Source: a plasmid
Direction: 5' to 3' (one strand)
Sequence record: NZ_CP092205.1
Length of the DNA stretch: 64,000 bases
In this document: piece after piece, positions 1-64,000 of the stretch
How the letters are laid out: each line of letters begins with the position of its first letter
How positions within the stretch are numbered: position 1 is the stretch's first letter
Position numbers and translations under genes: made by a program
Notes under the pieces: generated by a model
Databases searched by the model: none
Told to the model about the DNA's origin: nothing
Seen by the model: the letters and a program-made list of their open reading frames with translations, nothing else

Positions 1-139
1 GCTGGATTGATCAGATCGGAAAGCGGAATTTGCGACCCTATCCAGCAAAAAGAAAGGGGACTTAATAGAAGATATTTCCGAGCTATTAAATAGGAAAGTT
101 GTTTTTAAAGTCGGAGATAAAGTAAAACTTATCGAGTCT

Positions 140-406
140 TTGCGAGGGGAATATGAATATCCAAAAAAAGACGAATATGGAATCATCCAGGAGATCTATC
201 GTAAGCCAAAAAAGAATTATTCTATAGGCCAATTTGGCAGAATGCTTGTTGAAACCGATTCAGGAATCATTCTCGTTTTATCAAATACCGGAACACCTTT
301 AGAATGTTCCGTAGATTTAAGACGATTTGAAATCGCGGATCGGATAACAGCCTTAGAGTTTTTTCGTAGAAAGATTCTCAAGGGAATTCTGAAAATGACC
401 GGTTAA
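140..406 (+). CDS. hypothetical protein (TTG start)
   Basis: 88-aa ORF, no recognisable motif. Confidence 0.3.
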   Translation: MRGEYEYPKKDEYGIIQEIYRKPKKNYSIGQFGRMLVETDSGIILVLSNTGTPLECSVDLRRFEIADRITALEFFRRKILKGILKMTG

Positions 407-663
407 AAAGACTTTCTCCTATCGATTGAAACAAACGGTTTTAAGATCTTTTTGACTCAAAGTCCCGTCTACAAACCAACGTGTTTTCCTTTGCATTGCG
501 TATTGTTTTTAACGGATAAAATACAATCCAGATTTTCTTTCGGTCACGCCACTGAATTAATCACAACTTCTTAATTAAACTTGAACCCCCCAAATAGGAT
601 TCCCTTCCCGATAAAACCGGACACGTTTTACAATCGGGAAAACTAAAAAAAGGAATCAATCCA

Positions 664-1197
664 GTGTCTAACGAAACAACTCAAAATGAATCCGTATCCA
701 ATGATCCCAAATTGGTAGCGGTCGAAGATCAATTCGAAAACACCTCATCTATTATCGAGGAGACCTCTCTACAAGCTCCGCATCCCTTACCTCCCGCGTC
801 TGAAGATATAGAACGAAACGATTTAAAAGAAATGGAGTCCGTAGAGGACGAAGATGTGATTTTAGCAAACCTAGTTCTGGAACTTGGTCCCGAAGATCGG
901 CAAAATCTATTCGATAGTCTCAATTCCTCGGTGGTAAACAATCAATCCCGAGACACTGTTCTTCATATTTTATTCTGGAAGGGATTTAGATTACTTAGAA
1001 TCGCGGGTCTTGTTTCCGGTACTGAAGACTCAGATACTGATTTTGCCGAAAAGATCGGAAAGTTGTCCTCCCAGGATAAACAGGTTTTATATGATAGCGT
1101 CTGCTCGTCCCTCGACAATCAAAGAAGTAAGGATACGGTGCTTCACGTTCTGTTTTGGAAAGCGTGTAAATTAATCAGAGAAGCGGGTATCGAATAA
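664..1197 (+). CDS. hypothetical protein with internal duplication
   Basis: Two copies of a ~40-aa unit (…RDTVLHILFWKGFRLLRIAG / …KDTVLHVLFWKACKLIREAG). Confidence 0.4.
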   Translation: MSNETTQNESVSNDPKLVAVEDQFENTSSIIEETSLQAPHPLPPASEDIERNDLKEMESVEDEDVILANLVLELGPEDRQNLFDSLNSSVVNNQSRDTVLHILFWKGFRLLRIAGLVSGTEDSDTDFAEKIGKLSSQDKQVLYDSVCSSLDNQRSKDTVLHVLFWKACKLIREAGIE

Positions 1198-1236
1198 AAA
1201 TTTAATCCTCTCTTAATTTTAGAGAGGGTTTACTTT

Positions 1237-2214
1237 ATGAAGAGAGAATCGCCTCTTTCAGAATATAGAGTCTTGCGGGAACTTACATACGCTTGGCTCT
1301 ATTATTTTATCTCCCTACAGTACGCCTTACTTGGGGATCCAAAGAAGGGAATCCATTTTGATATTCAAAAATCACTCTGGTCCGATGCAATGGGAGTCTT
1401 GCGAAAGAAATTTTTCGGTGAACTCCTTGTTCGTCCGACTTTTTTTCCGAGAACGATTAACGTCACTCCTAACCCTTTAGAGGATTATTCAAAACTTCTA
1501 AAACAAACGGGTAGGATCGTTTTTCCGGAAGGAGTCATTTCTCGGGATGAGTTAGAAGAAGCCGATCAAGGAATTTTTGATTTTTTAGCCCAAGACTGGA
1601 ACAGAATCTATAAAGAAGAAAGAAACAAATCCACAATTCTAGGATATATCGCTCAATACATGATCGGAGAGGGAGAAGATCCGGATGAACTTATGGAGAT
1701 GACAATTCCAGAATTTTCAGAGCGCGCGAAGGACTACAATTTTCCCGAACTTGGAGATATTGATGTTCTCATGGAAGAAACAGGATTAACGAGAGAGCAA
1801 ACCTACTCCCTAATTTATGGACAAGCTAAAGGAGCCGAATGGCTTGCAATCTATGACAAGAACGGTAAAAGGTCCGGTCGAGCGTATGAATTAATCACAA
1901 AAATGTATAGGCGTCAAATCGCGGAAGCACTCGCCCGAAACGCTACTGAGGCAGAAATTCGAACACTCATGATCTCGCCCGATGACTCGGAGATTCAAGA
2001 AGCTCTGGGTTTATTCGAAGATGGGATTTCGGATACAGTACGATCTCGTCGGGAAAGAGTGTATGAAAAGTTAGTCACGAATCACCTAAATCGGGACATG
2101 ACTCGTTTTGCATATACAGAGGCCTCGATCAATTTTAATAACGGTAAACTTCTCATGCTCGCAAATGAAAAAAAAGGCGCTCAGTACGTTCAATTTGGAG
2201 GTGGCGAGTACTAG
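1237..2214 (+). CDS. hypothetical phage protein
   Basis: 325-aa ORF in a tight same-strand gene array; no motif recognised. Confidence 0.4.
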   Translation: MKRESPLSEYRVLRELTYAWLYYFISLQYALLGDPKKGIHFDIQKSLWSDAMGVLRKKFFGELLVRPTFFPRTINVTPNPLEDYSKLLKQTGRIVFPEGVISRDELEEADQGIFDFLAQDWNRIYKEERNKSTILGYIAQYMIGEGEDPDELMEMTIPEFSERAKDYNFPELGDIDVLMEETGLTREQTYSLIYGQAKGAEWLAIYDKNGKRSGRAYELITKMYRRQIAEALARNATEAEIRTLMISPDDSEIQEALGLFEDGISDTVRSRRERVYEKLVTNHLNRDMTRFAYTEASINFNNGKLLMLANEKKGAQYVQFGGGEY

Positions 2215-2768
2215 TGTCTGACTTGGATTCGAACCCAATTGTTTGTTCAAAGTGTAAGGAGTTTCTGGGACAAATTGCGAGAGTATTTCCGTCTTTAGAC
2301 AGCCTCCAAGACGAAAAATATATGAAGTCTTTAGGACTCGTATATTTGGGTGGGGATCAGTTTTCCGGCGATCCAGTTACTTCAATCGCTGTCTGGCCTG
2401 GAAAAAGTAACGCCTTACTTCACTTGGAAGATTATCAGTTTTGCTGTCCTATGCACCCGAATTGCTCGCATGAATATGTAGCGGTGAGTGTTGACGAAAT
2501 CGATGATATAGACTTGAGTGAAATCGACGAAATATTCAGACAAGGGAAAATCAGAGACGCAAAAGAACGAATTCGAACCGACGACAAATACGAAAAAAAC
2601 GTAGAGGCCAATGAAGAAAGAATCAGACTTGAAAGAAATTTTGGCCCGATACGAAAAAGTGATCTATATTCAATCGGGGTCTGGGAGGAACCGACGTGTT
2701 GTCACGAACCTGAATCGGATTTGTGGCTCACTGAATATATCGATTGGAAACTTACAAACACACTTTAA
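2214..2768 (+). CDS. Cys-rich putative zinc-binding protein
   Basis: CxxC, CCPMHPNCSHE and CCHEPE cysteine clusters; start overlaps previous stop. Confidence 0.4.
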   Translation: MSDLDSNPIVCSKCKEFLGQIARVFPSLDSLQDEKYMKSLGLVYLGGDQFSGDPVTSIAVWPGKSNALLHLEDYQFCCPMHPNCSHEYVAVSVDEIDDIDLSEIDEIFRQGKIRDAKERIRTDDKYEKNVEANEERIRLERNFGPIRKSDLYSIGVWEEPTCCHEPESDLWLTEYIDWKLTNTL

Positions 2769-2995
2769 CCGGAAAAATAAGAAAATATATCCCTTGGAAT
2801 CGTGACTCTAATCGCGGAGGCTACGGCTTTATCACAGGAAATGACGGAATAGAATATTTCTTTAACGCAAAGTATTCTTTCTTGAGTGAATCTGAAATCA
2901 AAGAAGGAATAGAAGTAGTATTCTCACTTCGCAAAGGTTTCGATAAAAAGCGCGAAGAATTCGTCCTGCAAGCGACCAAAGTTTCAAAGGCATGA
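2744..2995 (+). CDS. cold-shock-domain-like nucleic-acid-binding protein
   Basis: LTGKIRKYIPWN…GYGFITGNDGIEYFFNAKYSF resembles CspA MTGxVKWFN…KGFGFI…DVFVHFSAI. Confidence 0.4.
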   Translation: METYKHTLTGKIRKYIPWNRDSNRGGYGFITGNDGIEYFFNAKYSFLSESEIKEGIEVVFSLRKGFDKKREEFVLQATKVSKA

Positions 2996-4110
2996 GGAAA
3001 TCAGGACAAGGTGGAGTTACACCTTTTTCAATCACAACCAAACCAAATATTCTTACTCCCCTAACGAATGAAGACCTTTTAGAGAGAAGAGGGGAGTCTG
3101 CTCTTTGGTACAGACTTTCTTCTTGCCCTTGTCCGGCGGAAGACAGGCTACCGGATTGTAAGTTTTGCTTTGAAGGACTCATTCGAACATTCCAAGAGGA
3201 CTTACTCATTCAGGAAGAAACCGCTTGGAAAATAGTCGGGAATAAGGTTTTCACCCGCTATGCTCCGATTACACAGATCGAAAGCGCAATTTTAATTTCG
3301 CGGGAAACCCAAAAAGAACTCACAATCAAACGTATCCATGAAGAATACTTCGAAGTCGAAGAGCCTCTGAAGTATTGGAATTCAGTACTTCTCAAATATA
3401 AAGTTTCACTCGTTGAAGAAATGTATGTGGAAGCGGAAGGAAAAAACGAATACGTTTTATTTCCTAAAATTCCATTTGGTGCAATCATCGGTGTCGTTGA
3501 GGTTTTCAAAGTTCCTGATTCTGAAACCGAAAAACCCGTTTCTGTAGAATACAGTGGGTATACTTTAAACTCAGTTATTTTTCCGAAAAGAGTCAATGGT
3601 AAACACAGACTTAAAGTTCTTTTCTACAACCCGGTAAAGATAGGGTACAAAACGTATCGAGTGGATCCGGATTCGAGAAAAATTTTTGATCGAAGCCAAA
3701 TCACGTTCCAAGACGGGGAGCTGATGGGAGTTCTGGGAGGGGGTTACAAAATGGGAGAAGGTGATATTATCACACTTCTTGTTTCCACTCTTAGACATTC
3801 CGAGTTTATCGCCTATCAAAACAAAGCCTTTGACGTCGTTTCCTATTCTCCCATTGCCTCAATCGATCGAATTATTTCTAAAGGAAGAAACGGTTTCGTA
3901 ACCCACGAGGAAGGAACGGATTTTTTAATCTTTGGAGATTCGAGAATCCAGTGGTTGTCCGATAAACCGAAAACGGGCTACACTATTATTTACGACTATC
4001 ATCCAACGTTTCGAGTCACCGGATTTATCGAAGGCGGAAGTGGAGAGGATCGGGACAAACCTAAACTTTTCAAAATGAAACCACTCGCAAATTTCAACGG
4101 AAGGCAGTAA
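2992..4110 (+). CDS. hypothetical phage protein
   Basis: 372-aa ORF, coding-like composition. Confidence 0.45.
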   Translation: MRKSGQGGVTPFSITTKPNILTPLTNEDLLERRGESALWYRLSSCPCPAEDRLPDCKFCFEGLIRTFQEDLLIQEETAWKIVGNKVFTRYAPITQIESAILISRETQKELTIKRIHEEYFEVEEPLKYWNSVLLKYKVSLVEEMYVEAEGKNEYVLFPKIPFGAIIGVVEVFKVPDSETEKPVSVEYSGYTLNSVIFPKRVNGKHRLKVLFYNPVKIGYKTYRVDPDSRKIFDRSQITFQDGELMGVLGGGYKMGEGDIITLLVSTLRHSEFIAYQNKAFDVVSYSPIASIDRIISKGRNGFVTHEEGTDFLIFGDSRIQWLSDKPKTGYTIIYDYHPTFRVTGFIEGGSGEDRDKPKLFKMKPLANFNGRQ

Positions 4111-4122
4111 TCGGATTTTAGG

Positions 4123-4638
4123 ATGAAACAAGGGATAAATATGGAATTTAAAAATCGTTTCTTTGGTTGGCTTTTCTTTTCATTTAAAACAAATTTTTTA
4201 ACTAAGAAATTAAGCGAGTTTCTTTTCTATTTAGAAAGAACGGACCTTTTCAAAATACTTTCTTACCGCGCGTCTGTTCTACTTCAAACCCTAAGACTTC
4301 ACCTTATCCTTGTGAAATATTTATCTGGTATGCTTTCCCTCGCTTGGTTTACCTGGTGGAATAAAGTTAAGTTTAGAACTGAGCCAGTCGGACAAATTAT
4401 TGTATTACACTACAATGCAGATACTCACAAGCCGGAAGACTTTGTATCCAATCTAGAGAGAAAAGTCGCAATCCCATTTAAAACATTGCATGGATATATT
4501 CCCGTCGTTCTGATTTTACCCTTTGGCGCAACGATTCAAGCCGGGAGTTGGAACGGATTTGTAAAATCACTCGACCGGGACCAAAGAAGAGAAAACCAAG
4601 AAGCACTCTATAAATACCGAGAAAATTCAATCATTTAA
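4123..4638 (+). CDS. hypothetical protein
   Basis: 171-aa ORF with hydrophobic N-terminal region. Confidence 0.3.
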   Translation: MKQGINMEFKNRFFGWLFFSFKTNFLTKKLSEFLFYLERTDLFKILSYRASVLLQTLRLHLILVKYLSGMLSLAWFTWWNKVKFRTEPVGQIIVLHYNADTHKPEDFVSNLERKVAIPFKTLHGYIPVVLILPFGATIQAGSWNGFVKSLDRDQRRENQEALYKYRENSII

Positions 4639-4647
4639 GAAAGTGGG

Positions 4648-7386
4648 TTGAGACGAGGTATTTTAGAAATGGAGATTCTTACAAAGGAGGATATCACTTC
4701 TGAAATTGCAGAGACGATTTTGGACAAGATTCATTTGTCTATGACAAAAACAAATCCTCTTTGGCAAGAGTGGGTGATGGGAGAAGAAGAACCTTGGTAT
4801 GAAGGGGAGATCAATTCCCTGTCTCGCAAAGGCTTAATAACCGTTCTCAGGTCTTCCGAAAAAGAACTTTCTCAAGATGGAATGATCGCTCTTTCCAAAG
4901 AGTTTAAATCTCTTGGCGCTTCATTTCTTGCGAACTACTTAAAAAACCGAGCTGAAATAGTCGAAGTTTCAGATCCTAACGATTCTGGACAAGAAGGACC
5001 GGACGAGACTCAAAAATCAAATCTCGAAATACAATCCTCTAACGTTCTAAAAGCAGAACCTACTCCGTCTCAAAAGAAAGCAGGCAACTACAAAAAAAAT
5101 CACGTACGAATTCAAGGGATTGATATTTCAATCGAGAATCGGAAGGGTTCATATCGGTCTGGAGTTGATGAAAGCGGTAAACCCTGGAGAAATCAAATCA
5201 AGTTTGATTACGGGTATATAAAAAGGACACAAGGAGCCGATGGGGATCACGTTGATGTATTTGTAGGTCCGGATCCCGATTCACAAATTGTTTTTGTCGT
5301 GAATCAAAAAAACAAGGATGGATCTTTCGACGAGCATAAAGTAATGCTCGGATTTCACGACGAGAAATCCGCAAAACAAGGATATCTTGTAAACTACAAG
5401 AAGGGTTGGACTGGTCTTGGTTCGATTGTTCTTTTGACCATTCCTCAATTTAAGGAGTGGCTTTTTTCAAAGAATACCAAAACGGAATTAAAGAGTCCGA
5501 AACTTGAGTTTTTAAAATCGAAACTTTATGAATTTCGAAACTCGAATATTGATCTTTCGAGGCTTTCCGAAAAAGCAAATCGGTTGAGGTCTGTTTTAGT
5601 TGGCGGATCTGTTCCGGACGAGGAGTATCTACATTCTGTCCAAAAATCAGGGAATGCGGCCGCTCTCATACCTAAACAAATCGTAGTTCATGGAAAACAC
5701 GGAAATTACGTTTCGACAAGGCTTGTAAACCCGGAAGGATATACGGAAAACCACTTCAGTCTTAAACAAGAATCGGCGGTAAGAATCCGTCCTAAGAAAT
5801 ATTCAGATCGCCCCGTTTACAAGCTCTCTCCGGAAGACAAAGATCATGGAAAATTAATCGATCACATAAAGAAAACACTTCTAAGTCAAGGTTTGGATTC
5901 AAGGGCAAAAGAATTTGTAGATCTTGCCTATATTTCCGATACGCGCCAAGATATTTTAGACATCGCTTCCGATTATGTAGATCTTCGAGGAGAATTAAAA
6001 GAATCCGGATTATCCGAAGATGAAAGCAACTTGTTTAAAGCCATGTTACTGGCAGTGTACGAGCCACTTGAAAAGTTAAATTTGATTTTGAAAGGGAAAC
6101 GTGGCCGTCCTCCCGCTCCTATGGGAACGAAGAAAGATTGGAAGGATGGATCGACACGAATAAAAACTGCCGACGGTTGGAAGCCTGTCAAAAAAGAAAG
6201 GCAGGTAAAAGAAGAAAAGCCTACAGCTAAAAAAAGACATTTAAGGGTTATAAAGCCTTCTAAAGAAAGTAGAACTACGAAGAGCGGCTCACTTCCGACA
6301 AAACTTCCTTTCAATCAAATCCGAACGATTGAACAATATACCGCAAAAAAAGATTTCGATCGAAATCAAATCAATTCCTTAAAATTAAAAATCAAAGACA
6401 GTGGATACGATCCCGGATTTCCAATTATCGTAGATAATCAAGAAGGAAAATGGACGGTCGTTGCCGGTCATCACAGATACGAGGCGGTCAAGGAATTGAT
6501 CGCAGAAGGTCACTTTCCTTCCAATTTCGAAATACCAATTGTTCCAAAAGAATTCGCTTCCAGTAACGACCGACTAACTTCTCAGCTTTCAGAGAATCAT
6601 CGAAGAAACGTGTTGCCGACCGATGAGGCGAAAGCATATGGGAAGATGATAGAAAACGGCTGGGATGCGAAGAAAATTTCTGAAAAATTAGGGATTACGA
6701 TCGGAGAAGTGAATAAGCGGTTAGCGTTGAATAACTTAACTCCGGATCTTTTTACACTCGTTCACAAAAAAGACAAATCGCTTCCGTTGGGAGTTGCGGA
6801 AGTCATCGGACTTTTTGCAAAAGACGTAAACGACAAGCCGAATGCAACGATGCAGATCCGGGCATACAAATGGTATGTTGCGAACAGATCGAAATACCCA
6901 GGTAGAGGTCCGTCTGTAGTTCAAAACTATTTGAAAGAATTACAGTCTGGTCAGTTCGATCATTTTGATTTCGATTCCGTCGCAACGGATGTTCAAAGGG
7001 AAGCACTCAGGACGGTGTCTATGGAAACGGCGGCTACAAACCGTAAGATGCTCGAAGTCATGATGGATTCATTATCCAAAACCTATCAGCGCGTACTTGG
7101 TGACAATGTAACGTCTTTGTCCTCTCAAACAATCAAGGAACTCGCGGCTTCTATCGCCGTATCTGCTGACAAAGGAGTCGGATCATCGTCTGTCATTGGG
7201 AGGCTTAACGTAATTATTCAAGATTTATCCATTATCAAAGATTCTCTACAAATGAAACTCAAAGAGATAGAGGACGATTCGAGTATGCCGATGATGTTCG
7301 CAAAATCCTTTCTTTTGGATATTGATGAGACGATTTTTAAAGCAAATCAGGTTAGGGAAGACTATTCTTTGGTAGTTTTGAAATGA
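4648..7386 (+). CDS. phage polyvalent protein: inorganic-pyrophosphatase-like domain + ParB/Srx-like nuclease domain
   Basis: IENRKGSYRSGVDESGKPW…KFDYGYIKRTQGADGDHVDVFV matches family I PPase core (EIPKGS…PANYGFIPQT…DGDPLDVLV). Later GFPIIVDNQEGKWTVVAGHHRYEAV is a ParB/Srx GxxR motif. 912 aa. Confidence 0.6.
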   Translation: MRRGILEMEILTKEDITSEIAETILDKIHLSMTKTNPLWQEWVMGEEEPWYEGEINSLSRKGLITVLRSSEKELSQDGMIALSKEFKSLGASFLANYLKNRAEIVEVSDPNDSGQEGPDETQKSNLEIQSSNVLKAEPTPSQKKAGNYKKNHVRIQGIDISIENRKGSYRSGVDESGKPWRNQIKFDYGYIKRTQGADGDHVDVFVGPDPDSQIVFVVNQKNKDGSFDEHKVMLGFHDEKSAKQGYLVNYKKGWTGLGSIVLLTIPQFKEWLFSKNTKTELKSPKLEFLKSKLYEFRNSNIDLSRLSEKANRLRSVLVGGSVPDEEYLHSVQKSGNAAALIPKQIVVHGKHGNYVSTRLVNPEGYTENHFSLKQESAVRIRPKKYSDRPVYKLSPEDKDHGKLIDHIKKTLLSQGLDSRAKEFVDLAYISDTRQDILDIASDYVDLRGELKESGLSEDESNLFKAMLLAVYEPLEKLNLILKGKRGRPPAPMGTKKDWKDGSTRIKTADGWKPVKKERQVKEEKPTAKKRHLRVIKPSKESRTTKSGSLPTKLPFNQIRTIEQYTAKKDFDRNQINSLKLKIKDSGYDPGFPIIVDNQEGKWTVVAGHHRYEAVKELIAEGHFPSNFEIPIVPKEFASSNDRLTSQLSENHRRNVLPTDEAKAYGKMIENGWDAKKISEKLGITIGEVNKRLALNNLTPDLFTLVHKKDKSLPLGVAEVIGLFAKDVNDKPNATMQIRAYKWYVANRSKYPGRGPSVVQNYLKELQSGQFDHFDFDSVATDVQREALRTVSMETAATNRKMLEVMMDSLSKTYQRVLGDNVTSLSSQTIKELAASIAVSADKGVGSSSVIGRLNVIIQDLSIIKDSLQMKLKEIEDDSSMPMMFAKSFLLDIDETIFKANQVREDYSLVVLK

Positions 7387-7390
7387 AACA

Positions 7391-7627
7391 TTGGAGGAAA
7401 CTTTGAAAAATCACGAATCATTTAGACACCATCCGGAAGTTCTCCAGTTTCGAGCTTTGCTTACTGAGGGACTGTTTTTTCACGCTTTATCTCAGCGCGC
7501 CTTTGATGAGATTATGACTGCAATCGACAAAGCGTATGTCGATCGAGACAATCTTTTGCGCTTTCTACAAAAACGAGAATTGATCGGAGATTTTGAAAGA
7601 GAACTACAATACGGAGAATTGGATTAA
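7391..7627 (+). CDS. hypothetical protein
   Basis: 78-aa ORF directly after the polyvalent gene. Confidence 0.3.
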   Translation: MEETLKNHESFRHHPEVLQFRALLTEGLFFHALSQRAFDEIMTAIDKAYVDRDNLLRFLQKRELIGDFERELQYGELD

Positions 7628-7829
7628 AAGTGAGAAGAGTAACTTGATATTTTAATTTCATTTTATGAAAAAGTAAGGAACTCCAGAAGGTAAAGTAATC
7701 CAAACTTCTCTCGGTAGATTGTATTCTATGAGACTCGAAGCAATCCCAAACAAAGTCCGTCGTATCTCCGCCTTTTAGAAAAGATACTTTAGAAAAAGGT
7801 TACTTACGTTTTCAGACGTGAGTTTTAGC

Positions 7830-7931
7830 CTATCTGCCATTTTTCTTGAATCCAAAGACGCATAAGTAAATGACAAAAGCTAAAATCGCACAACCTACCC
7901 AAACTGCAACGGTCCAGATGACCGTATACAT
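7830..7931 (-). CDS. small hydrophobic peptide (33 aa), speculative
   Basis: MYTVIWTVAVWVGCAILAFVIYLCVFGFKKNGR, a single TM-like helix; below the 60-aa ORF-track cutoff. Confidence 0.2.
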   Translation of the reverse strand: MYTVIWTVAVWVGCAILAFVIYLCVFGFKKNGR

Positions 7932-8240
7932 CAGGATCAATAGAATCAGATTTGTTTCCATTCTTTTCTTCCGGGGGAATCAATTGAAGTTTTTGAGTAA
8001 ATGAATAACACGAAAACTAAGCCAAAAAGACCGGCGTTTAGAGTCAAAGACTGTCCTTCTCTGATTCCTTTTTCAAAAGAAAGAGTGAAGAGAGGAAATC
8101 CGTTAAACCAATGCGACCAATGGTTACGAATTGCAAGTCGCCATCTTTCTTTATCAATCAGTGTCTTAGATGAAAATCGAGAAGCCCTGATTCTCCAAAG
8201 AAAGAGACTGGTTCGAGTCCAAATTCTTGAAAACATACGA

Positions 8241-8591
8241 CTATAAACCGGAACGTCGACTTTCCAAAGCCTTCGCTTTTGATAACAGATCGGACACGAT
8301 TGCCGACACGCTTTCTACAACTTTAGAAATATCCGATTCAACGCTGAACTTTCCATACGCGTACTGAGTGAGTTGGTGAAAGATCAAATCCTCGCTATTT
8401 CCAGGATAGGACTTTTCCATTTCCTTCGCTTTCACGAGCAATGCTTCAATCAAAATATTTGCGTCGTTTGCCGCTTCGCTTGCCTCTTCGCTTGCCTCTT
8501 TTCCTTTGTTAATACCTAGGCCTGTGAGTTGGCTCAATTGTTGAAAAATTAATTGTTGGTTCATACTGCTTCCTCCGCAACATCCAGACAT
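8241..8591 (-). CDS. hypothetical protein
   Basis: 116-aa ORF, last gene of a minus-strand array. Confidence 0.4.
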   Translation of the reverse strand: MSGCCGGSSMNQQLIFQQLSQLTGLGINKGKEASEEASEAANDANILIEALLVKAKEMEKSYPGNSEDLIFHQLTQYAYGKFSVESDISKVVESVSAIVSDLLSKAKALESRRSGL

Positions 8592-8598
8592 AAATTCG

Positions 8599-8766
8599 TT
8601 ACCACTTGCCTATAGGGCATGATTCTCGTTTTAATTTCGTTTTCAGCCTTACAAAGCAGTGGCAAACGGAACACTGCTCTCCAAAAAATCCCTTTAACAA
8701 TAAGGGACACGTAAGACACGTTCCCATTCTTTTTTCTGAAAAATCATAATTTTTCTTTTCATCCAT
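8599..8766 (-). CDS. small Cys-rich zinc-ribbon-like peptide (55 aa), speculative
   Basis: MDEKKNYDFSEKRMGTCLTCPLLLKGFFGEQCSVCHCF…; CxxC…CxxCxC pattern; located between two minus-strand genes. Confidence 0.25.
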   Translation of the reverse strand: MDEKKNYDFSEKRMGTCLTCPLLLKGFFGEQCSVCHCFVRLKTKLKRESCPIGKW

Positions 8767-8772
8767 GATTGA

Positions 8773-9231
8773 CTAACTCCAGAGTCTTCCGTGAACGGTA
8801 TATTGAGATACTAAAGTCCAATGGAAAAATTCGTACTTATAAACTTTGTAACGAGTAAACCAATTGGAGATGTAACAAGTATTGCATGTGTTGATACAGC
8901 ACGTACTCGTGCAACACGGTATAAAAACCGTTCCGCCGGTCCAGCAAAGGCCAATTGTGTTGCTCTGAGAATATCCCGCCGGACAGTCAGGGCAATCAAA
9001 CCAAGGTCCAAGGTTATGACAGCTAGTGTTTCCCCCACACTGCCCGCAATCGGTAACGTTTCCACCCTGATCGATATGTGCGTCTACTACGTGCCAAAGG
9101 TCTCCGATAGAATAAGAACCTTTTGGAAATACATCGTAACGATCAGGTCCTAAATTCCCCACCCAATGGCCACCGGCTCCCGATACTGGAGAAGATGGTC
9201 CGCTAGGTGGGGTTATGCGAAAGGGAACCAA
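8773..9231 (-). CDS. Cys-rich protein, possibly 3' part of a frameshifted tail gene
   Basis: 152 aa with more than 15 Cys. Upstream 9213-9595 holds broken, overlapping minus-strand frames. Confidence 0.35.
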   Translation of the reverse strand: MVPFRITPPSGPSSPVSGAGGHWVGNLGPDRYDVFPKGSYSIGDLWHVVDAHIDQGGNVTDCGQCGGNTSCHNLGPWFDCPDCPAGYSQSNTIGLCWTGGTVFIPCCTSTCCINTCNTCYISNWFTRYKVYKYEFFHWTLVSQYTVHGRLWS

Positions 9232-9595
9232 GTACCTCCATTATCCTTACTCCAATAGGCAAAGTTCCCTTGCGTCCGTACTTGAAATTTTGCGTTGTCG
9301 TAACCGGGTGAAACGGAAGTCCTGATAAAATTTTTAGATTCCACATGCCCAAAAAGCCAGTTGATCGCATCGGCAATTGACGTTCGGTCACCGATTCCTG
9401 GATTTAACTGCACCTCTACCCCAATTAAACCCGGATCATATACGGGTAAAATTCGAATGAGGTTTGTAATGGGTCCACCGATAGTATTTTTCTTAAAAGA
9501 TAAAAGACCGATTCTTCCTGTCGTCGGTGTTGGAAGACCTGGAGAGTTTACCCATTGTTCAAAAAGACTCGTCCTGTATGTTTTACGAGTCGGTC

Positions 9596-10033
9596 TTACT
9601 TGGGGTTGAAATCTTTGAGTGGTTGTATTCCAAAGAGAAACCGCCGAAGAATCGGTAAGAGTTTCTCGAGTTCGATTTCATAGATTCCTTCTAAAGAACC
9701 GGAGTGAGGAGAAAGCGTTACAGGTGGAAAGATATAAACTGCGTGCGGTCGAATATAAAGACCGGCACTTACTTTAATTGTTTGGTTATCAAGTGTAGAA
9801 ACCGAAAAACCAATTGCCGTATCCGTGTTTCTTCCGATAGTCGCAAGTATTGCGGTTAGGACTGCGGGAATTGCGGAATGTTCTGATGCCGCTCCCGACA
9901 ATCGATTGAAATCGTTTGCCGTGACTTTTTGAAGTAAACTTTGATAGTAAACTTTAACTTCGTTATCAGTTAAAGGAATCTTTAATTCGTTAGCCATCTG
10001 TTTCCCCTGCAAATGCGGCAACGCCGGCCGCAA
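9596..10033 (-). CDS. putative baseplate/tail protein
   Basis: 145 aa, start overlaps the upstream gene; position within the baseplate array. Confidence 0.35.
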   Translation of the reverse strand: MRPALPHLQGKQMANELKIPLTDNEVKVYYQSLLQKVTANDFNRLSGAASEHSAIPAVLTAILATIGRNTDTAIGFSVSTLDNQTIKVSAGLYIRPHAVYIFPPVTLSPHSGSLEGIYEIELEKLLPILRRFLFGIQPLKDFNPK

Positions 10034-10607
10034 GAATTCGATTGAGTTCGGTGAGTTGTAAGTCGGATAACTTGTTTAAGTCGTTTGTGAGAACGTAAGT
10101 CGCGCCTCTGTCCGGCGTGACAATTGATGAAACAGCTTTGGTATCGGGTCCGGGAAGGATGATGCCGAGATCGCTTGCGGATACGTCGGTTGCAAAACCT
10201 AACTCGTCACAACGAAGAATTGCGAAATCTGGCCTTGGAAAGATCTCTCCAATTTTTGGAATCGTAGGTTCGTTTGAAAGAACGTAACCGATGATATAAC
10301 CGACAAATTCCGAATCGGACATTCCGGAAGGTCGTTGGATTCCGAGTAACTCGGACCATTTTTCTAGGAAGTGTTGTTCGGCACCCGATAAAACTGCGCT
10401 CTTGACCGCAAGATCCTGATATCTAAGATGCCACTCTACGGAGTTGTAAATCGCACCGACATTGATATCGTTTATATTCGAGACAGGAGTTAGTTCAGGA
10501 CGAGAAGGATCACCGAACAGTTCTTTGAAAATTGGGTCGGTTTCATTGAACTGAGGAAGACCATCCAGTAATTTGTTTTCATGTGGCATATTAAGACGGC
10601 TCCACAC
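9990..10607 (-). CDS. putative baseplate/tail protein (gpI-like position)
   Basis: 205 aa immediately downstream of and overlapping the J-like gene. Confidence 0.35.
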   Translation of the reverse strand: MWSRLNMPHENKLLDGLPQFNETDPIFKELFGDPSRPELTPVSNINDINVGAIYNSVEWHLRYQDLAVKSAVLSGAEQHFLEKWSELLGIQRPSGMSDSEFVGYIIGYVLSNEPTIPKIGEIFPRPDFAILRCDELGFATDVSASDLGIILPGPDTKAVSSIVTPDRGATYVLTNDLNKLSDLQLTELNRILAAGVAAFAGETDG

Positions 10608-11787
10608 GAGTTACGGTTCCTGAGATGATTCCTCCGGAAGTTCCGCCGGTTCTTGGAAGATCCACAGTTGGAACAGAAATATCACTCGGAGGTGGAAGAG
10701 GGAAAGGAACCGGATCGGATGCGAGTTTTCCATAAAACTCGGTAATGTTTACTTTGTAAAAATCCGGATGAGCTTTTAAGATCGTTCCCTCGATTTGTTT
10801 TAACAAAACGTCGAAGCCAACTGGTAAAGTATTGAGATATAGAGTAAGCCGATTTTGTGCGATATCTAAGGCTTGTTCGTTTGAAAGTTGAGATTCGTTT
10901 TGAATTTGTAAATCATACTTAACTGTAATTCCAAGAACTGGAATTCTAAAAACTGCGACAAATGTTCCGGCGGCCGCAAAGCCCGGAAAGTTTTCTGGAT
11001 CCGTTAGATCCCCTTCAATCGTTTTCTGGACAAAATCAAGAAGACTTTGAGGAGGATTGGAAGTTCCGTCCGAAATATAAAGATTGATCCAACCGATTTC
11101 AAACGCACCTGAAAATGGATTCACGTTTGTCGTAAGTTGAATTCCAGCCACTCCGGGAATTGAGGTCGCTGCTGTATAGATTCCGAGCGGAGTAGAGCGA
11201 CCAAGAGAAACGATAAAATTGCGAAAACGACGGAGTCTATTTTCTTCGCTTTCAATATTAGTTCCGCCCGCGAAATCACTCGGATTCCAGATCCTTGTAT
11301 TTGGCGGAACTTGTACGTTTACAGAACCAAGTCCTTCTTGTGTATCAATCGAAAGCCGAGTAATGTTATAATCTTTCCCTGGGTTCTTGGCTCTGATTTC
11401 GATTTCAACGGAAGATTCTCCAACGGGGATTGTAACGGGCGCAATGGATTCATAAACGAGACCGAAGAGATCAAGTGTGAAAATCCCAATATTTACAGGA
11501 CTCGTATGGCCTGAGTGATCGATTCGAAGAATTCCGATCGCCTTTAAACCGGGCAATCTCGTAAATCCGAATGCGTTATATACTCCCTCCCTGATCGAAT
11601 AATCGAATCCGTTCAGAGTCCTTACATCACCTTCCGCAAGAACTGAGGCAATTGTCGCAATCCAAGTTGAGATTCTGGATCCCGGATTGAAATTTGATAA
11701 CCGGGAGCCACTGGCGAGTAAGCTATTTTGTTGAGCCGTTTTGTATTCGAGTTCCGTTTTAGGAATATAAGGTACGGGAGTTCCCAT
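10591..11787 (-). CDS. baseplate J-like protein
   Basis: 398 aa; size, position and general similarity to gpJ/gp47 baseplate wedge proteins. Confidence 0.5.
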   Translation of the reverse strand: MGTPVPYIPKTELEYKTAQQNSLLASGSRLSNFNPGSRISTWIATIASVLAEGDVRTLNGFDYSIREGVYNAFGFTRLPGLKAIGILRIDHSGHTSPVNIGIFTLDLFGLVYESIAPVTIPVGESSVEIEIRAKNPGKDYNITRLSIDTQEGLGSVNVQVPPNTRIWNPSDFAGGTNIESEENRLRRFRNFIVSLGRSTPLGIYTAATSIPGVAGIQLTTNVNPFSGAFEIGWINLYISDGTSNPPQSLLDFVQKTIEGDLTDPENFPGFAAAGTFVAVFRIPVLGITVKYDLQIQNESQLSNEQALDIAQNRLTLYLNTLPVGFDVLLKQIEGTILKAHPDFYKVNITEFYGKLASDPVPFPLPPPSDISVPTVDLPRTGGTSGGIISGTVTRVEPS

Positions 11788-11856
11788 ACATGAAAACGTA
11801 ACTCGATTTCAAAAATCGGACATCCGATAGGGTGAAAGAATTTATTCTTCCAAGCG

Positions 11857-13806
11857 ATGGGAGTTCTCGATTCGGTTTCTGGATTCGGCGGAGGTGTAGC
11901 AGATGGTGCGAAATCCGCTTTTAATTCTGTTACGGGTGGAGCGTTTTCCGGAAGTTTAGCACCGACTTACCAACCGCAGAATGTATTTTCTCTCTCCTTT
12001 TATGAAAAACAAAACAACGGTTCCTATAATCTCACGGACGGGAATGTCGTTTCGAATGAATATTTTTTTGTAAATGGTCCGCTTCAATATACGGAGAATT
12101 TTAAATACCGCGTAGGGATTGAAAAAACTTTCGGCGGAGTCGTGGTCGTTGACTATGGACCGGACAACCACGAGATTAAACTGGAAGGTGAGTTTCACAT
12201 TTACCACCTGGGACTTCCTGCAAAACCCAGGTCTGCGATTCCGGGAGATACGGGCGCGGGTTTTATTCAATCCGCATTTTCAGCCGCCAAAAGTATCGTT
12301 TCGAATACTGTAAGTAGCTATTATGATAAAATCAGAAGCAGTTATCTAAGCCTTGGAGGAGGGGATTTCCGATCGGGATTGCAAGAATTCCAGGATTTTA
12401 TGTTCATCCTGCACTATTCCAGAAATCTTGACCCGGTACAATATACGTCAAACGATCCTCAAGGTTCAAAGATTGCAAAACTTTTTAGAGAAAGAAGGCT
12501 GACTTGGAAGAGTCACGCGATGATTTTTCGCGACTATGACCGAAACCGAACCGTTGAGGTCGTTGTTCCGTCTAGTGGATTTACGATTACTCGTTCCGTC
12601 TCCGATACAAACACGTACAAATATTCGTTGAATCTGGTTGTTGTACGTGAACTTGATTCTTCCATTACGAGTCAGCTCATCCGAAGTAATTTCAATCCGT
12701 TTAGAACAATTTCAGGACTCATGAACGAGTTAGAAAATATCGTAAATCTCCCTTTGCAGTTGTCGGGTGCGCTTCTTGGAGTCGCGCGAGGTGTTCAAGT
12801 TTTTGCTAACTCTTCCAAAAGACTTCTCTCTTCTTGGGATCGGATGAAAAATCAGTTTAACGCGCAAGGAAAGTTAGCACGAAAAACCTTCGAGAGTGCC
12901 AAAGCCGACCTTGGGATAAAATCAAAAAAACGGGGATTTAACGCTGAAGAAATCTCACAAAGAATTGACGACGCATACAAAAAATCAAGATCGAACGAAG
13001 CGGATTTTAGACAAAGTTTAGAGAAAACGTCTATGGATTGTAATGCCTTAATTTCTCTTATCGCACAATTTACGGTTCCGGTTCAAACGGGAGGATCGTA
13101 TGAATCGATGTCCCTACAACCGAACGCGGATTTGAGTGCTTGGATTGATAACGACGTTTACCAGTTTGCATTGACGGTAAATCAGATTCTTTTAGAAACA
13201 CAAAGCGCAATCAATCAGGCGGCTGTTGACAATGAATTTTCCATACATTACGTTTCATCGGGTGATACCTGGGAAAAGGTCGCAGCGAAAAAATTAGGGG
13301 ACGCGACTTTAGGCCAAGCACTTGCGCTTTATAACGGACAACATGAAACGACCATTCTTGCAAGCCGCGCGATTAAAATCCCCTTTGGGACAAAGACAAA
13401 TGTGTTTACGGTTTTACCGGACAATCCGACGCCAAGAGATTTAGAAATCGCACTTCTTGGATGCGATATAAAGCTCACGGAAAATCGAGGGATTGATATT
13501 TCGCCAACGGGTGATTTAGCAATTGTGGAAGGTGACGAAGCTCTTGTGAATGAGAAGCTCGATCATATCGATATTGTAATAGGATCGATTCCGGGAAGTC
13601 CGGAGCTTGGGAATCCTATCGTTTGGGGTGAAACTCTGGATGAAATTTTCAGTAAGGGATCTATTCAACAGCTAATACAACAGTTTAAGTCGGATCCAAG
13701 AGTGAATGACGCTCGCTTTCTGGGAGTATTACAAGATGGGGACAAGATTTTATTTCGCTTTTATTTGGAATCTATTTCAGGTGGGAGTAACGTCTTGTCA
13801 ACATGA
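11857..13806 (+). CDS. tail/baseplate protein with LysM-like domain
   Basis: IHYVSSGDTWEKVAAKKLGDATLGQALALYNG resembles a LysM motif; 649 aa upstream of the spike gene. Confidence 0.45.
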   Translation: MGVLDSVSGFGGGVADGAKSAFNSVTGGAFSGSLAPTYQPQNVFSLSFYEKQNNGSYNLTDGNVVSNEYFFVNGPLQYTENFKYRVGIEKTFGGVVVVDYGPDNHEIKLEGEFHIYHLGLPAKPRSAIPGDTGAGFIQSAFSAAKSIVSNTVSSYYDKIRSSYLSLGGGDFRSGLQEFQDFMFILHYSRNLDPVQYTSNDPQGSKIAKLFRERRLTWKSHAMIFRDYDRNRTVEVVVPSSGFTITRSVSDTNTYKYSLNLVVVRELDSSITSQLIRSNFNPFRTISGLMNELENIVNLPLQLSGALLGVARGVQVFANSSKRLLSSWDRMKNQFNAQGKLARKTFESAKADLGIKSKKRGFNAEEISQRIDDAYKKSRSNEADFRQSLEKTSMDCNALISLIAQFTVPVQTGGSYESMSLQPNADLSAWIDNDVYQFALTVNQILLETQSAINQAAVDNEFSIHYVSSGDTWEKVAAKKLGDATLGQALALYNGQHETTILASRAIKIPFGTKTNVFTVLPDNPTPRDLEIALLGCDIKLTENRGIDISPTGDLAIVEGDEALVNEKLDHIDIVIGSIPGSPELGNPIVWGETLDEIFSKGSIQQLIQQFKSDPRVNDARFLGVLQDGDKILFRFYLESISGGSNVLST

Positions 13807-14522
13807 GAGGTACTTTTTCTAACGATCCATTTGATTGGCAGGAAAAACCACAGTCTCCGGACGCGAGGATGACTCCTCCGATGCTTGCAACCGTAACCGA
13901 CGTCTTTCCTCGATTTCGTGCAAATGTTTTGACTACATTTGGAGAACCATTTCAAAAAGTTCGATACTTTGGACCTGCATTGAAACAAGGAGGAAATGCA
14001 CATGGTAGAGCCTTTGGTCTTAAAAAAAATCAGCTCGTATTGCTTGAGTTTATTGGAGGTTCTTTTCGCGCTCCTATCATCACTCAAGTTTTCCCTTTTT
14101 CTACCAAGGATTTCGACTTATCCAATATTCAGGACTTCTGGAATAAATATTCTTTTATCAACCCGGAGACAGACATAATTGATTTTCACGAGTCTGGCTA
14201 CGCGGTTCGTCAAACGACGAATAAGATAGAGGTTTATGACGATTCACAAGAAGTCGTATTAGAACTTGATTTTACATCCAAAAAAGCGACTCTCACATTT
14301 GAAAACGTAAAGATAAATTCTAAAGTTCAAATCAACGGGGATACAAAAATTGTGGGAAAAACTACCTTTGAAGGAGACTTGGATATAACTGGAAAAGTCG
14401 AAGCTACCGAAAAGATTATTTCAGATGTCGATGTGATCGCGGCGGGAACCTCTTTAAAAGAACACAACCATCTTTATAACCCAGGTCCATTGCCTCCTAC
14501 AAAGACTAGTCCTCCGATATGA
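13803..14522 (+). CDS. baseplate spike protein (gpV / Mu gp45-like)
   Basis: GGNAHGRAFGLKKNQLVLLEFIGGSFRAPIITQVF matches the gpV OB-fold motif; C-terminal KINSKVQINGDTKIVGKTTFEGDLDITGKV beta-helix repeats. Confidence 0.55.
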   Translation: MRGTFSNDPFDWQEKPQSPDARMTPPMLATVTDVFPRFRANVLTTFGEPFQKVRYFGPALKQGGNAHGRAFGLKKNQLVLLEFIGGSFRAPIITQVFPFSTKDFDLSNIQDFWNKYSFINPETDIIDFHESGYAVRQTTNKIEVYDDSQEVVLELDFTSKKATLTFENVKINSKVQINGDTKIVGKTTFEGDLDITGKVEATEKIISDVDVIAAGTSLKEHNHLYNPGPLPPTKTSPPI

Positions 14523-14545
14523 CCTAATCCGTTACGATTTTCTCT

Positions 14546-16114
14546 GTGTCGACTCAAGTGTTCGATCCGGACAAAATAGAAAAGATAACAGAGCGAAGGG
14601 GTATTGGTTTTCCGCCAAAATCGTTTGCGATCGAGGTCCATTTACCTGGATCATCCAGTAGTATTTTCTTTCCCGTAGAACACGTTACGACTATCAAATC
14701 TCATCGTTCCATTTCCGCGCAAAGGGGAGGAATCGCGCTTACAATTCCCTACCAAGAAGGATACTTCGTTCAACGAAATGCAGATACTCCTCTGCCTTTA
14801 TCTCAAATCAAAGAGGGAGAATTTTTAAGATTCAGAGATATATTTCCGGTTAGGAGTATCGTTTTTATTTATTACGATAACGGATCAGGCAATTCAGAGG
14901 AAAGTAGGTTTAACAAGTTAAACGTTGGAAAGGTAAAATCTGCGTCTAGAGAATATTCGGCCGATGGAAAAAGTTTTGTAAGCGTGACTATTTCACCGAT
15001 TGAAACCCTTCTTTCCGACACCGACTTTTTTATCGACTATCAAAGAACGGAAGGAGAACCACCCACTCGGACCCAAGAATCCTATGCCGGAGTGATCACA
15101 AAAGCGACGAAAGTATTTTTACAGGGACAGTTGTCCGATTTAATCAAAAACTTTTGGGATGAGTTTTTTTGTACATTGATGAACATTTCAAGGTATGCAG
15201 ATCATCCAGTACTTTCACCGACTACAGAAAACGATCCCGATTCTATTTTAACGATCCTTCTTCCAAAAAAAGCATACACGGAATATTTCACATACGAATC
15301 TCAAGTGCTATCGAGTTTTTCAATCGGCTCGTACGTCAACTTTTGGGAAATACTAAGATCGTATGTTTCTGAACCTCTCTACGAATTGTTCGTGGATCCA
15401 CTCCAAACCTTTCAAATCGACGGAATGTATGGGAAGGGGGTTTCTTTAGGTGAGATAGGATCGAATATGATCGAAGAATACGAAGTAGGAAGAAAGGAGG
15501 CCCAGGTAGTTTTCAGGCCAACCCCTTTTTACATGTTTGGGAAGGACGGGAAATACCGGGATTTAAAAACGTCGAATATCGACGCTTGTTATTATTTAGC
15601 CTTTGATGATCTCAAGAATTATCGAATCGAAGATTCGGAAGATTCGATTATCGCGGGTGTTCACGTAATTCAAAATACATTTCAACAATTTGGAACTGTT
15701 CTTTCCGAACCGAAATACGAAGACAGACTTCGTTCAATTTTCGGTCCAAAGCTGCTTCATGTAAAGATGGCCGGACTCGTTTTTAAAGAGGAAAATCTAA
15801 ACGAGACAAACAAAGAAAACTACAAAGGTGAACTCGCTAAAATTCGCGATATGCTCTTTAATATTTTCTGCGATATCGAAGAGTTAAAAATTGCCAGTGG
15901 TTCTTTTGATCTTCCTTTTATTCCATTACGTCCGGGAATGCCCTTTCGTATCGTAATGGACGCTTCTAAAAAATATCCGATACCGGAAGACGAGATCAGT
16001 GAGTTTGGATATATCACAGACGTGATCGATGAATTCTCTCCGGGTCAAGCGAAAGCAAATACGAACGTATCGTTCAAATGGAGTCCTACGTCCACTTCGG
16101 CGTATACTGAGTGA
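14546..16114 (+). CDS. hypothetical structural protein
   Basis: 522 aa following the spike gene. Confidence 0.4.
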   Translation: MSTQVFDPDKIEKITERRGIGFPPKSFAIEVHLPGSSSSIFFPVEHVTTIKSHRSISAQRGGIALTIPYQEGYFVQRNADTPLPLSQIKEGEFLRFRDIFPVRSIVFIYYDNGSGNSEESRFNKLNVGKVKSASREYSADGKSFVSVTISPIETLLSDTDFFIDYQRTEGEPPTRTQESYAGVITKATKVFLQGQLSDLIKNFWDEFFCTLMNISRYADHPVLSPTTENDPDSILTILLPKKAYTEYFTYESQVLSSFSIGSYVNFWEILRSYVSEPLYELFVDPLQTFQIDGMYGKGVSLGEIGSNMIEEYEVGRKEAQVVFRPTPFYMFGKDGKYRDLKTSNIDACYYLAFDDLKNYRIEDSEDSIIAGVHVIQNTFQQFGTVLSEPKYEDRLRSIFGPKLLHVKMAGLVFKEENLNETNKENYKGELAKIRDMLFNIFCDIEELKIASGSFDLPFIPLRPGMPFRIVMDASKKYPIPEDEISEFGYITDVIDEFSPGQAKANTNVSFKWSPTSTSAYTE

Positions 16115-16193
16115 AAAAAAGGAATCCTTTTTGATTTCACTGACTTGAAAATCAAGCTCCGATAGCCTTCGTTCTTTCATACTTTCGGGCAGA

Positions 16194-19100
16194 ATGTCGT
16201 CTATCCGTGAAGTTGTTAAATCCACATTGCAAGTCTTAAAATCGAAGGAAAAGCCGGTAGGCTGGCCTTCGACTCATGCCGACGGTTCTGTTTGGCGAAA
16301 GGTAAAACCTTCCGGAGAGAAGGGGGCCTGGGCGATGATTAAATCGCCTTCGCAAGCACGAGCTTCCAAGATCATTGCGGATACGGTAAAGAAGATCGAA
16401 CATTCTCCTAAAGAAACAAACAAAAATAGCGAACCGCCTTCAATCGAAGAAAAACCGTTCACCCTCATTTCAGAAAAAGTACAAAAACCAAAAAAACAAA
16501 CCCTCTCTTCTGAACCGAATCTTTTCAATATAGCACCGAAGACAGAAAGAAAATACTTAAACCAAAATTACAAACCCAACTACTTCCCTGAATCGATTCG
16601 TGACTTAGGAGATTTTATCACACAGGTAAAAAATACGCTTTTAGACGCGGGACTTGACAAACGAGCCAGTGAGTTCGTTGATCTCGCTTACAAGGGAGAA
16701 AACAATCTAAATAGTCTTTTAAACATTTCTTACAAATTTGTAAGTATCTCCTCTGAAAGCGTAAATAAGATCATTCGTTTCTTAATTTCTTCAAAAGTTC
16801 AAGAAACAAAAAGATCACTTTCAGAGGCCATGCTTGGAAATGAGAATGCGGCCGGTGAGCATGACGTAAAGGAACCCAAAACCTCAAAACTCACGTCGGA
16901 TTCGCTTTCCGGAATTGTCGTTCAATTACAGGACTCTGAATTAAATCCGGATGACAGTTTATACGTTGAAAGACTCAAAGAATCCGTAGAAAAAAAACTC
17001 ATTCCTCTCGCTATATCGGCAAAGATAAACGACGCTCTTTCGAAACTTATAGAAAAAGAACCTTCGATCGTTTTAAAGATTATTCGAAACTATGTAACTG
17101 AATCTCTTCTCAATTATAACGCGAAAATCAAACCAAAACCAATTGATGATACCTCGCTAGTAAAACGCGCAGTTCTATCCACAAAGTTTAGAAACTTAGC
17201 CGATTCGATGGAAGAATCGATTCGTAACAAAGAAAGCCCACCCATTTCAAGGCAAAATGTAACTTTTCGCAGAGCGAGAATTGCAGATGCTATGTATGAA
17301 GACACCAAACAAATGCGGGACATTCAATCTGCGTTACGGGGAATAGCGGATGAGATAGATTTAGGGACGTTTCCTGAGAATCTCAAAAAGATAAAAAGCA
17401 AGAAGGACATTGAACAAATTCTCAATGTTTCTCATTCACTAGACAATCACAGGAATAATCGAGATACACAAACTCAGAAGCCCCTCACCGAGAGATTATC
17501 AGTATGGTTTCGAAAAATAGAACCGCGATTTATTTCAGAAACAGAAACGAATCACATAACTGTTTCTGGTAATAATAAAATATACAGTCATAATCTGACC
17601 TGGGCATACAAAAACGGGCTGATTTCAAAGTCAGAACTAGAACAAGCAAAGAAGGTTCAAAAAACAATCGGTTCCTATGAAGCCGAATTTATCGAATCTT
17701 CTAATTTGGAAGAAGTTGAGTCCTTGAAAAGACTCATGGATAAGTTTAATAAAATTGAACAGTGTCTTTATGCCCGTCCCGCAAAGCCAAATACAAAAAA
17801 CCCCGTAATTATAAAAGATAAACCCTATGAGTTATATTTTAAAGGAAATCCTTACTCGAACTATGCCGAAAGGTCGTTAGCTGTCCTTCGGTTAGGACTA
17901 AATACTTTTGAACAAGTCCATGAAGCCGGTCAGTATCTTCGCACCCTCATAGCAAAGAACAAAGACGGCGGATCCGATCCGAAGAAAATTGAAATTCGGA
18001 ATATGGAAAGGGAACTGATTGGAAATAAAATTCCAGGATTCTTTCCAACGCCAAAACCCTTAGCACAAAGACTTATCATTGAGGCAGATATTCAGCCTGG
18101 AATGGATGTTCTTGAACCCTCTGCCGGGAAAGGAGACTTAGCGGAAGTAATTTCGGAAGAGACAGGAATTCATCCTGATACGATTGAACCTATATTTTCC
18201 TTAAAGAACATTCTGCAAGCAAAAGGATATACGATTGTTGCGGACGATTTTTTAGATTTTGTGGATAGAAGGTATGATCGTATTCTAATGAATCCTCCGT
18301 TCGAGAAAGGATTAGATATTCGTCATGTATTACACGCCTATTCTCTACTCAAACCGGGCGGAAAACTCGTTGCAATCATGTCTGAAGGTCCGTTTTTTCG
18401 GGCGGATATTAAGTCACAGGAATTTCGAAAGTGGTTAACTGAAAAAAGAGGATCGTCTGAAAAGTTACCGGAAGGTTCTTTTACTGGAAAAGATTCTTTC
18501 AGACAAACCGGAGTCTCTACTCGCTTAGTAACTCTTACCAAGCATACAGATGATATTTTGTATCATAAAAATATGTCTGGAGGAATCTCACGCACCTTCG
18601 TTGATAACTACCAACCGGAATTGAATGTTTCGAATCGGGGAGTTGCGAGTAATTCGAATGATTGGACTTTAAAATTACCAACTGATGGAGATAAATTAGA
18701 AGACTGGCCAGTTCGATTTAAAACAAAAACCGAAGCGATCGATCAAGGTATAAGATCAAAACGCCTTATTCAGAAATATTTTTCAGAGCCGGAAGAATAT
18801 GGAAAAATCGTAAAACCGGCGGATCCAAATGTTCGTTCTGAAGCGATGAAAGGAAATCAGAATGCAGTCGGTGAACATATCGTTGAAGTGGGAATTCAAG
18901 GAATTTTGGATGAAAGAAATGCTATCCCACCGCAATCAAACACTACACTTATAAAAGAAACGGTAAAGTCCGTAAAACAAAAGTCCTTTAATTCCGTTTC
19001 TGAAATATTAGATGATAGGGAAAAAAACAAGGAATTCAAAGATGCAAATACTCGCGTAGAAGGTTCGAAGAAAGAAAGAGCCGCACTCTCAAAATTACTT

Positions 19101-20948
19101 TCCTATGCGGATATTTCAAATATGGATTTCGTAACAGCCGAACGAGTCGTAAAGAAAGATCGAGTGATAACTCCATTCAACGCTAGAGAACGTAAAGAAA
19201 AAGGGGAAAGTGCAGGGCTTACCTATTTAAAAGCAAAAATTTATGAAGCAATAGCGTCTAAACCTGCCGATTCTCCTTTTGCACGGGAACAATACGTTAA
19301 AAATTTAGAAAAGATTATGGCGCCTATTTTTAACGCCAAAACCATCAATGAAATACAAAGTTATTCTTTGAATTTTGTTGAGATTAGTCCTTACGATTTA
19401 AGCAATAAATTTGGAGAGGTTATGAACTCTCTTAAATCAAAATTAAATGGAATTACTGAGAACGAAAAAAACATTCTAAAGGAAGAATATCAAAAACTCT
19501 TTGCTGAAATTATCCCTGGCTCCGAGGTATTAGTTGATAGAATTCTTAATGGAAAAGTGATTAACTCTTATGATTTTCGTAAAGAAATCATGGTCTTTTT
19601 AAAGAAACCTTCCTATCGTTTCGATAACGATCCAAATTTGATTGTACATTCTACTGTATTTGGAGACAAACTGATTAACCTTCTCCGGAGGAGAACCGAT
19701 TCCGGAAAAAATATTTGGAATAATGCAAAGCTTTTTGAACCACTTGGTGAGCAAGAAGCAAAGGCACAGTATGAAAAGTATTGCAATAATTTTCTACGCG
19801 AAGATAAAGAGTATATCGAGCGTGTGAAAAAGAAATATCCAACGTTTGAAGATTATTTTCGTAAACGTTTTCAAAATGCTATAGGTAGAAGAGAGTTTGC
19901 TGAAAAAAAATATGCTTATGCAATTAATTTTAAAAAACCTCATTCCCGCGAAGAATGGGCAAAAGATCCAAAAAATCAAGTGAGGGAAAACAATTGGGAT
20001 TGGTTGGATAAAAAACGTTCAATCGGGACAAAGGGATCCGGCTATGAAATTCATGGCGGTTCACCACTTCCAAAGCTCATACGTGCCAATGGACGTATCG
20101 TTAAACCCAATGAAATTGCATCCGATCGATTGACTCAAGATTGGGGTTTTAAATCCGTACAATTTGGAAATTATATGGATGATCGAACTTCCCGAGAACA
20201 TATTACTCGTTTCGTATGTGCTTTAAAAGATTTAGAAGACGCTTTAGAAATGGATCTGTCTAAAGTGATCCATGAAGGAAATTTAAGCATGTCTTTTGGA
20301 GCTCGTGGAATTGGAAAGGCAATGGCTCATTATGAACCAGGATACAGAATCATAAATCTAACAAAGAAAAAAGGGGATGGAACTTTTGCTCACGAATTCG
20401 GGCATTTTTTAGATCACTTGGCTACAGGAAAAGAAGCCAACCGAGGTGGAAGTCATTACGTTAGCGAAGATTTTCAAGGGTCATTTGGCGATTCTGCTCG
20501 AGTTTTGATGAATGCTATTCGAAAATCACCTTCAGGAAAAAATACAAACTACTTTATTTCAGCGCAGAAAATCGGATCAAAATATTGGTCAAAACCAAGG
20601 GAATTATTCGCAAGGGCTTTTGAATCTTACGTTGAAGACAAAATGAAAGCGAAAGGAATGAAAAACAATTATCTGGTTGCCCCAAATACAGTCGGCGATC
20701 CTGATTCATTGACGGATGGCGAACTTAGGGAACTTGCTTATCCACAAAGAGAAGAAAGGATTCGAATTTATAACGCGTTTGAGGTTTTTTTTAGAGAAAT
20801 GAAGCTTCAAAAAAACTGGGTGAAACCATTCGATTCAAACACTCAACGAATTTCTTTGGTAGAAGAAAACCTAGATACGGTTGGTGATATTGTAAAACAA
20901 AAGAAAAAAAGAAAATCTGCGGTAGAAGACCAAGAAACTTTATTATAA
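16194..20948 (+). CDS. phage polyvalent protein: N6-adenine DNA methyltransferase domain + HExxH zincin-like metallopeptidase domain
   Basis: LEPSAGKGDL (SAM motif I) and ILMNPPF (NPPF motif IV) at ~aa 630-700. TFAHEFGHFLDH near the C-terminus. Internal repeats NENAAGEHDVKEP / NQNAVGEHIVEVG. N-terminal LLDAGLDKRASEFVDLAY is shared with the ORF at 4648. 1584 aa. Confidence 0.6.
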   Translation: MSSIREVVKSTLQVLKSKEKPVGWPSTHADGSVWRKVKPSGEKGAWAMIKSPSQARASKIIADTVKKIEHSPKETNKNSEPPSIEEKPFTLISEKVQKPKKQTLSSEPNLFNIAPKTERKYLNQNYKPNYFPESIRDLGDFITQVKNTLLDAGLDKRASEFVDLAYKGENNLNSLLNISYKFVSISSESVNKIIRFLISSKVQETKRSLSEAMLGNENAAGEHDVKEPKTSKLTSDSLSGIVVQLQDSELNPDDSLYVERLKESVEKKLIPLAISAKINDALSKLIEKEPSIVLKIIRNYVTESLLNYNAKIKPKPIDDTSLVKRAVLSTKFRNLADSMEESIRNKESPPISRQNVTFRRARIADAMYEDTKQMRDIQSALRGIADEIDLGTFPENLKKIKSKKDIEQILNVSHSLDNHRNNRDTQTQKPLTERLSVWFRKIEPRFISETETNHITVSGNNKIYSHNLTWAYKNGLISKSELEQAKKVQKTIGSYEAEFIESSNLEEVESLKRLMDKFNKIEQCLYARPAKPNTKNPVIIKDKPYELYFKGNPYSNYAERSLAVLRLGLNTFEQVHEAGQYLRTLIAKNKDGGSDPKKIEIRNMERELIGNKIPGFFPTPKPLAQRLIIEADIQPGMDVLEPSAGKGDLAEVISEETGIHPDTIEPIFSLKNILQAKGYTIVADDFLDFVDRRYDRILMNPPFEKGLDIRHVLHAYSLLKPGGKLVAIMSEGPFFRADIKSQEFRKWLTEKRGSSEKLPEGSFTGKDSFRQTGVSTRLVTLTKHTDDILYHKNMSGGISRTFVDNYQPELNVSNRGVASNSNDWTLKLPTDGDKLEDWPVRFKTKTEAIDQGIRSKRLIQKYFSEPEEYGKIVKPADPNVRSEAMKGNQNAVGEHIVEVGIQGILDERNAIPPQSNTTLIKETVKSVKQKSFNSVSEILDDREKNKEFKDANTRVEGSKKERAALSKLLSYADISNMDFVTAERVVKKDRVITPFNARERKEKGESAGLTYLKAKIYEAIASKPADSPFAREQYVKNLEKIMAPIFNAKTINEIQSYSLNFVEISPYDLSNKFGEVMNSLKSKLNGITENEKNILKEEYQKLFAEIIPGSEVLVDRILNGKVINSYDFRKEIMVFLKKPSYRFDNDPNLIVHSTVFGDKLINLLRRRTDSGKNIWNNAKLFEPLGEQEAKAQYEKYCNNFLREDKEYIERVKKKYPTFEDYFRKRFQNAIGRREFAEKKYAYAINFKKPHSREEWAKDPKNQVRENNWDWLDKKRSIGTKGSGYEIHGGSPLPKLIRANGRIVKPNEIASDRLTQDWGFKSVQFGNYMDDRTSREHITRFVCALKDLEDALEMDLSKVIHEGNLSMSFGARGIGKAMAHYEPGYRIINLTKKKGDGTFAHEFGHFLDHLATGKEANRGGSHYVSEDFQGSFGDSARVLMNAIRKSPSGKNTNYFISAQKIGSKYWSKPRELFARAFESYVEDKMKAKGMKNNYLVAPNTVGDPDSLTDGELRELAYPQREERIRIYNAFEVFFREMKLQKNWVKPFDSNTQRISLVEENLDTVGDIVKQKKKRKSAVEDQETLL

Positions 20949-21003
20949 TCTAAAAAATTCCGATTTATTTCGCTTTGCTATTTTTATTCGAGGGAAACTT
21001 TAA

Positions 21004-21393
21004 ATGCCTAGCTTTCTCGGTCCGTTTACCAATGAGGACTTTCCGGAGGACAATCGTTTGAAAAAACTAAACGTTGCTGAAGCCGAAATCGATTTTTCAA
21101 ATGCGGCCGGCACCTTAAATTTAGGGGATATTCTTCAGGTGAATTCTGTGGTAGTTCAAGTCTTTGTTAGAGTCCTTACTCCATTTAACGGATCTCCTTC
21201 TCTCACGGTAGGAGACACGATAACCGCAGACAAATGGTTAGACGCTAATGGAACAGACCTTTCTTTATCCGGTATTTTTTTAGGATTTGCGTTCGAAATT
21301 CTTACTTCCCTTACTCAAGCCCGTGTATATTGGAGTCCAAACGGGTGTAGCGCTGGAAAGTTGCGTGTGTATCTTTTAGTTTCCGATCCGTAA
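21004..21393 (+). CDS. hypothetical protein
   Basis: 129-aa ORF. Confidence 0.3.
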   Translation: MPSFLGPFTNEDFPEDNRLKKLNVAEAEIDFSNAAGTLNLGDILQVNSVVVQVFVRVLTPFNGSPSLTVGDTITADKWLDANGTDLSLSGIFLGFAFEILTSLTQARVYWSPNGCSAGKLRVYLLVSDP

Positions 21394-21670
21394 GTTTTTA
21401 TAAATCGTGAATCTGATCGGTAAAATCCAAAAAAGTACGCGCTTGACAATATTAGGAAAACAAGAATTGTCTTCACATTCAACGAGTGGATGGTTTGAAA
21501 TAAGGTGACTGGACAATTAGTATTTTTAATTACATCCCCATTTTATTCCCAACTCGTATTTATGGACAACAAATTCGAGTATTTACTGGTAATCTTTATA
21601 GACTTATTTTATCTTTCTATTTTGAAAGTAATAGATGATAATGAGTAATTAATATTCCGTATTTTTTTAT

Positions 21671-22570
21671 TTAAGGATGTCTAGATGAGCATATTCTACA
21701 ATTGCACATTTGAGAAGTGAAATGCCTAACTCCAACGACAGAGTTGTTAATTCTATCCGCTCTTTGAAAAATCAAATTAAATAAAGAGTCTTCCGAATTT
21801 TCTAGATATCTTCTTAAAGAATAAGAACATAAGTCGGCAATTTGAATCATACTAGTAAGTTTTGAATCAACGAATAGAGGAGTTTCAATAATCTTAGTAA
21901 TATTCCCCCAAAATGTTCCGTGGTTATGAAAATGACGCATCAAATCCGTATGCCTTTTCTCTACCGTATCGTTATTATCATGAATTAATAATCCGTAACT
22001 TTCAGGCACTTGTCCGGATCTATCCATTATTTCTAAATATTTATGAAATCGATTTACAATTTGCTCAAGAGCATGCTCATCTAAAGGTCTTGCAGAAATA
22101 GTCGGGTTGAAATGAAGTTTATCAATACATTCAGCGAATAATCGGGCATAGCTCCAATTTGCAATTGTTTGCGCTAACTCTGTAATAAAATTAAGACGTT
22201 CTGTATAAGTGAGGTGAATATATGAGGCGGTTTCTCTGAAATTCTTTTTTGTTTGTTTTAATCTTTTTGAATTCTTTTGTCTTTGAAGTTTGTGAATTTC
22301 AGATATCCGAAATCTTTCGACTTCTTGCTTTCTTTGTATGTGGTCTAATGATTCAAAATTTGGAATATTCTGTTGTTCGTAATACGGTCTTAAAATCCAA
22401 CCTGTATGAATTTCGGCACCTTCAAGATTAAATTTTCTTTTTATATTATCAATTTGCTTTTCGCTTATATTCCAGAATTTCACAGGAATAGAAAGACCAG
22501 CTAAAACGTAGTGGCTTGTATTTCCAGGAATGTTTGGAGTCCCAGATTCATCCAGGTAGCAAAGATACAT
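21671..22570 (-). CDS. DUF3800-like protein (YLDESG N-terminus)
   Basis: MYLCYLDESGTP N-terminus characteristic of the DUF3800 family. Opposite strand to flanking phage genes, very AT-rich. Confidence 0.5.
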   Translation of the reverse strand: MYLCYLDESGTPNIPGNTSHYVLAGLSIPVKFWNISEKQIDNIKRKFNLEGAEIHTGWILRPYYEQQNIPNFESLDHIQRKQEVERFRISEIHKLQRQKNSKRLKQTKKNFRETASYIHLTYTERLNFITELAQTIANWSYARLFAECIDKLHFNPTISARPLDEHALEQIVNRFHKYLEIMDRSGQVPESYGLLIHDNNDTVEKRHTDLMRHFHNHGTFWGNITKIIETPLFVDSKLTSMIQIADLCSYSLRRYLENSEDSLFNLIFQRADRINNSVVGVRHFTSQMCNCRICSSRHP

Positions 22571-22580
22571 AAATTTTATG

Positions 22581-22667
22581 AGGACGGCGACTGGCGATGG
22601 GGCTGAAAGCCCCTCGTTGAGACGCTAGGCGACTCATTCCAGACGCTTCTGGAAGGCTATATTAAAT
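22581..22667 (-). promoter_or_regulatory. GC-rich structured 5' leader or small RNA candidate upstream of the DUF3800 gene
   Basis: ~60% GC island in AT-rich DNA. Hairpins GGGGCT-gaa-AGCCCC and CCAGA-cgct-TCTGG; ends 11 nt from the start codon. Confidence 0.3.
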
Positions 22668-22739
22668 AGACTAATTTCACAAGCGATTTTCTAAACTAAA
22701 ATTTAACTTTTTTCAAGTAACAAATTGGTTTTCATATTA

Positions 22740-22825
22740 CTCAATCTCTACATAGTAGAGTGTCCAAAATTTTGCGTCTAAACGCGGGGTTTGTGTCCAA
22801 ATTAACGGTATATAGGGATCAGTAA
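22740..22825. repeat. ~90-bp repeat element, copy A
   Basis: ~85% identical to 33556-33647 (…tctctacatagtagagtgtccaaaattttgcgtctaaacgcggggtttgtg…tagggatcagtaa). Confidence 0.6.
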
Positions 22826-23009
22826 TAACGTTATCATATTTTTTATTATTTATAATTTTTTTTGAAAGGCATAAACAGAAATCTTTCATCTAGCATTCAA
22901 TATTGTAATTTCGAATTCCGGCAACACCCTATCTAAAGAATTTCAAAAATAGGGACACGTATCCATATCTTTCCCTTCCGATTTTTCTTTCGCTAATACA
23001 AGGGTCTCT

Positions 23010-23933
23010 ATGTCAGAGACCCAATTTCTTCACCCGTTCCATATCATGAAAGCCACTCCGGAGGATCGGACTGGCGCAATCAAAATCCTAGTCAAAGCGT
23101 CTTCGGAACGAGAAGATCGGCAAGGAGAAGTTATCCTTAAATCCGCATATGCGGATCTATCGATGCGGTCCGAATTCACTTCTCAAGGATACTTCGATTT
23201 TAACCATTTAACGGACCATATTGATAAAGAAATTCGGGACTTAAAAAAAGAAGGTAAGTTAACCGGATCGGTTCTTGTCGATTTACAAAAATCCAAAGCA
23301 GAAGCAATTATCGGCGCGCCCGAACAAATCGGGTTGAAAGAAGATTTTCCGGCGCACTATGGAATCAAAGACGACGGACTGTATATTCTCGGAAGGCTTT
23401 TTCCCGGAAACAAATTCGCAGAAGAAATTCGAAAAGGATTACAAGCCGGGTTTCAAGGTTGGGGAGCTTCTGTTTCCGGATTTGCGAGACCTCAAGACTA
23501 CCAAGGAAAAACAATTCGCAAAATTCTTCTGCGTAAATGTGCGATTGCTCCACTTCAGGAGGTCATCAATCCCGATACTTCGGTTCAATTGATAAAGGGA
23601 GCAATATTTCTTCGAGATATTGAGAAGAGTATTTTAGAAGGAGTATCAGATCCTACTGATCTTTCAACGAACTTAGAATCCTTCGAACTAGAACGACTTA
23701 GACGAATTGAACGTAAACTCGACTTTTTAACAAAACTATTTCAATCCGATCCAGAAGCGCAGGATCGATTCGTCGAACTCATCATCTCCGATATTTCGGA
23801 TCGTGTTAGAAATCAGGGAATGGAACTTCGGTCCGCCCTGATTCGCTCGGTTCTCCAAACAGAATACAGCATCGAAGGCGAAGATTTAGAAAATCTCACC
23901 GATGCCATATTTCTAAAACTGAGCGGAGAATAA
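23010..23933 (+). CDS. prohead protease-like or head morphogenesis protein
   Basis: DRQGEVILKSAYADL resembles the S78 protease D..GEvi..gAF motif. First gene of a protease-scaffold-capsid-like triplet. Confidence 0.35.
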   Translation: MSETQFLHPFHIMKATPEDRTGAIKILVKASSEREDRQGEVILKSAYADLSMRSEFTSQGYFDFNHLTDHIDKEIRDLKKEGKLTGSVLVDLQKSKAEAIIGAPEQIGLKEDFPAHYGIKDDGLYILGRLFPGNKFAEEIRKGLQAGFQGWGASVSGFARPQDYQGKTIRKILLRKCAIAPLQEVINPDTSVQLIKGAIFLRDIEKSILEGVSDPTDLSTNLESFELERLRRIERKLDFLTKLFQSDPEAQDRFVELIISDISDRVRNQGMELRSALIRSVLQTEYSIEGEDLENLTDAIFLKLSGE

Positions 23934-23936
23934 CCG

Positions 23937-24764
23937 ATGATACAAGACGCGATCAATCGTCTGAAGGAGCGTGTAAAATCAAAACACGTAAAAAAATCAG
24001 ACGATCCTACTAGCGAAGATGCACCTGACTTACAAGCCTTAGCTTCGCAAGTAACAACGTTACTAGATTCTGGAAGTGTAATTCCGGAAACAGATAAGGT
24101 GAAGGAGTGGGCGATTGCTCAAGGAATTTCGGAAGGAGAAGCTGAATCCTTTGCAGATGATGTAATTGATGCGTATTTCGACGACAACGACGGAAACGAA
24201 ATTGCAAAATCCGAACTTGGAGAATCCGAAAAGAAGAGTAAAGAAAACAAAGATGATGAAGAGGAGGGAACCGGATCCGAAAAGTATGATAAGAAAGAGG
24301 AAAAAAACAAGAAGAAGAGAAAAGACGAAGAAGAATCTGAGAAAGAGAAGGAGATCGAAAAAGCTCGTCTTGAATTTATCTCAGAAATTCAAAGCACACT
24401 AGAAATTCTAAAAGCCGGTCAAGAAACTCTCGCGGCTGCGATTGAGCATCTAATGGATACTGCGGAAGATAATTCCCAGCTATCAAAAGAAGTTCAAACT
24501 CTCAAATCCGAAATTGGAGCGCTCACAAATCGTCCAGCCACCGAGAAAGCGCCAGTCACTTCCAAAATACAAAAGTCCAACGATCCCACAAAGGGGGGAG
24601 GACCCATTACAGGAAAGGACCGAGATCAAACCGGAAACCTAATCATCAAGGGAATCGAAGCCGGTCGCTGCCAAATGGAAGATATCGCGTATTTCGAGTC
24701 CACCTGGAAACTTTCCGACCGAGCACAAGCATTTATAAACGATTATAAAGAGGTTCAAAAATAA
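23937..24764 (+). CDS. scaffolding-like protein
   Basis: Highly charged K/E-rich coiled-coil-like region (KKEEKNKKKRKDEEESEKEKEIEKARLEF) immediately before the capsid candidate. Confidence 0.4.
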   Translation: MIQDAINRLKERVKSKHVKKSDDPTSEDAPDLQALASQVTTLLDSGSVIPETDKVKEWAIAQGISEGEAESFADDVIDAYFDDNDGNEIAKSELGESEKKSKENKDDEEEGTGSEKYDKKEEKNKKKRKDEEESEKEKEIEKARLEFISEIQSTLEILKAGQETLAAAIEHLMDTAEDNSQLSKEVQTLKSEIGALTNRPATEKAPVTSKIQKSNDPTKGGGPITGKDRDQTGNLIIKGIEAGRCQMEDIAYFESTWKLSDRAQAFINDYKEVQK

Positions 24765-24765
24765 T

Positions 24766-26217
24766 ATGACCGGCCCTCACACACTCGATCAACTAATCGA
24801 GATTAAAAAAGCGTTCGAAGCGAACACTGCCTTAAACGGCGCGACTCCTTTCGTAGACATCAACTCTTCGGGTGCAGTTTTATCCATGCAGTCGCTTGAC
24901 AAAGTCTTCGTGGCTACCGTTTCAACGGACAAAGATTTTAAGTTTTTAAAAGAAGTTCCGAGAAGAACCACAAATCAGGTTATCGCGGAATACAACCGGA
25001 ATCGTTCTCATGGCGGTGGTTGGTACAATTCTTCCTATATCGGACAGTCCGATGAACCTTCCTTCAGAGATCCACAACTCGATCGATTGTATAACGAAAT
25101 CAATTATATTGCGGAAGGATATTCTTTTAACAAAGTAGTCGATACCGTAAATAACTCACAAGATCCGGAACTTACTCAATCGAACGCCGCACTTAGGCGC
25201 GGTATGGAAAACCAAATGAGAAAAATTTGGTTTGGAAAGAAAGACTTAAATAAGCTAGAACAAGACGGATTCGAAACACAAGTAAAGTCATTAGGCAAGA
25301 ATTTCTACACCGATTGTCGAGGTGCGTTACCCGCCGTCGATGAAATGAAATACTATAGCTCTCAAGTCAGAACAAAACAATTCGGTCAGGTGAACTATGC
25401 TAAAATGCACCCCGCGACAAAAGCTCTCTATGATCAAAATTATGACAGAGTAGGGGGAGCCGTTGTAATCCAGAATAACAACCAATCTCCGGGGAACACT
25501 TCTCTTAGTAATATCGTTCACGGTGTAGCGGATTCAAACGCTAAAGATAACATGATCCTTTTTGATGATGATATCTGGCTTGATCGTCATGAATGGAGCG
25601 TCCCCATGAGACGTGACCAAGTTGGGGCTTGGGTTGAAGGAGCTACAAGTGATACGGAAGCTCCCGCAACTCCTTCCTTTACCATTGCATCTTTGGCTTC
25701 GGTTCCCGGATCTCTTTTCACAGGATCGTATGTAGGAACCTACAAATACAGAATCTCTGCGGGCGATTTGAGACATTGGTCGAAAGCTTGTAACGAACAA
25801 AGTATAGCAATTCCAAACGGTGGAGCGGCAGAACTTACAATTACTCCTGGAACGGGTGGAGTACCCGAGACAAGATTTGTGATCTTTCGTGAAACAGGCC
25901 CGAATTCTTCCATCATTCGTTACATGAGAGAGGTAAAGAAAAACACTGCGGGTCCTACAACTATTCTCCAAGATTTAAACGAAGATCTTCCCGGAACCAC
26001 GATTATGGTACTGGGAGATTTTAATTCTAAATCGGCAAGCGACGACACAAGAACTCTAGTATTAACCGAACTTCTGGGATATACGAAGACGCTCTTTCCC
26101 TACGGAGCGGGAGGAGCTTTACGTTCTCGTCTTGGGATCGTTGAAAACTATAGCGTTCTTCAAATCCTTGCGGAAGACAAGTTCCGAGTGTTTACGAACG
26201 TTCCAGTCAGACTCTAA
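24766..26217 (+). CDS. major capsid protein candidate
   Basis: 483 aa directly downstream of the scaffold-like gene with a 1-nt gap; order inference only. Confidence 0.4.
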   Translation: MTGPHTLDQLIEIKKAFEANTALNGATPFVDINSSGAVLSMQSLDKVFVATVSTDKDFKFLKEVPRRTTNQVIAEYNRNRSHGGGWYNSSYIGQSDEPSFRDPQLDRLYNEINYIAEGYSFNKVVDTVNNSQDPELTQSNAALRRGMENQMRKIWFGKKDLNKLEQDGFETQVKSLGKNFYTDCRGALPAVDEMKYYSSQVRTKQFGQVNYAKMHPATKALYDQNYDRVGGAVVIQNNNQSPGNTSLSNIVHGVADSNAKDNMILFDDDIWLDRHEWSVPMRRDQVGAWVEGATSDTEAPATPSFTIASLASVPGSLFTGSYVGTYKYRISAGDLRHWSKACNEQSIAIPNGGAAELTITPGTGGVPETRFVIFRETGPNSSIIRYMREVKKNTAGPTTILQDLNEDLPGTTIMVLGDFNSKSASDDTRTLVLTELLGYTKTLFPYGAGGALRSRLGIVENYSVLQILAEDKFRVFTNVPVRL

Positions 26218-26281
26218 AGTTTCAAGCACACACAACGTTTAGAGAAATTTCAGGAGGGGTAGAATCTTCTACCCCTTTTTT

Positions 26282-27025
26282 ATGAACTACGAGCAACTCT
26301 ATGAACAAGGAAAATTTCCAAGAACCAAGCTCGTTCTAAATCGAATCGCAAAAGCGACACAAGAAGCCTGGACGAACAATACACTCGCCGCAAAACCTAG
26401 CTGGTGGGGAAAAATGGCAATGTCCAACCGTCCGGGAGGAGGGGGAGGAATTTTAATTCGGAAAATTCCGGGAGGTTTTCAAGTATATCACCCGAATAAG
26501 GGAAAGTATAACTATATGGCAGTCATTGAGCGAGGTAGGGGACGTTACGATATGCGACCTTCTCTCTTGGGTGGAAGCCGCGCAAGGATGGGTGCAAACG
26601 GTCCTTATGTAATTGTCCCAATCACTAAAAATGAAAACGGAACTCCCGTAAGTCCAAAAAACAATTCAATCAATTCTGTGATTATCAAAACCGGAAGTTT
26701 CAAAGAAGAAAACGCTCATGGACAAATGGTCACTCGAAATCGGTACAAATACAGACAAGATCCAGGAATGACCGGTCAAGGAAACGTATTTGCTAAAGAA
26801 CAAAAATACAAAAATGGAAAAATTCAAAGATCCTTTGTAAAATTCGTCGTAGTCACAGAAAAAAGCCGTAACTTCTTTCAACCTGCTATTCCCGCTCAGA
26901 AAATTTTAGCCGGAATCAAAGAGGATGTAAAATCGGCTTTAAAATCTAAAACTTTGAAACAAGCAGTCGCATCCGATACCAAAGATTTGATTTTAGATCT
27001 TTTAGCCAAAAAAAAGAACCGATAA
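26282..27025 (+). CDS. hypothetical head-tail joining protein
   Basis: 247 aa between capsid and sheath genes. Confidence 0.3.
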   Translation: MNYEQLYEQGKFPRTKLVLNRIAKATQEAWTNNTLAAKPSWWGKMAMSNRPGGGGGILIRKIPGGFQVYHPNKGKYNYMAVIERGRGRYDMRPSLLGGSRARMGANGPYVIVPITKNENGTPVSPKNNSINSVIIKTGSFKEENAHGQMVTRNRYKYRQDPGMTGQGNVFAKEQKYKNGKIQRSFVKFVVVTEKSRNFFQPAIPAQKILAGIKEDVKSALKSKTLKQAVASDTKDLILDLLAKKKNR

Positions 27026-27051
27026 TCCGTTTCGCTCTATGATCCGAGCTA

Positions 27052-27828
27052 ATGGATACAAGTCTTCGGGAAGAAGAAGCAAGACAACAAGACGGACGGG
27101 ATAAAGGAGCAATTCTAATCACGTATCCGGCCCCTCCGGAAGATACGGTTGTAGAATATTTTCGTAACTCCTTACCACTCACCGGTCTTTCTTTACGAAA
27201 CATAGACGTTCCCATAGTTCACGGACATCCGCTTTACCAAGAAGGAATTTCAACAACCGGACCAAATTCAAAATTTCCAAAAGTAGGAATCGAATGCACA
27301 ACGGATAGAAATACTCAATTTTTAGGATTAAACGAACACCATTTTAAGAATTCTGAATCTTTTATAAAATTTTTAACTGAAATTTCAGAACTTCCGGAAA
27401 GTCAACGTCTTTCCACAAAATCGTTCCTCGATGAATTCAGTCGAAAGAAACACTTCCAACAACTTCAATACACCGTAGAGTCAGAGGTCGTCATTTGCGG
27501 TTTCGCAACCGGTAACGCCGGTCGGAACACAAACAAATGGATCTATGACGCCGCCCTCGCCGTGACCCTGCTCATGGCAAATGACCTTCCGGTTCTATAT
27601 CCCGGGCTTACAGTTTTTCTTCCCGAAGATACAGAACCCAATTTAAGCACAGCCGATTTTTCAGAACCATTCTGGGGATTTGAAATCCGCGTACGACTTG
27701 TACAATCCAAATCCATTTTTCGAACCAAACCCGCATTCCTTTTTCCCGATACTCGCTCCTTCGATGTATTTTTAACCCGAAGTAAAACCCGACTGGAAGG
27801 CAGCTTCGGGTTAGAGGATAAGCCTTGA
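27052..27828 (+). CDS. hypothetical head-tail joining protein
   Basis: 258 aa between capsid and sheath genes. Confidence 0.3.
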   Translation: MDTSLREEEARQQDGRDKGAILITYPAPPEDTVVEYFRNSLPLTGLSLRNIDVPIVHGHPLYQEGISTTGPNSKFPKVGIECTTDRNTQFLGLNEHHFKNSESFIKFLTEISELPESQRLSTKSFLDEFSRKKHFQQLQYTVESEVVICGFATGNAGRNTNKWIYDAALAVTLLMANDLPVLYPGLTVFLPEDTEPNLSTADFSEPFWGFEIRVRLVQSKSIFRTKPAFLFPDTRSFDVFLTRSKTRLEGSFGLEDKP

Positions 27829-28023
27829 TAGACGAAGACGCAAATTTGCAAAAGGGAACAAAAGTTTTAACCAAACCTAAAACGAATCAAACACCCGAAG
27901 AGTTTCTACTCTGTAAAGAAAGAGAACTTGGAAGAACGATTTCTCCCCGCTTTCGAAACTTCTTTTACCGGGAGTTAAAAGCGAAAGGAAACAGTATCGA
28001 AGACGCTTGGAGAATTATCAATC

Positions 28024-29832
28024 ATGGGCTCTAGAGAAGTTGAATTTCTAGGGCGCGGATACATCCAACCGGGTGCGCGTGGAGCCTTTAGAGTTAAAGC
28101 TCAAAGCACCGGAATCTCTCCGGATCTAAATACTCTAATTCTAATCGGACCCGCAGACAACGGGTATGACGCAGGAGACACAAGTCTCGAAACGTCGAAA
28201 CGAGTTTTAGAATTTAGCGGTGCAGATGAAGCAAGGTCCGTCTTTTTCTCCGGTGATTTAGCGGACGCCGTTTCTAATGCGTTCTCTCCTTCCAAAGATT
28301 CTCGATTTGCGGCTGGTCCGCAACTCATCAAAGCTCTGAACATAAATCCGAACGCTTATGCAAGCGCGCCGGTTGTTTCTATCGTTGCGACAATTTCGAA
28401 TACGGTAAAAGCGATCATTCCAGGACCGAGAGGAAATCAAATCCGGTTTCGCGTAACGAGCGGCGGAACGATCATTCAAATCGGGGACAGTGACGGAATT
28501 GGAACTTCTTCACCTTTAGAATCAAACGAATTACAAATTCAATATGTAGGTAACGGACAAAACGCAATTCTCACTTTCGATGGGATTTCACTTCGAGTTA
28601 CACTTTCCGGAACTGCGCCGACCGACGGATCCGTTAACTTAAATGTTCCGATCAAAAACTATCCGACGCTTGGAGAGCTCGTCGGTTATGTTTCCAGTAG
28701 AGTCGGATATCAAATCACTCTTCTTTCACAGCCCGATCGAAAAACTTCTACCTTAGACCATCTTTCTCTTACCGACGCCGTAGATGTGAAATCGGCTCCG
28801 GTCGCGATGAAATCTCTTCTTTTTCAACAAGAAAGTTTTTTTTTAGGGAACGGTCTCGCCCAAGTTGCCGCAACTCAAGAAAGAAAGCCTCTCGCAGACA
28901 TGGCGTCTTTTACTTATCTAAATGGGGGCTCTACGGGTATTGCGACCGCGCAGGACTATATCGATGCGATTGATTATGTTTTCGATACGGAAGTTTCCAA
29001 AGGATTTTACGTCAACGTTTGTACCTCTATCCAATCGGTAGTTCTCTATCTTGCGGATAAACTGACCTATGGAAATTCACCGGACGGTTCGGATGAACGA
29101 TTTGGCGGTGCTGGCTTAGATTTAACGAAGTCAGTCGATGCGAGAATCGAAGACATCAAAGCAACCAATTCCGAATACATGGTCTTGGGTCTTTCTCCAA
29201 TCACTCGTTACGCGGCTGATAAGATCACTTTAAAAACTTATCCGGGTTGGATGCTCGCGGTTTTACATAACGCAATCAAAGCTTCCACAAACGTAAGAGA
29301 AACGGCAACTTACAAAGATCTGAATATCGTAGACGCACCCGAAAAACTTTCCAAGACACAGATCAAAAAAGTTTTAAGAGCTGGCGGACTCATCGTTACA
29401 CGAAAGCCAAATAACGGGGCTTTTAAAATCGAAATGGGTCTGACCTCATATCAAGCCCAAAACCTGATTAAAAATCAAGCGTCCACAGTTTGTACCGCAC
29501 TCGCTCTCGTAAAAGATTTCAGGGAATGGCTCGACGTTACGTTCATCGGCGAAGTCCCAACAGATCCGGATGCGCTCGGAACTAACCTAACGGACGCCGA
29601 CATTCGAACCGCAGTTACACAACGCTTTCGTAATGTATATATTACGCAATACGGCTGGCTTACAAGAAATATCTACACAGGTGAACCCGCATTCGACGAG
29701 AAGTTCGACATTCGTCGTGACGGTGACGCTTTGTATTTCATTTTCCCTGACGGCAAGATCGTAAGCCCGATCAACTACATGTTTTTTCTAGTTAATTTGG
29801 ACGTTGTTCGCGGAGCGAATAACGGAGGTTAA
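28024..29832 (+). CDS. tail sheath protein candidate
   Basis: 602 aa immediately followed by a ~140-aa tube-sized gene; classic sheath-tube pair. Confidence 0.5.
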   Translation: MGSREVEFLGRGYIQPGARGAFRVKAQSTGISPDLNTLILIGPADNGYDAGDTSLETSKRVLEFSGADEARSVFFSGDLADAVSNAFSPSKDSRFAAGPQLIKALNINPNAYASAPVVSIVATISNTVKAIIPGPRGNQIRFRVTSGGTIIQIGDSDGIGTSSPLESNELQIQYVGNGQNAILTFDGISLRVTLSGTAPTDGSVNLNVPIKNYPTLGELVGYVSSRVGYQITLLSQPDRKTSTLDHLSLTDAVDVKSAPVAMKSLLFQQESFFLGNGLAQVAATQERKPLADMASFTYLNGGSTGIATAQDYIDAIDYVFDTEVSKGFYVNVCTSIQSVVLYLADKLTYGNSPDGSDERFGGAGLDLTKSVDARIEDIKATNSEYMVLGLSPITRYAADKITLKTYPGWMLAVLHNAIKASTNVRETATYKDLNIVDAPEKLSKTQIKKVLRAGGLIVTRKPNNGAFKIEMGLTSYQAQNLIKNQASTVCTALALVKDFREWLDVTFIGEVPTDPDALGTNLTDADIRTAVTQRFRNVYITQYGWLTRNIYTGEPAFDEKFDIRRDGDALYFIFPDGKIVSPINYMFFLVNLDVVRGANNGG

Positions 29833-29834
29833 GA

Positions 29835-30266
29835 ATGGCTAAGAGCGTACGACCTAATCCGGCTGTACTCACCGGTAATGACGCAATCGTTAAAATCAAC
29901 GGACAAGCCGTTGGATTTATGAAATCGTTACGAGTAAACGTCAATAATAACGTTGAAAGAATTCAAGCACTTGGATATAGAAAACCACGAGGTTTAAAAT
30001 CTCTCGCGTGGCAAGGAACCGCTTCGGGTGAGTTTCATATACTCAGAACTCCCGTTGAAGGAGTTGTCGTAATTGATACGCATAATGATGAGCACGCGGA
30101 TGATCTCTATGACATTTTAGTTATCGACAAAACTTCCGGAAAACGCGTTGGACTACTCACGGGAGCGGTAAATACAGACGGTTTTGGGTTAAACAATAAT
30201 GAGTTCTCCGGAAGAGAAGTCGAATTTGAGCTTATGGATTGGGAACCGATGGAAGCATTCAACTAA
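29835..30266 (+). CDS. tail tube protein candidate
   Basis: 143 aa, 2 nt after the sheath gene. Confidence 0.5.
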   Translation: MAKSVRPNPAVLTGNDAIVKINGQAVGFMKSLRVNVNNNVERIQALGYRKPRGLKSLAWQGTASGEFHILRTPVEGVVVIDTHNDEHADDLYDILVIDKTSGKRVGLLTGAVNTDGFGLNNNEFSGREVEFELMDWEPMEAFN

Positions 30267-30530
30267 TCGAATTTGAAATGGTCCCAATAGCTTGAATTCT
30301 TTAAGAATATCGAATTTAGAATCTATCGAAAATTTCTGAATTTTAAACATATTCAATAGATTTACCGATGGATTGGGTTGTTTTAAAGGGACCAAGTAGT
30401 AGGCAATTTATTAGTTGGCAAAAAAGAAGAACAGGTTGATCTTTGGAAGTAGACAGTAACTATGAAGCAAAGGTTTTTAGTAGTTACGCGCTGGATCTAA
30501 GGCAAATTCCTAAAAACTTTTAGGTTCCTT

Positions 30531-30761
30531 TTGCTTTTACCAGCTTGGTCCGACTCTAATAATAAAGAGCAAAAAATGGCAGCGACTCCAATTCAAAAAA
30601 TTCCAACGCTTACAGGCGAAAAAGCAAAACGTTTTATTGAAAGAGCAGACTCTTCGGAACGTCCGGCTCTATCTATTTCTGAGCAACAAAGAAAAATGTA
30701 CGCCGCTCTCTCAGAAAAAAATCAACAAAATTCACTTTTTATAGAGGTTCCCTCCTTTTAA
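30531..30761 (+). CDS. small hypothetical protein (likely starts at internal MAATP…)
   Basis: 76-aa ORF in the AT-rich island between tube and chaperone genes. Confidence 0.3.
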   Translation: MLLPAWSDSNNKEQKMAATPIQKIPTLTGEKAKRFIERADSSERPALSISEQQRKMYAALSEKNQQNSLFIEVPSF

Positions 30762-30790
30762 TTTCTTATTTTGAAAGAAAGAAAATAGAA

Positions 30791-31318
30791 ATGATAAGAA
30801 TGTCGCACACTTTAAATAGAATTTGTTTCTCTTCACTCTTGTTTTTAATTTCTCTATTTTTATTCAATCAATGTAGTTGGATTAATGCTATTGGAATTTT
30901 AAACAATACCGATGAAGTCGTTACACTTTCCGTGACCTTTCAAAAAAAGTTAACAACAAAAGAATTTTATCGCAAAATCTCACATTCCTCTAACGAATAT
31001 ATAGAGAACTCGAATTTTTTTAGAGTTCCTGCAAACAAATATTTTAGCCCCGATCGATTCTCTACAGAAAAGGGAATCAAAATTCCTATTCAAGAAATCT
31101 TGTATGACTCCGAAAAAGGAGAATTTCGTTTTGAATTAAAACCTAAATTCGCATATTTTTTTGACTTCGCAATAAATGACAGTAATATTATGGATGCTCT
31201 TTTTTCTAAAATTGAAATCTCTAGTAAAGATAAACGAACTACAATTCAAAGTGATAAATTCATTTCATTTTTTCCAAAAAACGACAACTGCAATTGTTTT
31301 CTTTTGATCTACAAATGA
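30791..31318 (+). CDS. putative lipoprotein
   Basis: Signal peptide with FNQC lipobox-like motif; AT-rich codon usage. Confidence 0.35.
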   Translation: MIRMSHTLNRICFSSLLFLISLFLFNQCSWINAIGILNNTDEVVTLSVTFQKKLTTKEFYRKISHSSNEYIENSNFFRVPANKYFSPDRFSTEKGIKIPIQEILYDSEKGEFRFELKPKFAYFFDFAINDSNIMDALFSKIEISSKDKRTTIQSDKFISFFPKNDNCNCFLLIYK

Positions 31319-31408
31319 ATTCTTATGAATCTGAGCAAACGAAGGAAATATTAAACTTTCCTTTTGTACAAGTTTAAAGTCCGAAAACTTTTTTATGGAA
31401 GCATTCAA

Positions 31409-32095
31409 TTAAATCCACTCATCTGGTTTTCGATATACGTTTCCAAATAAATCATATACTTCACTTGGAAATTGAGAATTATGGATAGCTGAATTCCGAA
31501 TATCTTTCATAAAATCGCAATTCTTTTTTAAAACTTGGCTCGGGTTTTTTTGGGGATTAAGATATCCAACTTGTTTTTTAAAATCGTTTCTTATTATTCT
31601 AACGGGTTCTAAAAGGTCGGAGTCACCTGAAATTAGAACAGCTACGTCATATTCATTTTTGCAAGCATCATACAGCATATGAGTGGCAAGATTAACATCC
31701 GAGCCTTTTTCTTCAGTCTTGATTACATTAGCAAATCCTGGGCTATCAGCTAATTTCATCTTCACAGTATGGGATAAGAAATGACCGTAATAGACTTCAA
31801 AATTAGGATTTGTTTTTAATGCTTTAATATAATTTTGCTGACGATTCAATGGTCCATTATCATTTTGCCTAGGTTTTACTTCGGCAGTATAATATTTAAT
31901 TTTTAGAATTTGATGCAAATTGGATGGAAGAAGAATGGAACAGAGTCTGCTAAAATCTAACCATTTATATTTGGTCCCTTTTACTTTCCCATAGTAAAAG
32001 TTGAAGGCATCAATATAAACATAAGTTCTTTTGGCTGTCATAATAAAGCAAGGGCTACCTCTTTCGAAGTAGCCCCGCGCCCTACGCATTACCAT
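31409..32095 (-). CDS. NYN-domain (PIN-like) ribonuclease
   Basis: YVYIDAFNFYYG…EKGSDVNLATHML…DVAVLISGDSDLL match NYN/LabA-like catalytic motifs. Opposite strand inside the tail cluster. Confidence 0.55.
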   Translation of the reverse strand: MVMRRARGYFERGSPCFIMTAKRTYVYIDAFNFYYGKVKGTKYKWLDFSRLCSILLPSNLHQILKIKYYTAEVKPRQNDNGPLNRQQNYIKALKTNPNFEVYYGHFLSHTVKMKLADSPGFANVIKTEEKGSDVNLATHMLYDACKNEYDVAVLISGDSDLLEPVRIIRNDFKKQVGYLNPQKNPSQVLKKNCDFMKDIRNSAIHNSQFPSEVYDLFGNVYRKPDEWI

Positions 32096-32235
32096 AGGGG
32101 TTATACACCTTTTTATAGCATGATCGATAATTTTGTCAATCGAATAAACTTGATAATTTTCAAGTATCTAAAGTATTTGGACATTTTCAAATTAGGCATC
32201 TTCTCCGATGTTGCACTTGCGTACATGATTGGAGA

Positions 32236-32947
32236 ATGAGAATTCTAGAACCAAATAAAAGAGTTATCTTAAATGTAAAATACGAAGGTGGCTCTTACAA
32301 ATTCGAAGCGGATATCGCCGATCCGAGTACGGAACTCGACATTGAAATCGCGGTTGCGAAACGATTAAACGGGGCATCGCTTGAATCGATTCCGAACACG
32401 ACTTACGGGTATATCTACGCAATCGCTACGTTAAACCACGTCATCAAACAAATTCCTGAAGATTTTCCAATTTTCGACATTCAGACCTTTGAGCAGATAA
32501 GGGACAAAGAGTTTGTTATCAGACTCTTTAAAGAATACGAGAAAAAGGAAAACTGGTTTAAATCAGAGTTAAAAAAAAATAGGGACGCTCGACGCACTGA
32601 ACGACGAAGAGAATCTTCTCGACCTCTTCCTTATGAACCAGATGAAAATACTTCCGAAAGGGGTAACTCATTTGGGAAATCTTTTTCTAGAACAAAAGAG
32701 GTTCATCCTCGAGGCGACGGCCAGACTCGACATTCCGAATCTTCTCATGAGAGCGAAACTACAATCTCAGAAACGCCAAGTTCTGAAGATGAAACCGATG
32801 GAATTCCTGGAGAATATAAGCCCGGCAATGGCTCATATCCTGGAGGCAGAGGCCGGGTACTCACAAGACATGCTCACGAGTGAAGGGGAATTAAAACGAA
32901 AAGAACTTTTAGACAGAATCGATAACGAATTAAAATTCTATGGCTGA
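32236..32947 (+). CDS. tail assembly chaperone candidate with frameshift at an A9 tract
   Basis: Frame 1 (32236…) degenerates into low-complexity after the A9 run at 32571-32579. The +1 frame opens exactly within the run, reads as protein and stops at 32947, overlapping the tape-measure start. Confidence 0.45.
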
Positions 32948-33569
32948 AGAATCCTTAAATATAAAAGTCAAGGCAACGCCTGACTTCAAGTCAGTAGAAA
33001 AAGAATACGACCGAATTGCAAAAAAGGGGAAAAAAGGAATCCCTGTTTCCGGTCTTGGAAAAGTGCCCGAGAAAAAGAGATCTTCCAGTGGGAGCGGAAA
33101 CGGTGGCGGCAGTTCCGAAAAAAAGAAACTCGAAGCGGCATCTCGGTATGCCGGGGGAAGTGCTATGGCTTCGAAAGTCGGAGCCGATGGATCGGATTTA
33201 GACGAAACTCAAAGAGGTGGTTTTTTTAATACTCTTGATAAAAAGATTTCTGCCGCTCGCGAACTGTTGCGAAAAAAGAAAAAGAAGAAAGACGGCGAAG
33301 ATGAAGAATCTTCTCCTAATTCGAGTCCAAGTGGAATTGGTCTCACCTCTGCAAAACAACTTCAACTTCAAAAAGCAGAAATTAAAATTCAACACGCAAA
33401 TTTTGACAAAGGAGGATTCTCAGGACTTCCGGGATCTGTAGGCGGAGGAGGGTCGGGAACAGACGGCGGATCAGTCAAAGGAAATAATTTTTCACTGATG
33501 GGAGCCGCGATTCCAATCGCCGGAGCCGCTTTTGCAATCGCGGGAGGAGTGCTACTCATCTCTACGTAA
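32940..33569 (+). CDS. tape-measure protein candidate, N-terminal segment
   Basis: Gly-rich with a hydrophobic stretch, directly after the chaperone. Terminates inside repeat copy B. Confidence 0.4.
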   Translation: MAEESLNIKVKATPDFKSVEKEYDRIAKKGKKGIPVSGLGKVPEKKRSSSGSGNGGGSSEKKKLEAASRYAGGSAMASKVGADGSDLDETQRGGFFNTLDKKISAARELLRKKKKKKDGEDEESSPNSSPSGIGLTSAKQLQLQKAEIKIQHANFDKGGFSGLPGSVGGGGSGTDGGSVKGNNFSLMGAAIPIAGAAFAIAGGVLLIST

Positions 33570-33647
33570 TAGAGTGTCTAAAATTCTGCGTCTAAACGTG
33601 GGATTTGTGCTCAAATTAACGGTACTCTATTTTATAGGGATCAGTAA
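33556..33647. repeat. ~90-bp repeat element, copy B
   Basis: Matches 22740-22825. Sits exactly between the two tape-measure-like ORFs. Confidence 0.6.
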
Positions 33648-33685
33648 AGACAATCTCCGCAATCGGGGAACAGTATCACGCGGCA

Positions 33686-34750
33686 ATGCAAAGTCAGTCC
33701 GGAACAATTGGCGCGACCGGCGGATACGTTGGAGGTGGGGGAGGGTATTTCTCAAATTCAGAACTCGCACAAGCAAACGTTGCTCGCGGTCGTGTAACAG
33801 GTGAAAACATTTTTGGAAAGGGAAACCAAATCGATTCTAAAACAATGCTCTTTGCCGCTTCTCAAGGAAAAGGAATTGCTGAAGTCGTAAAAGAGTTAGA
33901 AACAATTCGAAAAGATTCAAAAAATGCGGACATTAGTTTTCTTCGAGGAGGTGCTTCGGCTTCCGGATTTCAGGGTTTAAGACAATCCGAATATATCTCA
34001 AAACTAGCAACCATTTCTGAAAATTTAAGAGGAAAAGGATACTCGGGAGATATAAGCGACTACGCTAAATTCTCAGCCGGTATGCAAAGAACAGACGGAA
34101 TCAATATGGATCCTTCAAGACGTATGGCATTATCCGAACAGCTTTCCGATCAAGGAAGACAAGGAGCTTTTGGAGGAGGAGTCTTTGGTTCTCTTTCCAT
34201 GGCTGAAGCCTTGAAAGCAAATGGAGGAGACGTGATAAAAGCAATTAGGGAATCCGAACTAAATCCCGGAAAATATATGTCTTCGGCAATGGGGGGACTC
34301 GATGCAACGACTCGCGGACTCGTAAATAAAATGCAAGGCGGAAGTTTTTCCGAGATTGCAGGAATGAAATTCGGATACAACGACATAAAATTCGATAACT
34401 CTAAAATTGACGCAGGATTTAACAAGGGACTCAGTCTTGATAATGCAAAAAAAGAAACGTTTGCAACCGACGTTGGAGCGCAGGCCGCACAAATCGGTTA
34501 CGATATGAATAAAGCGATGATCGATTTATTCAACGAAAACAAGGGCGCGATGAAAAGTTTAGCAACAACAGTCTCAAACATTGAAAAGTCTGTGATTCCA
34601 GTTATCTCCGGACAGATCACATCGCTTGTCGGAACAATCGACAAACTTGCAAAAGGTGATTTTGGCGGGGCACTCGGGGAAATGATGGGAGGTCTTGGAA
34701 AACTTGCGACTCTTGCAAACCCCGCCGGTCTTTTGGTACGATCTAAATAG
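33686..34750 (+). CDS. tape-measure protein candidate, C-terminal segment
   Basis: Gly/Ala/Ser-rich low-complexity with GG motifs typical of TMPs. Confidence 0.4.
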   Translation: MQSQSGTIGATGGYVGGGGGYFSNSELAQANVARGRVTGENIFGKGNQIDSKTMLFAASQGKGIAEVVKELETIRKDSKNADISFLRGGASASGFQGLRQSEYISKLATISENLRGKGYSGDISDYAKFSAGMQRTDGINMDPSRRMALSEQLSDQGRQGAFGGGVFGSLSMAEALKANGGDVIKAIRESELNPGKYMSSAMGGLDATTRGLVNKMQGGSFSEIAGMKFGYNDIKFDNSKIDAGFNKGLSLDNAKKETFATDVGAQAAQIGYDMNKAMIDLFNENKGAMKSLATTVSNIEKSVIPVISGQITSLVGTIDKLAKGDFGGALGEMMGGLGKLATLANPAGLLVRSK

Positions 34751-34791
34751 TCTAACTATTCCGATATTTCATTCCAATTCAAAATAGAGGC

Positions 34792-35181
34792 ATGGAAATA
34801 CATCGTGTCCTTTTTCAGCTTTTCAATAGAACCGGCGTTGCAATCGAAAGAGAGGTTGAGGAATTCGCTCAAGAATTCCAGGTCCAACAACCTCAAAAAC
34901 TTACCAAGGCATTTAAACAAACAGACAATCTTGTAACGATCCCGATTCCTGCAGGGATTCAGTTTAAATACGTTCTCATTCTTGCAACTTACCTAGCCGA
35001 TGACACAGCGATCGGAATAAAAAAAGACGATCCCGCACCAATTATTGTTCGAATCAATGGATCGGCAATCGATCATCCTTTACCGCAAGGGTTTATGGCT
35101 TGGACCGGAGGACTTACTTCTTTGAGAGTCGCAACGACCTACGACACGAATCAAGTTTTAGTAGAAGTTTATTTGGGATAA
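34792..35181 (+). CDS. hypothetical tail protein
   Basis: 129-aa ORF; its stop overlaps the next start (TAATG). Confidence 0.35.
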   Translation: MEIHRVLFQLFNRTGVAIEREVEEFAQEFQVQQPQKLTKAFKQTDNLVTIPIPAGIQFKYVLILATYLADDTAIGIKKDDPAPIIVRINGSAIDHPLPQGFMAWTGGLTSLRVATTYDTNQVLVEVYLG

Positions 35182-35710
35182 TGAATTCAGTTTTTGATTT
35201 CTTACTAGGAGGGATTGGAAACCAAGTTCGAATCGGAAAGGGTGGTCCTCAAATCAAAGGATCCTCTTCCGGTTTGGATATTCGTCTTCCGGATGATTCC
35301 GATTTTGGAACTCTGAGAGTTGCCGCGCCTCAGTTTGGAAACGACGCAGTCAATCTAGACTGGATCAAAGGGCAAGTTCTTTCGAATTGGAATACGCCCG
35401 TTCAATCTTTAGCGGATCTCAGAGCGATTTCTTCTTTCGATCGAAAAGATAGACAGATCAGAGAAGTAGAGGATGAACTTGCATTTTATCAATTCGACTT
35501 AGAATCAACTGCCGCGGTACCGGATCCGCACGATGTAACTCGAAGTATTGTCCCCAATGATATTGTACTACCGAACCCTGGTAGATGGTTAAAAACTACA
35601 GCTCGTGTACAACAACATTCCCAACTTCTGGGATTAGCCTCAAGCGACGATCATCCACAATATCAATTACGTTCTGAAAAAAACTTAATGAATGGATTTC
35701 CCGGACTTTC
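35182..35710 (+). pseudogene. tail fibre-like gene, 5' part interrupted by IS66-family element
   Basis: Reading frame continues precisely across the IS (…NGFPGLS | NDLGNPGIQLV…) once the IS and one 8-bp TSD are removed. Confidence 0.55.
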
Positions 35711-35769
35711 GTAACCACCCAACTAACCACACCTTCCGCTAATTTCAAAAATCTGTTAAAATCCTTTTA

Positions 35770-36057
35770 ATGAAAAAACCGAATATCGATTGGCAAAAAG
35801 AGTTTGAAGATTTTTCCAAAAGCGGACTTTCCCAGCCTCAGTATTGTAAAGAAAAAGGGATTAAATATACGACGTTTCGTTACCATTGGGAGAGACGATT
35901 AAAAAAACAGGACAAAGACGGCTTTGTAGAAGTGCCTCACTCAGCATTAAACGTTAGCTCTGCTTCAGGGTCTGAATTTTTGACTCTAAAAATAGATTCG
36001 TCAGGTAAGGCGCATCTTCAAATGAATCTTCAGTTTAGTCTTGGTATATGGAGCTAA
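35770..36057 (+). CDS. tnpA: IS66 Orf1 (TnpA-like)
   Basis: 95 aa, HTH-like, first ORF of the IS. Confidence 0.7.
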   Translation: MKKPNIDWQKEFEDFSKSGLSQPQYCKEKGIKYTTFRYHWERRLKKQDKDGFVEVPHSALNVSSASGSEFLTLKIDSSGKAHLQMNLQFSLGIWS

Positions 36058-36395
36058 ACCCGGGTAGCAGAAAAGTGTATTTGAGACCTGGGGTCACAGA
36101 TTTAAGGAAGTCAATCAATACACTTGCGATCATCGTAGAGGGCAGAATGAAGAAGGACCCATATTCAGAGAGCCTATTTTTATTCTGCAATCGTAAGAAG
36201 GACAAACTGAAAATGCTTTATTGGGACAAGAGTGGATTTTGTCTTTGGCAGAAGAGATTGGAAGAAAGCAAATTTCCGTGGCCGAACACGGAGGAAGAAG
36301 TTCAAAAGATTCCCGTGGAAAGATTTCATTGGCTATTGAACGGAATTGATTTTTTCAAGGAACACAAGAAACTAAAATATCAGAAAGTAAGCTGA
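36048..36395 (+). CDS. tnpB: IS66 Orf2 (TnpB-like)
   Basis: 115 aa, MELNPGSRKVYLRPGVTDLRKSINTLAIIVEG typical of IS66 Orf2. Confidence 0.75.
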   Translation: MELNPGSRKVYLRPGVTDLRKSINTLAIIVEGRMKKDPYSESLFLFCNRKKDKLKMLYWDKSGFCLWQKRLEESKFPWPNTEEEVQKIPVERFHWLLNGIDFFKEHKKLKYQKVS

Positions 36396-36437
36396 AACGA
36401 TTGACTAAAACTTTGTGTTGATTACAACTTCATCATC

Positions 36438-38099
<1,662 letters not shown>

Positions 38100-38107
38100 T
38101 CGCTTAC

Positions 38108-39097
38108 GGACTTTCTAATGATCTTGGAAATCCAGGAATACAGCTAGTTTCAAATGGTTCGATAGTGAGTGTGATTCGCTCTCTTGCGACGGCCGCAAAA
38201 TCCTATTTTTTACCCGATAAAAACGGAACGATTGCCTTAGATGATCCGTTCATCGGTGCGACTGATACGATCAACGGAGCGAAAGGTTTAGTACCCGTTC
38301 CACTCATTGCAGACAGAGAACGTTTCTTATCCGGAGACGGAACGTGGAGAACAAATTTTGGATCTCTTAAAAATTCAATACTTCAAAATGGATCTTATAC
38401 CGCCTCCAAATACGAGCGAGTATTGTGCGATGTCTCGGGAGGTAGTATTTCAATTACTCTTCCGCTAAGTCCCGATGACAACGTAGTCGTTGGAATTTTA
38501 GACATTTCGAATTTAGCCGGAACTCACACGATCACTGTTTTAAGAAACGGCCAACTGATCGAAGATCTGCCTGAAGACTGGCAATTAGATTTAGACGGTG
38601 GATATTGGGAACTTGCCTACTCCGCTCAAAGAGGAAGCTGGTATTTTCTTTCCATTCCAGCGTATAACAACGTTTCTCCTTCCAGTGGTTTTATCACGGA
38701 TTCTCCACTTTTTACCGAAACCTCTCTTTCTCCTTCCGCAAGAGCGGTCAAACAATACGCCGACACACAAGATTTAATTGTAATTCAAAGTGTTGCGTTA
38801 GTCGGCACCATGCAAGAAGGATCCGGGAATGCACCTGTAGGCACTCTTGTAAAAAACGCTTGGTTTGAAGGAACAACCGACTCGTCCGGTCTTTGTTCGG
38901 TTTCTACAGGTCTCGGAAATAATATTTTATCTGTGATCGCTTCCGTCAGTGACGGATCCGGGAAATGGTTTTCCATTTCAACATCGGGAGGTGCGAACAC
39001 ACTCTTTTATAACGATTCAGGTCATGTGTCGTTTCAATTCAGTGGGAATCCACTCTTTCAAATGCGCGCGGTAAGATTCAAGGTTGAACACAAGTGA
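38108..39097 (+). pseudogene. tail fibre-like gene, 3' part downstream of IS66 copy 1
   Basis: Continuation of the 35182 frame after the TSD; ORF-track start at 38030 lies inside the IS. Confidence 0.5.
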
Positions 39098-40458
39098 AAT
39101 CTTTTAAAAACGATTATTTAAAAGACAACGCTCTACGTGCATACATTGACAATCTTGTATCTGCGGAAGTATCAGCCAGAGTGAATGCGATCGCTTCGTT
39201 ACAATCTTCGATCAATGCAAAAATAAATTCTTCATTAATAGCTGTTCAAAACGGTCTCGCGACTCTCGATACAAATGGGATTTTATCTTTAAGTCAACGG
39301 CCTGCGGTTGTCGGTGGAGGAAACGTATTTATCTTTCGACCGGGAGAGCCGACTCCATCCGGAAATGTATATAACGACTGGACAACGATGATGTCCGCGA
39401 CATTCAATATTCAAGGATTAAAATACATTCAATTCGACGACTCTCTCCAAGGAATTGTTGTTCCGGTAGATAACGTAAATTTTTCTGAATTCATTTTACT
39501 TTCCAGGTACAAAAAGGCAACGTATACCGATGTTTCTTTTGCATCCGGGTTTTTACTCAGTACATGGCCTTTAGAGATCAGAGGATTAAATCTCAAATTC
39601 GCATCCCATTTTAACGATAACTCGGGAACAAATTCGTTCTCCATGATCGACGCAAGTATTCAATACAATGGAACCAGTTCGAACGGGATCGATTTTTATA
39701 TCGGTTCTTTAACTATTTTCATGCAAAACTCCCAAATCGTCGGACCAGGGAATTCTCTGTTTTCTCTAAATAATCGGCTTCTTGGAATCTTCACTTTTAC
39801 GGGGATCTGTAATGTTGAAACAAATTTAATCAAGAGTAACTCGTCAGGTTCTTTAAACGTTACAAATTACGGAGCTTCCGGTCTTATCAATGGAAATGTC
39901 GTACAATCTCAAAGTTTATTCTTGGGAACTCGCACGGATATTGATCTTGTACATACTTTAGAAAAAACGATTTCCTCGAAAGGACAACTGATTACACGCA
40001 ACGGATCGGGAAACTTTGTAGCCTTTCCGGTCGGTGCAGACAACGAGTTACTCGCGTATGACTCTTCAACCGCATCCGGTCTAAAGACAGTTCCTCCTCC
40101 AAGTGCATTGAATACACCCGGAATGAAAACGGTTACGGATTACGTGAGACAATCTTCACCCGTAACAGCTCTTCTTACCGCGGGGAGTAAGACGATCGAT
40201 TGTTCCAGTGCAAATCTATTCAGAATCACAGGAGGAACCGCGACAATCACACTTTCAAATCTAACGGAGAACGAAGTTGTAAATATAGTCTTTGAAACAA
40301 TAGGTTCTGCATATACAATCACTTGGGCCGGTGGAACTTTCCTTTGGCCGGGGGCAACAGTTCCGACCCCAACCTCTACGGCTTCCAGAAAAGATATTTT
40401 TACTTTTATTAAAATCAATGGTCAAATTTTCGGATCGGCCGTTTTAAACATGGGTTAA
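39094..40458 (+). CDS. tail fibre-like protein
   Basis: 454 aa, Ser/Thr/Asn/Gly-rich beta-rich composition, start overlaps previous stop. Confidence 0.4.
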   Translation: MKSFKNDYLKDNALRAYIDNLVSAEVSARVNAIASLQSSINAKINSSLIAVQNGLATLDTNGILSLSQRPAVVGGGNVFIFRPGEPTPSGNVYNDWTTMMSATFNIQGLKYIQFDDSLQGIVVPVDNVNFSEFILLSRYKKATYTDVSFASGFLLSTWPLEIRGLNLKFASHFNDNSGTNSFSMIDASIQYNGTSSNGIDFYIGSLTIFMQNSQIVGPGNSLFSLNNRLLGIFTFTGICNVETNLIKSNSSGSLNVTNYGASGLINGNVVQSQSLFLGTRTDIDLVHTLEKTISSKGQLITRNGSGNFVAFPVGADNELLAYDSSTASGLKTVPPPSALNTPGMKTVTDYVRQSSPVTALLTAGSKTIDCSSANLFRITGGTATITLSNLTENEVVNIVFETIGSAYTITWAGGTFLWPGATVPTPTSTASRKDIFTFIKINGQIFGSAVLNMG

Positions 40459-40462
40459 ACGA

Positions 40463-41553
40463 ATGTTTCTTCCTTTCGGATTTTTTAAAAATCAAGTTCC
40501 AAAACCGATCTTAGATCCAGCATATCCTAGCGGAGGAGTTGGAAACTATATCAAAGCAATGGTTCAATCCGGAAATACGATTTTTGTCGGAGGATATTTC
40601 ACATCGATCGGTGGACAAACGAGGAATCGTATTGCGGCAATCGACGCAACAACCGGAAACGTTCTCTCTTGGTATCCGACAGGCGGCGCAAATTCCGACG
40701 TATTGGGAATGGCTTTGAATGGAAATACTCTCTATGTAGCCGGTCGATCGGAGGAGTTACGCGAAACGGAATTACAGCGTTAGACGCAACGACGGGTGCT
40801 GTCTTATCCTGGTATCCAACAGGTGGACTTGGAGGTAGCATGGTAGGAAAGTGTTTAGTTCTTTCCGGAACTACATTATATATCGGCGGAGCCTTTTCAT
40901 CGATTGGTGGTACGGCTCGAACAAATATTGGAGCTGTGGATACAAATACAGGAGCAACCTTGTCTTGGTATCCGACAGGTGGGGTCAATTTTTCTTTAAA
41001 CGTTTTGTATTTAAGTAACGGAGTCCTTTATTTAGGCGGGGGATTTACTTCTGTCGGAGGGCAGTCACGTACACTTTTAGCCGCCGTAGATCCGACTACA
41101 GGGAGTGTCCTTCCATGGAACCCAACAAATGGCTCTGGAAATAATTACATATCTGATATTCTTCGTAGTGGAAATACGGTCTATGTTGGAGGGACATTTA
41201 TTTCTCTAAATAGTACATTACGATTTGGAATTGCCGCGATCAATGCAACTACGGGAGCAATCCTTTCTTGGTACCCGGATTTAAACGGTGGTCAAGTCAC
41301 TGGTCTTGCGATAAACGGAACGTCTTTGTATATAACGGGATTATTTTCAACAGTCAACGGAGTTGCAAGAAATAGAATTGCCGCAGTCAGTACGATAAAT
41401 GCGGGAACTCTCCCCTGGTATCCAGTGGGTGGAGTCGATTCAGGTGTGGATTCATCGTATGCGTTAAATGACAATACTTGGTGGTTAGCGGGTGGTTTCG
41501 CAACAGTCGGAGGACAAACCCGCGCTCGAATCGCAAAATTAAATCTTTCGTAA
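40463..41553 (+). pseudogene. repeat (SWYPTGG) beta-propeller-like fibre protein, frameshifted
   Basis: Eight or more copies of a ~45-aa repeat (…FxSIGGxxRxxIAAxDATTGxxLSWYPTGG…). Frames switch at ~40745 within a repeat. Confidence 0.45.
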
Positions 41554-41580
41554 CGGGAAGAATTTTTTAAACAAAATATT

Positions 41581-43209
41581 CTAAAAAACTAAATCCTTGT
41601 CCGGTTCAAATTCCTCTTCGAATTCTTCATTTGACTCTTCGTCGTCTATCCCGTTTTCATTTTGTTCGGGATTTTCATCATATCCCATTTCAGAATAATC
41701 CTGACTTTGAACAGCTCCCGTAGCGTTTTGCTGGATTTGCATCATATTCTGTTGAAAAATTGGATTTAATATGAGGGCTCCTGCCATTTTGTAATCTTCA
41801 ACCGGAACGCCATAGAGATCGGCGAGTGTTTCGCCCACTGTCGGATCATCTTGTGCAATTCGAATTTCATCCACGAGTTTCCAATTCATTACTTCGTCTT
41901 TTTGTTTTTGAATTTTATCCTTCTCATCTTCCGGATCCTTTCCGCTAAATTCGCAAACAATCCCTCCGAAATCATCTTCCCGAAAATTTTTGAGTCTCGT
42001 AAACGCAGATTCAAAGTAAGTTAAAAGACTAAGTTTAGCACGAGTCATCGAGTGCTTGCTTTTTTCGGTTTGGTTTGCTTCTGATAAAGATTGTGAACCG
42101 ATAAGACGCAAGCCTAATTCCGATTGATCCATTCCATGGCCCATGAGTACAAGACTCACGCACCACTGCATGAGATCTTTAAATACCATTTCATTCGGAA
42201 TGTTGAGTGGTGTCCATTTTACCTCACCCGCAGAAGTACCCAAAATCGGAATGCGATGGGAGTCATCGAGGCCTGAAATCATTTCTTGCCATTGAAGCTG
42301 AAGAGAATCTAACGCTTCTTGGCTGATATCACCTTGGAAAGAGAGATAACCGTAAGGATGTTGTCTGGAAAACGTATCTCGATTGAATTTTAGAGAATTG
42401 ATAACGCCAACAAGATCGAGCATACAGGCCTCTAATGGAGAAAAGCCAAAGCCCCTCATGGAAACGTCTGAAAGATGATTTTTGTGAAGCCAAAGAATTT
42501 CGTTCGCTCCAAACGTCTCGACTATGTTGTCATCGATGATTTGAACATACGCAATGGAACGATCTCCTCTGTACCCTTTTGCGGGATCCACGGGAAAAAT
42601 TGTCGCAGGATCCAAATATCTGATTTCGATTAACTTGCCGAAGGGATTAAAAATTAGAAAAAACGCGATTGAATCGATAGTGAGAGTATCTCTCGTCATC
42701 ATTTCGAAAACAGAACCTAGGTGATCGCGATTTGCCCAACCGGCCGTTAAATCACCCATCTTATCAAACCATTTACCGCATCGTTTCATACGAGTGCTGA
42801 TTTCATCCGTTACCTCTTCATCCTCGTCTTCCATTCGAAACCACAAACCACATTTGGAACTGATCCGCGCAAACTTACTCAAGTCCTCAACGCGAACCGT
42901 ATGAATTGCAGAAATCAAAGAAGTGCCGTAACTGGCACTGCGAAGATGAGGAATAGGGATTCTCCAAGTCGGCCGCAACTGAATCCCATCTCGGATTTGT
43001 TGCATCTGATCGTAGTTATATACGGGATTACGGCCGGCGACTTCCGGAGTGTTCACTTGACCGAACCAGGATTTAGCAAGGTGTAAGAGTCTTTGATTGA
43101 TCTTTTCGTTTTTAAGTCCGATCTCTTTGGAACGTTCCAGTCTGATTCTCTTTTCAAGATTCTTTTCATAATCATTTCCACGCGGCCGGCCTTTCCCTTG
43201 TTTCACCAT
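41581..43209 (-). CDS. portal-like protein (tentative)
   Basis: 542 aa with strongly acidic C-terminus; size and composition only. Confidence 0.3.
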   Translation of the reverse strand: MVKQGKGRPRGNDYEKNLEKRIRLERSKEIGLKNEKINQRLLHLAKSWFGQVNTPEVAGRNPVYNYDQMQQIRDGIQLRPTWRIPIPHLRSASYGTSLISAIHTVRVEDLSKFARISSKCGLWFRMEDEDEEVTDEISTRMKRCGKWFDKMGDLTAGWANRDHLGSVFEMMTRDTLTIDSIAFFLIFNPFGKLIEIRYLDPATIFPVDPAKGYRGDRSIAYVQIIDDNIVETFGANEILWLHKNHLSDVSMRGFGFSPLEACMLDLVGVINSLKFNRDTFSRQHPYGYLSFQGDISQEALDSLQLQWQEMISGLDDSHRIPILGTSAGEVKWTPLNIPNEMVFKDLMQWCVSLVLMGHGMDQSELGLRLIGSQSLSEANQTEKSKHSMTRAKLSLLTYFESAFTRLKNFREDDFGGIVCEFSGKDPEDEKDKIQKQKDEVMNWKLVDEIRIAQDDPTVGETLADLYGVPVEDYKMAGALILNPIFQQNMMQIQQNATGAVQSQDYSEMGYDENPEQNENGIDDEESNEEFEEEFEPDKDLVF

Positions 43210-43350
43210 AAACGCGAGTATATGAAAAAAGAATTTATCGGATTATTTTTTTCCGGTTTTTTCCGCTGGGAAAAATAGGTTTCGTCGCAAATCCCTATCG
43301 GCTCAGAGTACACATATCTTTTTCCGATATTCTTTTTTTAGAGTAAGATT

Positions 43351-43662
43351 GTGTTCATGAGTAGGAAATCGATCACCCTGCAAGACATAGGGCGTATTCA
43401 ATATCAAAATCAATTCACAGTTTTGGGAACGGAAAGTTTAAACGATTCCGGAAGATTGTATTATATAACCAATATACACGCGTTAGGTGACTGGACAATT
43501 TTCGTTAAAGGGAACAACGCCGATCAAAAACTCACGAATTATTCCCGGTCTGGCACGGGAGACTTTCAATTTTTTCTTCCTCTTTGCGTATCGGAAGCCT
43601 CTTTCTCCGGAGTAATCGAAGTATCCGGATTTTGGGTGAATGCCTCTCTAGTGTCGCACTGA
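43351..43662 (+). CDS. hypothetical protein
   Basis: 103-aa ORF. Confidence 0.3.
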   Translation: MFMSRKSITLQDIGRIQYQNQFTVLGTESLNDSGRLYYITNIHALGDWTIFVKGNNADQKLTNYSRSGTGDFQFFLPLCVSEASFSGVIEVSGFWVNASLVSH

Positions 43663-43663
43663 T

Positions 43664-44125
43664 ATGTTCAATAGTACAAACTTAGTAAAGAAAAAGGTTC
43701 TCGTACATGGAAAAGGTGGGGATTACATGGCCTACCGAAATACGAAAACCGGAAGCGACGTTTTAACTCCAAGAGAGAAGAAAGTTGAAGTTGCAAAAAA
43801 TCAAAGAAACCGAATTCAACACTCAAGTCTCCACAACGAAAAAGAAAAAGTACTCATTCAAGAAATGACAGAACGTCACAAAGCCTTTGAAACCGAAGCT
43901 CGTGAACAAAGAAAAACATACGGAGCCGGTCCTAAACTCCCGAGACCAGGCATGATTATGAGAGTCTACGCAAAAGGACGGGCAAACGTCGGAGGGATGC
44001 TCGCAAAAGTAAAACAAGTCGCAGAAGACGGAAAGACAGTAATTTGCGAACTGACTTCAGGAAAAACATATTCTCTTCCGATCGATCATCTTGAATTTGC
44101 AAAGTCTCAAATCTTCTCCGATTAA
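43664..44125 (+). CDS. hypothetical protein
   Basis: 153-aa ORF. Confidence 0.35.
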   Translation: MFNSTNLVKKKVLVHGKGGDYMAYRNTKTGSDVLTPREKKVEVAKNQRNRIQHSSLHNEKEKVLIQEMTERHKAFETEAREQRKTYGAGPKLPRPGMIMRVYAKGRANVGGMLAKVKQVAEDGKTVICELTSGKTYSLPIDHLEFAKSQIFSD

Positions 44126-44208
44126 TTCAACTGGCCCTATATTGGAGGAGTGAATTCCAAAACAGTACGTCATTCTAACATTCAAGAAAAATACTATCGA
44201 GAGTTCCG

Positions 44209-45150
44209 ATGAGTTTCGGATACGACGGCGACTTAAATCAACAGTCCGAAGATTACGAATATCACGACCTGTCCGCTCGAATTTATCCCGAAGTACAGGC
44301 GAGTGGCAAACCTCTCCCAAATTGGGGAACTTTAATCCATCCGGATGAACTTCGCCGAATCGTTTTTTTCGGAAACGAACCTCTCCTAACAACACGCGGA
44401 ACTCAATTGGAAGATTTTCAGTTAAAGAATTGGGTCGATCAAACGATTCGCGCTTTTGCAAACGAAATCGATTGGGATATTTATCCCAGGCTTTTTAGAA
44501 GCAGACCTCTTCCCGGACAAAATGGAAGATTCGATTTAGAACCGAATAGCGGCAGTATCGAAGATTATGCAGAATGGGATGATGTTTACGATTATGATTC
44601 CACGAAAGGAACAAACTTCTTTTTAAAATTAAGAAGGAAGAATTTGTGTCGTTTGCACCGTTGGGTTCTTACCTATCCTTGGAACGGATCCACATTGATC
44701 GATCTAACTCACAAAGCAACGATTCAATACAAAACCGGAGTTCTAAGAGCGGTCTATACGCGAGCTCCTTGGGGTAATATGCCCATACCGACTATGGGAA
44801 TTCAAGCATGGCGCGGGATCACCGGTTCAACTGGCACCTTACCGGGAGCGTATCAAGTAGATTACACAACCGGATACGATCATGCGTCCCGAGTTCCGAG
44901 AGAATTAAAAGATCAAATTTTCAAGTACTTTGCAATCTGTCTTTTGTCTTCCTACGGAGAAGGGATCATCGGAGGCGTCGCCAATTACTCAACCTCAGTC
45001 GGTGTTATTAGCGAAAGTATAGGGACGACGATGAGCGCTGAGAACGCATTTTTCGGAGCCCGCATCAAACAACTCAGTAATGAGCTTAAAGATTGGTGGA
45101 AAACAGGAAAACTCAGATATACGGGAATTAGTTTTGGTGCGTTAGGATAG
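44209..45150 (+). CDS. hypothetical protein
   Basis: 313-aa ORF. Confidence 0.4.
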   Translation: MSFGYDGDLNQQSEDYEYHDLSARIYPEVQASGKPLPNWGTLIHPDELRRIVFFGNEPLLTTRGTQLEDFQLKNWVDQTIRAFANEIDWDIYPRLFRSRPLPGQNGRFDLEPNSGSIEDYAEWDDVYDYDSTKGTNFFLKLRRKNLCRLHRWVLTYPWNGSTLIDLTHKATIQYKTGVLRAVYTRAPWGNMPIPTMGIQAWRGITGSTGTLPGAYQVDYTTGYDHASRVPRELKDQIFKYFAICLLSSYGEGIIGGVANYSTSVGVISESIGTTMSAENAFFGARIKQLSNELKDWWKTGKLRYTGISFGALG

Positions 45151-45151
45151 C

Positions 45152-45709
45152 ATGGGAGAAGTGGATCAGTTGTCGGAAGTACAAGACAAAGATATACAAA
45201 ACTATTTAGGACTTTTCGGAACGATCGCTATGATTTTATCTCAAATTCTTAAATGGGGATTTAAAAAATATCGGGAAAAACGAAAAGCGAAAGTATCGGA
45301 ACTTAACGAACCTTATCCGGTCACAAGTCCGTATTTCAGATCGATCAAAGAAGTGACAAGACTCGATATTTTTTTAGATCGAAACGTTGCGACAAAGTCT
45401 TCGGAATCTTTATACCAGGATCTCATTTCCCTTTATACAAAAGCTAAAGAAAACGGAATGGAATCCATCAAAATTGAATTCGCACACTACGGATTTATCA
45501 GTTCCGCCGGTGGTACGGCTTTTCTAAAATTCACGGATTACGTTTCCGAGTTTAACGGAATCAGATTGGTAATAAAGTTCCCGACCGATTCTCCGGATGC
45601 GGTGAAGTTATATTTAGATTTACAACTGCATAGAGCGGGGGCCGATTCCGGACGAATCGAGCTTTACTTAAATGATTATACGGAATACGTGAAAAATCAT
45701 ACTCCTTAA
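45152..45709 (+). CDS. hypothetical protein
   Basis: 185-aa ORF, starts 2 nt after the previous stop. Confidence 0.4.
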   Translation: MGEVDQLSEVQDKDIQNYLGLFGTIAMILSQILKWGFKKYREKRKAKVSELNEPYPVTSPYFRSIKEVTRLDIFLDRNVATKSSESLYQDLISLYTKAKENGMESIKIEFAHYGFISSAGGTAFLKFTDYVSEFNGIRLVIKFPTDSPDAVKLYLDLQLHRAGADSGRIELYLNDYTEYVKNHTP

Positions 45710-45747
45710 ACTTCTTCCGATATTCTATTTTCGTTCATCTTTGAAAG

Positions 45748-46428
45748 ATGGAATACAATCATTTCATTCCCGCTTTAATAGAAGAAACCAAATCTCGCTA
45801 CGAAACTACTCAAGAACGAAAGAACTGGCCTAAATTAAATTTTGAAAAGAATCACGTTCTGATCGGAGTCAGGGGAATTTCGATCGAAGACAATCAAGTC
45901 TTTCTAAACGACAATCAATTCGATCGATTTAACGACATACTTTTTAACATTTATCCGGGCGGGAAGTCGTGGGGGAGTCGAGTCGTCACGATGGACCCGG
46001 GAAAAGTTTCAAAAGAAATTCTTTTAAAATATGGAATCACCAAAGGAGAAGCAAGAGCAGAAGAGGGCTTATATCTCGTAAAGATCGGCCTTCATCACGA
46101 ACACATTGCTTTCAATCAAGCGTCTGCATTTTCTTTTCGTCGGGATGCAAACGGAGATCATATTTGGAATCATTTGGATCCTTTATTCAAAGGGTACATT
46201 GGAATGAATATTCACGCTCAAGGTATGGAAAAAGATTCTGTAGGCGTGAGTTCCCTTGGATGCACTGTTACCCGCGCTCATTGGAGTCATCCGGAATGGC
46301 TATCTCTTATTTCCGTCTTTCAAGGAGCAGAGCTTGAAGCTCGCCAAAAGGACCCGCACTTTCCAGGCTTCTGTTACGCATTGTACGATCAAAAATCTGC
46401 TAAGAAAATCTTAGAGGCAAAGGAATGA
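45748..46428 (+). CDS. putative cell-wall hydrolase (YkuD-like L,D-peptidase fold), endolysin candidate
   Basis: NIHAQG…VGVSSLGCTVTR resembles the L,D-transpeptidase HG(T)…SHGC(I/V)R catalytic motif. Sits immediately upstream of the holin-like gene. Confidence 0.35.
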   Translation: MEYNHFIPALIEETKSRYETTQERKNWPKLNFEKNHVLIGVRGISIEDNQVFLNDNQFDRFNDILFNIYPGGKSWGSRVVTMDPGKVSKEILLKYGITKGEARAEEGLYLVKIGLHHEHIAFNQASAFSFRRDANGDHIWNHLDPLFKGYIGMNIHAQGMEKDSVGVSSLGCTVTRAHWSHPEWLSLISVFQGAELEARQKDPHFPGFCYALYDQKSAKKILEAKE

Positions 46429-46470
46429 GCGATCATTTCCGATATTTGGGATCATGTTAAAAATTATGGC

Positions 46471-46809
46471 ATGACCCCGCCATTAAAAGCCAAAGACGTT
46501 TTGGGCATTCAACCGGATTCGAAGGAAGCCCGTGAATTAGAATCCAAACTAAAATACTCGATCATAGTCAACAAAAGTGTTTTCAGGAGAAGTAACCAAG
46601 CCTTCTGGCTCGGTTTATTTTTCGTCCTTGTCGGTCTGTATATACTTTATACCTCACCCGATCAAAAAATATCCGAGGGTTTTGGTGGAGTCAGTGTTCA
46701 CGGACTCTTTCTTACTTCCGGAATCGTTCTGATGTCCTGGTTTAAGACGGGCGAAATTTTGAAAGCCGTCGGTGAGTTTATCTCAAAAGCGAGGGGAGGT
46801 AATCCATGA
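46471..46809 (+). CDS. holin-like small membrane protein
   Basis: 112 aa, two TM helices, charged C-terminus. Confidence 0.4.
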   Translation: MTPPLKAKDVLGIQPDSKEARELESKLKYSIIVNKSVFRRSNQAFWLGLFFVLVGLYILYTSPDQKISEGFGGVSVHGLFLTSGIVLMSWFKTGEILKAVGEFISKARGGNP

Positions 46810-47243
46810 AACTCGCTTTTATTTTTGCTCTTTGTTTCCTACTTTTTACCTTCTGTTCTTCGCCTCCACAAGAACCGGTTTTCGATTACAAATCTGAAAC
46901 TCAAAATTTAAAAGAGAGTCAGTTTAAAAGGAAAAAGATTTCGGATCCTGGAGAAATGGAACAGATCTGCAACGACAACGAAGCCGGTCGAGCGAGAGCT
47001 CTTACAGCGTATTTAAAGATGAAAGAAGTTTCCGACTACTGGAAGAAAGTTGCTGAGGATCGGAAATCTGACGCGGAATTTGGGCGATCGATCAAGAATT
47101 GGATCACCGTGTTTTTGATTGGAGGAGCGGTCTCTTTGTTCGCTGGAATATTTTTATATGTGTCCGGAATCGGCTCCAAAGCAATCGGAGGTATTTCTAA
47201 AATACTTTCCTATTTGCCTTCCAAAGCAAATCCTACAAAATAA
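46806..47243 (+). CDS. u-spanin-like protein (lipoprotein signal + C-terminal TM)
   Basis: N-terminal signal peptide with Cys (FALC/FTFC) and C-terminal TM ITVFLIGGAVSLFAGIFLYV. Start overlaps the holin stop. Confidence 0.35.
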   Translation: MKLAFIFALCFLLFTFCSSPPQEPVFDYKSETQNLKESQFKRKKISDPGEMEQICNDNEAGRARALTAYLKMKEVSDYWKKVAEDRKSDAEFGRSIKNWITVFLIGGAVSLFAGIFLYVSGIGSKAIGGISKILSYLPSKANPTK

Positions 47244-47273
47244 TTTTTCCTTTCCAATACTATTTACTTTTTT

Positions 47274-47299
47274 AGACCCTGAAAAAAGGGTCTTTTTTT
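47274..47299 (+). terminator. rho-independent terminator
   Basis: AGACCC-tgaaaaaa-GGGTCT hairpin followed by TTTTTT. Confidence 0.55.
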
Positions 47300-47372
47300 A
47301 TTGATCGTAAATATAATTATTCTAATATTGCTATTTCATGCTGGAGCAATTTTATTGCTCAAGAGATATTAT

Positions 47373-48401
47373 ATGACAATTTTTAAAGCAATAAAATTTT
47401 CCCAGAATGGTATCGATTTATTTTCATTTATAGCCACTTCAAAATTCATTTATGAAAATTTTGAAGTTTCAAAAAGAGTTAAAGACAAAGAACAGGGATA
47501 TCAGAGATCTTTTTCAAGCACTCGCATTAAAGAGCTATCAAAACATATAACCAAAGATGCAAATATTATCCCGAATTCAATTTTGGTAAATATTGACTCT
47601 GGATTCTTAAATTATAACGAAAATAAAAATGAATTAGAACTTCCTGATTCAACTTCTCTAGGATTAATTATTGATGGCCAACATCGGGTAAAAGGAGCAT
47701 TTGAAGGTAATCAAGATTTTCTATTACCTGTGATTGCTACGGTAGGCCTAAGTACAAAAGAACAAGCCAAGCTTTTCGTCACAATAAATAAAACTCAAAA
47801 AGGAGTCCCTGTTTCATTATATTTAGACCTACTTAACCTAACTGAGGGTGAAATAGAGAACTTCGATGACGAGTCAGTCCCTACCGAAAGAAGAGCTGCT
47901 GAAATTGCTAGGCGATTAAACGAAGACGAGGAAAGTCCATTGGTAGACCTAATTCGTATGACAGGTGAACCGGGGAGAGGGATTGCTTTGAATGAATTTG
48001 TAAATAGGTCAAAATATTTACTCGATTCAAGAAAGGGAAAGTTAATTGATTTTGGATTTGAACAACAATATTTAATTTTCAAAGTTTATTTTCGAGCTTG
48101 GAAAGCTGTATTCATCGATCAGTGGAAAGATGAAAGCTCGCAAATTCTTAAACAAACTTCTTTTAGTGGCTTATTATTAGCCCTATATGATATATTTCAA
48201 CTAACGATGCAATACTATAAATTATTCAACACGGATAATTTAATAAAACTTTTGAACAATATCGCTGATTTTAAATTTTCATCCGACAACATTATTTCAG
48301 GTGGTATAAAAGCCCAAGAAAATGTAGCGACTACATTAATAAACAAATTAAAGAGCCAACTTCGCGAGACAAATAATAATATCAACCTAATCGAGGAATA
48401 A
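47373..48401 (+). CDS. DGQHR-domain (DndB/DpdB-like, ParB superfamily) protein
   Basis: LGLIIDGQHRVKGA and downstream LFVTINKTQKGV motifs. ORF-track start 47301 (TTG) abuts the terminator, so ATG 47373 is the likely start. Confidence 0.6.
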   Translation: MTIFKAIKFSQNGIDLFSFIATSKFIYENFEVSKRVKDKEQGYQRSFSSTRIKELSKHITKDANIIPNSILVNIDSGFLNYNENKNELELPDSTSLGLIIDGQHRVKGAFEGNQDFLLPVIATVGLSTKEQAKLFVTINKTQKGVPVSLYLDLLNLTEGEIENFDDESVPTERRAAEIARRLNEDEESPLVDLIRMTGEPGRGIALNEFVNRSKYLLDSRKGKLIDFGFEQQYLIFKVYFRAWKAVFIDQWKDESSQILKQTSFSGLLLALYDIFQLTMQYYKLFNTDNLIKLLNNIADFKFSSDNIISGGIKAQENVATTLINKLKSQLRETNNNINLIEE

Positions 48402-48402
48402 A

Positions 48403-49302
48403 ATGCAACTCTGGGAAATTGCATTAGCGTTCAATAAATGTACAGGCGACGAAATTAAGTCCTTCAAAAATTATTTTCATGATTTATATTTATCAAATAG
48501 CGAATTAGACAATGGGGTAGTAGTAAAAGGATCATATAATTTTATACTATCCGATGTCGAAAAATTAATCACGAAAATTATTTCTAATTTAATATCCTCC
48601 TTTCTTCTAAATAAAGAAGGCATGATAAGTTGGGGATATGTAACAGCCTATTACGCCAACTATTTTTCGTTCCAAGCTCTCAACAGGCTTCATCTAAATT
48701 TTATTTCATATTCTGAGTCTCTATATTCTTGCACATTCATAAATTATATTAATAATGAACTTTTGGTCAAAAAGTCTGATACAAGCAAAACACATATTAG
48801 AGAATATCAACTCTACGCCGAAAAAAGAAACAAAATGTCATTGGAATCGAGTCCTGATCGACTTTGGAGTATTGCCAATTCAAGATTTACTTTCGGAGAC
48901 GAAGTTAACCTAAGAAATGAAATAAATTACTCAATTTCACAAGATAATTTTTCTGAATTTTTAATGACGAAAACCGAATTTGACCAATTAAAATCTCATT
49001 ATAAGAATTCTCCATTCATAAAACCATTAGATCTTGATAAAGAATTTAGATACTCATACGAATCCATGAAATATGGACTTAGCAGGTTACGTGTAATTAT
49101 GTACATCCTAAATAAAATTGCGAATGAAAGCAATCTCTACTCAAGTTATTATATTCGAAGAAACAATCATAGACTAAGAAGCATTGAAGAAAACTTCAAG
49201 AACGAACTCCCAATGTGGATGGTTCAATACTTTAATGAAATTTTAATTTTTCTCGAAATGGATAAAGAGGAAAAGATCCTTCCCTCCGAAGTTAAAAACT
49301 GA
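48403..49302 (+). CDS. hypothetical protein, translationally coupled partner of the DGQHR protein
   Basis: ATG 1 nt after the DGQHR stop; 299 aa, no recognised motif. Confidence 0.4.
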   Translation: MQLWEIALAFNKCTGDEIKSFKNYFHDLYLSNSELDNGVVVKGSYNFILSDVEKLITKIISNLISSFLLNKEGMISWGYVTAYYANYFSFQALNRLHLNFISYSESLYSCTFINYINNELLVKKSDTSKTHIREYQLYAEKRNKMSLESSPDRLWSIANSRFTFGDEVNLRNEINYSISQDNFSEFLMTKTEFDQLKSHYKNSPFIKPLDLDKEFRYSYESMKYGLSRLRVIMYILNKIANESNLYSSYYIRRNNHRLRSIEENFKNELPMWMVQYFNEILIFLEMDKEEKILPSEVKN

Positions 49303-49579
49303 TTCACTTTTCGATTTTCAAATACAAGTTTCTTTTTTAAAGTTGTTTGTCACAGACTCAATCGGCAGGGCGAAGTTATGGCTATTTGTCCTTGAGAATT
49401 TTCTATTTAGCTCAAACTGCCGCCACTTGCAGATAGCGAAATAGGCTTCTCGACGTTTGCGATCCTGAAGCGCTTCCGCGCGAAGTGACAAAGCAAATGT
49501 GCCAAAGGGCCAAGCGAGAGTCGCGGAACGATCTCGAAGCGCCGCGAGAAGCCGCGGTTAGGCGATGGAAGCGCATTTA

Positions 49580-50437
49580 TTAAGAAAGTTCCATGATAAA
49601 CTTATAAATAGCACCCTCTTCTTCCAAAGCTCTAACTTTCTTAGCTAATAATTCTTCAAATCGCATTTCTCTATCAATCATAATAAACAATTCCTCTACA
49701 GTCAGTAATATAAATCTAGATTGATTATTATTATATTTTTGGAAAATATATTCACTAAATCCTGAAAAACTGATAAATAAACCTCTAGTAAAATGTGACT
49801 TGGAAGTAATTTTATCTGTGAATATTCTTAAATCATCAACTCCTATTAAATCTCTTTTCCATTTTGCTTCTAAAAGATAAGTATCTTTATTAAAAATAAA
49901 GCTGCCATCAATTTGTTCACCCGTAATTTTATATGGAGTTCTTGGACTTAAATTGAAAGAAGCAAATAAATAGTTTAGGTATCTTTCGAATTCATATCCG
50001 CGTTCATTAGGTTTTTCAATTAGAGTAACTTGGTATAATTTCTTTTTTAAATCTGGAAAATTAACTTTAGCTTCTGGTTTTATTTTTTCTTCATTTGTAT
50101 TTTTTTGTTTAAGATCATTTTTACCTAATAAGCGTCTTGCAATCCCTGCGCAGAAATTGAAATCATCTATCTCATTCGTATGAATTCCTAAAATTTCTTT
50201 TTGATATTTGAGAAGTTCATTTATTAACTTACCTGCAAATATATCTTCTTGCTCTCTCAGAAGTGATCGCAAAATATTAGCTTTAGAAAGATCAGGGTAT
50301 AGTTTATATATGTCAATTTTTAAACAATCCAGTATAAACTCTTGAAAAGTCCTGTTCGTAAAATTTAATACATAACCCGAACTCATCCCGAATAAAATCT
50401 CTATCTTTTGCTTTTCAATAAAACTTAAGGATGCCAT
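49580..50437 (-). CDS. Mrr-like PD-(D/E)xK restriction endonuclease-domain protein
   Basis: C-terminal GYEFERYLNYLF…GEQIDGSFIFNKDTYLLEAKWKRDLIGVDDLRIF fits the Mrr_cat E…D…EAK motif. N-terminal ~150 aa unknown. Confidence 0.5.
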   Translation of the reverse strand: MASLSFIEKQKIEILFGMSSGYVLNFTNRTFQEFILDCLKIDIYKLYPDLSKANILRSLLREQEDIFAGKLINELLKYQKEILGIHTNEIDDFNFCAGIARRLLGKNDLKQKNTNEEKIKPEAKVNFPDLKKKLYQVTLIEKPNERGYEFERYLNYLFASFNLSPRTPYKITGEQIDGSFIFNKDTYLLEAKWKRDLIGVDDLRIFTDKITSKSHFTRGLFISFSGFSEYIFQKYNNNQSRFILLTVEELFIMIDREMRFEELLAKKVRALEEEGAIYKFIMELS

Positions 50438-50838
50438 TTTTAGACTTAAAATTTTAAGAATAATTTTGATGAGTTAAGTTTGTTATAAGATTGCTTATTC
50501 AAGAATTCCATTTAATTTTGTGCTTCTGTCGCCTAACTATTAATCTACGCACGTCTTATAAACACCTAAAAATAACTGAATATACGAATATCTTAAAACC
50601 CCGGAATCTATCAATCCCAAAAGTTTAGAAAATAGAGTTGTAACGCAGTTCAACGAGACGGATGGATGATTCTCAAAAACTATTTGGAGTTGATTCTTAT
50701 GTGATGCAACAGGCCACTTCCGATAATGTAGATTTGGTCTCATTAGTGAACATTTGTTCATAAACGTACCCATTCATCCTTTACACATCGTACTCAATAC
50801 AAGCTTTACAAAAAGAAACGTATATATGTAACTCACGT

Positions 50839-52062
<1,224 letters not shown>

Positions 52063-52662
52063 AAGATTTGTAAAGGATGTAATGAGTTAGTTTTGTAAGC
52101 GATGAAATGAGTACTTACCTTCATAAACGTACCCATTCATCCTTTAGCGCATCGGTAACACTCTATACCGGAAACATGAGTTACACTTTATTCGTTGTAG
52201 TTGTACACAGGTGTTTCGTATTTCAATACTTTTCCTGTAAATAAATCTTACACAAACGCAATCGAATCTATGAATATGGGCCTGAGGAAAATTATCAAGA
52301 ATCGAGATTCGTTGCCCAACGATAAAGCCGCAGTCAAATTTTTATTTGGCTTTGAATAATATGTCCAAAAAATGGGCTATGCCCATTCAAGATTGGGATG
52401 ACGAGCGATCCTTAGAGCGAGTCGCTGAGTTCAAGCGATGAATCAGTTTTCGATTCTTTTCGGAGAGTTACTGAGATTAGATTCGTTTTAAAGTATGTCA
52501 TTTATACAATATTGCTGACACTTCAAAGATTGCGGGAACTCCTCTCACAATCTTTGAAAAAATCCGTCGCTATTTGCACTTATTTTTGTAATGAGCAAAT
52601 TAAACGAAAGAACTTCGTCTACAAAGAATACGGGCAATACCTGCCACTCTAATTACACGCGT

Positions 52663-52872
52663 CTATTTTTTACTTAGAATGTCTGAGTCTCGAAGATCTT
52701 GCTCCGTGAGGCCTGTGATTTCCAGGATAGTCTTTAGATCGATCCCTTTTTGAAGCATTTTACCGGCTGTTTCTAGTTTCCCTTTTTCAATACCCTTCTC
52801 GATACCCTGGCGCATCCCTTCAGAAATGAGCCTTTCCGCGGTTGTCATCGTCAATTCCTCATATTGTTCCAA
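52663..52872 (-). CDS. stand-alone duplicate of the Rpn C-terminal tail (RpnS-like small protein candidate)
   Basis: 69 aa ~85% identical to the last ~70 aa of the upstream Rpn ORF ([18 protein letters not shown]…[12 protein letters not shown]…[16 protein letters not shown]…). Confidence 0.45.
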
Positions 52873-52884
52873 TTTAGATCTGCT

Positions 52885-53847
52885 TTAGAGAAATCCATTT
52901 TCCTTGAGGGTCTTTTCGGTAAGGCCTGTGATTTCCAGGATAGTCTTTAGATCGATCCCTTTCTTTAGCATCTTACCGGCATCTTCCAGTTTCCCTTTTT
53001 CAATACCTTTTTCAATGCCCTTCTCGATACCTTGCTCGATACCCTTCTCGATACCTTGTTGTATCCCTTCCGAAATGAGTCTTTCCGCGGTTGTCATCGT
53101 CAATTCCTCATATTGTTCCAATTTAGATCGTTGAAGGACTCCCTTCAATTCCGATGGCTTCAAATCTCGAACCCAGTAAATATACAATAACAGTTTCCGT
53201 AAGATTGCAACCCTTTTCGATTCTTCCTCGACTCCAAGTAATAGGGAAAATAACCCCGGTAAGTGAGAAATGAGTTCCAAATCCCCTTCCCGGATTTTTT
53301 GAACCACTCCCAGAGTCACTTGAAACGTGATACTTTCCAACTTCTCCTTCAATTCTATTCCTTTCAAATCGAACAAGTCGATCCTAAAATCCGGAATAAA
53401 GTCCTTGAGAATTTCCGTTTCTTGTTTCGTTAGAATGAATTGTTCCAAAAATCGATCTCCCAATTTCCATTCCTTTTCTCCGTGATAGAATACGAACGGA
53501 ATGACTACGGAAAGAGGCTCTCCATTCCTTTGTTGGTTTCGATAGATTTCTGTGAGATATCCGAGTAGTTGGATGTAGATGCTATTTTCTAAATAACTTT
53601 TGTGTTCGAAGAGTAAATACACGTTGGTCCGATTTCCGGACCTGAGCGGGATTTGGAACAGTAGATCGGTTTGTTCTTGTTTTAATTCTTCGCTTACAAA
53701 ACTCGATTCGGACAATTCTAAGTTTTCCAAGTCAAGTAGTTCTACCACTTCCCGCGGGAGTGTGTTTTTGAAGAAAGTGGCTGCCTCTTTTTTGTCTTGA
53801 AATGTTTCTCGGATCAATCGATCGTGCGGATTGTTCACTTCGGTCAT
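52885..53847 (-). CDS. Rpn-family (YhgA-like) recombination-promoting nuclease / putative transposase
   Basis: N-terminal [26 protein letters not shown]… and …[10 protein letters not shown]… motifs, GIEKGIE repeat tail; 320 aa. Confidence 0.65.
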
Positions 53848-54095
53848 CCGATATCTTTGGGATATCGTTTGGGCAGGTCAATTGCATTTAGGAATGTGCT
53901 TCTTCTCGGATTTGGCTTTTTTTCCGGGACAACGAAATAATTTTCTCCCAAAGTTTTTTCGGAATTTCTGAATCATATTTGTTCATTTTATAAATATATT
54001 TTTACTCTTCAATAGTAGAAGCAGTTTTGAGATCGGCTTTAAAAATCACCAAAAAATAAAAGTAACAACTCTAGTGTTAAAATTCAAGATCCATT

Positions 54096-54986
54096 CTATC
54101 GGATACGTCGACTAAAAATACTAGCGACGATTTCCGCCCTTTTAGCTTTATCAATGGATGGATGTCTTATCGTAAAATCATAATGTGCATCCACAATGTT
54201 AAGCGTGACATTAGCTTTGGATGCGATAAGTTTCAACTGGTACCCGTGATTATCTATGATTCGATACAAACCTAAGACGCCGAAAGAAAAAATTCGGCTT
54301 AAAAAAGGCAAAGGCGAACCTTCCATAACCAATTCTCGAATTTCGAAAGCGTCGTAATGCAAAATCGCGACTGACCACAGAATTGCAAAAATCAATAAAC
54401 CGAAAGCAGAATAGGAACCTAAAAAAATAGATCGTAACGGTAAAACGTAGTTGAATACAAGAATGGTTAATAATGCGATCAAGATTCCTGAAAGCATCAA
54501 AAAAGAACGAATCCTTTTATCCCCTCGCTTTTTAATCATAGCATTACCTAATTCCAGGGAACTTTTAATAACAGATAAAAAACCAAACATCATAAGCAAG
54601 TGGTAACTAAATAAAGGCGAGAACGAATAGTCTGACATATTATCGATCTTTGCATAACCACCGAAAAGAGAAATAAACGAGAAGGTAGGCAAAAGAATAT
54701 ATATTAAAATTGTTCTATAAAGATTTAGCTTAAATTTTTTACCGATGATTAAGCATACGACCAAGTCAAGGAAAAGTGAAATGAATGGAATCGGAAATAA
54801 AATCCAATTCGCAAATATTTCTCGAATTGCAATCGGCACTTGCATTCGCATACCGAAGCCGATCATCCAGCCGGAAAGCATTAAACATAAGCCGAGGAAA
54901 TATTTCTGAACTCTTGCACGCGGTGGTATGCGGAAAACATAAATTCCAAGGTATAGAATAAAGAATCCGGCTACATAAGTTATCAT
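54096..54986 (-). CDS. polytopic membrane protein, unknown function
   Basis: 296 aa with ~8 hydrophobic helices. Confidence 0.4.
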   Translation of the reverse strand: MITYVAGFFILYLGIYVFRIPPRARVQKYFLGLCLMLSGWMIGFGMRMQVPIAIREIFANWILFPIPFISLFLDLVVCLIIGKKFKLNLYRTILIYILLPTFSFISLFGGYAKIDNMSDYSFSPLFSYHLLMMFGFLSVIKSSLELGNAMIKKRGDKRIRSFLMLSGILIALLTILVFNYVLPLRSIFLGSYSAFGLLIFAILWSVAILHYDAFEIRELVMEGSPLPFLSRIFSFGVLGLYRIIDNHGYQLKLIASKANVTLNIVDAHYDFTIRHPSIDKAKRAEIVASIFSRRIR

Positions 54987-55019
54987 TCAAAAATCCTAAA
55001 GGGCATACTTGCCACGCCA

Positions 55020-55649
55020 TTAGAATTCTTTTGACGCAATTTTCTGTAAAGTTTCTTTTTCTAATTCTATAATAGAACAAACACAAAGTTTGCCCTTCAA
55101 ATATAATCCGGGATAGTATATTTTTTCATAAAATCTGTGGGATTCGTAGGCACCGAATTTCTTATAAAATAATCCAACACTTTTAAGATTGATTGGATAC
55201 ATTCCATAAACGATTGAGAAATCTTTTTCGATACAAAATTTGGCGGCAGCTTTGAAAGTTTCTCTTGCCGCTCTCCAACCCTCTAAACTATGAACAAACG
55301 CTAAAGAATTCCAATCGGCGACATTCTCCTCTATTACGGCGTAACGCCGTAATGGAACTTTTTCTTTTTCGTTGTAGATGACTGCATTCTCAATAGGGAT
55401 AATGTTGTACGGCTTTTTTTCAATAATACGCATGACAGAAAGAATCTCGTTATTTTTTTCAAAATAAAACCAGTAAGACCATTCATCGTAATTAAATGCA
55501 CGCCAGGGAGTGTCGCTATACCCGGCATTTGCATATGAAACACGTAAGAATTCTTTGATTTTAGAAAGTTCCTCTCTCGATTCATAACCAGAAATCATTT
55601 TGATAGATTTATTTAAAATTAATATAGACATAATTTTATTATGTCTCAT
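55020..55649 (-). CDS. hypothetical protein (possible acyltransferase-like fold)
   Basis: 209-aa ORF; weak resemblance to GNAT or autoinducer-synthase-like proteins only. Confidence 0.3.
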   Translation of the reverse strand: MRHNKIMSILILNKSIKMISGYESREELSKIKEFLRVSYANAGYSDTPWRAFNYDEWSYWFYFEKNNEILSVMRIIEKKPYNIIPIENAVIYNEKEKVPLRRYAVIEENVADWNSLAFVHSLEGWRAARETFKAAAKFCIEKDFSIVYGMYPINLKSVGLFYKKFGAYESHRFYEKIYYPGLYLKGKLCVCSIIELEKETLQKIASKEF

Positions 55650-55709
55650 TTATATTTAAAATCAAGCAAAGGTTTCTTTTTTTTATAATATTCTAATTTT
55701 CCAATCAAT

Positions 55710-56120
55710 CTATTTGTTTAAGTTTAAAACTAAATTCAATATCAATTCGTATTTATCGGATTTCGTCATTGAAAGGGCCTTTACGATTTTGAATAATTCA
55801 GCATTCTTTTTAATTTTGGTAAAAAATCGAATTTCATCATCGGTAAAATTTCCACCTCTTTTCTTATCTACAAACATATCCGCTTTACCATAGAAAACCC
55901 ATTCCGCGGAAACATCTGTTACATATTCAAATGTTATCGCCATTGGCCAAGTCAAAGGAATTTTACGATTAGCAATTCTAGAAAGATTACTCGAAGCAAT
56001 CTTCATGCGGCTTGCAATACTGTTTTGAGTTTCCCCAAAGTTTTTCTTTAAATATTCGAGGGCATAAGTAAACCGCTCTGCTATTTCCTCGCTAATTATT
56101 TCAGTATTATCATGTTCCAT
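55710..56120 (-). CDS. XRE-family HTH transcriptional regulator
   Basis: ETQNSIASRMKIASSNLSRIANRK helix-turn-helix near the N-terminus. Confidence 0.5.
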   Translation of the reverse strand: MEHDNTEIISEEIAERFTYALEYLKKNFGETQNSIASRMKIASSNLSRIANRKIPLTWPMAITFEYVTDVSAEWVFYGKADMFVDKKRGGNFTDDEIRFFTKIKKNAELFKIVKALSMTKSDKYELILNLVLNLNK

Positions 56121-56217
56121 AATTTTGCACTATGCATTTTTTTATAATTGACAAAATTGCTTGATGCAATATATAAAATGAATCATCCTAAAAACTAAAC
56201 ATTGTCCTGGTCTATAA

Positions 56218-56991
56218 ATGTCTGATTTAGATTTAGTAAAATCCGAAACCAAAAATCTATTCGAAAGCCCCGCCGTTTTCAATTCCGCTCGAAAAATTTG
56301 TAATAGGGTATTTTTTCTACCATTCTTTTTTAAATATTCTAAACAGATTCAAAACACTTTTGATTCTCGGTTACAAAATAATCTGCCAAAGAACATTCAA
56401 AATATCGACTTAGAACATATCGAATTCAAACTAAACTCGTTTCTCTTGAATAAAGACTATAACGACGAAGAGTTTCAAAAACCGGACTTTGCCGCTTTCC
56501 CTGGGTTATCAACACACCCAGCATCCCATCCTTCGGATAGAAAATTAAATACCGGCTTCACGGATTTTTTGAATTTCAAAAGATTAGAGGAATCCAAACA
56601 ACTGATTTCTATTTCTAAACTTCCGCATAATCTACTCAATATTGAGTTCGAATGCGGTTTTAACTCTCTCGCCACTTTCTATCGATCTTGTAATAAATTT
56701 TACAATTGTTCTCCCAAGGAACTACATAAGTTTTTTTTAGATAATTTATCTGTTCTTAGGAAAAAAAACATATACGAAATAAGCGCAAGAAAATTAAAAC
56801 TTTTTTCCTTAACTTACCGGATTCAAATTTTCTCCTTCCTATTACTCTGGTCAATTCTTAGATCAATTTTAAGAGTCAAACACTCATACAAATTTTATTC
56901 GTCAATAGTTAGTTACCACCTAAATCAACATAATCGAATTCGTTTCCATGATTTTATAAATCAATGGCGCCCAAGTCCTTCCAATGTTTGA
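56218..56991 (+). CDS. AraC-family HTH regulator paralogue (soluble, possibly degenerate)
   Basis: …[18 protein letters not shown]… AraC-type HTH. Paralogous to the next gene; unusual ~80-aa extension after the HTH. Confidence 0.4.
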
Positions 56992-57892
56992 TATGAATAC
57001 TTTCGGATTTTATTATGGTGTTTTTCTTTATTCCTGTGGGGCGACATTAGTCTGTTTTAATTTTATCTTAGGAAATTTAGACAACCCCTGGAATTATTAT
57101 AAACGCCTTTTATGGATTATTCCAATTACGATTTTTTTTTCTTATTTTATTCCGAATTTTTATTTTGTATCCATTATTGATATTCTTGGTTTCGGAATTT
57201 CTTTATTTACTACCGTCTGGGCTTTTAGAAAATTATTAATAACTCAAAAGCCGTTTTCTTACTTCAACCTTCCTGTGATTTCCCTCTTCATTTCTATTTG
57301 TTTTGTTTTAGATTTTCTTGGCGCGATTTTCGATAATAAAGATTTCTTACTGATTTCGGAATTGATTTCCGGTTTGGTGATCTGCTACACGGTTATTTTA
57401 GAACGGATATTTCCATTTTTGTTTTGTAAGGTGATCAGCTTAGATTTAGAGAATCCAATTCCAGATCATTTGTCCGAAAGCAAGCATCCTTCGAAACACA
57501 ATCTATTGGATGGCGTCGACTTAATCAAAGTCGAAATGAAACTGAATTCTTTTTTAGCGTCCAAAGGTTTTAAAGACGAGGAGCTTAGACTCCCCGATTT
57601 CGCGTCAGCCTTAGGTCTTTCCACTCATCAGGCCTCTCATTATTTGAACAAGTATCTGAGCATGAGTTATAATGATTTTTTAAATCATCACAGAATCAAT
57701 GAGGCAATCAATATGCTCCGTACCCATTCTAAATTTAATCTTTTAGATATCGCTTTTGAATGTGGATTCAATTCTTCCTCGTCTTTTCATAGGGCTTGCA
57801 TTAAATTCACGGGAAAATCCCCTTTTAAACTTAAGAGGTATATTCAGCTGAATTCCGAATCGAATATAGAAGTAGATACTCAAAATACGTAA
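56984..57892 (+). CDS. membrane-anchored AraC-family transcriptional regulator
   Basis: Four or more N-terminal TM helices, C-terminal AraC HTH (…[28 protein letters not shown]…). Confidence 0.5.
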
Positions 57893-58051
57893 ATAACGTG
57901 AGTTTCGGCCTAAGAAAGTTTGGGCGAATCGCTCGCGACCGCGCTTTAACTCAATGTTGCTGCCTACGGTCGCAACATATAATTCGTTTTCGCATTTTGT
58001 TATACCGAATTCACGTTAATTTATACGAGACTCAGGTTACGAAAGTAATTA

Positions 58052-58469
58052 TCAAAGTTCGCCATAAACAGATGTTGAAGTAAATTGATTGAAATCAAAT
58101 AATTCGGAAGACTTATTAGCACCTGGAATTCCTGTTGAAGTATCGACACGATCAAATCCAGATGCTATAAAAATTTTCGATCCATTAACTAAATTAGCCG
58201 TATGTCCCGATCTCTTCGTTTGCATCTGTCCAGACCCTACAACTGTCATACTTCCTGTATCATATAACTCACAAGAAGAAAGAATAGGAGATCCCGTAAG
58301 AATTTGATTCCCCCCACATAATATAATTCTATTTGAGGCAGTAGAGACGGCAGTATGCCCTACCCTAAACTCACTTATATTTCCTACCGAAGAAAATGTA
58401 TTCAAACCTGAATCATATAATTCCACTACTTTCGTATTCGATACGAAAGGCGGAGTTGTTACTTTATAA
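58052..58469 (-). pseudogene. Kelch-repeat lipoprotein gene, 3' fragment (split by IS66 copy 2)
   Basis: Kelch-like …GHTA…LCGGN… repeats; the ORF-track start at 58507 lies inside the IS end. Confidence 0.5.
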
Positions 58470-58528
58470 GTAACCACCCAACTAACCACACCTTCCGCTA
58501 ATTTCAAAAATCTGTTAAAATCCTTTTA

Positions 58529-58816
58529 ATGAAAAAACCGAATATCGATTGGCAAAAAGAGTTTGAAGATTTTTCCAAAAGCGGACTTTCCCAGCCTCAG
58601 TATTGTAAAGAAAAAGGGATTAAATATACGACGTTTCGTTACCATTGGGAGAGACGATTAAAAAAACAGGACAAAGACGGCTTTGTAGAAGTGCCTCACT
58701 CAGCATTAAACGTTAGCTCTGCTTCAGGGTCTGAATTTTTGACTCTAAAAATAGATTCGTCAGGTAAGGCGCATCTTCAAATGAATCTTCAGTTTAGTCT
58801 TGGTATATGGAGCTAA
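58529..58816 (+). CDS. tnpA: IS66 Orf1 (TnpA-like)
   Basis: Identical to the 35770 ORF. Confidence 0.7.
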   Translation: MKKPNIDWQKEFEDFSKSGLSQPQYCKEKGIKYTTFRYHWERRLKKQDKDGFVEVPHSALNVSSASGSEFLTLKIDSSGKAHLQMNLQFSLGIWS

Positions 58817-59154
58817 ACCCGGGTAGCAGAAAAGTGTATTTGAGACCTGGGGTCACAGATTTAAGGAAGTCAATCAATACACTTGCGATCATCGTAGAGG
58901 GCAGAATGAAGAAGGACCCATATTCAGAGAGCCTATTTTTATTCTGCAATCGTAAGAAGGACAAACTGAAAATGCTTTATTGGGACAAGAGTGGATTTTG
59001 TCTTTGGCAGAAGAGATTGGAAGAAAGCAAATTTCCGTGGCCGAACACGGAGGAAGAAGTTCAAAAGATTCCCGTGGAAAGATTTCATTGGCTATTGAAC
59101 GGAATTGATTTTTTCAAGGAACACAAGAAACTAAAATATCAGAAAGTAAGCTGA
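58807..59154 (+). CDS. tnpB: IS66 Orf2 (TnpB-like)
   Basis: Identical to the 36048 ORF. Confidence 0.75.
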   Translation: MELNPGSRKVYLRPGVTDLRKSINTLAIIVEGRMKKDPYSESLFLFCNRKKDKLKMLYWDKSGFCLWQKRLEESKFPWPNTEEEVQKIPVERFHWLLNGIDFFKEHKKLKYQKVS

Positions 59155-59196
59155 AACGATTGACTAAAACTTTGTGTTGATTACAACTTCATCATC

Positions 59197-60858
<1,662 letters not shown>

Positions 60859-60866
60859 TCGCTTAC

Positions 60867-61656
60867 CTTTATAACCTCCGGTTACTAAAACATTTCCATT
60901 AGATAAAAGATTCGCCACATGCAAAGTTCGAGAAACACTTAAACTTCCTGATGAGGAAAATGTCAACGTGGTCGGATCAAAAAGCTCAGAAGTAGCGACA
61001 GTAGCTTGGCCATTATCCAATCCGCCAATGATTAAAATTTTACCATTGTTTAATTTGGTAGAAGTATGAAGGCAACGATTGAAATTTAAATTACCAGCAG
61101 GAGCAATTGTAAGGTTAGTAGGATCAAATAGTTCTACACTTCTTAAAATAGAATCTGCCTTTCCTCCTGCAATAAGCACTCTACCATCATTCAAAAGATC
61201 TAAACTAAAATCTGAACGGCCTTGATTTAAATTTGGCCCACTAATTATAGAATTTGTTAAAGGATCGTAAATTTCAGTTTGAATTAAAGGAGGAGCAGCA
61301 TTCGACGCCGCGCTTAACGGACTAGGATTACCGCCAACGATAAAGACTCTTCCATCCAATAGACGAATAGATTTAAAATTTGAACGCGCAAACCTCATGC
61401 TATTTACTTGAAATATAGTATTTTGAATAGGATCAAATTGAAAGATATCATTATATACTTTGAAACCATTTTGACCGCCTATTATCAAAATATTATTCCC
61501 GATCGGGACAGAAACATGGCCATATCTACCATATTTCTGCGCATTAATTAACAAAAGAGCAAGTAAACCTAATTTTTTAGTATCATCGTCATCTGATGGA
61601 TTACATTGCAAAAAAAGAAATGCCCCAATCAGAAATTTAACAAATAAGTATTTCAT
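60867..61656 (-). pseudogene. Kelch-repeat lipoprotein gene, 5' fragment (split by IS66 copy 2)
   Basis: Signal peptide plus lipobox (FLQC), Kelch-like GG…repeats. The ORF reads through into the IS. Confidence 0.5.
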
Positions 61657-61725
61657 ACAACTACCGCGTTTTTATTTATAATTTATTATATCAATATTCA
61701 ATTTTTTGAAAATTTTAAGACCTAT

Positions 61726-62463
61726 CTAATTCGGTGGTTCAACAGACTTGTTGTCCTCATCTAAGATCAGTCCAGAGCTGCTTTCATTTTCAGAAGGCGG
61801 CGGAATTGTTGGAGTCGCAGGTTCATCCGGAGCTGGCAATGGGCATGCTGGGGAAGGATAAACAATACATTCTCCGCACTGAATAACCCCTTGAACCATT
61901 TGACAAGTCGGGTTATCGTTTTTTGGTTTATTATTATCATTCGTGGTTCCATTTCCCCCACTTTTTAAATACGGATTTGAAAAATAAATGATTTCCATAA
62001 TATGGCTTCGCAGACTTCTTCTTTTTTCTCTACTTTTCAGTGCTTGGCCATTTTGATTATTACGAGTTGTTCTTTGTGTCCATTTTAGAATGCCCTTATA
62101 AGCGTTTTCTAAACCTTTCGTTATATCTTTCGCATTAACTTTCTTTCCTATATAGCTACGATGAAAATCTTTTCCAATACTTTTTGTACTAGGTCTATTT
62201 CCATTATGAAAATCCTTCCCGATCGCATGACCAACAATCCGATTCACCATGTGCATCAAACCGGCAACGCTTACATGACCGCTCGGATCTCGATAACTCA
62301 CCGGATTTCCAGCTCCGTCCGTGATCATCGTAATTGAGCCCAAATGATCCGGATGATAGAAATACATTCCGGTTACCGACATTCCTCCCACACTTCCACC
62401 GCCTGTCATTCCTACTCCCGGGTTTTGAATACTAGAAACTCCAGGCGCAACATTCGCTCCCAT
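61726..62463 (-). CDS. orphan RHS/polymorphic-toxin C-terminal cassette
   Basis: MYFYHPDHLGSITMITDGAGNPVSYRDPSGH resembles the RHS core end (YxxHxDHLGS…TD..G…DPxG), followed by a unique C-terminal domain. Confidence 0.5.
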   Translation of the reverse strand: MGANVAPGVSSIQNPGVGMTGGGSVGGMSVTGMYFYHPDHLGSITMITDGAGNPVSYRDPSGHVSVAGLMHMVNRIVGHAIGKDFHNGNRPSTKSIGKDFHRSYIGKKVNAKDITKGLENAYKGILKWTQRTTRNNQNGQALKSREKRRSLRSHIMEIIYFSNPYLKSGGNGTTNDNNKPKNDNPTCQMVQGVIQCGECIVYPSPACPLPAPDEPATPTIPPPSENESSSGLILDEDNKSVEPPN

Positions 62464-62533
62464 TGCAAGGAGCCAAGGAGGATCTCCTTCTTTATCGCCA
62501 TTTCACCATCCACTAATTTAATTCTTACGAGAC

Positions 62534-63103
62534 TCAACTGAAACAAATATTAGTTAAAAAAATATTAACCGCTAATCCTATAACTTCGTTTTGTTTTTTT
62601 TCGACGTTTGAAAAAGGATACAATATTCCACCCCATAGAGAATAGTATGCACTCCATGGAATTTTGATATCCAAGGCATGTATTTTCTGATTTTGCTTTG
62701 AATCAAATACAGCCATAGATATGTTGGAAATTCGATTAGAATGAATTGGAAATATTCCCGCTGAGAGTGTCCCAACTATATTAAAAAAATTAAATGGTAT
62801 GCTTGCCTCTTCCGAATATATCATCTTATATTTAAGATTATTTAATTTCTTATTTGAAGATAGTTTAGTTTCTATATATGTTACCATCGTATCCCTATTT
62901 ATATTATCAAAAAATCTAAATCTATCTTTTCTATTTTCATTTATTTTTTGATCTGGAAATTCCAATTTAATTTCTGAAAAAGACATACAGGAATTCGTGA
63001 TATTTGAATTAACCAGATGATCATAATTCTTAATTCTTCCTGTAAATACGCAGCCATGGAAAATGAAAATTGAAATGATTAACGTGCTAACTTTGTGAGT
63101 CAT
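62534..63103 (-). CDS. putative immunity protein (signal-peptide protein) for upstream toxin cassette
   Basis: Starts 1 nt after the 63104 toxin ORF stop; N-terminal signal sequence; AT-rich. Confidence 0.35.
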   Translation of the reverse strand: MTHKVSTLIISIFIFHGCVFTGRIKNYDHLVNSNITNSCMSFSEIKLEFPDQKINENRKDRFRFFDNINRDTMVTYIETKLSSNKKLNNLKYKMIYSEEASIPFNFFNIVGTLSAGIFPIHSNRISNISMAVFDSKQNQKIHALDIKIPWSAYYSLWGGILYPFSNVEKKQNEVIGLAVNIFLTNICFS

Positions 63104-63853
63104 CTAAAACATTCCTCCCGAAGACATTCCAATTCCAAAAGCCCCACCACCCGTGCCTGTTGTAGTTCCAACTACGCAGTTATAGGTCATTTGATAAGTT
63201 GTTATTGGATCATTAGTTGATAATGAACCTAAGTTCTTTTGAAAATGATTATTCATAAAAACATATGCACACGCTTGTGAATTAGGAATATGTCGACGGG
63301 AATTAGAATAATCTATTAGATCTTCTGCATCTCTCCCAATTTTAGCCAACTGATAAGCGATAATGTATGGGTTTTTGACAATTATTATAGTTACAATGCC
63401 TGCGACTGCGTCGCTTAAATCAATTGCCCATTTAACCATTTTCCGTTTAGAATCAAGCTTCTCTTGATCCATGGCATTTCCCCACAGATAACCATCATAC
63501 ATACCGTCCATAGTTCCCGTTGTTAGATATCCTAAAATAGCTCCCTTAGTTGAGCTTTTCATTCCTCTAAGTTTCGTTGGATTATGAAAGAACGTTCCAT
63601 TATGGAAAAAACGATTTCCGCCAGTCGAAATTCCATTTGCACTCAATCTTTTGTCCATGTCCTTCGAATCAAAATCCTTCCCGATCACATGACCGATCAT
63701 CCGATTCACCATGTGCATCAAACCGGCACCGCTAACATGACCACTCGGATCACGATAACTTACTGGATTCCCATCCATATACATATAACGATTCATACCA
63801 TTCACATTAGTCGGCACAACAACAGAATCCGCTTGCAAGAACCTTCCTAACAT
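63104..63853 (-). CDS. orphan RHS/polymorphic-toxin C-terminal cassette
   Basis: Frame open from 63904. Upstream in-frame remnant GLYYYKSRYCEPMLGRFLQADSVVVPTNVNGMNRYMYMDGNPVSYRDPSGH matches the RHS core tail (YYYRARYYDPxxGRFxxxDP…). Unique C-terminal domain. Confidence 0.5.
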   Translation of the reverse strand: MLGRFLQADSVVVPTNVNGMNRYMYMDGNPVSYRDPSGHVSGAGLMHMVNRMIGHVIGKDFDSKDMDKRLSANGISTGGNRFFHNGTFFHNPTKLRGMKSSTKGAILGYLTTGTMDGMYDGYLWGNAMDQEKLDSKRKMVKWAIDLSDAVAGIVTIIIVKNPYIIAYQLAKIGRDAEDLIDYSNSRRHIPNSQACAYVFMNNHFQKNLGSLSTNDPITTYQMTYNCVVGTTTGTGGGAFGIGMSSGGMF

Positions 63854-64000
63854 TGGCTCGCAATACCTCGATTTGTAATAATATAAACCGGACTCTTTCT
63901 GTTATTGTAATTTTTGCGAGGCTCAGGTAAATTATTGCTTTCAACCGGCAAAGACTCACACCATACTTCTCTAGGTGCATTCCTATAGAAACTCGCAAAA

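Follow-up and report, generated by a model that had tools for sequence, protein, structure and literature searches.

Two copies of a small IS630-type mobile element in an LE1-like Leptospira plasmid-prophage, one of which very probably split a tail gene

Background

RUP, the repeat unit of pneumococcus, is a ~107-bp MITE of Streptococcus pneumoniae that is linked to IS630-Spn1. It is non-coding, its terminal inverted repeats (TIRs) resemble those of a resident IS630-family insertion sequence (IS), its copies are mostly intergenic and flanked by a TA duplication, and a transposase acting in trans is presumed to move it. The Correia elements (CREE) of Neisseria are 100-155 bp long, have promoter as well as IHF-binding features, and can disrupt adjacent genes or modulate them; we know of no identified transposase partner for them. 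Conserved MITEs (cMITEs) have been catalogued across prokaryotes and viruses, and some MITEs are common to hosts and their viruses; in the prokaryotic census ~90% of MITEs are intergenic, and Leptospirales is the most MITE-rich order, with a median of ~154 per genome (PMC11602168). The main text of that work describes neither a Leptospira family nor an insertion into a phage tail gene.

In this work we analyze a repeat found twice in the window, the stretch of 64,000 nucleotides from plasmid record NZ_CP092205.1. Both repeats are very probably copies of a non-autonomous IS630/Tc1-mariner-type MITE native to pathogenic Leptospira, the second of which (copy B) split a tail gene. Such an element, having no transposase of its own, would insert at TA and duplicate this dinucleotide. 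It resembles RUP in its size of about 100 bp, IS630-like TIRs, TA target and many dispersed copies, but belongs to another host phylum, has another sequence, is shorter (83-90 bp) and forms two diverged subfamilies; moreover, one of its copies lies inside a prophage structural gene, while the empty allele persists in relatives. In common with the Correia elements it is small, TIR-bounded, present in high copy number and associated with TA duplication, whereas no promoter-like site was found in it and a candidate partner IS was. With the cMITEs it shares a mostly intergenic location, an origin in the MITE-rich Leptospirales and occurrence in both host and virus (PMC11602168).

Results and discussion

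Two copies of the repeat in the window

The limits of both copies were set from alignments of the repeat family and from empty sites in related replicons:

22740-22822, plus strand: MITE copy A, 83 nt, with TA at 22738-39 and 22823-24
33555-33644, plus strand: MITE copy B, a full-length element of 90 nt, with TA at 33553-54 and 33645-46

These limits agree to within 1-3 nt with the original prediction, made from the window's sequence alone, which placed the copies at 22740-22825 and 33556-33647. Its estimate of ~85% identity also fits, as 74 of the 82 ungapped columns are identical (90%), or 81% when the 1-nt and 8-nt indels are counted. The larger indel is a deletion in copy A that removed 8 nt (CTCTATTT) from the inner part of the right terminal repeat, so that its right end is damaged. 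A 23-nt core pattern of the element occurs twice in the window versus 0.00 times expected (100 shuffles). Copy A is intergenic, lying between a divergent ORF (21671-22570, minus strand) and a head-module gene (23010-23933, plus strand), and from its end to the ATG at 23010 there are 186 bp, close to the ~185 bp first proposed.

The interrupted tail gene

Copy B lies within a tail gene downstream of the sheath gene:

28024-29832: sheath gene (phrog_279); after it come a gene of 143 aa and, immediately before the interrupted gene, two ORFs in overlapping frames
32940-33554, plus strand: 5' fragment of the tail gene, native codons 1-205; its ORF reaches 33569 through MITE sequence
33647-34750, plus strand: 3' fragment of the tail gene, native codons 206-572; its frame is open from 33638

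The original prediction read copy B as the end of the 5' ORF and placed the 3' ORF, from the ATG at 33686, in a different frame; both statements hold, the element supplying the codons CTC ATC TCT ACG TAA (LIST and the stop) to ORF 32940-33569. The ATG at 33686, the first in the 3' fragment, encodes an internal Met that is conserved in homologues (AAMQSQS) and lies 16 codons downstream of the split, which itself falls directly after a hydrophobic segment. When 92 nt (copy B and one TA) are removed, a 572-aa ORF results. The fused protein covers positions 1-564 of 564 of phrog_3763 (E = 1e-271), and its junction, between GGVL and KTISAIGEQYH, aligns without gaps to single 558-566-aa ORFs of three plasmid loci (L001-L003), where the gene is continuous by annotation. 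In tblastn searches the fused protein matched in one piece in each of five LE1-like phages and without interruption in 16 of 16 IMG/VR loci, in five of which the junction itself lies within a continuous tail gene. The matches of the restored ORF to single genes of LE1-like phages and plasmids extend from one end to the other.

The gene order after the sheath is consistent with a tape measure protein (TMP) but is no proof of it, and the name is inferred from position only. The fused protein has no Pfam family, its sole match being phrog_3763 (unknown function), and a PDB sequence search returned no match; in these phrog, Pfam and PDB searches, known TMP families were thus matched neither by sequence nor by structure.

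Empty sites and relative age of the two insertions

The site of copy B is empty in three related loci (L059, L060 and L061), whose adjoining flanks are 97.6-98.7% identical to the window at the nucleotide level. At this point the three loci carry GGAGTGCTAAAGACAATC, as against CTA-[90 nt]-TA-AAG in the window, and they read ...GTGCTAAAGACA... with a single TA. The blastn pieces at this site overlap by the 2-nt TA. The site of copy A is empty in an 86% identical relative (L078), which reads ...CATATTAATAAC... (CATAT-TA-ATAAC), whereas copy A is unchanged in the 99.5% identical relatives L075 and L077. Since L060 and L075 belong to one contig and L061 and L077 to another, both of these phages have copy A and lack copy B. 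When 15.7 kb were compared with plasmids by megablast, no near-identical record emerged.

Comparison of filled and empty sites thus reveals a single TA at two independent empty sites and a doubled TA when they are filled. As read from these alignments, the TA is duplicated at two independent sites, although the same letters would result if the element carried one TA and inserted without duplication. Copy A is an older insertion whose right repeat later suffered the 8-nt deletion, and copy B is a recent one.

In this LE1-like myovirus prophage/plasmid the gene at the tape-measure position has 572 codons, and insertion of copy B at codon 205/206 would yield a truncated product of 205 native residues plus LIST and would leave the remaining 367 codons with no translation start of their own other than the internal Met. 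A C-terminal fragment starting at this conserved Met could in principle be translated. We nevertheless consider it very unlikely that the two fragments form a working two-piece tape measure, or that the MITE acts as a reversible switch whose precise excision restores the 572-codon gene. If such a switch did exist, excision of the element together with one TA would allow a sub-population to regain tail production.

A dispersed repeat family in pathogenic Leptospira

The copy-number check proposed with the original prediction, a blastn search with the 90-mer of copy B, identified a multi-copy element at 89 places in 31 Leptospira plasmids; 28 of these matches span the full length and have sharp ends. 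An exact 24-base pattern from the right end matched 49 sites on many contigs of six Leptospira species (L. interrogans, L. noguchii, L. borgpetersenii, L. weilii, L. alstonii and L. alexanderi) and nothing else among 185,579 species genomes. The phage collection contained no copy of the element. We aligned 61 copies over 83-90 nt; their flanks are unrelated and their limits sharp, and both copies in the window are members of this family. Its copies occupy dozens of unrelated chromosomal and plasmid sites in either orientation. The element is non-coding, as no ORF fits inside, and its removal restores a long ORF for two of the 61 copies and for none of the other 59, copy A included. Two diverged subfamilies track species groups, that of L. 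interrogans and L. noguchii being 75-78% identical. Judging from these searches, this is an 83-90-bp dispersed repeat family confined to pathogenic Leptospira.

The family is unannotated: every blastn hit in the Leptospira plasmids carries 'none' as its annotation. A literature search with the terminal 12-mers returned unrelated primer sequences only. Right-end-only matches in four loci (L007, L009, L045 and L010) were considered as ends of a longer IS and rejected, as no transposase ORF adjoins them; for the same reason they are regarded as truncated copies.

A repeated family of structured small RNAs or cis-regulatory RNAs could also account for multiple copies, and single copies do fold as a long low-energy hairpin (copy B, -27.7 kcal/mol, z = -4.4; an L. 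noguchii copy, z = -3.3). However, this hairpin is the pairing of the terminal inverted repeats, the fold of copy A is no better than those of shuffled sequences (z = -1.3), and RNAalifold on 51 copies gave zero consensus pairs. Compensatory changes between the subfamilies were sought by eye in the left and central hairpins and in the TIR stem, where the pairs proved to be broken, in agreement with RNAalifold. At gathering score, Rfam gave no relevant family anywhere in the window; with both copies as queries and E <= 1, chance-level hits alone were obtained, and these lay outside the element. As the empty sites and the TA duplication mark the repeat as inserted DNA, we regard an RNA family as highly improbable.

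Terminal repeats and the candidate partner

The ends of the element are imperfect inverted repeats of ~26 bp, reading TA followed by CTSATCYCTAYA...GTACC. In copy B, 17 of 24 positions agree between the left and right ends; the consensus of the family is TA followed by CTCATMWCTAYA... on the left and ...TATAGRGATCAG followed by TA on the right. TA is present on the left of 56 of the 61 copies, on the right of 56 and on both sides of 51. The flanks show a palindromic, AT-rich bias, T-A-Y-TA/TA-A-T-A. Such a palindromic preference around TA is usual for TA-targeting DDE transposases of the IS630/Tc1/mariner superfamily.

A candidate partner was found twice in one L. weilii plasmid locus (L056):

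L056:13191-14271: IS630-family IS, 1081 bp, TA-flanked, with HTH and DDE_3 domains in two frames
L056:18604-19686: IS630-family IS, 1083 bp, TA-flanked, with HTH and DDE_3 domains in two frames

Both transposase halves score above the 100-bit cut-off of NF033545, 'IS630 family transposase' (103.7 and 115.1 bits), and the protein contains PF13358 DDE_3 (1.3e-29) together with HTH_33 and HTH_23. The left TIR of the IS, TACTGATCCCTACAAAAAAGAGTACC, matches the reverse complement of the right end of copy B at 24 of 26 positions. IS and MITE are alike over ~26-30 bp at each end, while the ~35-bp core of the MITE is unrelated. In the plasmid collection, five L. weilii plasmids are the sole carriers of full-length IS copies, and all five are among the eight that have MITE copies of at least 90% identity. 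An A8 run divides the transposase between two frames, so its activity either needs slippage or is impaired. A search for TIR pairs 300-3000 bp apart revealed no IS630-family element in the 64-kb window. The pairs that it gave elsewhere include the two IS copies of L056 and one at L024:630-1748, which corresponds to two adjacent MITEs. For the L. interrogans/noguchii subfamily, the plasmid collection holds no full-length partner IS.

This 1.08-kb IS, presumably active in L. weilii, is likely to be the transposase source for the MITE, as suggested by the near-identical ends. It may be ISLbp6, an element recorded in the IS630 family for L. borgpetersenii (PMC13046281) and also reported in L. weilii (PMC8558515). 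Besides the right end of copy B, the MITE shares with the L056 element its TA flanks and its occurrence in L. weilii; the IS, in contrast, is 1.08 kb long and encodes an HTH and DDE_3 transposase, which the MITE lacks. From the co-occurrence on plasmids and the recent insertion we infer that the MITE could be mobilised in trans by an IS630-family transposase.

Some features would also suit a mobile element of another mechanism, such as a palindrome-associated element of the IS200/IS605 type, inserted 3' of a short target without duplication, or spread by recombination. A duplicated TA and an element carrying one TA give identical sequences, the left flank is often YTAC-like, and a subterminal hairpin lies close to the right end. 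On the other hand, the two ends mirror each other, and the ends of a TA-flanked IS630-family IS, as inverted repeats, the preferred flanks form a palindrome centred on TA, and no TnpA(Y1) partner was seen. We therefore give this explanation as little credence as an RNA family and retain the IS630-type MITE.

Regulatory module and recoding as alternatives

The original prediction left a choice between a mobile element that broke the TMP gene and a phage regulatory module, such as a late promoter or operator, preceding two operons, with a TMP that is naturally bipartite. We took the second view to cover an antiterminator site as well, and its operons to be that of the head and a second one of the tail. 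In favor of this module, both copies are oriented as the late genes, and copy A precedes the first head gene by 186 bp. This view is refuted by the relatives: those ~98% identical to the window lack copy B and have a continuous gene, the 86% identical one lacks copy A, and the suggested comparison of related prophages returned a single gene by annotation, tblastn or junction sequence in every LE1-like phage and plasmid checked. Furthermore, the element is present, in either orientation, at dozens of unrelated sites on chromosomes, and searches for sigma-70-like promoters and terminators in or near either copy gave no matches beyond chance. The probability that we assign to a regulatory module is accordingly almost negligible. 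The claim of a mobile element, in turn, is borne out by the multi-copy family, its TIRs, the TA duplications and the clean empty site in near-identical prophages.

Least probable of all, to the point of being practically dismissed, is that the 92-nt interruption is skipped by bypassing of the T4 gene 60 type or by RNA splicing to produce a full-length protein: removal of exactly 92 nt does restore the frame, but a precise insertion entails this automatically, the matched take-off and landing codons needed for bypassing are absent (the stop is preceded by ACG, which does not recur where reading would resume), Rfam shows no intron-like hit, and nearly everywhere else the element lies in non-coding DNA.

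A second insertion in the tail module

The tail module carries another insertion downstream of the MITE:

35711-38107, plus strand: IS66-family element (tnpA, tnpB, tnpC), which splits the next-but-one tail gene (phrog_4302)
35100-35714 and 38030-39097: fragments of the split phrog_4302 gene

A second IS66 copy starts at 58470. The IS66 element at 35711-38107 is absent from the same site in L059 and shows 100% identity with a copy on the L. weilii plasmid NZ_CP092209.1. Given the MITE in one tail gene and IS66 two genes downstream, the tail module of this prophage is most probably inactivated.

Conclusions

The interruption described here is ordinary mobile-element damage and reveals no new mechanism. 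It nevertheless provides a clean, datable case of a host MITE invading a plasmid-prophage, in which an old copy is common to close relatives, whereas a new copy is absent even from ~98% identical relatives and probably knocks out a tail gene. The combination of MITE and IS66 in neighbouring tail genes flags this LE1-like replicon as probably tail-defective, which matters for the use of LE1-like elements as genetic tools in Leptospira and for phage induction from this strain. As an unannotated element of this kind can create false split genes, a MITE/IS630 pair with defined ends, target and subfamilies could improve the annotation of Leptospira genomes. Finally, the element could serve as a marker for strain typing.

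Two copies of a short element flanked by TA

The two similar stretches of about 90 bp recognized in the original prediction are both present in the window:

22740-22822, 83 nt: copy A, element proper, in the context ...CATAT-TA-[CTCAATCTCTACATAGTAGAG...TATAGGGATCAG]-TA-ATAACG
33555-33644, 90 nt: copy B, element proper, in the context ...GAGTGC-TA-[CTCATCTCTACGTAATAGAG...TATAGGGATCAG]-TA-AAGACA

They are co-linear and identical in 74 of 82 ungapped columns, copy A having one extra base and lacking 8 nt (CTCTATTT) relative to copy B. The window has two occurrences of a 23-nt core, where shuffles give an expectation of 0.00, and the pair forms family D6 in the repeat-finder output.

Among the IMG/VR prophages are L059, L060 and L061, whose sequence on either side of the copy B site is 97.6-98.7% identical to the window; at the site itself they read GGAGTGCTAAAGACAATC. 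In blastn the match breaks into two pieces that leave 90 nt of the window uncovered between them and share 2 nt in the relative, a pattern characteristic of a 2-bp duplication. Copy A is unchanged in L075 and L077 (99.5% identical); a more distant relative, L078 (86% identical), reads CATATTAATAAC at this site, the blastn pieces again overlapping by 2 nt. Since L060 and L075 belong to one contig and L061 and L077 to another, the phages on both have copy A without copy B, so that copy A is the older insertion and copy B a very recent one. In the close relative IMGVR_UViG_2541047040_000006 an internally deleted copy of this MITE occupies a site that is free in the window (L057:1297-1382), so this phage lineage has been struck repeatedly by the element.

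The interrupted tail gene

Copy B lies in the late region of an LE1-like myovirus, together with a head protease-like gene, the major head protein (phrog_752) and the sheath (phrog_279). As originally proposed, it provides the last codons and stop of the 5' segment (ORF 32940-33569), its first 15 nt encoding LIST-stop, and the 3' segment follows in another frame, open from 33638 with the first ATG at 33686. Removal of 92 nt (the element and one TA) fuses both frames into a 572-codon ORF, which across the junction (...AFAIAGGVL followed by KTISAIGEQYHAAMQSQ...) aligns without gaps with genes annotated in one piece (558-566 aa) on plasmids of L. interrogans and L. weilii, where TTA-AAA stands at the position of insertion. 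The fused protein covers 1-564 of the 564 positions of phrog_3763 (E = 1e-271) and is matched in one tblastn piece in each of five LE1-like Leptospira phages. The suggested comparison with related prophages revealed a single uninterrupted gene, with empty sites at the copy B position. The fused protein has no match in Pfam, annotated PHROGs or PDB, and the name 'tape measure' comes from position only. Translational bypassing or splicing of the insert finds no support.

Just upstream, ORF 32236-32883 (phrog_4951) overlaps ORF 32633-32947 (phrog_19433) in a different frame. The arrangement (32236-32947) resembles a two-frame tail assembly chaperone pair, usually found before the tape measure gene, but the shift needed would be +1/-2, not -1. 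Two apparent moron genes lie between the tube-like and tail chaperone-like genes (30791-32095): one of 175 aa (phrog_35894) with a signal/lipoprotein-like N-terminus, and one on the minus strand (phrog_7929), whose positional counterpart in the plasmid locus L003 is annotated as an NYN-domain protein.

A dispersed MITE family in pathogenic Leptospira

The blastn search proposed for copy number, run with copy B, gave matches at 89 places on 31 Leptospira plasmids; of these, 28 are full length, and no annotated feature underlies any of the 89. In the phage collection it found none. The exact right-end pattern has 49 sites, only in pathogenic species (L. interrogans, noguchii, borgpetersenii, weilii, alstonii and alexanderi), and IMG/VR added two further matches. 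Aligned, 61 near-full-length copies have sharp limits and unrelated flanks, and form a weilii/borgpetersenii and an interrogans/noguchii subfamily with 75-78% mutual identity. TA stands on the left in 56 of the 61 and on the right in 56 (on both sides in 51), within a palindromic preference T-A-Y-TA / TA-A-T-A; because the flanks of copy B are native coding sequence, this bias reflects target choice and not element sequence. In only two of the 61 copies does taking the element out recreate a long ORF; copy B is an unusual genic insertion. Diverged members (73-77% identical; for example L013:1748-2008, L041:1160-1468, L043:1512-1847 and L036:37-175) frequently have a canonical copy as a neighbour, a few hundred bp away at most and in some cases in opposite orientation, which points to hot spots of insertion or to older subfamilies.

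Of the two readings originally offered, a mobile element that broke the gene is borne out by the empty sites, the dispersed family and the fused ORF. The other, a regulatory module placed ahead of two operons, fails: relatives have empty sites, the same element occurs at unrelated loci, and neither copy contains a promoter-like or terminator-like site beyond chance. A structured RNA family fails as well; single copies fold well, but only through pairing of the terminal inverted repeats (TIRs), with no consensus pair across 51 copies and nothing in Rfam.

A candidate partner element of the IS630 family

Scanning the end motif for inverted pairs identified a candidate partner IS in the L. weilii plasmid NZ_CP092204.1 (L056):

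L056:13191-14271, 1081 bp: full-length copy
L056:18604-19686, 1083 bp: full-length copy
L056:28229-29214: deleted copy

The full-length copies are flanked by TA. Their HTH and DDE parts are encoded in two frames, which meet at an A8 run; each part scores above the IS630 cut-off of NCBIfam, the second being a Pfam DDE_3 domain. The sequence of the IS left end, TACTGATCCCTACAAAAAAGAGTACC, agrees in 24 of 26 positions with the copy B right end read as its reverse complement, and in 19 of 26 with the copy B left end (manual count). With TIRs and an IS630 partner, another transposition chemistry appears disfavoured. The full-length IS is limited to five plasmids, all of L. weilii and each with 4-8 matching places; they are among the eight plasmids with MITE copies of at least 90% identity. 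Matches 100% identical to this IS occur in three plasmids, which for the split at the A8 run (L056:19084-19170, GGTATAAAAAAAAGCGCAGG) speaks more for programmed slippage, in transcription or translation, than for decay.

IS630-type MITEs are well known, with RUP and Correia-like elements as examples. A literature search found no description of this Leptospira MITE family or its IS partner. The Leptospirales are the most MITE-rich order reported (PMC11602168). The partner may be ISLbp6 (ISfinder), an IS630-family element reported in L. borgpetersenii and L. weilii (PMC13046281; PMC8558515).

Other insertions and consequences for the prophage

Further insertions in the window are:

35711-38107 and 58470-~60866: IS66-family element (tnpA, tnpB, tnpC) in two copies, with no difference between them over at least 2085 nt
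~50762-52146: IS481-family insert, ~1.39 kb, absent from the relative L057
50839-52062, minus strand: IS481-family transposase ORF within this insert (231.5 bits; cut-off 224)

The L. weilii plasmid NZ_CP092209.1 has a copy of the IS66 element with 100% identity, so L. weilii or a near relative is the probable origin of the window. The IS66 transposase N-terminus carries a 42-nt tandem duplication (36519-36620). The IS481-family insert has the same 27-nt direct repeat at either end (50757-50783 and 52120-52146), longer than the usual target duplication. Elsewhere, 47301-48401 encodes a DGQHR-domain protein (TIGR03187, 144 bits; DpdB-like or dnd-associated) that may be part of a DNA-modification or defence module, and internal direct repeats of ~100 nt with 87-91% identity (families D4 and D5, 52703-53129) lie inside or beside the minus-strand ORF 52885-53847.

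The first IS66 copy, absent from the relative L059, splits a tail gene (phrog_4302), whose two parts are 35100-35714 and 38030-39097. In the tail module two genes are disrupted, phrog_3763 by the MITE and phrog_4302 by IS66, and close relatives lack these disruptions; the likely outcome would be a tail-defective prophage/plasmid.

Follow-up and report, generated by a model that had tools for sequence, protein, structure and literature searches.

A low-GC islet between a prophage and an IS481-family element in L. weilii carries two adjacent genes, here called A and B, which, judged by their sequences, form a real two-gene module that has been uncatalogued until now. Gene A (47373-48401 on the plus strand of the window, i.e. 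the whole 64-kb stretch of DNA that was analysed) encodes a 342-aa DGQHR-domain protein of the DndB/DpdB type with a ParB/Srx fold, and gene B (48403-49302, plus strand) encodes a 299-aa partner, which belongs to a rare, unannotated family and has a predicted HEPN-like helical core. By analogy to related systems, the chances are about even that the pair is a self-contained, horizontally acquired module of an NTP-gated DNA sensor and a HEPN-like effector. Because its relatives are integral parts of DNA-modification and restriction operons, a role of A-B as an anti-invader module is plausible.

On the left side, the islet begins at a terminator-like hairpin (AGACCC..GGGTCT, 47274-47293, plus strand) with a T-run up to 47300, which ends the last prophage-type gene. 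On the right side it is bordered by the IS481-family element (50757-52146, minus strand) with the transposase at 50839-52062, 40-nt inverted repeats (50773-50812; 52067-52106), and direct repeats of 27 nt at its two ends. The GC content is 0.42 in the prophage but only 0.31 across 47294-50530, and A, B, and a third gene, C, are all located inside this 31% GC islet. An earlier, sequence-only reading of this DNA had pointed out the AT-rich shift directly after the terminator and the flanking IS481-family element, and both were found as described. Its label of a lysis cassette for the upstream genes could not be confirmed; these are genes such as those of LE1-like Leptospira phages, and the genes in question match only PHROGs of unknown function. 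A, B, and C are real genes and not chance open reading frames, because each has many full-length homologues (E-values of the non-self homologues from 1e-41 to 1e-132 for B, from about 1e-40 to 1e-194 for A, and from about 1e-62 to 1e-109 for C). Their protein clusters contain one member each, on one contig, and a genome scan with a single pattern from a 20-sequence alignment of B matched no Leptospira species representative, although B itself fits the pattern. Together with the difference in GC content this suggests a foreign origin of the islet in L. weilii. The islet DNA did not match GenBank phages, relatives of B were not found on IMG/VR viral contigs, and PLSDB plasmids did not contain B; these negative results count against the module proposed below. 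DGQHR proteins are present in a few phages but these are remote relatives only. An Rfam match to MIR8675 at 47327-47413 is far under the threshold and spurious.

The open reading frame of A spans 47301-48401 (plus strand) and holds both the IIDGQHRVKG and the FVTINKTQKGV stretches, from which the DGQHR signature had been proposed. The true start is almost certainly the ATG at 47373, because the NCBI protein has 342 aa, the homologues range from 340 to 349 aa, and the TTG at 47301 lies right against the T-run of the terminator. In HMM searches the signature was borne out, with A scoring 144.1 bits against TIGR03187 (DGQHR), far over the cut-off of 58.85, and 49.4 bits against PF14072, the DndB family of Pfam (cut-off 29.1, E 4.7e-13). 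By these scores A is a genuine DGQHR-domain protein. The motif set as defined in PMC4619093, which consists of the QR pair (Q44, R45), the DGQHR pentapeptide (D101-G-Q-H-R105), and FxxxN (F135-x3-N139), is conserved throughout the subfamily (n=42). Of these residues, Q44, R45, D101, Q103, F135, and N139 never vary, and the conservation of G102, H104, and R105 is 90% or higher. A thus has the same TIGR03187 and PF14072 domain, the same motifs, and the same ParB/Srx fold as DndB and DpdB, for which ATP/GTP binding or ATPase activity is documented. DndB-like proteins bind ATP and GTP (bioRxiv 10.1101/2025.10.10.680097), and DpdB is a ParB-like ATPase (PMC12839542). However, A is far under the equivalog cut-offs of these families, with no match to TIGR03233 (DndB, cut-off 328) at E <= 0.1, 86.5 bits against NF041060 (DpdB, cut-off 300), and 75.9 bits against TIGR04172 (phosphorothioation-associated DGQHR protein 1, cut-off 450). 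In PADLOC-DB v2.0.0, A matches DpdB with an E-value of 2.5e-25, and DndB weakly (E 0.0011, 16 bits). A does not match NTP_transf_2, and the PDB sequences contained nothing useful for comparison. A further difference is that dnd and dpd genes are absent near A while the B partner is always present; for canonical DndB and DpdB, which were compared by description only, no B-like partner was found in the literature searched.

Gene B does not have any match in Pfam (E <= 0.1), NCBIfam, PADLOC, PHROGs, or the PDB sequences, searched both as a single sequence and as a profile. The family comprises only 65 clusters at 50% identity among 1.84 billion proteins, and is found almost only downstream of DGQHR proteins. 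The initial description of B as a protein with no recognisable domain is therefore correct for the sequence databases but not for the structure, because the predicted fold (pLDDT 78, pTM 0.81) has, with moderate confidence, a HEPN-like helical core. PF05168 was matched at sub-threshold level by three of 46 B relatives (best E 0.005), and one of these matches falls on the B helices at residues 45-96. A Foldseek search of the model against the PDB revealed nothing at E <= 0.001, and 2hsb appeared only at E 3.5 with a TM-score of 0.66. Within the motif E-x3-R-N-x-x-N-Y, R171 and Y176 are invariant in all 46 sequences, as is H131; W77 is also invariant. The invariant tyrosine is found where the canonical Rx4-6H motif has its histidine, and H131 is located further upstream; the R/Y motif falls in a stretch of the model with low confidence (residues 150-210, pLDDT about 50). 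In AF0298/AbiV-type HEPN domains the motif histidine is absent and an upstream histidine is used instead (PMC3710099), and it is this non-canonical site that the conserved site of B (His131 and R171-N-x-x-N-Y176) appears to resemble. In comparison to AF0298-type HEPN-T (PDB 2hsb) and AbiV, however, B (299 aa) carries additional N-terminal and C-terminal elements and an additional beta-hairpin and shows no detectable sequence homology, its partner is a DGQHR protein and not MNT, and it was not found alone. The HepT/MntA (HEPN-MNT) pairs differ from A-B in the same way, because an adjacent MNT is absent here and the partner is always the DGQHR protein.

A and B are always adjacent and co-directional. 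The stop codon of A (TAA, 48399-48401) is followed by a single base and then by the ATG of B at 48403. Across the window's clade the gap ranges from -4 to +29 nt with a median of 5, GGAG is present in the last codons of A, and the sequences indicate that the two genes are almost certainly translationally coupled. In 36 of the 37 loci of this clade an A homologue immediately precedes B, and the same order was found in the distant loci, in all four that were inspected singly and in 35 of 42 others, with three of the seven exceptions ending at a contig edge. A and B are the sole genes common to all 27 non-redundant neighbourhoods of the clade; beyond them the neighbourhoods share only the cyanobacterial acnB, XisH, and XisI. 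TGT-like or DUF328 genes, which would be a sign of dpdA or dpdC, were not seen there, and tblastn searches with queries including DndC, DndD, a DndE fusion, and NifS did not reveal methylase, Dnd, or DpnII homologues across the 64-kb window. Both the proposed two-gene operon and its distinction from canonical Dnd and Dpd systems are thus supported: A matches the DGQHR model strongly, the partner is conserved beside DGQHR homologues in this clade, and here the pair is not embedded in dnd or dpd clusters, so that none of the findings named in the sequence-only reading as refuting it was made. For the window's clade, the neighbourhoods and the tblastn searches lead us to reject A-B as what is left of a former dnd or dpd cluster, although distant clades do sit in dnd clusters. 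PADLOC-DB v2.0.0 does not contain any system of which all components are matched by A, B, and C.

We propose that L. weilii gained A-B by horizontal transfer, at the point where an LE1-like prophage meets the chromosome. If A works like DndB, DpdB, and the DUF262 domains of SspE, GmrSD, and BrxU, it would be an NTP-binding and DNA-binding sensor or switch. B would be the HEPN-like effector and, given the resemblance of its site to the AF0298/AbiV type, its probable activity is the cleavage of RNA or some other nucleic acid once A licenses it. GmrSD, BrxU, and SspE combine a ParB-like NTPase (DUF262) and an HNH nuclease (DUF1524) in one fusion protein (PMC4619093; PMC10853773; PMC12839542), and share with A-B the logic of a DGQQR/DGQHR-type, ParB-fold, NTP-binding DNA sensor that is combined with a nuclease effector. 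They work either on their own (type IV) or together with a modification system; SspE, for example, goes with phosphorothioation. In contrast, A and B are two polypeptides and not a fusion, the predicted effector is HEPN-like and not HNH, and neither A nor B matches DUF262 or DUF1524 in Pfam. The likeness is therefore functional and architectural only. The combination of ParB-like and HEPN proteins, with or without a DNA methylase, has been reported in 2013 (PMC3710099) and matches 11 distant loci, in which A-B is followed by an N6_N4 methylase. Like A-B, these families are predicted conflict systems. However, the canonical Rx4-6H motif is preserved in them and is replaced in B by R-x4-Y and a distal histidine. 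The MAE_28990 HEPN family was compared by description only, and no mention of it was found in the literature beyond PMC3710099.

The link of the wider superfamily to DNA modification is real. In addition to the methylase operons, distant clades of the pair are found inside dnd clusters, Dam/DpnII systems, and radical-SAM contexts. In the dnd clusters (about 15 loci; clusters of the order dndC-dndD-dndE'-A-B-nifS, DndC 379.8 versus a cut-off of 290.4) A-B fills the position of DndB, and the Dam/DpnII systems (five loci) include L089 with the order Dam-A-B-DpnII. Because the pair is wired into dnd, N6/N4-methylase, and Dam/DpnII operons in related clades, its ancestral role would most likely have been that of a non-modifying, nucleic-acid-surveying arm of DNA-modification-based immunity, and the window's clade would represent a stand-alone version with type-IV-like action or abortive infection. 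A stricter version of this proposal, which we put forward only tentatively, is that A-B might be a self-sufficient immune or abortive-infection system, in which the DndB-type ParB-fold NTPase senses the DNA state and activates a HEPN effector with an atypical active site (distal histidine and R-x4-Y), and that the same unit might serve as the so far overlooked reader and executioner arm in subsets of the dnd, methylase-only, radical-SAM, and Dam/DpnII systems.

The distant operons would also fit if A-B were an orphaned or trans-dependent arm of a modification system whose methylase or Dnd proteins are encoded elsewhere. The pair would then regulate modification like DndB, which is reported to repress dnd in an ATP-dependent manner (PMC4507180; PMC10853773), or restrict unmodified DNA, and the copy in the window would be served in trans or be a non-functional leftover. 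Two cases close to the window are consistent with this explanation. In Myroides, a member of the same clade as the window, a DpnII endonuclease is encoded directly upstream of A, and in the related LE1-like phage LnoZ_CZ214 a DNA methylase is found about 0.7 kb past the end of the homology to the window, which is roughly the position of the islet. However, 24 of the 25 clustered full-length loci of the clade do not have an adjacent modification gene, none is common to the 27 neighbourhoods, and no methylase, Dnd, or DpnII homologue was found in the window itself. Both open reading frames are intact, and clear purifying selection acts on the clade in several phyla, so that the window copy is not a decaying remnant. 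Taken together, we regard such an orphaned or trans-dependent arm as rather unlikely here, although it is the strongest competitor of the self-contained module.

Cyanobacteria are the main host group of the pair, and although the context of a defence island stands for L. weilii, the behaviour of the pair here is not typical of defence genes. In 18 of the 27 non-redundant loci the pair is found beside acnB, in species spanning the Nostocales, Oscillatoriales, Spirulina, and Picosynechococcus. A and B diverge in step with AcnB (Spearman 0.66 and 0.72), and at depth A is even more conserved, with 74-78% identity where AcnB has about 70%. The fixed site by acnB and the AcnB-like divergence point to vertical, slowly evolving inheritance and not to a defence gene with fast turnover. 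It could thus be imagined that A-B is a housekeeping or regulatory nucleic-acid-processing pair native to cyanobacteria, and that the L. weilii copy is an incidental transfer. We consider this improbable because the distribution is very patchy (19 cyanobacterial species representatives matched in the single-pattern scan, next to the 65 clusters of B in total), because the pair decays in some loci (A is split in L032, and L037 contains a lone B fragment), and because it appears sporadically in Leptospira, Bacteroidota, Alphaproteobacteria, and Gracilibacteria and has relatives in restriction-modification and dnd operons. The long vertical retention by acnB and the embedding in modification operons are in turn not expected for a simple addiction cassette, in which the HEPN-like B would be a toxin neutralised or transcriptionally controlled by A and would stabilise the islet or locus without a dedicated anti-phage role. 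For such a toxin-antitoxin-like module the MNT partner is absent, and A, with its 342 aa, resembles an enzyme with invariant motifs of the NTP-site type and not the typical small antitoxins; we regard it as no less improbable than the cellular pair.

Gene C (49580-50437, minus strand) encodes a 285-aa solitary Mrr_cat PD-(D/E)xK endonuclease. The convergent Mrr-like nuclease had been correctly recognised in the sequence-only reading: residues 147-251 match Mrr_cat with 23.2 bits (cut-off 21), the catalytic motif is intact (D177, E190, K192), and residues 1-103 form a helical N-terminal domain. The closest known systems for C are Mrr and other type IV PD-(D/E)xK restriction endonucleases. C does not match PADLOC-DB v2.0.0, and nothing useful was found among the PDB sequences. 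Its assignment to the system was not supported. A three-gene system with C as effector of the DGQHR pair, for which only the adjacency on the same low-GC islet in one genome speaks, is extremely improbable and essentially refuted by the census, because C homologues are present in none of the 37 loci bearing A-B, because the family has more than 1,200 clusters and is solitary in both other contexts examined (Hungatella and a Leptospiraceae MAG), and because C is convergent to B with a 277-nt spacer in between. By its sequence and context C is a separate, solitary restriction-type nuclease, an independent neighbour that merely shares the islet with A-B. The spacer includes a stretch of 53% GC (49390-49580) that is outside the module; it has no repeat elsewhere in the window and no Rfam match, and shuffled versions of it fold just as well (z -0.7 and -0.15).

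The role of DGQHR/DndB-type proteins is unsettled, and they have been proposed to be repressors, ATPases, nucleases, or nucleotide-depleting enzymes. To our knowledge they have so far been studied only within the large Dnd and Dpd clusters. A-B offers a minimal two-gene setting for the DGQHR domain, with an obligate partner from a family that is outside every curated database, and close homologues of the pair are present in genetically tractable cyanobacteria, e.g. Picosynechococcus sp. PCC 11901. If A-B is a defence or conflict module, it would be a new system for the defence catalogues, it would provide a function for the unannotated partner gene found time and again in dnd, methylase, and DpnII operons, and a HEPN variant with a tyrosine replacing the catalytic histidine would become open to study. 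Should the pair turn out inactive against invaders, its conservation next to cyanobacterial acnB would suggest that a DndB-like protein has a so far overlooked function in the cell.

The DGQHR-domain gene of the window (gene A, DndB/DpdB-type) and the unannotated gene downstream of it (gene B) form a real, rare, and conserved two-gene module. Together with a convergent gene for an Mrr-like nuclease (gene C) they are the three intact genes of an AT-rich islet between an LE1-like prophage and an IS481 element. The open reading frame of gene A extends over 47301-48401 on the plus strand, with the ATG at 47373 as the likely start (342 residues), and follows a terminator-like hairpin (47274-47293) with a T-run that closes the upstream gene. 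A single base lies between its TAA stop codon (48399-48401) and the ATG of gene B (48403-49302, plus strand, 299 residues), and a GAGGA is located within the last codons of A. By tblastn, gene B is directly preceded by a same-strand homologue of gene A in 36 of the 37 loci of the window's clade. The exception, in Trichormus (L037), contains only a truncated gene B fragment without gene A. The distance from the stop of A to the start of B ranges from -4 to +29 nucleotides with a median of 5 (26 loci), and GGAG is usually present in the last codons of A. The two genes are almost certainly translationally coupled. Clustering of all neighbouring ORFs left A and B as the only genes common to all 27 non-redundant loci, and the pair is an obligate cassette. 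Thus, both the operonic module proposed in the sequence-only reading and the conservation of the partner across genomes are borne out by these neighbourhoods. An example of decay is found in Sphaerospermopsis aphanizomenoides (L032), in which gene A is broken into two ORFs.

The product of gene A is a genuine DGQHR protein, as had been claimed, and neither DndB proper nor DpdB proper. With 144.1 bits it exceeds the TIGR03187 cut-off of 58.85. It matches Pfam DndB with an E-value of 4.7e-13, stays well under the equivalog cut-offs of DpdB (86.5 vs 300) and TIGR04172 (75.9 vs 450), and gave no match in the search against TIGR03233 (DndB). In PADLOC it matches DpdB (E 2.5e-25) and, weakly, DndB (E 0.0011). 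The DGQHR domain is defined by a QR pair, the DGQHR motif, and an FxxxN motif (PMC4619093), and all three are kept in the alignment of 42 subfamily members. Six of the motif positions are invariant (Q44, R45, D101, Q103, F135, N139), and conservation is at least 90% at the other three (G102, H104, R105). The subfamily (at least 45% identity) comprises about 100 clusters, which are mostly cyanobacterial; the other members are from some Bacteroidota, one gammaproteobacterial MAG, and Gracilibacteria. DndB-like proteins bind ATP and GTP (bioRxiv 10.1101/2025.10.10.680097), and DpdB is a ParB-like ATPase (PMC12839542). The start codon of gene A at 47373 is flanked by the arms of an imperfect 36-nt inverted repeat (47324-47359 / 47387-47422), which may serve autoregulation as an operator, a mechanism described for DndB. 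The same repeat (47324-47422) causes a spurious sub-threshold Rfam miRNA match near the start of A.

Gene B represents an unannotated family that is almost exclusively found with DGQHR proteins. Sequence searches against Pfam, NCBIfam, PADLOC, PHROG, and PDB gave no match. The family is rare, with eight clusters in a word-indexed search, and when 1.84 billion representatives were searched exhaustively with a profile, 65 hits were obtained at E <= 1e-3, 34 of them at E <= 1e-10. The AlphaFold2 model (pLDDT 78, pTM 0.81) contains four long helices (residues 45-71, 75-96, 211-242, and 244-268) with a beta-hairpin and short helices in between; residues 150-210 are of low confidence. Sub-threshold matches to PF05168 were obtained for three of 46 relatives, and the one in P0167 covers profile positions 3-48, which correspond to the first two long helices of B. 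Across the 46 superfamily members W77, H131, R171, and Y176 are invariant, and Y83, Y84, N172, and N175 nearly so. In its spacing, E167-x3-R-N-x-x-N-Y corresponds to the HEPN motif R-[NDH]-x3-H, with a tyrosine at the position of the catalytic histidine. In the HEPN variants AF0298 and AbiV the basic residue is kept, the motif histidine is absent, and a conserved histidine is found further N-terminal (Anantharaman et al., PMC3710099). Judged from its conserved residues, B would show exactly such a variant pattern.

More distant B-like proteins (14-22% identity to B) are also preceded by a DGQHR gene, in all four individually checked loci and in 35 of 42 loci of a metagenome scan, with three of the seven exceptions ending at a contig edge. 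In these sister clades the pair is part of DNA-modification and restriction-modification operons. About 15 of the distant loci contain dnd genes. At L056, DndC (TIGR03183 379.8 vs cut-off 290.4) and a DndD-like protein precede a fusion of DndE with a HerA/FtsK-like ATPase; A and B come next, and then a cysteine desulfurase similar to NifS/DndA, which is encoded convergently. The DndE-HerA/FtsK-like fusion (about 494-518 residues) between the DndD-like gene and the pair is present in three metagenomic loci (L053:5322-6806, L056:3837-5321, L066:5226-6782). An N6_N4 DNA methylase gene directly follows B in 11 loci, and an in silico study of 2013 had reported an order of ParB-like protein, HEPN, and DNA methylase for the MAE_28990 HEPN family (PMC3710099). 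Dam methylase and/or DpnII endonuclease genes are found in five loci, one with the order Dam-A-B-DpnII (L089), and a radical-SAM gene in four. In one clade (L084-L087) B is followed by a same-strand radical-SAM protein of about 463-471 residues, a hint of a further modification chemistry. In average-linkage clustering of B, these context types fall in clades separate from that of the window, whose members (30-100% identity, 25 loci) are stand-alone except for a DpnII gene adjoining the pair in Myroides. Homologues of methylases, DndC, DndD, DndE, NifS, and DpnII were not detectable across the whole 64 kb, in agreement with the earlier statement that dnd genes are not nearby.

The Mrr-like nuclease had been considered as a possible part of the system, which does not hold. 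Gene C (49580-50437, minus strand, 285 residues) has no homologue in any of the 37 A-B loci, and its homologues in Hungatella and one Leptospiraceae MAG are solitary in unrelated contexts. Gene C is independent of and unrelated to the pair. Its family contains more than 1,200 homologous clusters with a uniform architecture of roughly 285 residues, from Leptospiraceae, Clostridia, Listeria, Bacteroidota, and other groups, and has a D-x12-E-x-K motif (D177 and K192 invariant, E190 nearly so). Gene C lies between the arms of an imperfect inverted repeat of 19 nt (49557-49575 / 50519-50537), as though it had come in separately as a cassette. The stretch 49390-49580, located between B and the convergent gene C, has 53% GC inside the 31% GC islet; it has no repeat within the window, no Rfam match, and no folding signal.

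The copy in Leptospira weilii is clearly foreign, because its GC content is low (0.31 for 47294-50530, compared with 0.42 in the upstream prophage and 0.395 in the entire window), it is a singleton in the databases, and the scan pattern, which B matches, found no Leptospira species representative. The three products are 100% identical to single NCBI entries, all from L. weilii ('DGQHR domain-containing protein', 'hypothetical protein', and 'restriction endonuclease' for A, B, and C, respectively), and their clusters have one member each, on one contig. Upstream, where a prophage had been proposed earlier, all genes at 38030-47243 match phage protein families, including the portal (41581-43209) and tail fibre (44209-45150) genes. 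The label of a lysis cassette is not confirmed, given that PHROGs of unknown function are the only matches to the last genes. Up to about 46800, the DNA and LE1-like Leptospira phages share 67-69% identity. Past the end of homology, the related LE1-like phage LnoZ_CZ214 (L042, KF114877; 11500-18400) has two small hypothetical genes followed by a DNA methylase gene, an IS66, and a His-Xaa-Ser radical-SAM system, and therefore this end of the LE1-like element is a variable cargo site. To the right of the islet are an intact IS481 (inverted repeats 50773-50812 and 52067-52106) and a Transposase_31 (Rpn/YhgA-type) gene (52885-53847), whose C-terminal part is duplicated at 52663-52872 with an 85-nt repeat of 88% identity in both copies. 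Chromosomal-type genes follow, namely HisKA_7TM, two AraC regulators, and a Kelch gene split by an IS66. The IS66 transposase genes at 36438-38099, inside the prophage, and at 59197-60858, interrupting the Kelch-repeat gene (58052-58507 and 60745-61656), are 99.9% identical, which indicates recent IS66 activity.

Concerning the mechanism, A probably senses DNA or acts as a switch in an NTP-dependent manner, with B as a HEPN-like nuclease effector. By analogy, the pair could work like GmrSD, SspE, and BrxU, which combine a ParB-fold NTPase with a nuclease, or else resemble the predicted ParB-HEPN conflict systems. It is about an even chance that the pair is here a stand-alone module of a type-IV-like or abortive kind. 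That it acts with an unlinked modification enzyme is rather unlikely. A cellular role is improbable and is favoured by the cyanobacterial loci. In 18 of the 27 non-redundant loci, from several cyanobacterial orders (L012, L015, L017-L034), the pair adjoins aconitase B (acnB), which is usually divergently transcribed, with XisH/XisI pairs farther out. The pairwise identities of A and B correlate with those of the neighbouring AcnB (Spearman 0.66 and 0.72, from 136 non-independent pairs), and in the deepest comparisons A is more conserved (74-78%) than AcnB (about 70%). Among cyanobacterial species representatives, a single-pattern scan matched only 19. The picture resembles mainly vertical inheritance with strong constraint and frequent loss, which is atypical of a fast-turnover defence gene and leaves a cellular role to be considered. 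A toxin-antitoxin pair is equally improbable.

Returning to the stand-alone module, its domain logic is already known. Pfam, NCBIfam, PADLOC v2, and PHROGs contain neither the B family with its non-canonical motif nor the obligate pairing and the stand-alone lineage, and the literature searched contains no description of them. The role of the pair is a predicted one and conceptually unsurprising, and the pair is a good candidate that is cheap to test.

Follow-up and report, generated by a model that had tools for sequence, protein, structure and literature searches.

Arrays of orphan rhs-CT/rhsI modules that follow a main rhs gene have reportedly been described for Enterobacteria (Salmonella, E. 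coli, Dickeya) by Jackson in 2009, Poole in 2011 and Koskiniemi in 2014. A general description of such arrays is also available (PMC3482391). The stretch of DNA analysed here (the window, 64,000 nucleotides of record NZ_CP092205.1) is part of a phage-like plasmid of Leptospira weilii, and its last 2.3 kb (61726-63960 in the preliminary description) carry two orphan Rhs C-terminal cassettes side by side on the minus strand. The arrangement is of an ordinary, known kind; its members are new. As in the enterobacterial arrays, 5'-truncated cassettes on the same strand each combine a piece of the core-coding sequence with a C-terminal toxin of their own and a closely linked putative immunity gene, and replacement of a toxin tip leaves behind the 3' remnant of the old toxin together with its immunity gene. 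In contrast to these arrays, the cassettes reside on a spirochaete plasmid, their parent protein is an SpvB/FG-GAP/YD fusion instead of a PAAR/VgrG-linked T6SS Rhs protein, the homology reaches at least 22 residues past the cleavage site, the putative immunity genes encode lipoproteins, some of them Kelch propellers, and both cassette cores are damaged. We read the region, with a probability of roughly 0.78, as the distal part of an Rhs-type polymorphic-toxin locus with two displaced, transcriptionally orphaned toxin-tip/immunity modules. Module A would comprise the toxin domain CT2, predicted to be membrane-active, and a 189-aa lipoprotein, and module B the small four-Cys domain CT1 and a Kelch beta-propeller lipoprotein, each orphan presumably running from a core-coding stub through a 22-residue Leptospira-specific leader and a distinct toxin domain to a lipoprotein immunity gene.

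The full-length Leptospira toxin is a lipoprotein-like protein of about 2,300 aa that consists of SpvB, an FG-GAP propeller, a YD-repeat shell and the RHS-associated core, an architecture suggestive of a TcB-TcC-like cocoon. Like the BC cocoon of the Tc toxins (TcdB2-TccC3, YenB-YenC2), the Leptospira main genes encode SpvB, FG-GAP, RHS repeats and an RHS-associated core at a total length resembling that of TcB plus TcC, the end of the core is aligned with the site of autoproteolysis in TccC and YenC2, and the region following the cleavage site is variable. A related full-length gene (L004:13925-20878) matched SpvB (1.4e-17), FG-GAP_3 (4.9e-13) and RHS_repeat (3.8e-31), and its core aligns with those of TccC3 and YenC2. 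Tc loci have been reported to be without immunity genes (PMC7861908), whereas every Leptospira module has a putative one; the Leptospira proteins also differ by hydrophobic, lipobox-like insertions before the core. Among the annotated genes of the flanks inspected, none had a product named TcA. RHS repeats were found neither in the two cassette ORFs nor elsewhere in the window, and stop codons are located directly upstream of both cassettes; a missing YD/RHS shell is expected for orphans, and such shells are present in the full-length relatives.

The two minus-strand ORFs (61726-62463 and 63104-63853) are present as initially described, and the peptides quoted from them were correct. Cassette 2 spans 63104-63853 from its ATG (249 aa), while the frame is open to 63901 (265 codons, QKESGLYYYKSRYCEPMLGRF). 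The frame starts with a 5'-truncated remnant of the RHS-associated core (63737-63901, minus strand; 55 codons, GLYYYKSRY...NPVSYRDPSGH), which matches positions 26-76 of the 76 positions of TIGR03696 with 55.6 bits (cut-off 32.5; E=5.5e-15), so that the last two-thirds of the core are kept and the first third is gone. The remnant aligns with the core end of YenC2, TccC2 and TccC3 (PDB sequences), and its last residue, H55, is aligned with the C-terminal residue of the cleaved YenC2/TccC fragments in the PDB. This significant partial core, along with 62 homologues that are Leptospira 'RHS repeat-associated core domain' proteins, bears out the original assignment of the ORFs to orphan Rhs toxin cassettes. 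A stop codon directly precedes the frame, and no credible start codon was identified, the ATG at 63853 representing an internal Met of the core. The core is followed by the 22-aa post-cleavage leader (63671-63736, minus strand; VSGAGLMHMVNRMIGHVIGKDF) and by the linker and CT2 toxin domain (63104-63670 including the stop codon, minus strand), whose hydropathy profile contains a single hydrophobic helix (AVAGIVTIIIVKNPYIIAYQLA) and whose tail is rich in Gly. A search of 1.84 billion representatives recovered the CT2 body from P0001 (58% identity) and P0063 alone, and sequence and profile searches matched CT2 to no Pfam, NCBIfam or PDB family, the core being the sole part that was matched. An alignment to 8h8b that reaches into the toxin turned out to be low-confidence filler, and an AlphaFold2 model of released CT2, based on an alignment of 14 sequences, was unusable (pLDDT 41.7). 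Upstream of cassette 2, the 3' end of a small lipoprotein gene (63847-64000, minus strand; translation FASFYRNAPREVWCESLPVESNNLPEPRKN...) runs off the window. Its translation matches the C-terminus of p94 in L012 and of the ORF at 12285-12698 in L004, and its DNA is 92-93% identical to both. It is a homologue of the 94-aa p94 of the L. weilii contig L012, a probable immunity-type gene belonging to the preceding module; since its usual stop codon is replaced by Tyr, the frame runs 20 codons into cassette 2.

According to the preliminary description, both ORFs start with the end of the core, which is true of cassette 2. Cassette 1 (61726-62511, minus strand; ORF 61726-62463, 245 aa) instead opens with about 45 pre-core residues (GDKEGDPPWLLAMGANV...) and the start of the core (YFYHPDHLGS...DGAG), extending to 62308 and fused to the last 11 core residues (62275-62307), the entire segment occupying 62275-62511 on the minus strand. 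The assignment is based on alignment with an intact cassette in L001 and with the main RHS genes. With the L001 homologue as reference, 85 codons have been deleted from cassette 1 in frame, at a microhomology of the sequence GGxAAYCC; judged by homology, one of the two catalytic Asp residues would have been lost with them. Because of this deletion, cassette 1 matches the core as fragments only; its Pfam RHS score of 12.7 bits is below the cut-off of 27.9. A cassette-1 fragment in L012 does not share the breakpoint, as its own deletion begins 10 core codons later. In both cassettes, homology to the full-length genes runs upstream of the annotated ATG to a stop codon. The leader of cassette 1 (62209-62274, minus strand; 22 aa, VSVAGLMHMVNRIVGHAIGKDF) is followed by an HNGN-type linker and the CT1 toxin domain (61726-62208 including the stop codon, minus strand), which combines a stretch of basic residues with the conserved pattern C-x8-C-x2-C-x7-C and a tail rich in acidic residues and Pro. 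A word-indexed search returned only CT1 itself; in-frame homologues of 50-73% identity retrieved by tblastn, i.e., P0037 (50% over 186 aa), an orphan in L008 (52.8%) and an unannotated cassette in L015 (72.6%), ruled out that the domain is a singleton or a frameshift product. As for CT2, no Pfam, NCBIfam or PDB family was matched by CT1, and, given in addition the unusable model of CT2, the modes of action of both domains are guesses. The defects of both cores and a candidate immunity gene of cassette 1's own, a Kelch gene disrupted by an IS element, are absent from the preliminary description.

The cassettes share a segment that had been noticed as a repeat of about 100 bp with about 90% identity. 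We found a single direct repeat of 106 nt, comprising the last core codons and the leader (62206-62311 and 63668-63773), whose two copies are 89% identical, far beyond chance. The 34 codons in common differ at 11 of 102 nt, the changes being synonymous in six codons and residue-changing in four. The repeat is thus in-frame coding sequence that is conserved at the protein level with synonymous changes, and neither the end of a mobile element nor a regulatory repeat; likewise, about half of the leader codon differences between species are synonymous. The 22 residues conform to the consensus (V/I)SGxG(L/M)MHMxNRxxGHxxGKDF, and, as they begin right after the predicted autoproteolytic site, they would constitute the N-terminus of the released toxin and not a part of the core. 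Past GKDF the two proteins diverge completely, as had been stated. The leader is present in at least 41 of the 62 homologues, all from pathogenic Leptospira, where it is fused to many different toxin domains, and it also occurs in full-length proteins (P0067 and the main genes of L005, L008, L010, L016 and L017). It had no Pfam or NCBIfam match in either cassette (E<=1) or in ten homologues (E<=0.1), a PDB profile search matched the core but not the leader, and the models of PT-TG, PT-HINT, PT-VENN and DUF637 were unmatched, so that the earlier failure to assign the segment to a named pre-toxin domain is upheld. As for the VENN motif of orphan CdiA-CT/CdiI modules (PMC3482391), a short conserved motif at the boundary between constant and variable parts serves as recombination boundary. 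The sequences are, however, unrelated, and CdiA is delivered by a T5SS; moreover, VENN precedes the toxin in an uncleaved filament, whereas the Leptospira leader comes after a site of autoproteolysis and would be carried along with the toxin.

A comparison with related replicons places orphan arrays just downstream of full-length RHS genes encoding 2,285-2,351 aa, the order being main RHS gene, immunity gene and orphan array in L004, L005, L008, L010, L011-L014, L016 and L017. The L. weilii contigs L011-L013 are 99.8% identical to 53782-58031 of the window and 93% identical to 63668-64000, and the end of their RHS gene (2,307 aa) is found 1.55 kb past the counterpart of position 64000. Judged from this synteny at 92-93% identity, the full-length rhs gene of the replicon itself would be expected about 1.5 kb past 64000. 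Look-ups of the exact proteins of cassette 1, cassette 2 and the truncated Kelch gene yielded no record, a scan of genome contigs yielded the L. alexanderi contig alone, exact 42-nt patterns had no match in viral and metagenome contigs, and the best PLSDB match covers 20%. In the same contigs, another toxin, P0040, and the lipoprotein gene belonging to it take the place of the segment 63231-63668 after GKDF, and a 3' remnant of CT2 and the 189-aa gene are kept downstream of the replacement. Since the replacement starts after GKDF and leaves the CT2 remnant behind, the crossover is placed at the end of the leader. The proposal that the repeat serves as a handle for tip switching is hence backed by an exchange between strains whose left breakpoint coincides with the leader end. 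It does not extend to the syntenic main gene: the main RHS protein of these L. weilii loci has the core end NPIDRIDSTGY and no leader, and the 106-nt repeat is therefore no handle for that gene, with which an exchange would need the core stub. We propose that self-cleavage of the core after ...NPVxYRDPSGH would, by homology, release the C-terminal toxin, and that core stubs and leader might provide the upstream homology for swapping tips between cassettes or onto a full-length gene; one such swap is documented by the strain comparison, and we infer the others.

The features of both cassettes, namely 5' truncation, partial core homology, a divergent C-terminal domain and a linked gene on the 3' side, are those of orphan modules. 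With the first core third and the start codon of cassette 2 missing, 85 core codons of cassette 1 lost and the Kelch gene split, the modules would at present not be active toxins but silent reservoirs or remnants in decay. The same defects might be taken to mean that the cassettes are pure genomic debris on an IS-rich plasmid, devoid of any reservoir role, and that the shared 106 nt reflect common descent only. The window indeed carries two IS66 copies, one IS481 and one Rpn-type transposase, and further truncations are found among relatives (P0063, p70 in L012, and a cassette in L004 cut by IS3). However, no stop codon interrupts the two toxin frames over 245 and 265 codons, the 189-aa gene is undamaged and has an identical counterpart in a second species, a real tip replacement with the leader as boundary has occurred at this very locus, and even a defective core stub could still donate its toxin if the crossover fell within the leader; we thus regard mere debris as unlikely. 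Less probable still, in our view, is that the cassettes are functional stand-alone small toxins that are translated from the annotated ATGs and act, or are exported, without a YD-repeat shell. This would be reminiscent of PT8 of L. interrogans (118 aa; EKO85988.1), which was experimentally toxic and permeabilised membranes, and its 116-aa immunity partner PIM8 (EKO85992.1; bioRxiv 10.1101/2021.10.19.465003), a validated short toxin/immunity pair; dozens of Leptospira proteins of this type with 150-460 aa are annotated in databases, and the cassette ORFs have no internal stops. By description, PT8 resembles the domains studied here: it is the C-terminal domain of a polymorphic toxin, is restricted to Leptospiraceae and is followed by an immunity gene. 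PIM8, given its size, is distinct from both the 189-aa protein and the Kelch proteins. Against an independent function, the ATGs reside inside conserved core or pre-core sequence with homology continuing upstream to a stop codon, the ORFs have no signal peptide and no obvious ribosome-binding site, cassette 1 is short of 85 core codons and cassette 2 of the first third of its core, and the same sequences form the C-termini of 2,300-aa proteins. Scans for promoters and terminators that would permit independent expression were not enriched over shuffled sequences.

The candidate immunity gene for CT2 (62534-63103, minus strand) encodes 189 aa with a lipoprotein-like N-terminus, a hydrophobic stretch ending in Cys, and its ATG directly follows the TAG stop codon of cassette 2. 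In L. noguchii, the lipoprotein p181 (33% identity to the 189-aa protein, E=6e-27) is encoded after P0001, the CT2 homologue with 58% identity. The exact 189-aa protein is found in L. alexanderi beside a toxin remnant, and identical or near-identical versions of the gene persist without their toxin in L. alexanderi and other L. weilii, among them p189 in L012. This conserved pairing with CT2 and the retention in the absence of the toxin support the immunity-like role ascribed to the ORF from the start, and sequence comparison supports its pairing with CT2 as a putative immunity protein. A link of the 189-aa protein to p201 and I211 was weak (E about 0.01), and a common immunity superfamily is not claimed.

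Downstream of cassette 1, the start of a Kelch-repeat lipoprotein gene, the candidate immunity gene for CT1, is located 70 nt after the stop codon. Its 5' part (60867-61656, minus strand; Pfam Kelch_4, Kelch_6 and Kelch_1) belongs to a subfamily termed K2 and shares 59% identity with the Kelch gene downstream of P0037 in L007; its 3' part (58052-58469, minus strand) is 52% identical to residues 262-399 of the L007 K2 protein. The two parts are separated by an IS66-family element of 2,397 bp (58470-60866, plus strand), which is flanked by an 8-bp target duplication (CTTTATAA; 58462-58469 and 60867-60874) and of which a second copy, 99.96% identical, is present at 35711-38107. Removal of the element and one duplication restores ...GGYK|VTTPPF..., colinear with the orthologues, and intact orthologues in other species encode 399 aa with 77-83% identity. 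A CT1-type toxin is located next to K2 also in L007, L008/NZ_CP043886.1 and L015, and across species three toxin-Kelch pairings were identified: CT1-type with K2, P0035-type with K1 and p111-type with K3. Kelch identity amounts to 52-92% within a subfamily versus 24-32% between subfamilies, and in most pairs toxin and Kelch gene are spaced by -23 to +26 nt.

From these pairings it might be proposed that at least three Rhs toxin families of Leptospira have Kelch lipoproteins as their cognate immunity proteins and that, in addition, the leader is a functional delivery or anchoring element travelling with every toxin rather than a mere recombination scar, a tentative extension to which we give slightly less than even odds. 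In a 2012 survey of polymorphic toxins, the beta-propeller fold was not found among immunity proteins (PMC3482391), and no report of a Kelch or beta-propeller immunity protein was found in the literature since. The Kelch lipoproteins could, alternatively, be accessory or surface proteins, such as receptor- or sugar-binding factors, that travel with certain cassettes, a reading that we consider possible if somewhat doubtful. Such proteins are numerous in Leptospira, another Kelch/'galactose oxidase' gene is located upstream of the main RHS gene in a conserved divergent trio, and about 400 aa is unusually large for an immunity protein. A K2 gene is also present in RHS loci without a CT1 toxin in two species, L. 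kmetyi and L. barantonii, which fits an orphan immunity gene and equally fits a function unrelated to immunity. An accessory role is, however, less readily reconciled with the position of the Kelch genes immediately 3' of the toxin (most pairs overlap or are 4-26 nt apart), with their co-variation with the toxin domain and not with the core, with intact Kelch genes where the toxin is truncated (NZ_CP043888.1, Kel382 in L010), and with the occurrence of three independent toxin-Kelch pairings.

Little is understood of pathogenic Leptospira, and hardly any work has addressed the toxins that they direct at other bacteria or at the host. The locus indicates that plasmids and chromosomes of these pathogens carry Tc-like Rhs toxins with exchangeable tips, and it adds two uncharacterised toxin families, CT1 and CT2, along with their putative lipoprotein immunity genes, while the 22-residue leader provides a simple sequence tag by which the tips of all Leptospira Rhs toxins can be catalogued. 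If the Kelch lipoproteins do confer immunity, a large beta-propeller fold would join the immunity repertoire as a new structural class of toxin inhibitor, and part of the expansion of Kelch lipoproteins in pathogenic Leptospira would be explained, providing a function for a conspicuous gene family.

The minus strand of the window carries three closely packed ORFs between 61726 and 64000: an orphan Rhs C-terminal cassette of 249 aa (cassette 2, 63104-63853, the frame being open back to 63901), a 189-aa ORF whose ATG comes straight after the cassette-2 TAG (62534-63103), and a second orphan cassette of 245 aa (cassette 1, 61726-62463). A repeat scan found a sole long direct repeat, of 106 nt and 89% identity (62206-62311 and 63668-63773), which encodes GNPVSYRDPSGH and the 22-residue segment VS(G/V)AGLMHMVNR(M/I)(I/V)GH(V/A)IGKDF, here referred to as the leader; 11 of 102 aligned nucleotides differ, with six synonymous and four non-synonymous codon changes. 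The preliminary description of two minus-strand ORFs sharing peptides and a nucleotide repeat is thus borne out, and all peptides quoted there were found. P0056 ('hypothetical protein FH586_22055 (plasmid) [Leptospira weilii]') matches the cassette 1 protein exactly, as P0075 does the truncated Kelch ORF beside it.

Cassette 2 matches TIGR03696, the RHS repeat-associated core, with 55.6 bits (cut-off 32.5), at model positions 26-76 only; a stop codon lies immediately upstream of its frame, and the ATG at 63853 codes for a Met within the core. Residues 4-55 align to the core ends of TccC2, TccC3 and YenC2, for which structures have been solved, with H55 (DPSGH) opposite the residue at which the cleavage fragments of YenC2 (690 aa) and TccC2 (664 aa) end. 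Since H55 occupies this position, the leader would, by homology, be the first part of the fragment freed by core autoproteolysis and not the core tail. The view that both ORFs begin with core-end remnants therefore holds for cassette 2, but not for cassette 1, in which homology to full-length genes begins at GDKEGDPPW, upstream of the ATG and just after a stop codon, and this pre-core segment and the core start (YFYHPDHLGSITMITDGAG) are joined directly to NPVSYRDPSGH. Relative to the intact L. alexanderi homologue (L001), cassette 1 lacks 85 codons, predicted by homology to include the first of two catalytic aspartates (LQAD), and a GGxAAYCC microhomology is present at the junction. The L. alexanderi homologue has an in-frame start (MAIKKGDSLWLLAMGANV; 62463-62511 compared with L001:10603-10660), while its counterpart in the window, the ATG at 62501, is out of frame, apparently due to a 1-nt difference in a GGGAG/GGAG run; cassette 1 has therefore lost that start too. 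Neither cassette alone is predicted to be able to make a working Rhs protein.

A protein search yielded 62 homologues, nearly all from Leptospira and all of 150-464 aa, most commonly named 'RHS repeat-associated core domain-containing protein'; the annotation of Leptospira homologues as RHS-core proteins was thus already known. On another L. weilii plasmid (L004, NZ_CP092210.1) a 2,317-aa ORF comprises SpvB, FG-GAP, RHS repeats and core, the make-up of what, from its sequence, is a TcB-TcC-like fusion. Parent equivalents of 2,285-2,351 aa occur in L005, L008, L010, L011-L014, L016 and L017; downstream of each come small lipoprotein genes and between one and four orphan cassettes. These parent genes and orphan arrays, together with the TIGR03696 match, support the proposed orphan RHS/polymorphic-toxin cassettes; in type, the stretch is an ordinary array of orphan toxin/immunity modules belonging to an Rhs polymorphic-toxin locus. 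Three L. weilii loci (L011-L013) match the window at 99.8% identity over 53782-58031, 97.6% over 62303-63231 and 93% over 63668-64000; L004 shows a matching arrangement at the window end at 92% identity. In L011-L013 a 2,307-aa RHS gene ends 1.55 kb past the equivalent of 64000 and is followed by genes for an 89-aa lipoprotein, a Bor-like protein and a 94-aa lipoprotein, the 3' end of the latter (p94 of L012) being matched by 63847-64000 on the minus strand. We infer with good support from these related loci, rather than from observation, that the replicon probably has its own parent RHS gene beyond 64000.

Against L012, the AraC/HisKA_7TM flank is 99.8% identical but the cassette-2 stub only 93%, and such a drop relative to other L. 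weilii strains points firmly to a mosaic history of the toxin end of the locus. In L012 and L004 p94 stops at ...EPRKN; in the window a Tyr replaces the stop, and the frame continues 20 codons into the cassette-2 core stub. Full-length Leptospira RHS proteins (L004:13925-20878, P0016, P0039, P0064) are unusual in having extra sequence inserted after the last YD repeats and before the core; it contains two hydrophobic segments, FYFLLLLGVCYLSYPYFL and TPALILSLFVVTSLPGCG, of which the latter terminates in a lipobox-like LPGC. In several species a conserved trio encoding a ~290-aa hypothetical protein, a large Kelch/'galactose oxidase' and a TPR protein is divergent from the main RHS gene (L004:21208-24199; L008:1985-5090; L017:1-1091) and may serve the RHS locus as an accessory or export module. 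Elsewhere in the window, portal, tail-tube-initiator-like, 1,584-aa C-terminal-LPD1 (large polyvalent protein) and 912-aa 'InPase' genes (4648-7386, 11857-13806, 16194-20948 and 41581-43209), as well as IS481 (50839-52062) and Rpn/YhgA-type (52885-53847) transposases, were identified; the portal, tail-tube-initiator-like and polyvalent proteins and the transposases would fit a Leptospira phage-like plasmid.

The leader is present in at least 41 of the 62 homologues, from L. interrogans, L. noguchii, L. kirschneri, L. santarosai, L. alexanderi, L. weilii, L. alstonii and L. yasudae, and is joined to many unrelated C-terminal domains through one of two linkers after GKDF, xSKGLDKKLSTxGxSxGxNRF... 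or HNGNxPSxKSIGKD.... It also occurs in full-length proteins, namely P0067 (residues 2137-2185) and the main genes of L005, L008, L010, L016 and L017. It was found neither in Leptospiraceae MAG/metagenome proteins having the DPSGH core end, nor in P0046 and P0047, nor in the L. weilii main genes of L004 and L012, whose core ends in NPIDRIDSTGY. Between species the 102 nt of the leader region show 14-26 differences, about half of the changed codons being synonymous, and copies inside one genome have identical peptides, a pattern indicative of protein-level constraint and within-genome homogenisation. In agreement with the earlier statement that the segment is not assignable to a named pretoxin domain, no match to it was obtained in Pfam, NCBIfam or PDB. 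AlphaFold places a helix at the leader with low confidence. Residues just past the RHS core end of mosquito SGS1 (PDB 8fjp_A; DPDGQ|IAVTLVLMIIGAIVGAYLG) form a membrane helix and align with the leader, which itself contains a GxxxG-like motif, GHxxG; the correspondence may be coincidental.

A recombination handle for toxin-tip switching had been proposed, and L012 supports this at least from cassette to cassette. There, a truncated core stub and leader as in cassette 2 are followed, after GKDF, by a different, HNGN-type toxin (P0040) with its own 213-aa lipoprotein gene; the block replaces window positions 63231-63668, with the upstream crossover at the leader end, and downstream of it the last ~130 nt of the cassette 2 toxin domain (CT2) and a near-identical copy of the 189-aa gene remain. 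This reads as the classical footprint of one toxin/immunity module displacing another. When the released CT2 fragment was run exhaustively with HMMER against 1.84 billion representatives, 11 proteins were recovered; of these, only P0063 and the L. noguchii protein P0001, the latter at 58% identity, have the CT2 body. CT2 contains a single hydrophobic helix and ends in a Gly-rich tail, and P0012, P0042 and P0064, which share its N-terminal half, have strongly hydrophobic, glycine-zipper-like stretches; our best guess is that CT2 is membrane-active. In L. noguchii a 181-aa lipoprotein that shares 33% identity with the 189-aa protein (E=6e-27) starts 1 nt after P0001, and in L. alexanderi an identical 189-aa protein lies beside no more of CT2 than its last 128 nt. 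Tight coupling to the toxin stop, co-occurrence, divergence faster than that of the toxin and survival without it are typical traits of an immunity gene, as suggested earlier for this signal-peptide protein.

In-frame homologues of the cassette 1 toxin domain (CT1) are P0037 (50%), an orphan on plasmid p3 of L. interrogans (52.8%) and a cassette of L. sanjuanensis that lacks annotation (72.6%); CT1 and these three have a C-x8-C-x2-C-x7-C motif in common. A Kelch gene with a lipoprotein-like N-terminus starts 70 nt after the cassette-1 stop (61656-60867, minus strand) and resumes at 58469-58052 beyond a 2,397-bp IS66-family element (58470-60866; tnpA, tnpB and a 553-aa TnpC) flanked by the 8-bp target duplication CTTTATAA (58462-58469 and 60867-60874). 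A second copy of the element, with the same genes (35711-38107), is 99.96% identical. The 70-nt gap holds the best promoter-like match of the region (61685-61712; TTTTCA, 16-nt spacer, TG-TATAAT; 10/12), from which the Kelch gene could be transcribed independently; overall, the promoter scan revealed no enrichment over shuffles.

In every case found, the next gene after a CT1-type toxin is an orthologous Kelch gene of subfamily K2 (52-83% identity; L007, NZ_CP043890.1/NZ_CP043886.1 with a 23-nt gene overlap, and L015). P0035-type toxins are paired with K1 (e.g. L007, NZ_CP043896.1) and p111-type toxins with K3 (L015, L010); Kelch identity is 52-92% within subfamilies and 24-32% between them. 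We consider the K1, K2 and K3 propellers to be probably cognate immunity proteins (probability roughly 0.6), the main alternative being accessory proteins co-transferred with the toxins. K1 and K2 also occur apart from their toxins: an intact K1 is preceded by a 46-codon toxin remnant only (NZ_CP043888.1), L010 has a K1 gene without a called toxin gene upstream, and L. kmetyi and L. barantonii have K2 in an RHS locus without CT1. According to a 2012 survey of polymorphic toxins, no beta-propeller domains had been found among immunity proteins (PMC3482391), and in our literature searches Kelch immunity proteins did not turn up in any later report.

Both modules are damaged in this replicon; the best description of the stretch is that of a reservoir that is silent and partly decayed. 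In P0063 (146 aa) a pre-core segment is joined straight to the middle of a CT2-type domain, and a cassette-1 fragment in L012 (11203-11415) breaks off after VSYVSY and continues directly into the AraC flank. These loci decay through numerous independent deletions. Experimental validation exists for one Leptospira-specific toxin/immunity pair, PT8/PIM8 (bioRxiv 10.1101/2021.10.19.465003). While Tc loci are reported without any immunity genes (PMC7861908), the Leptospira RHS loci combine a Tc-like parent architecture with putative lipoprotein immunity genes, a combination that appears new. The CT1 and CT2 toxin families likewise appear new, as do the toxin-Kelch pairing and a genus-specific leader sited after the predicted cleavage site, and the main leads here are Kelch immunity and this leader.
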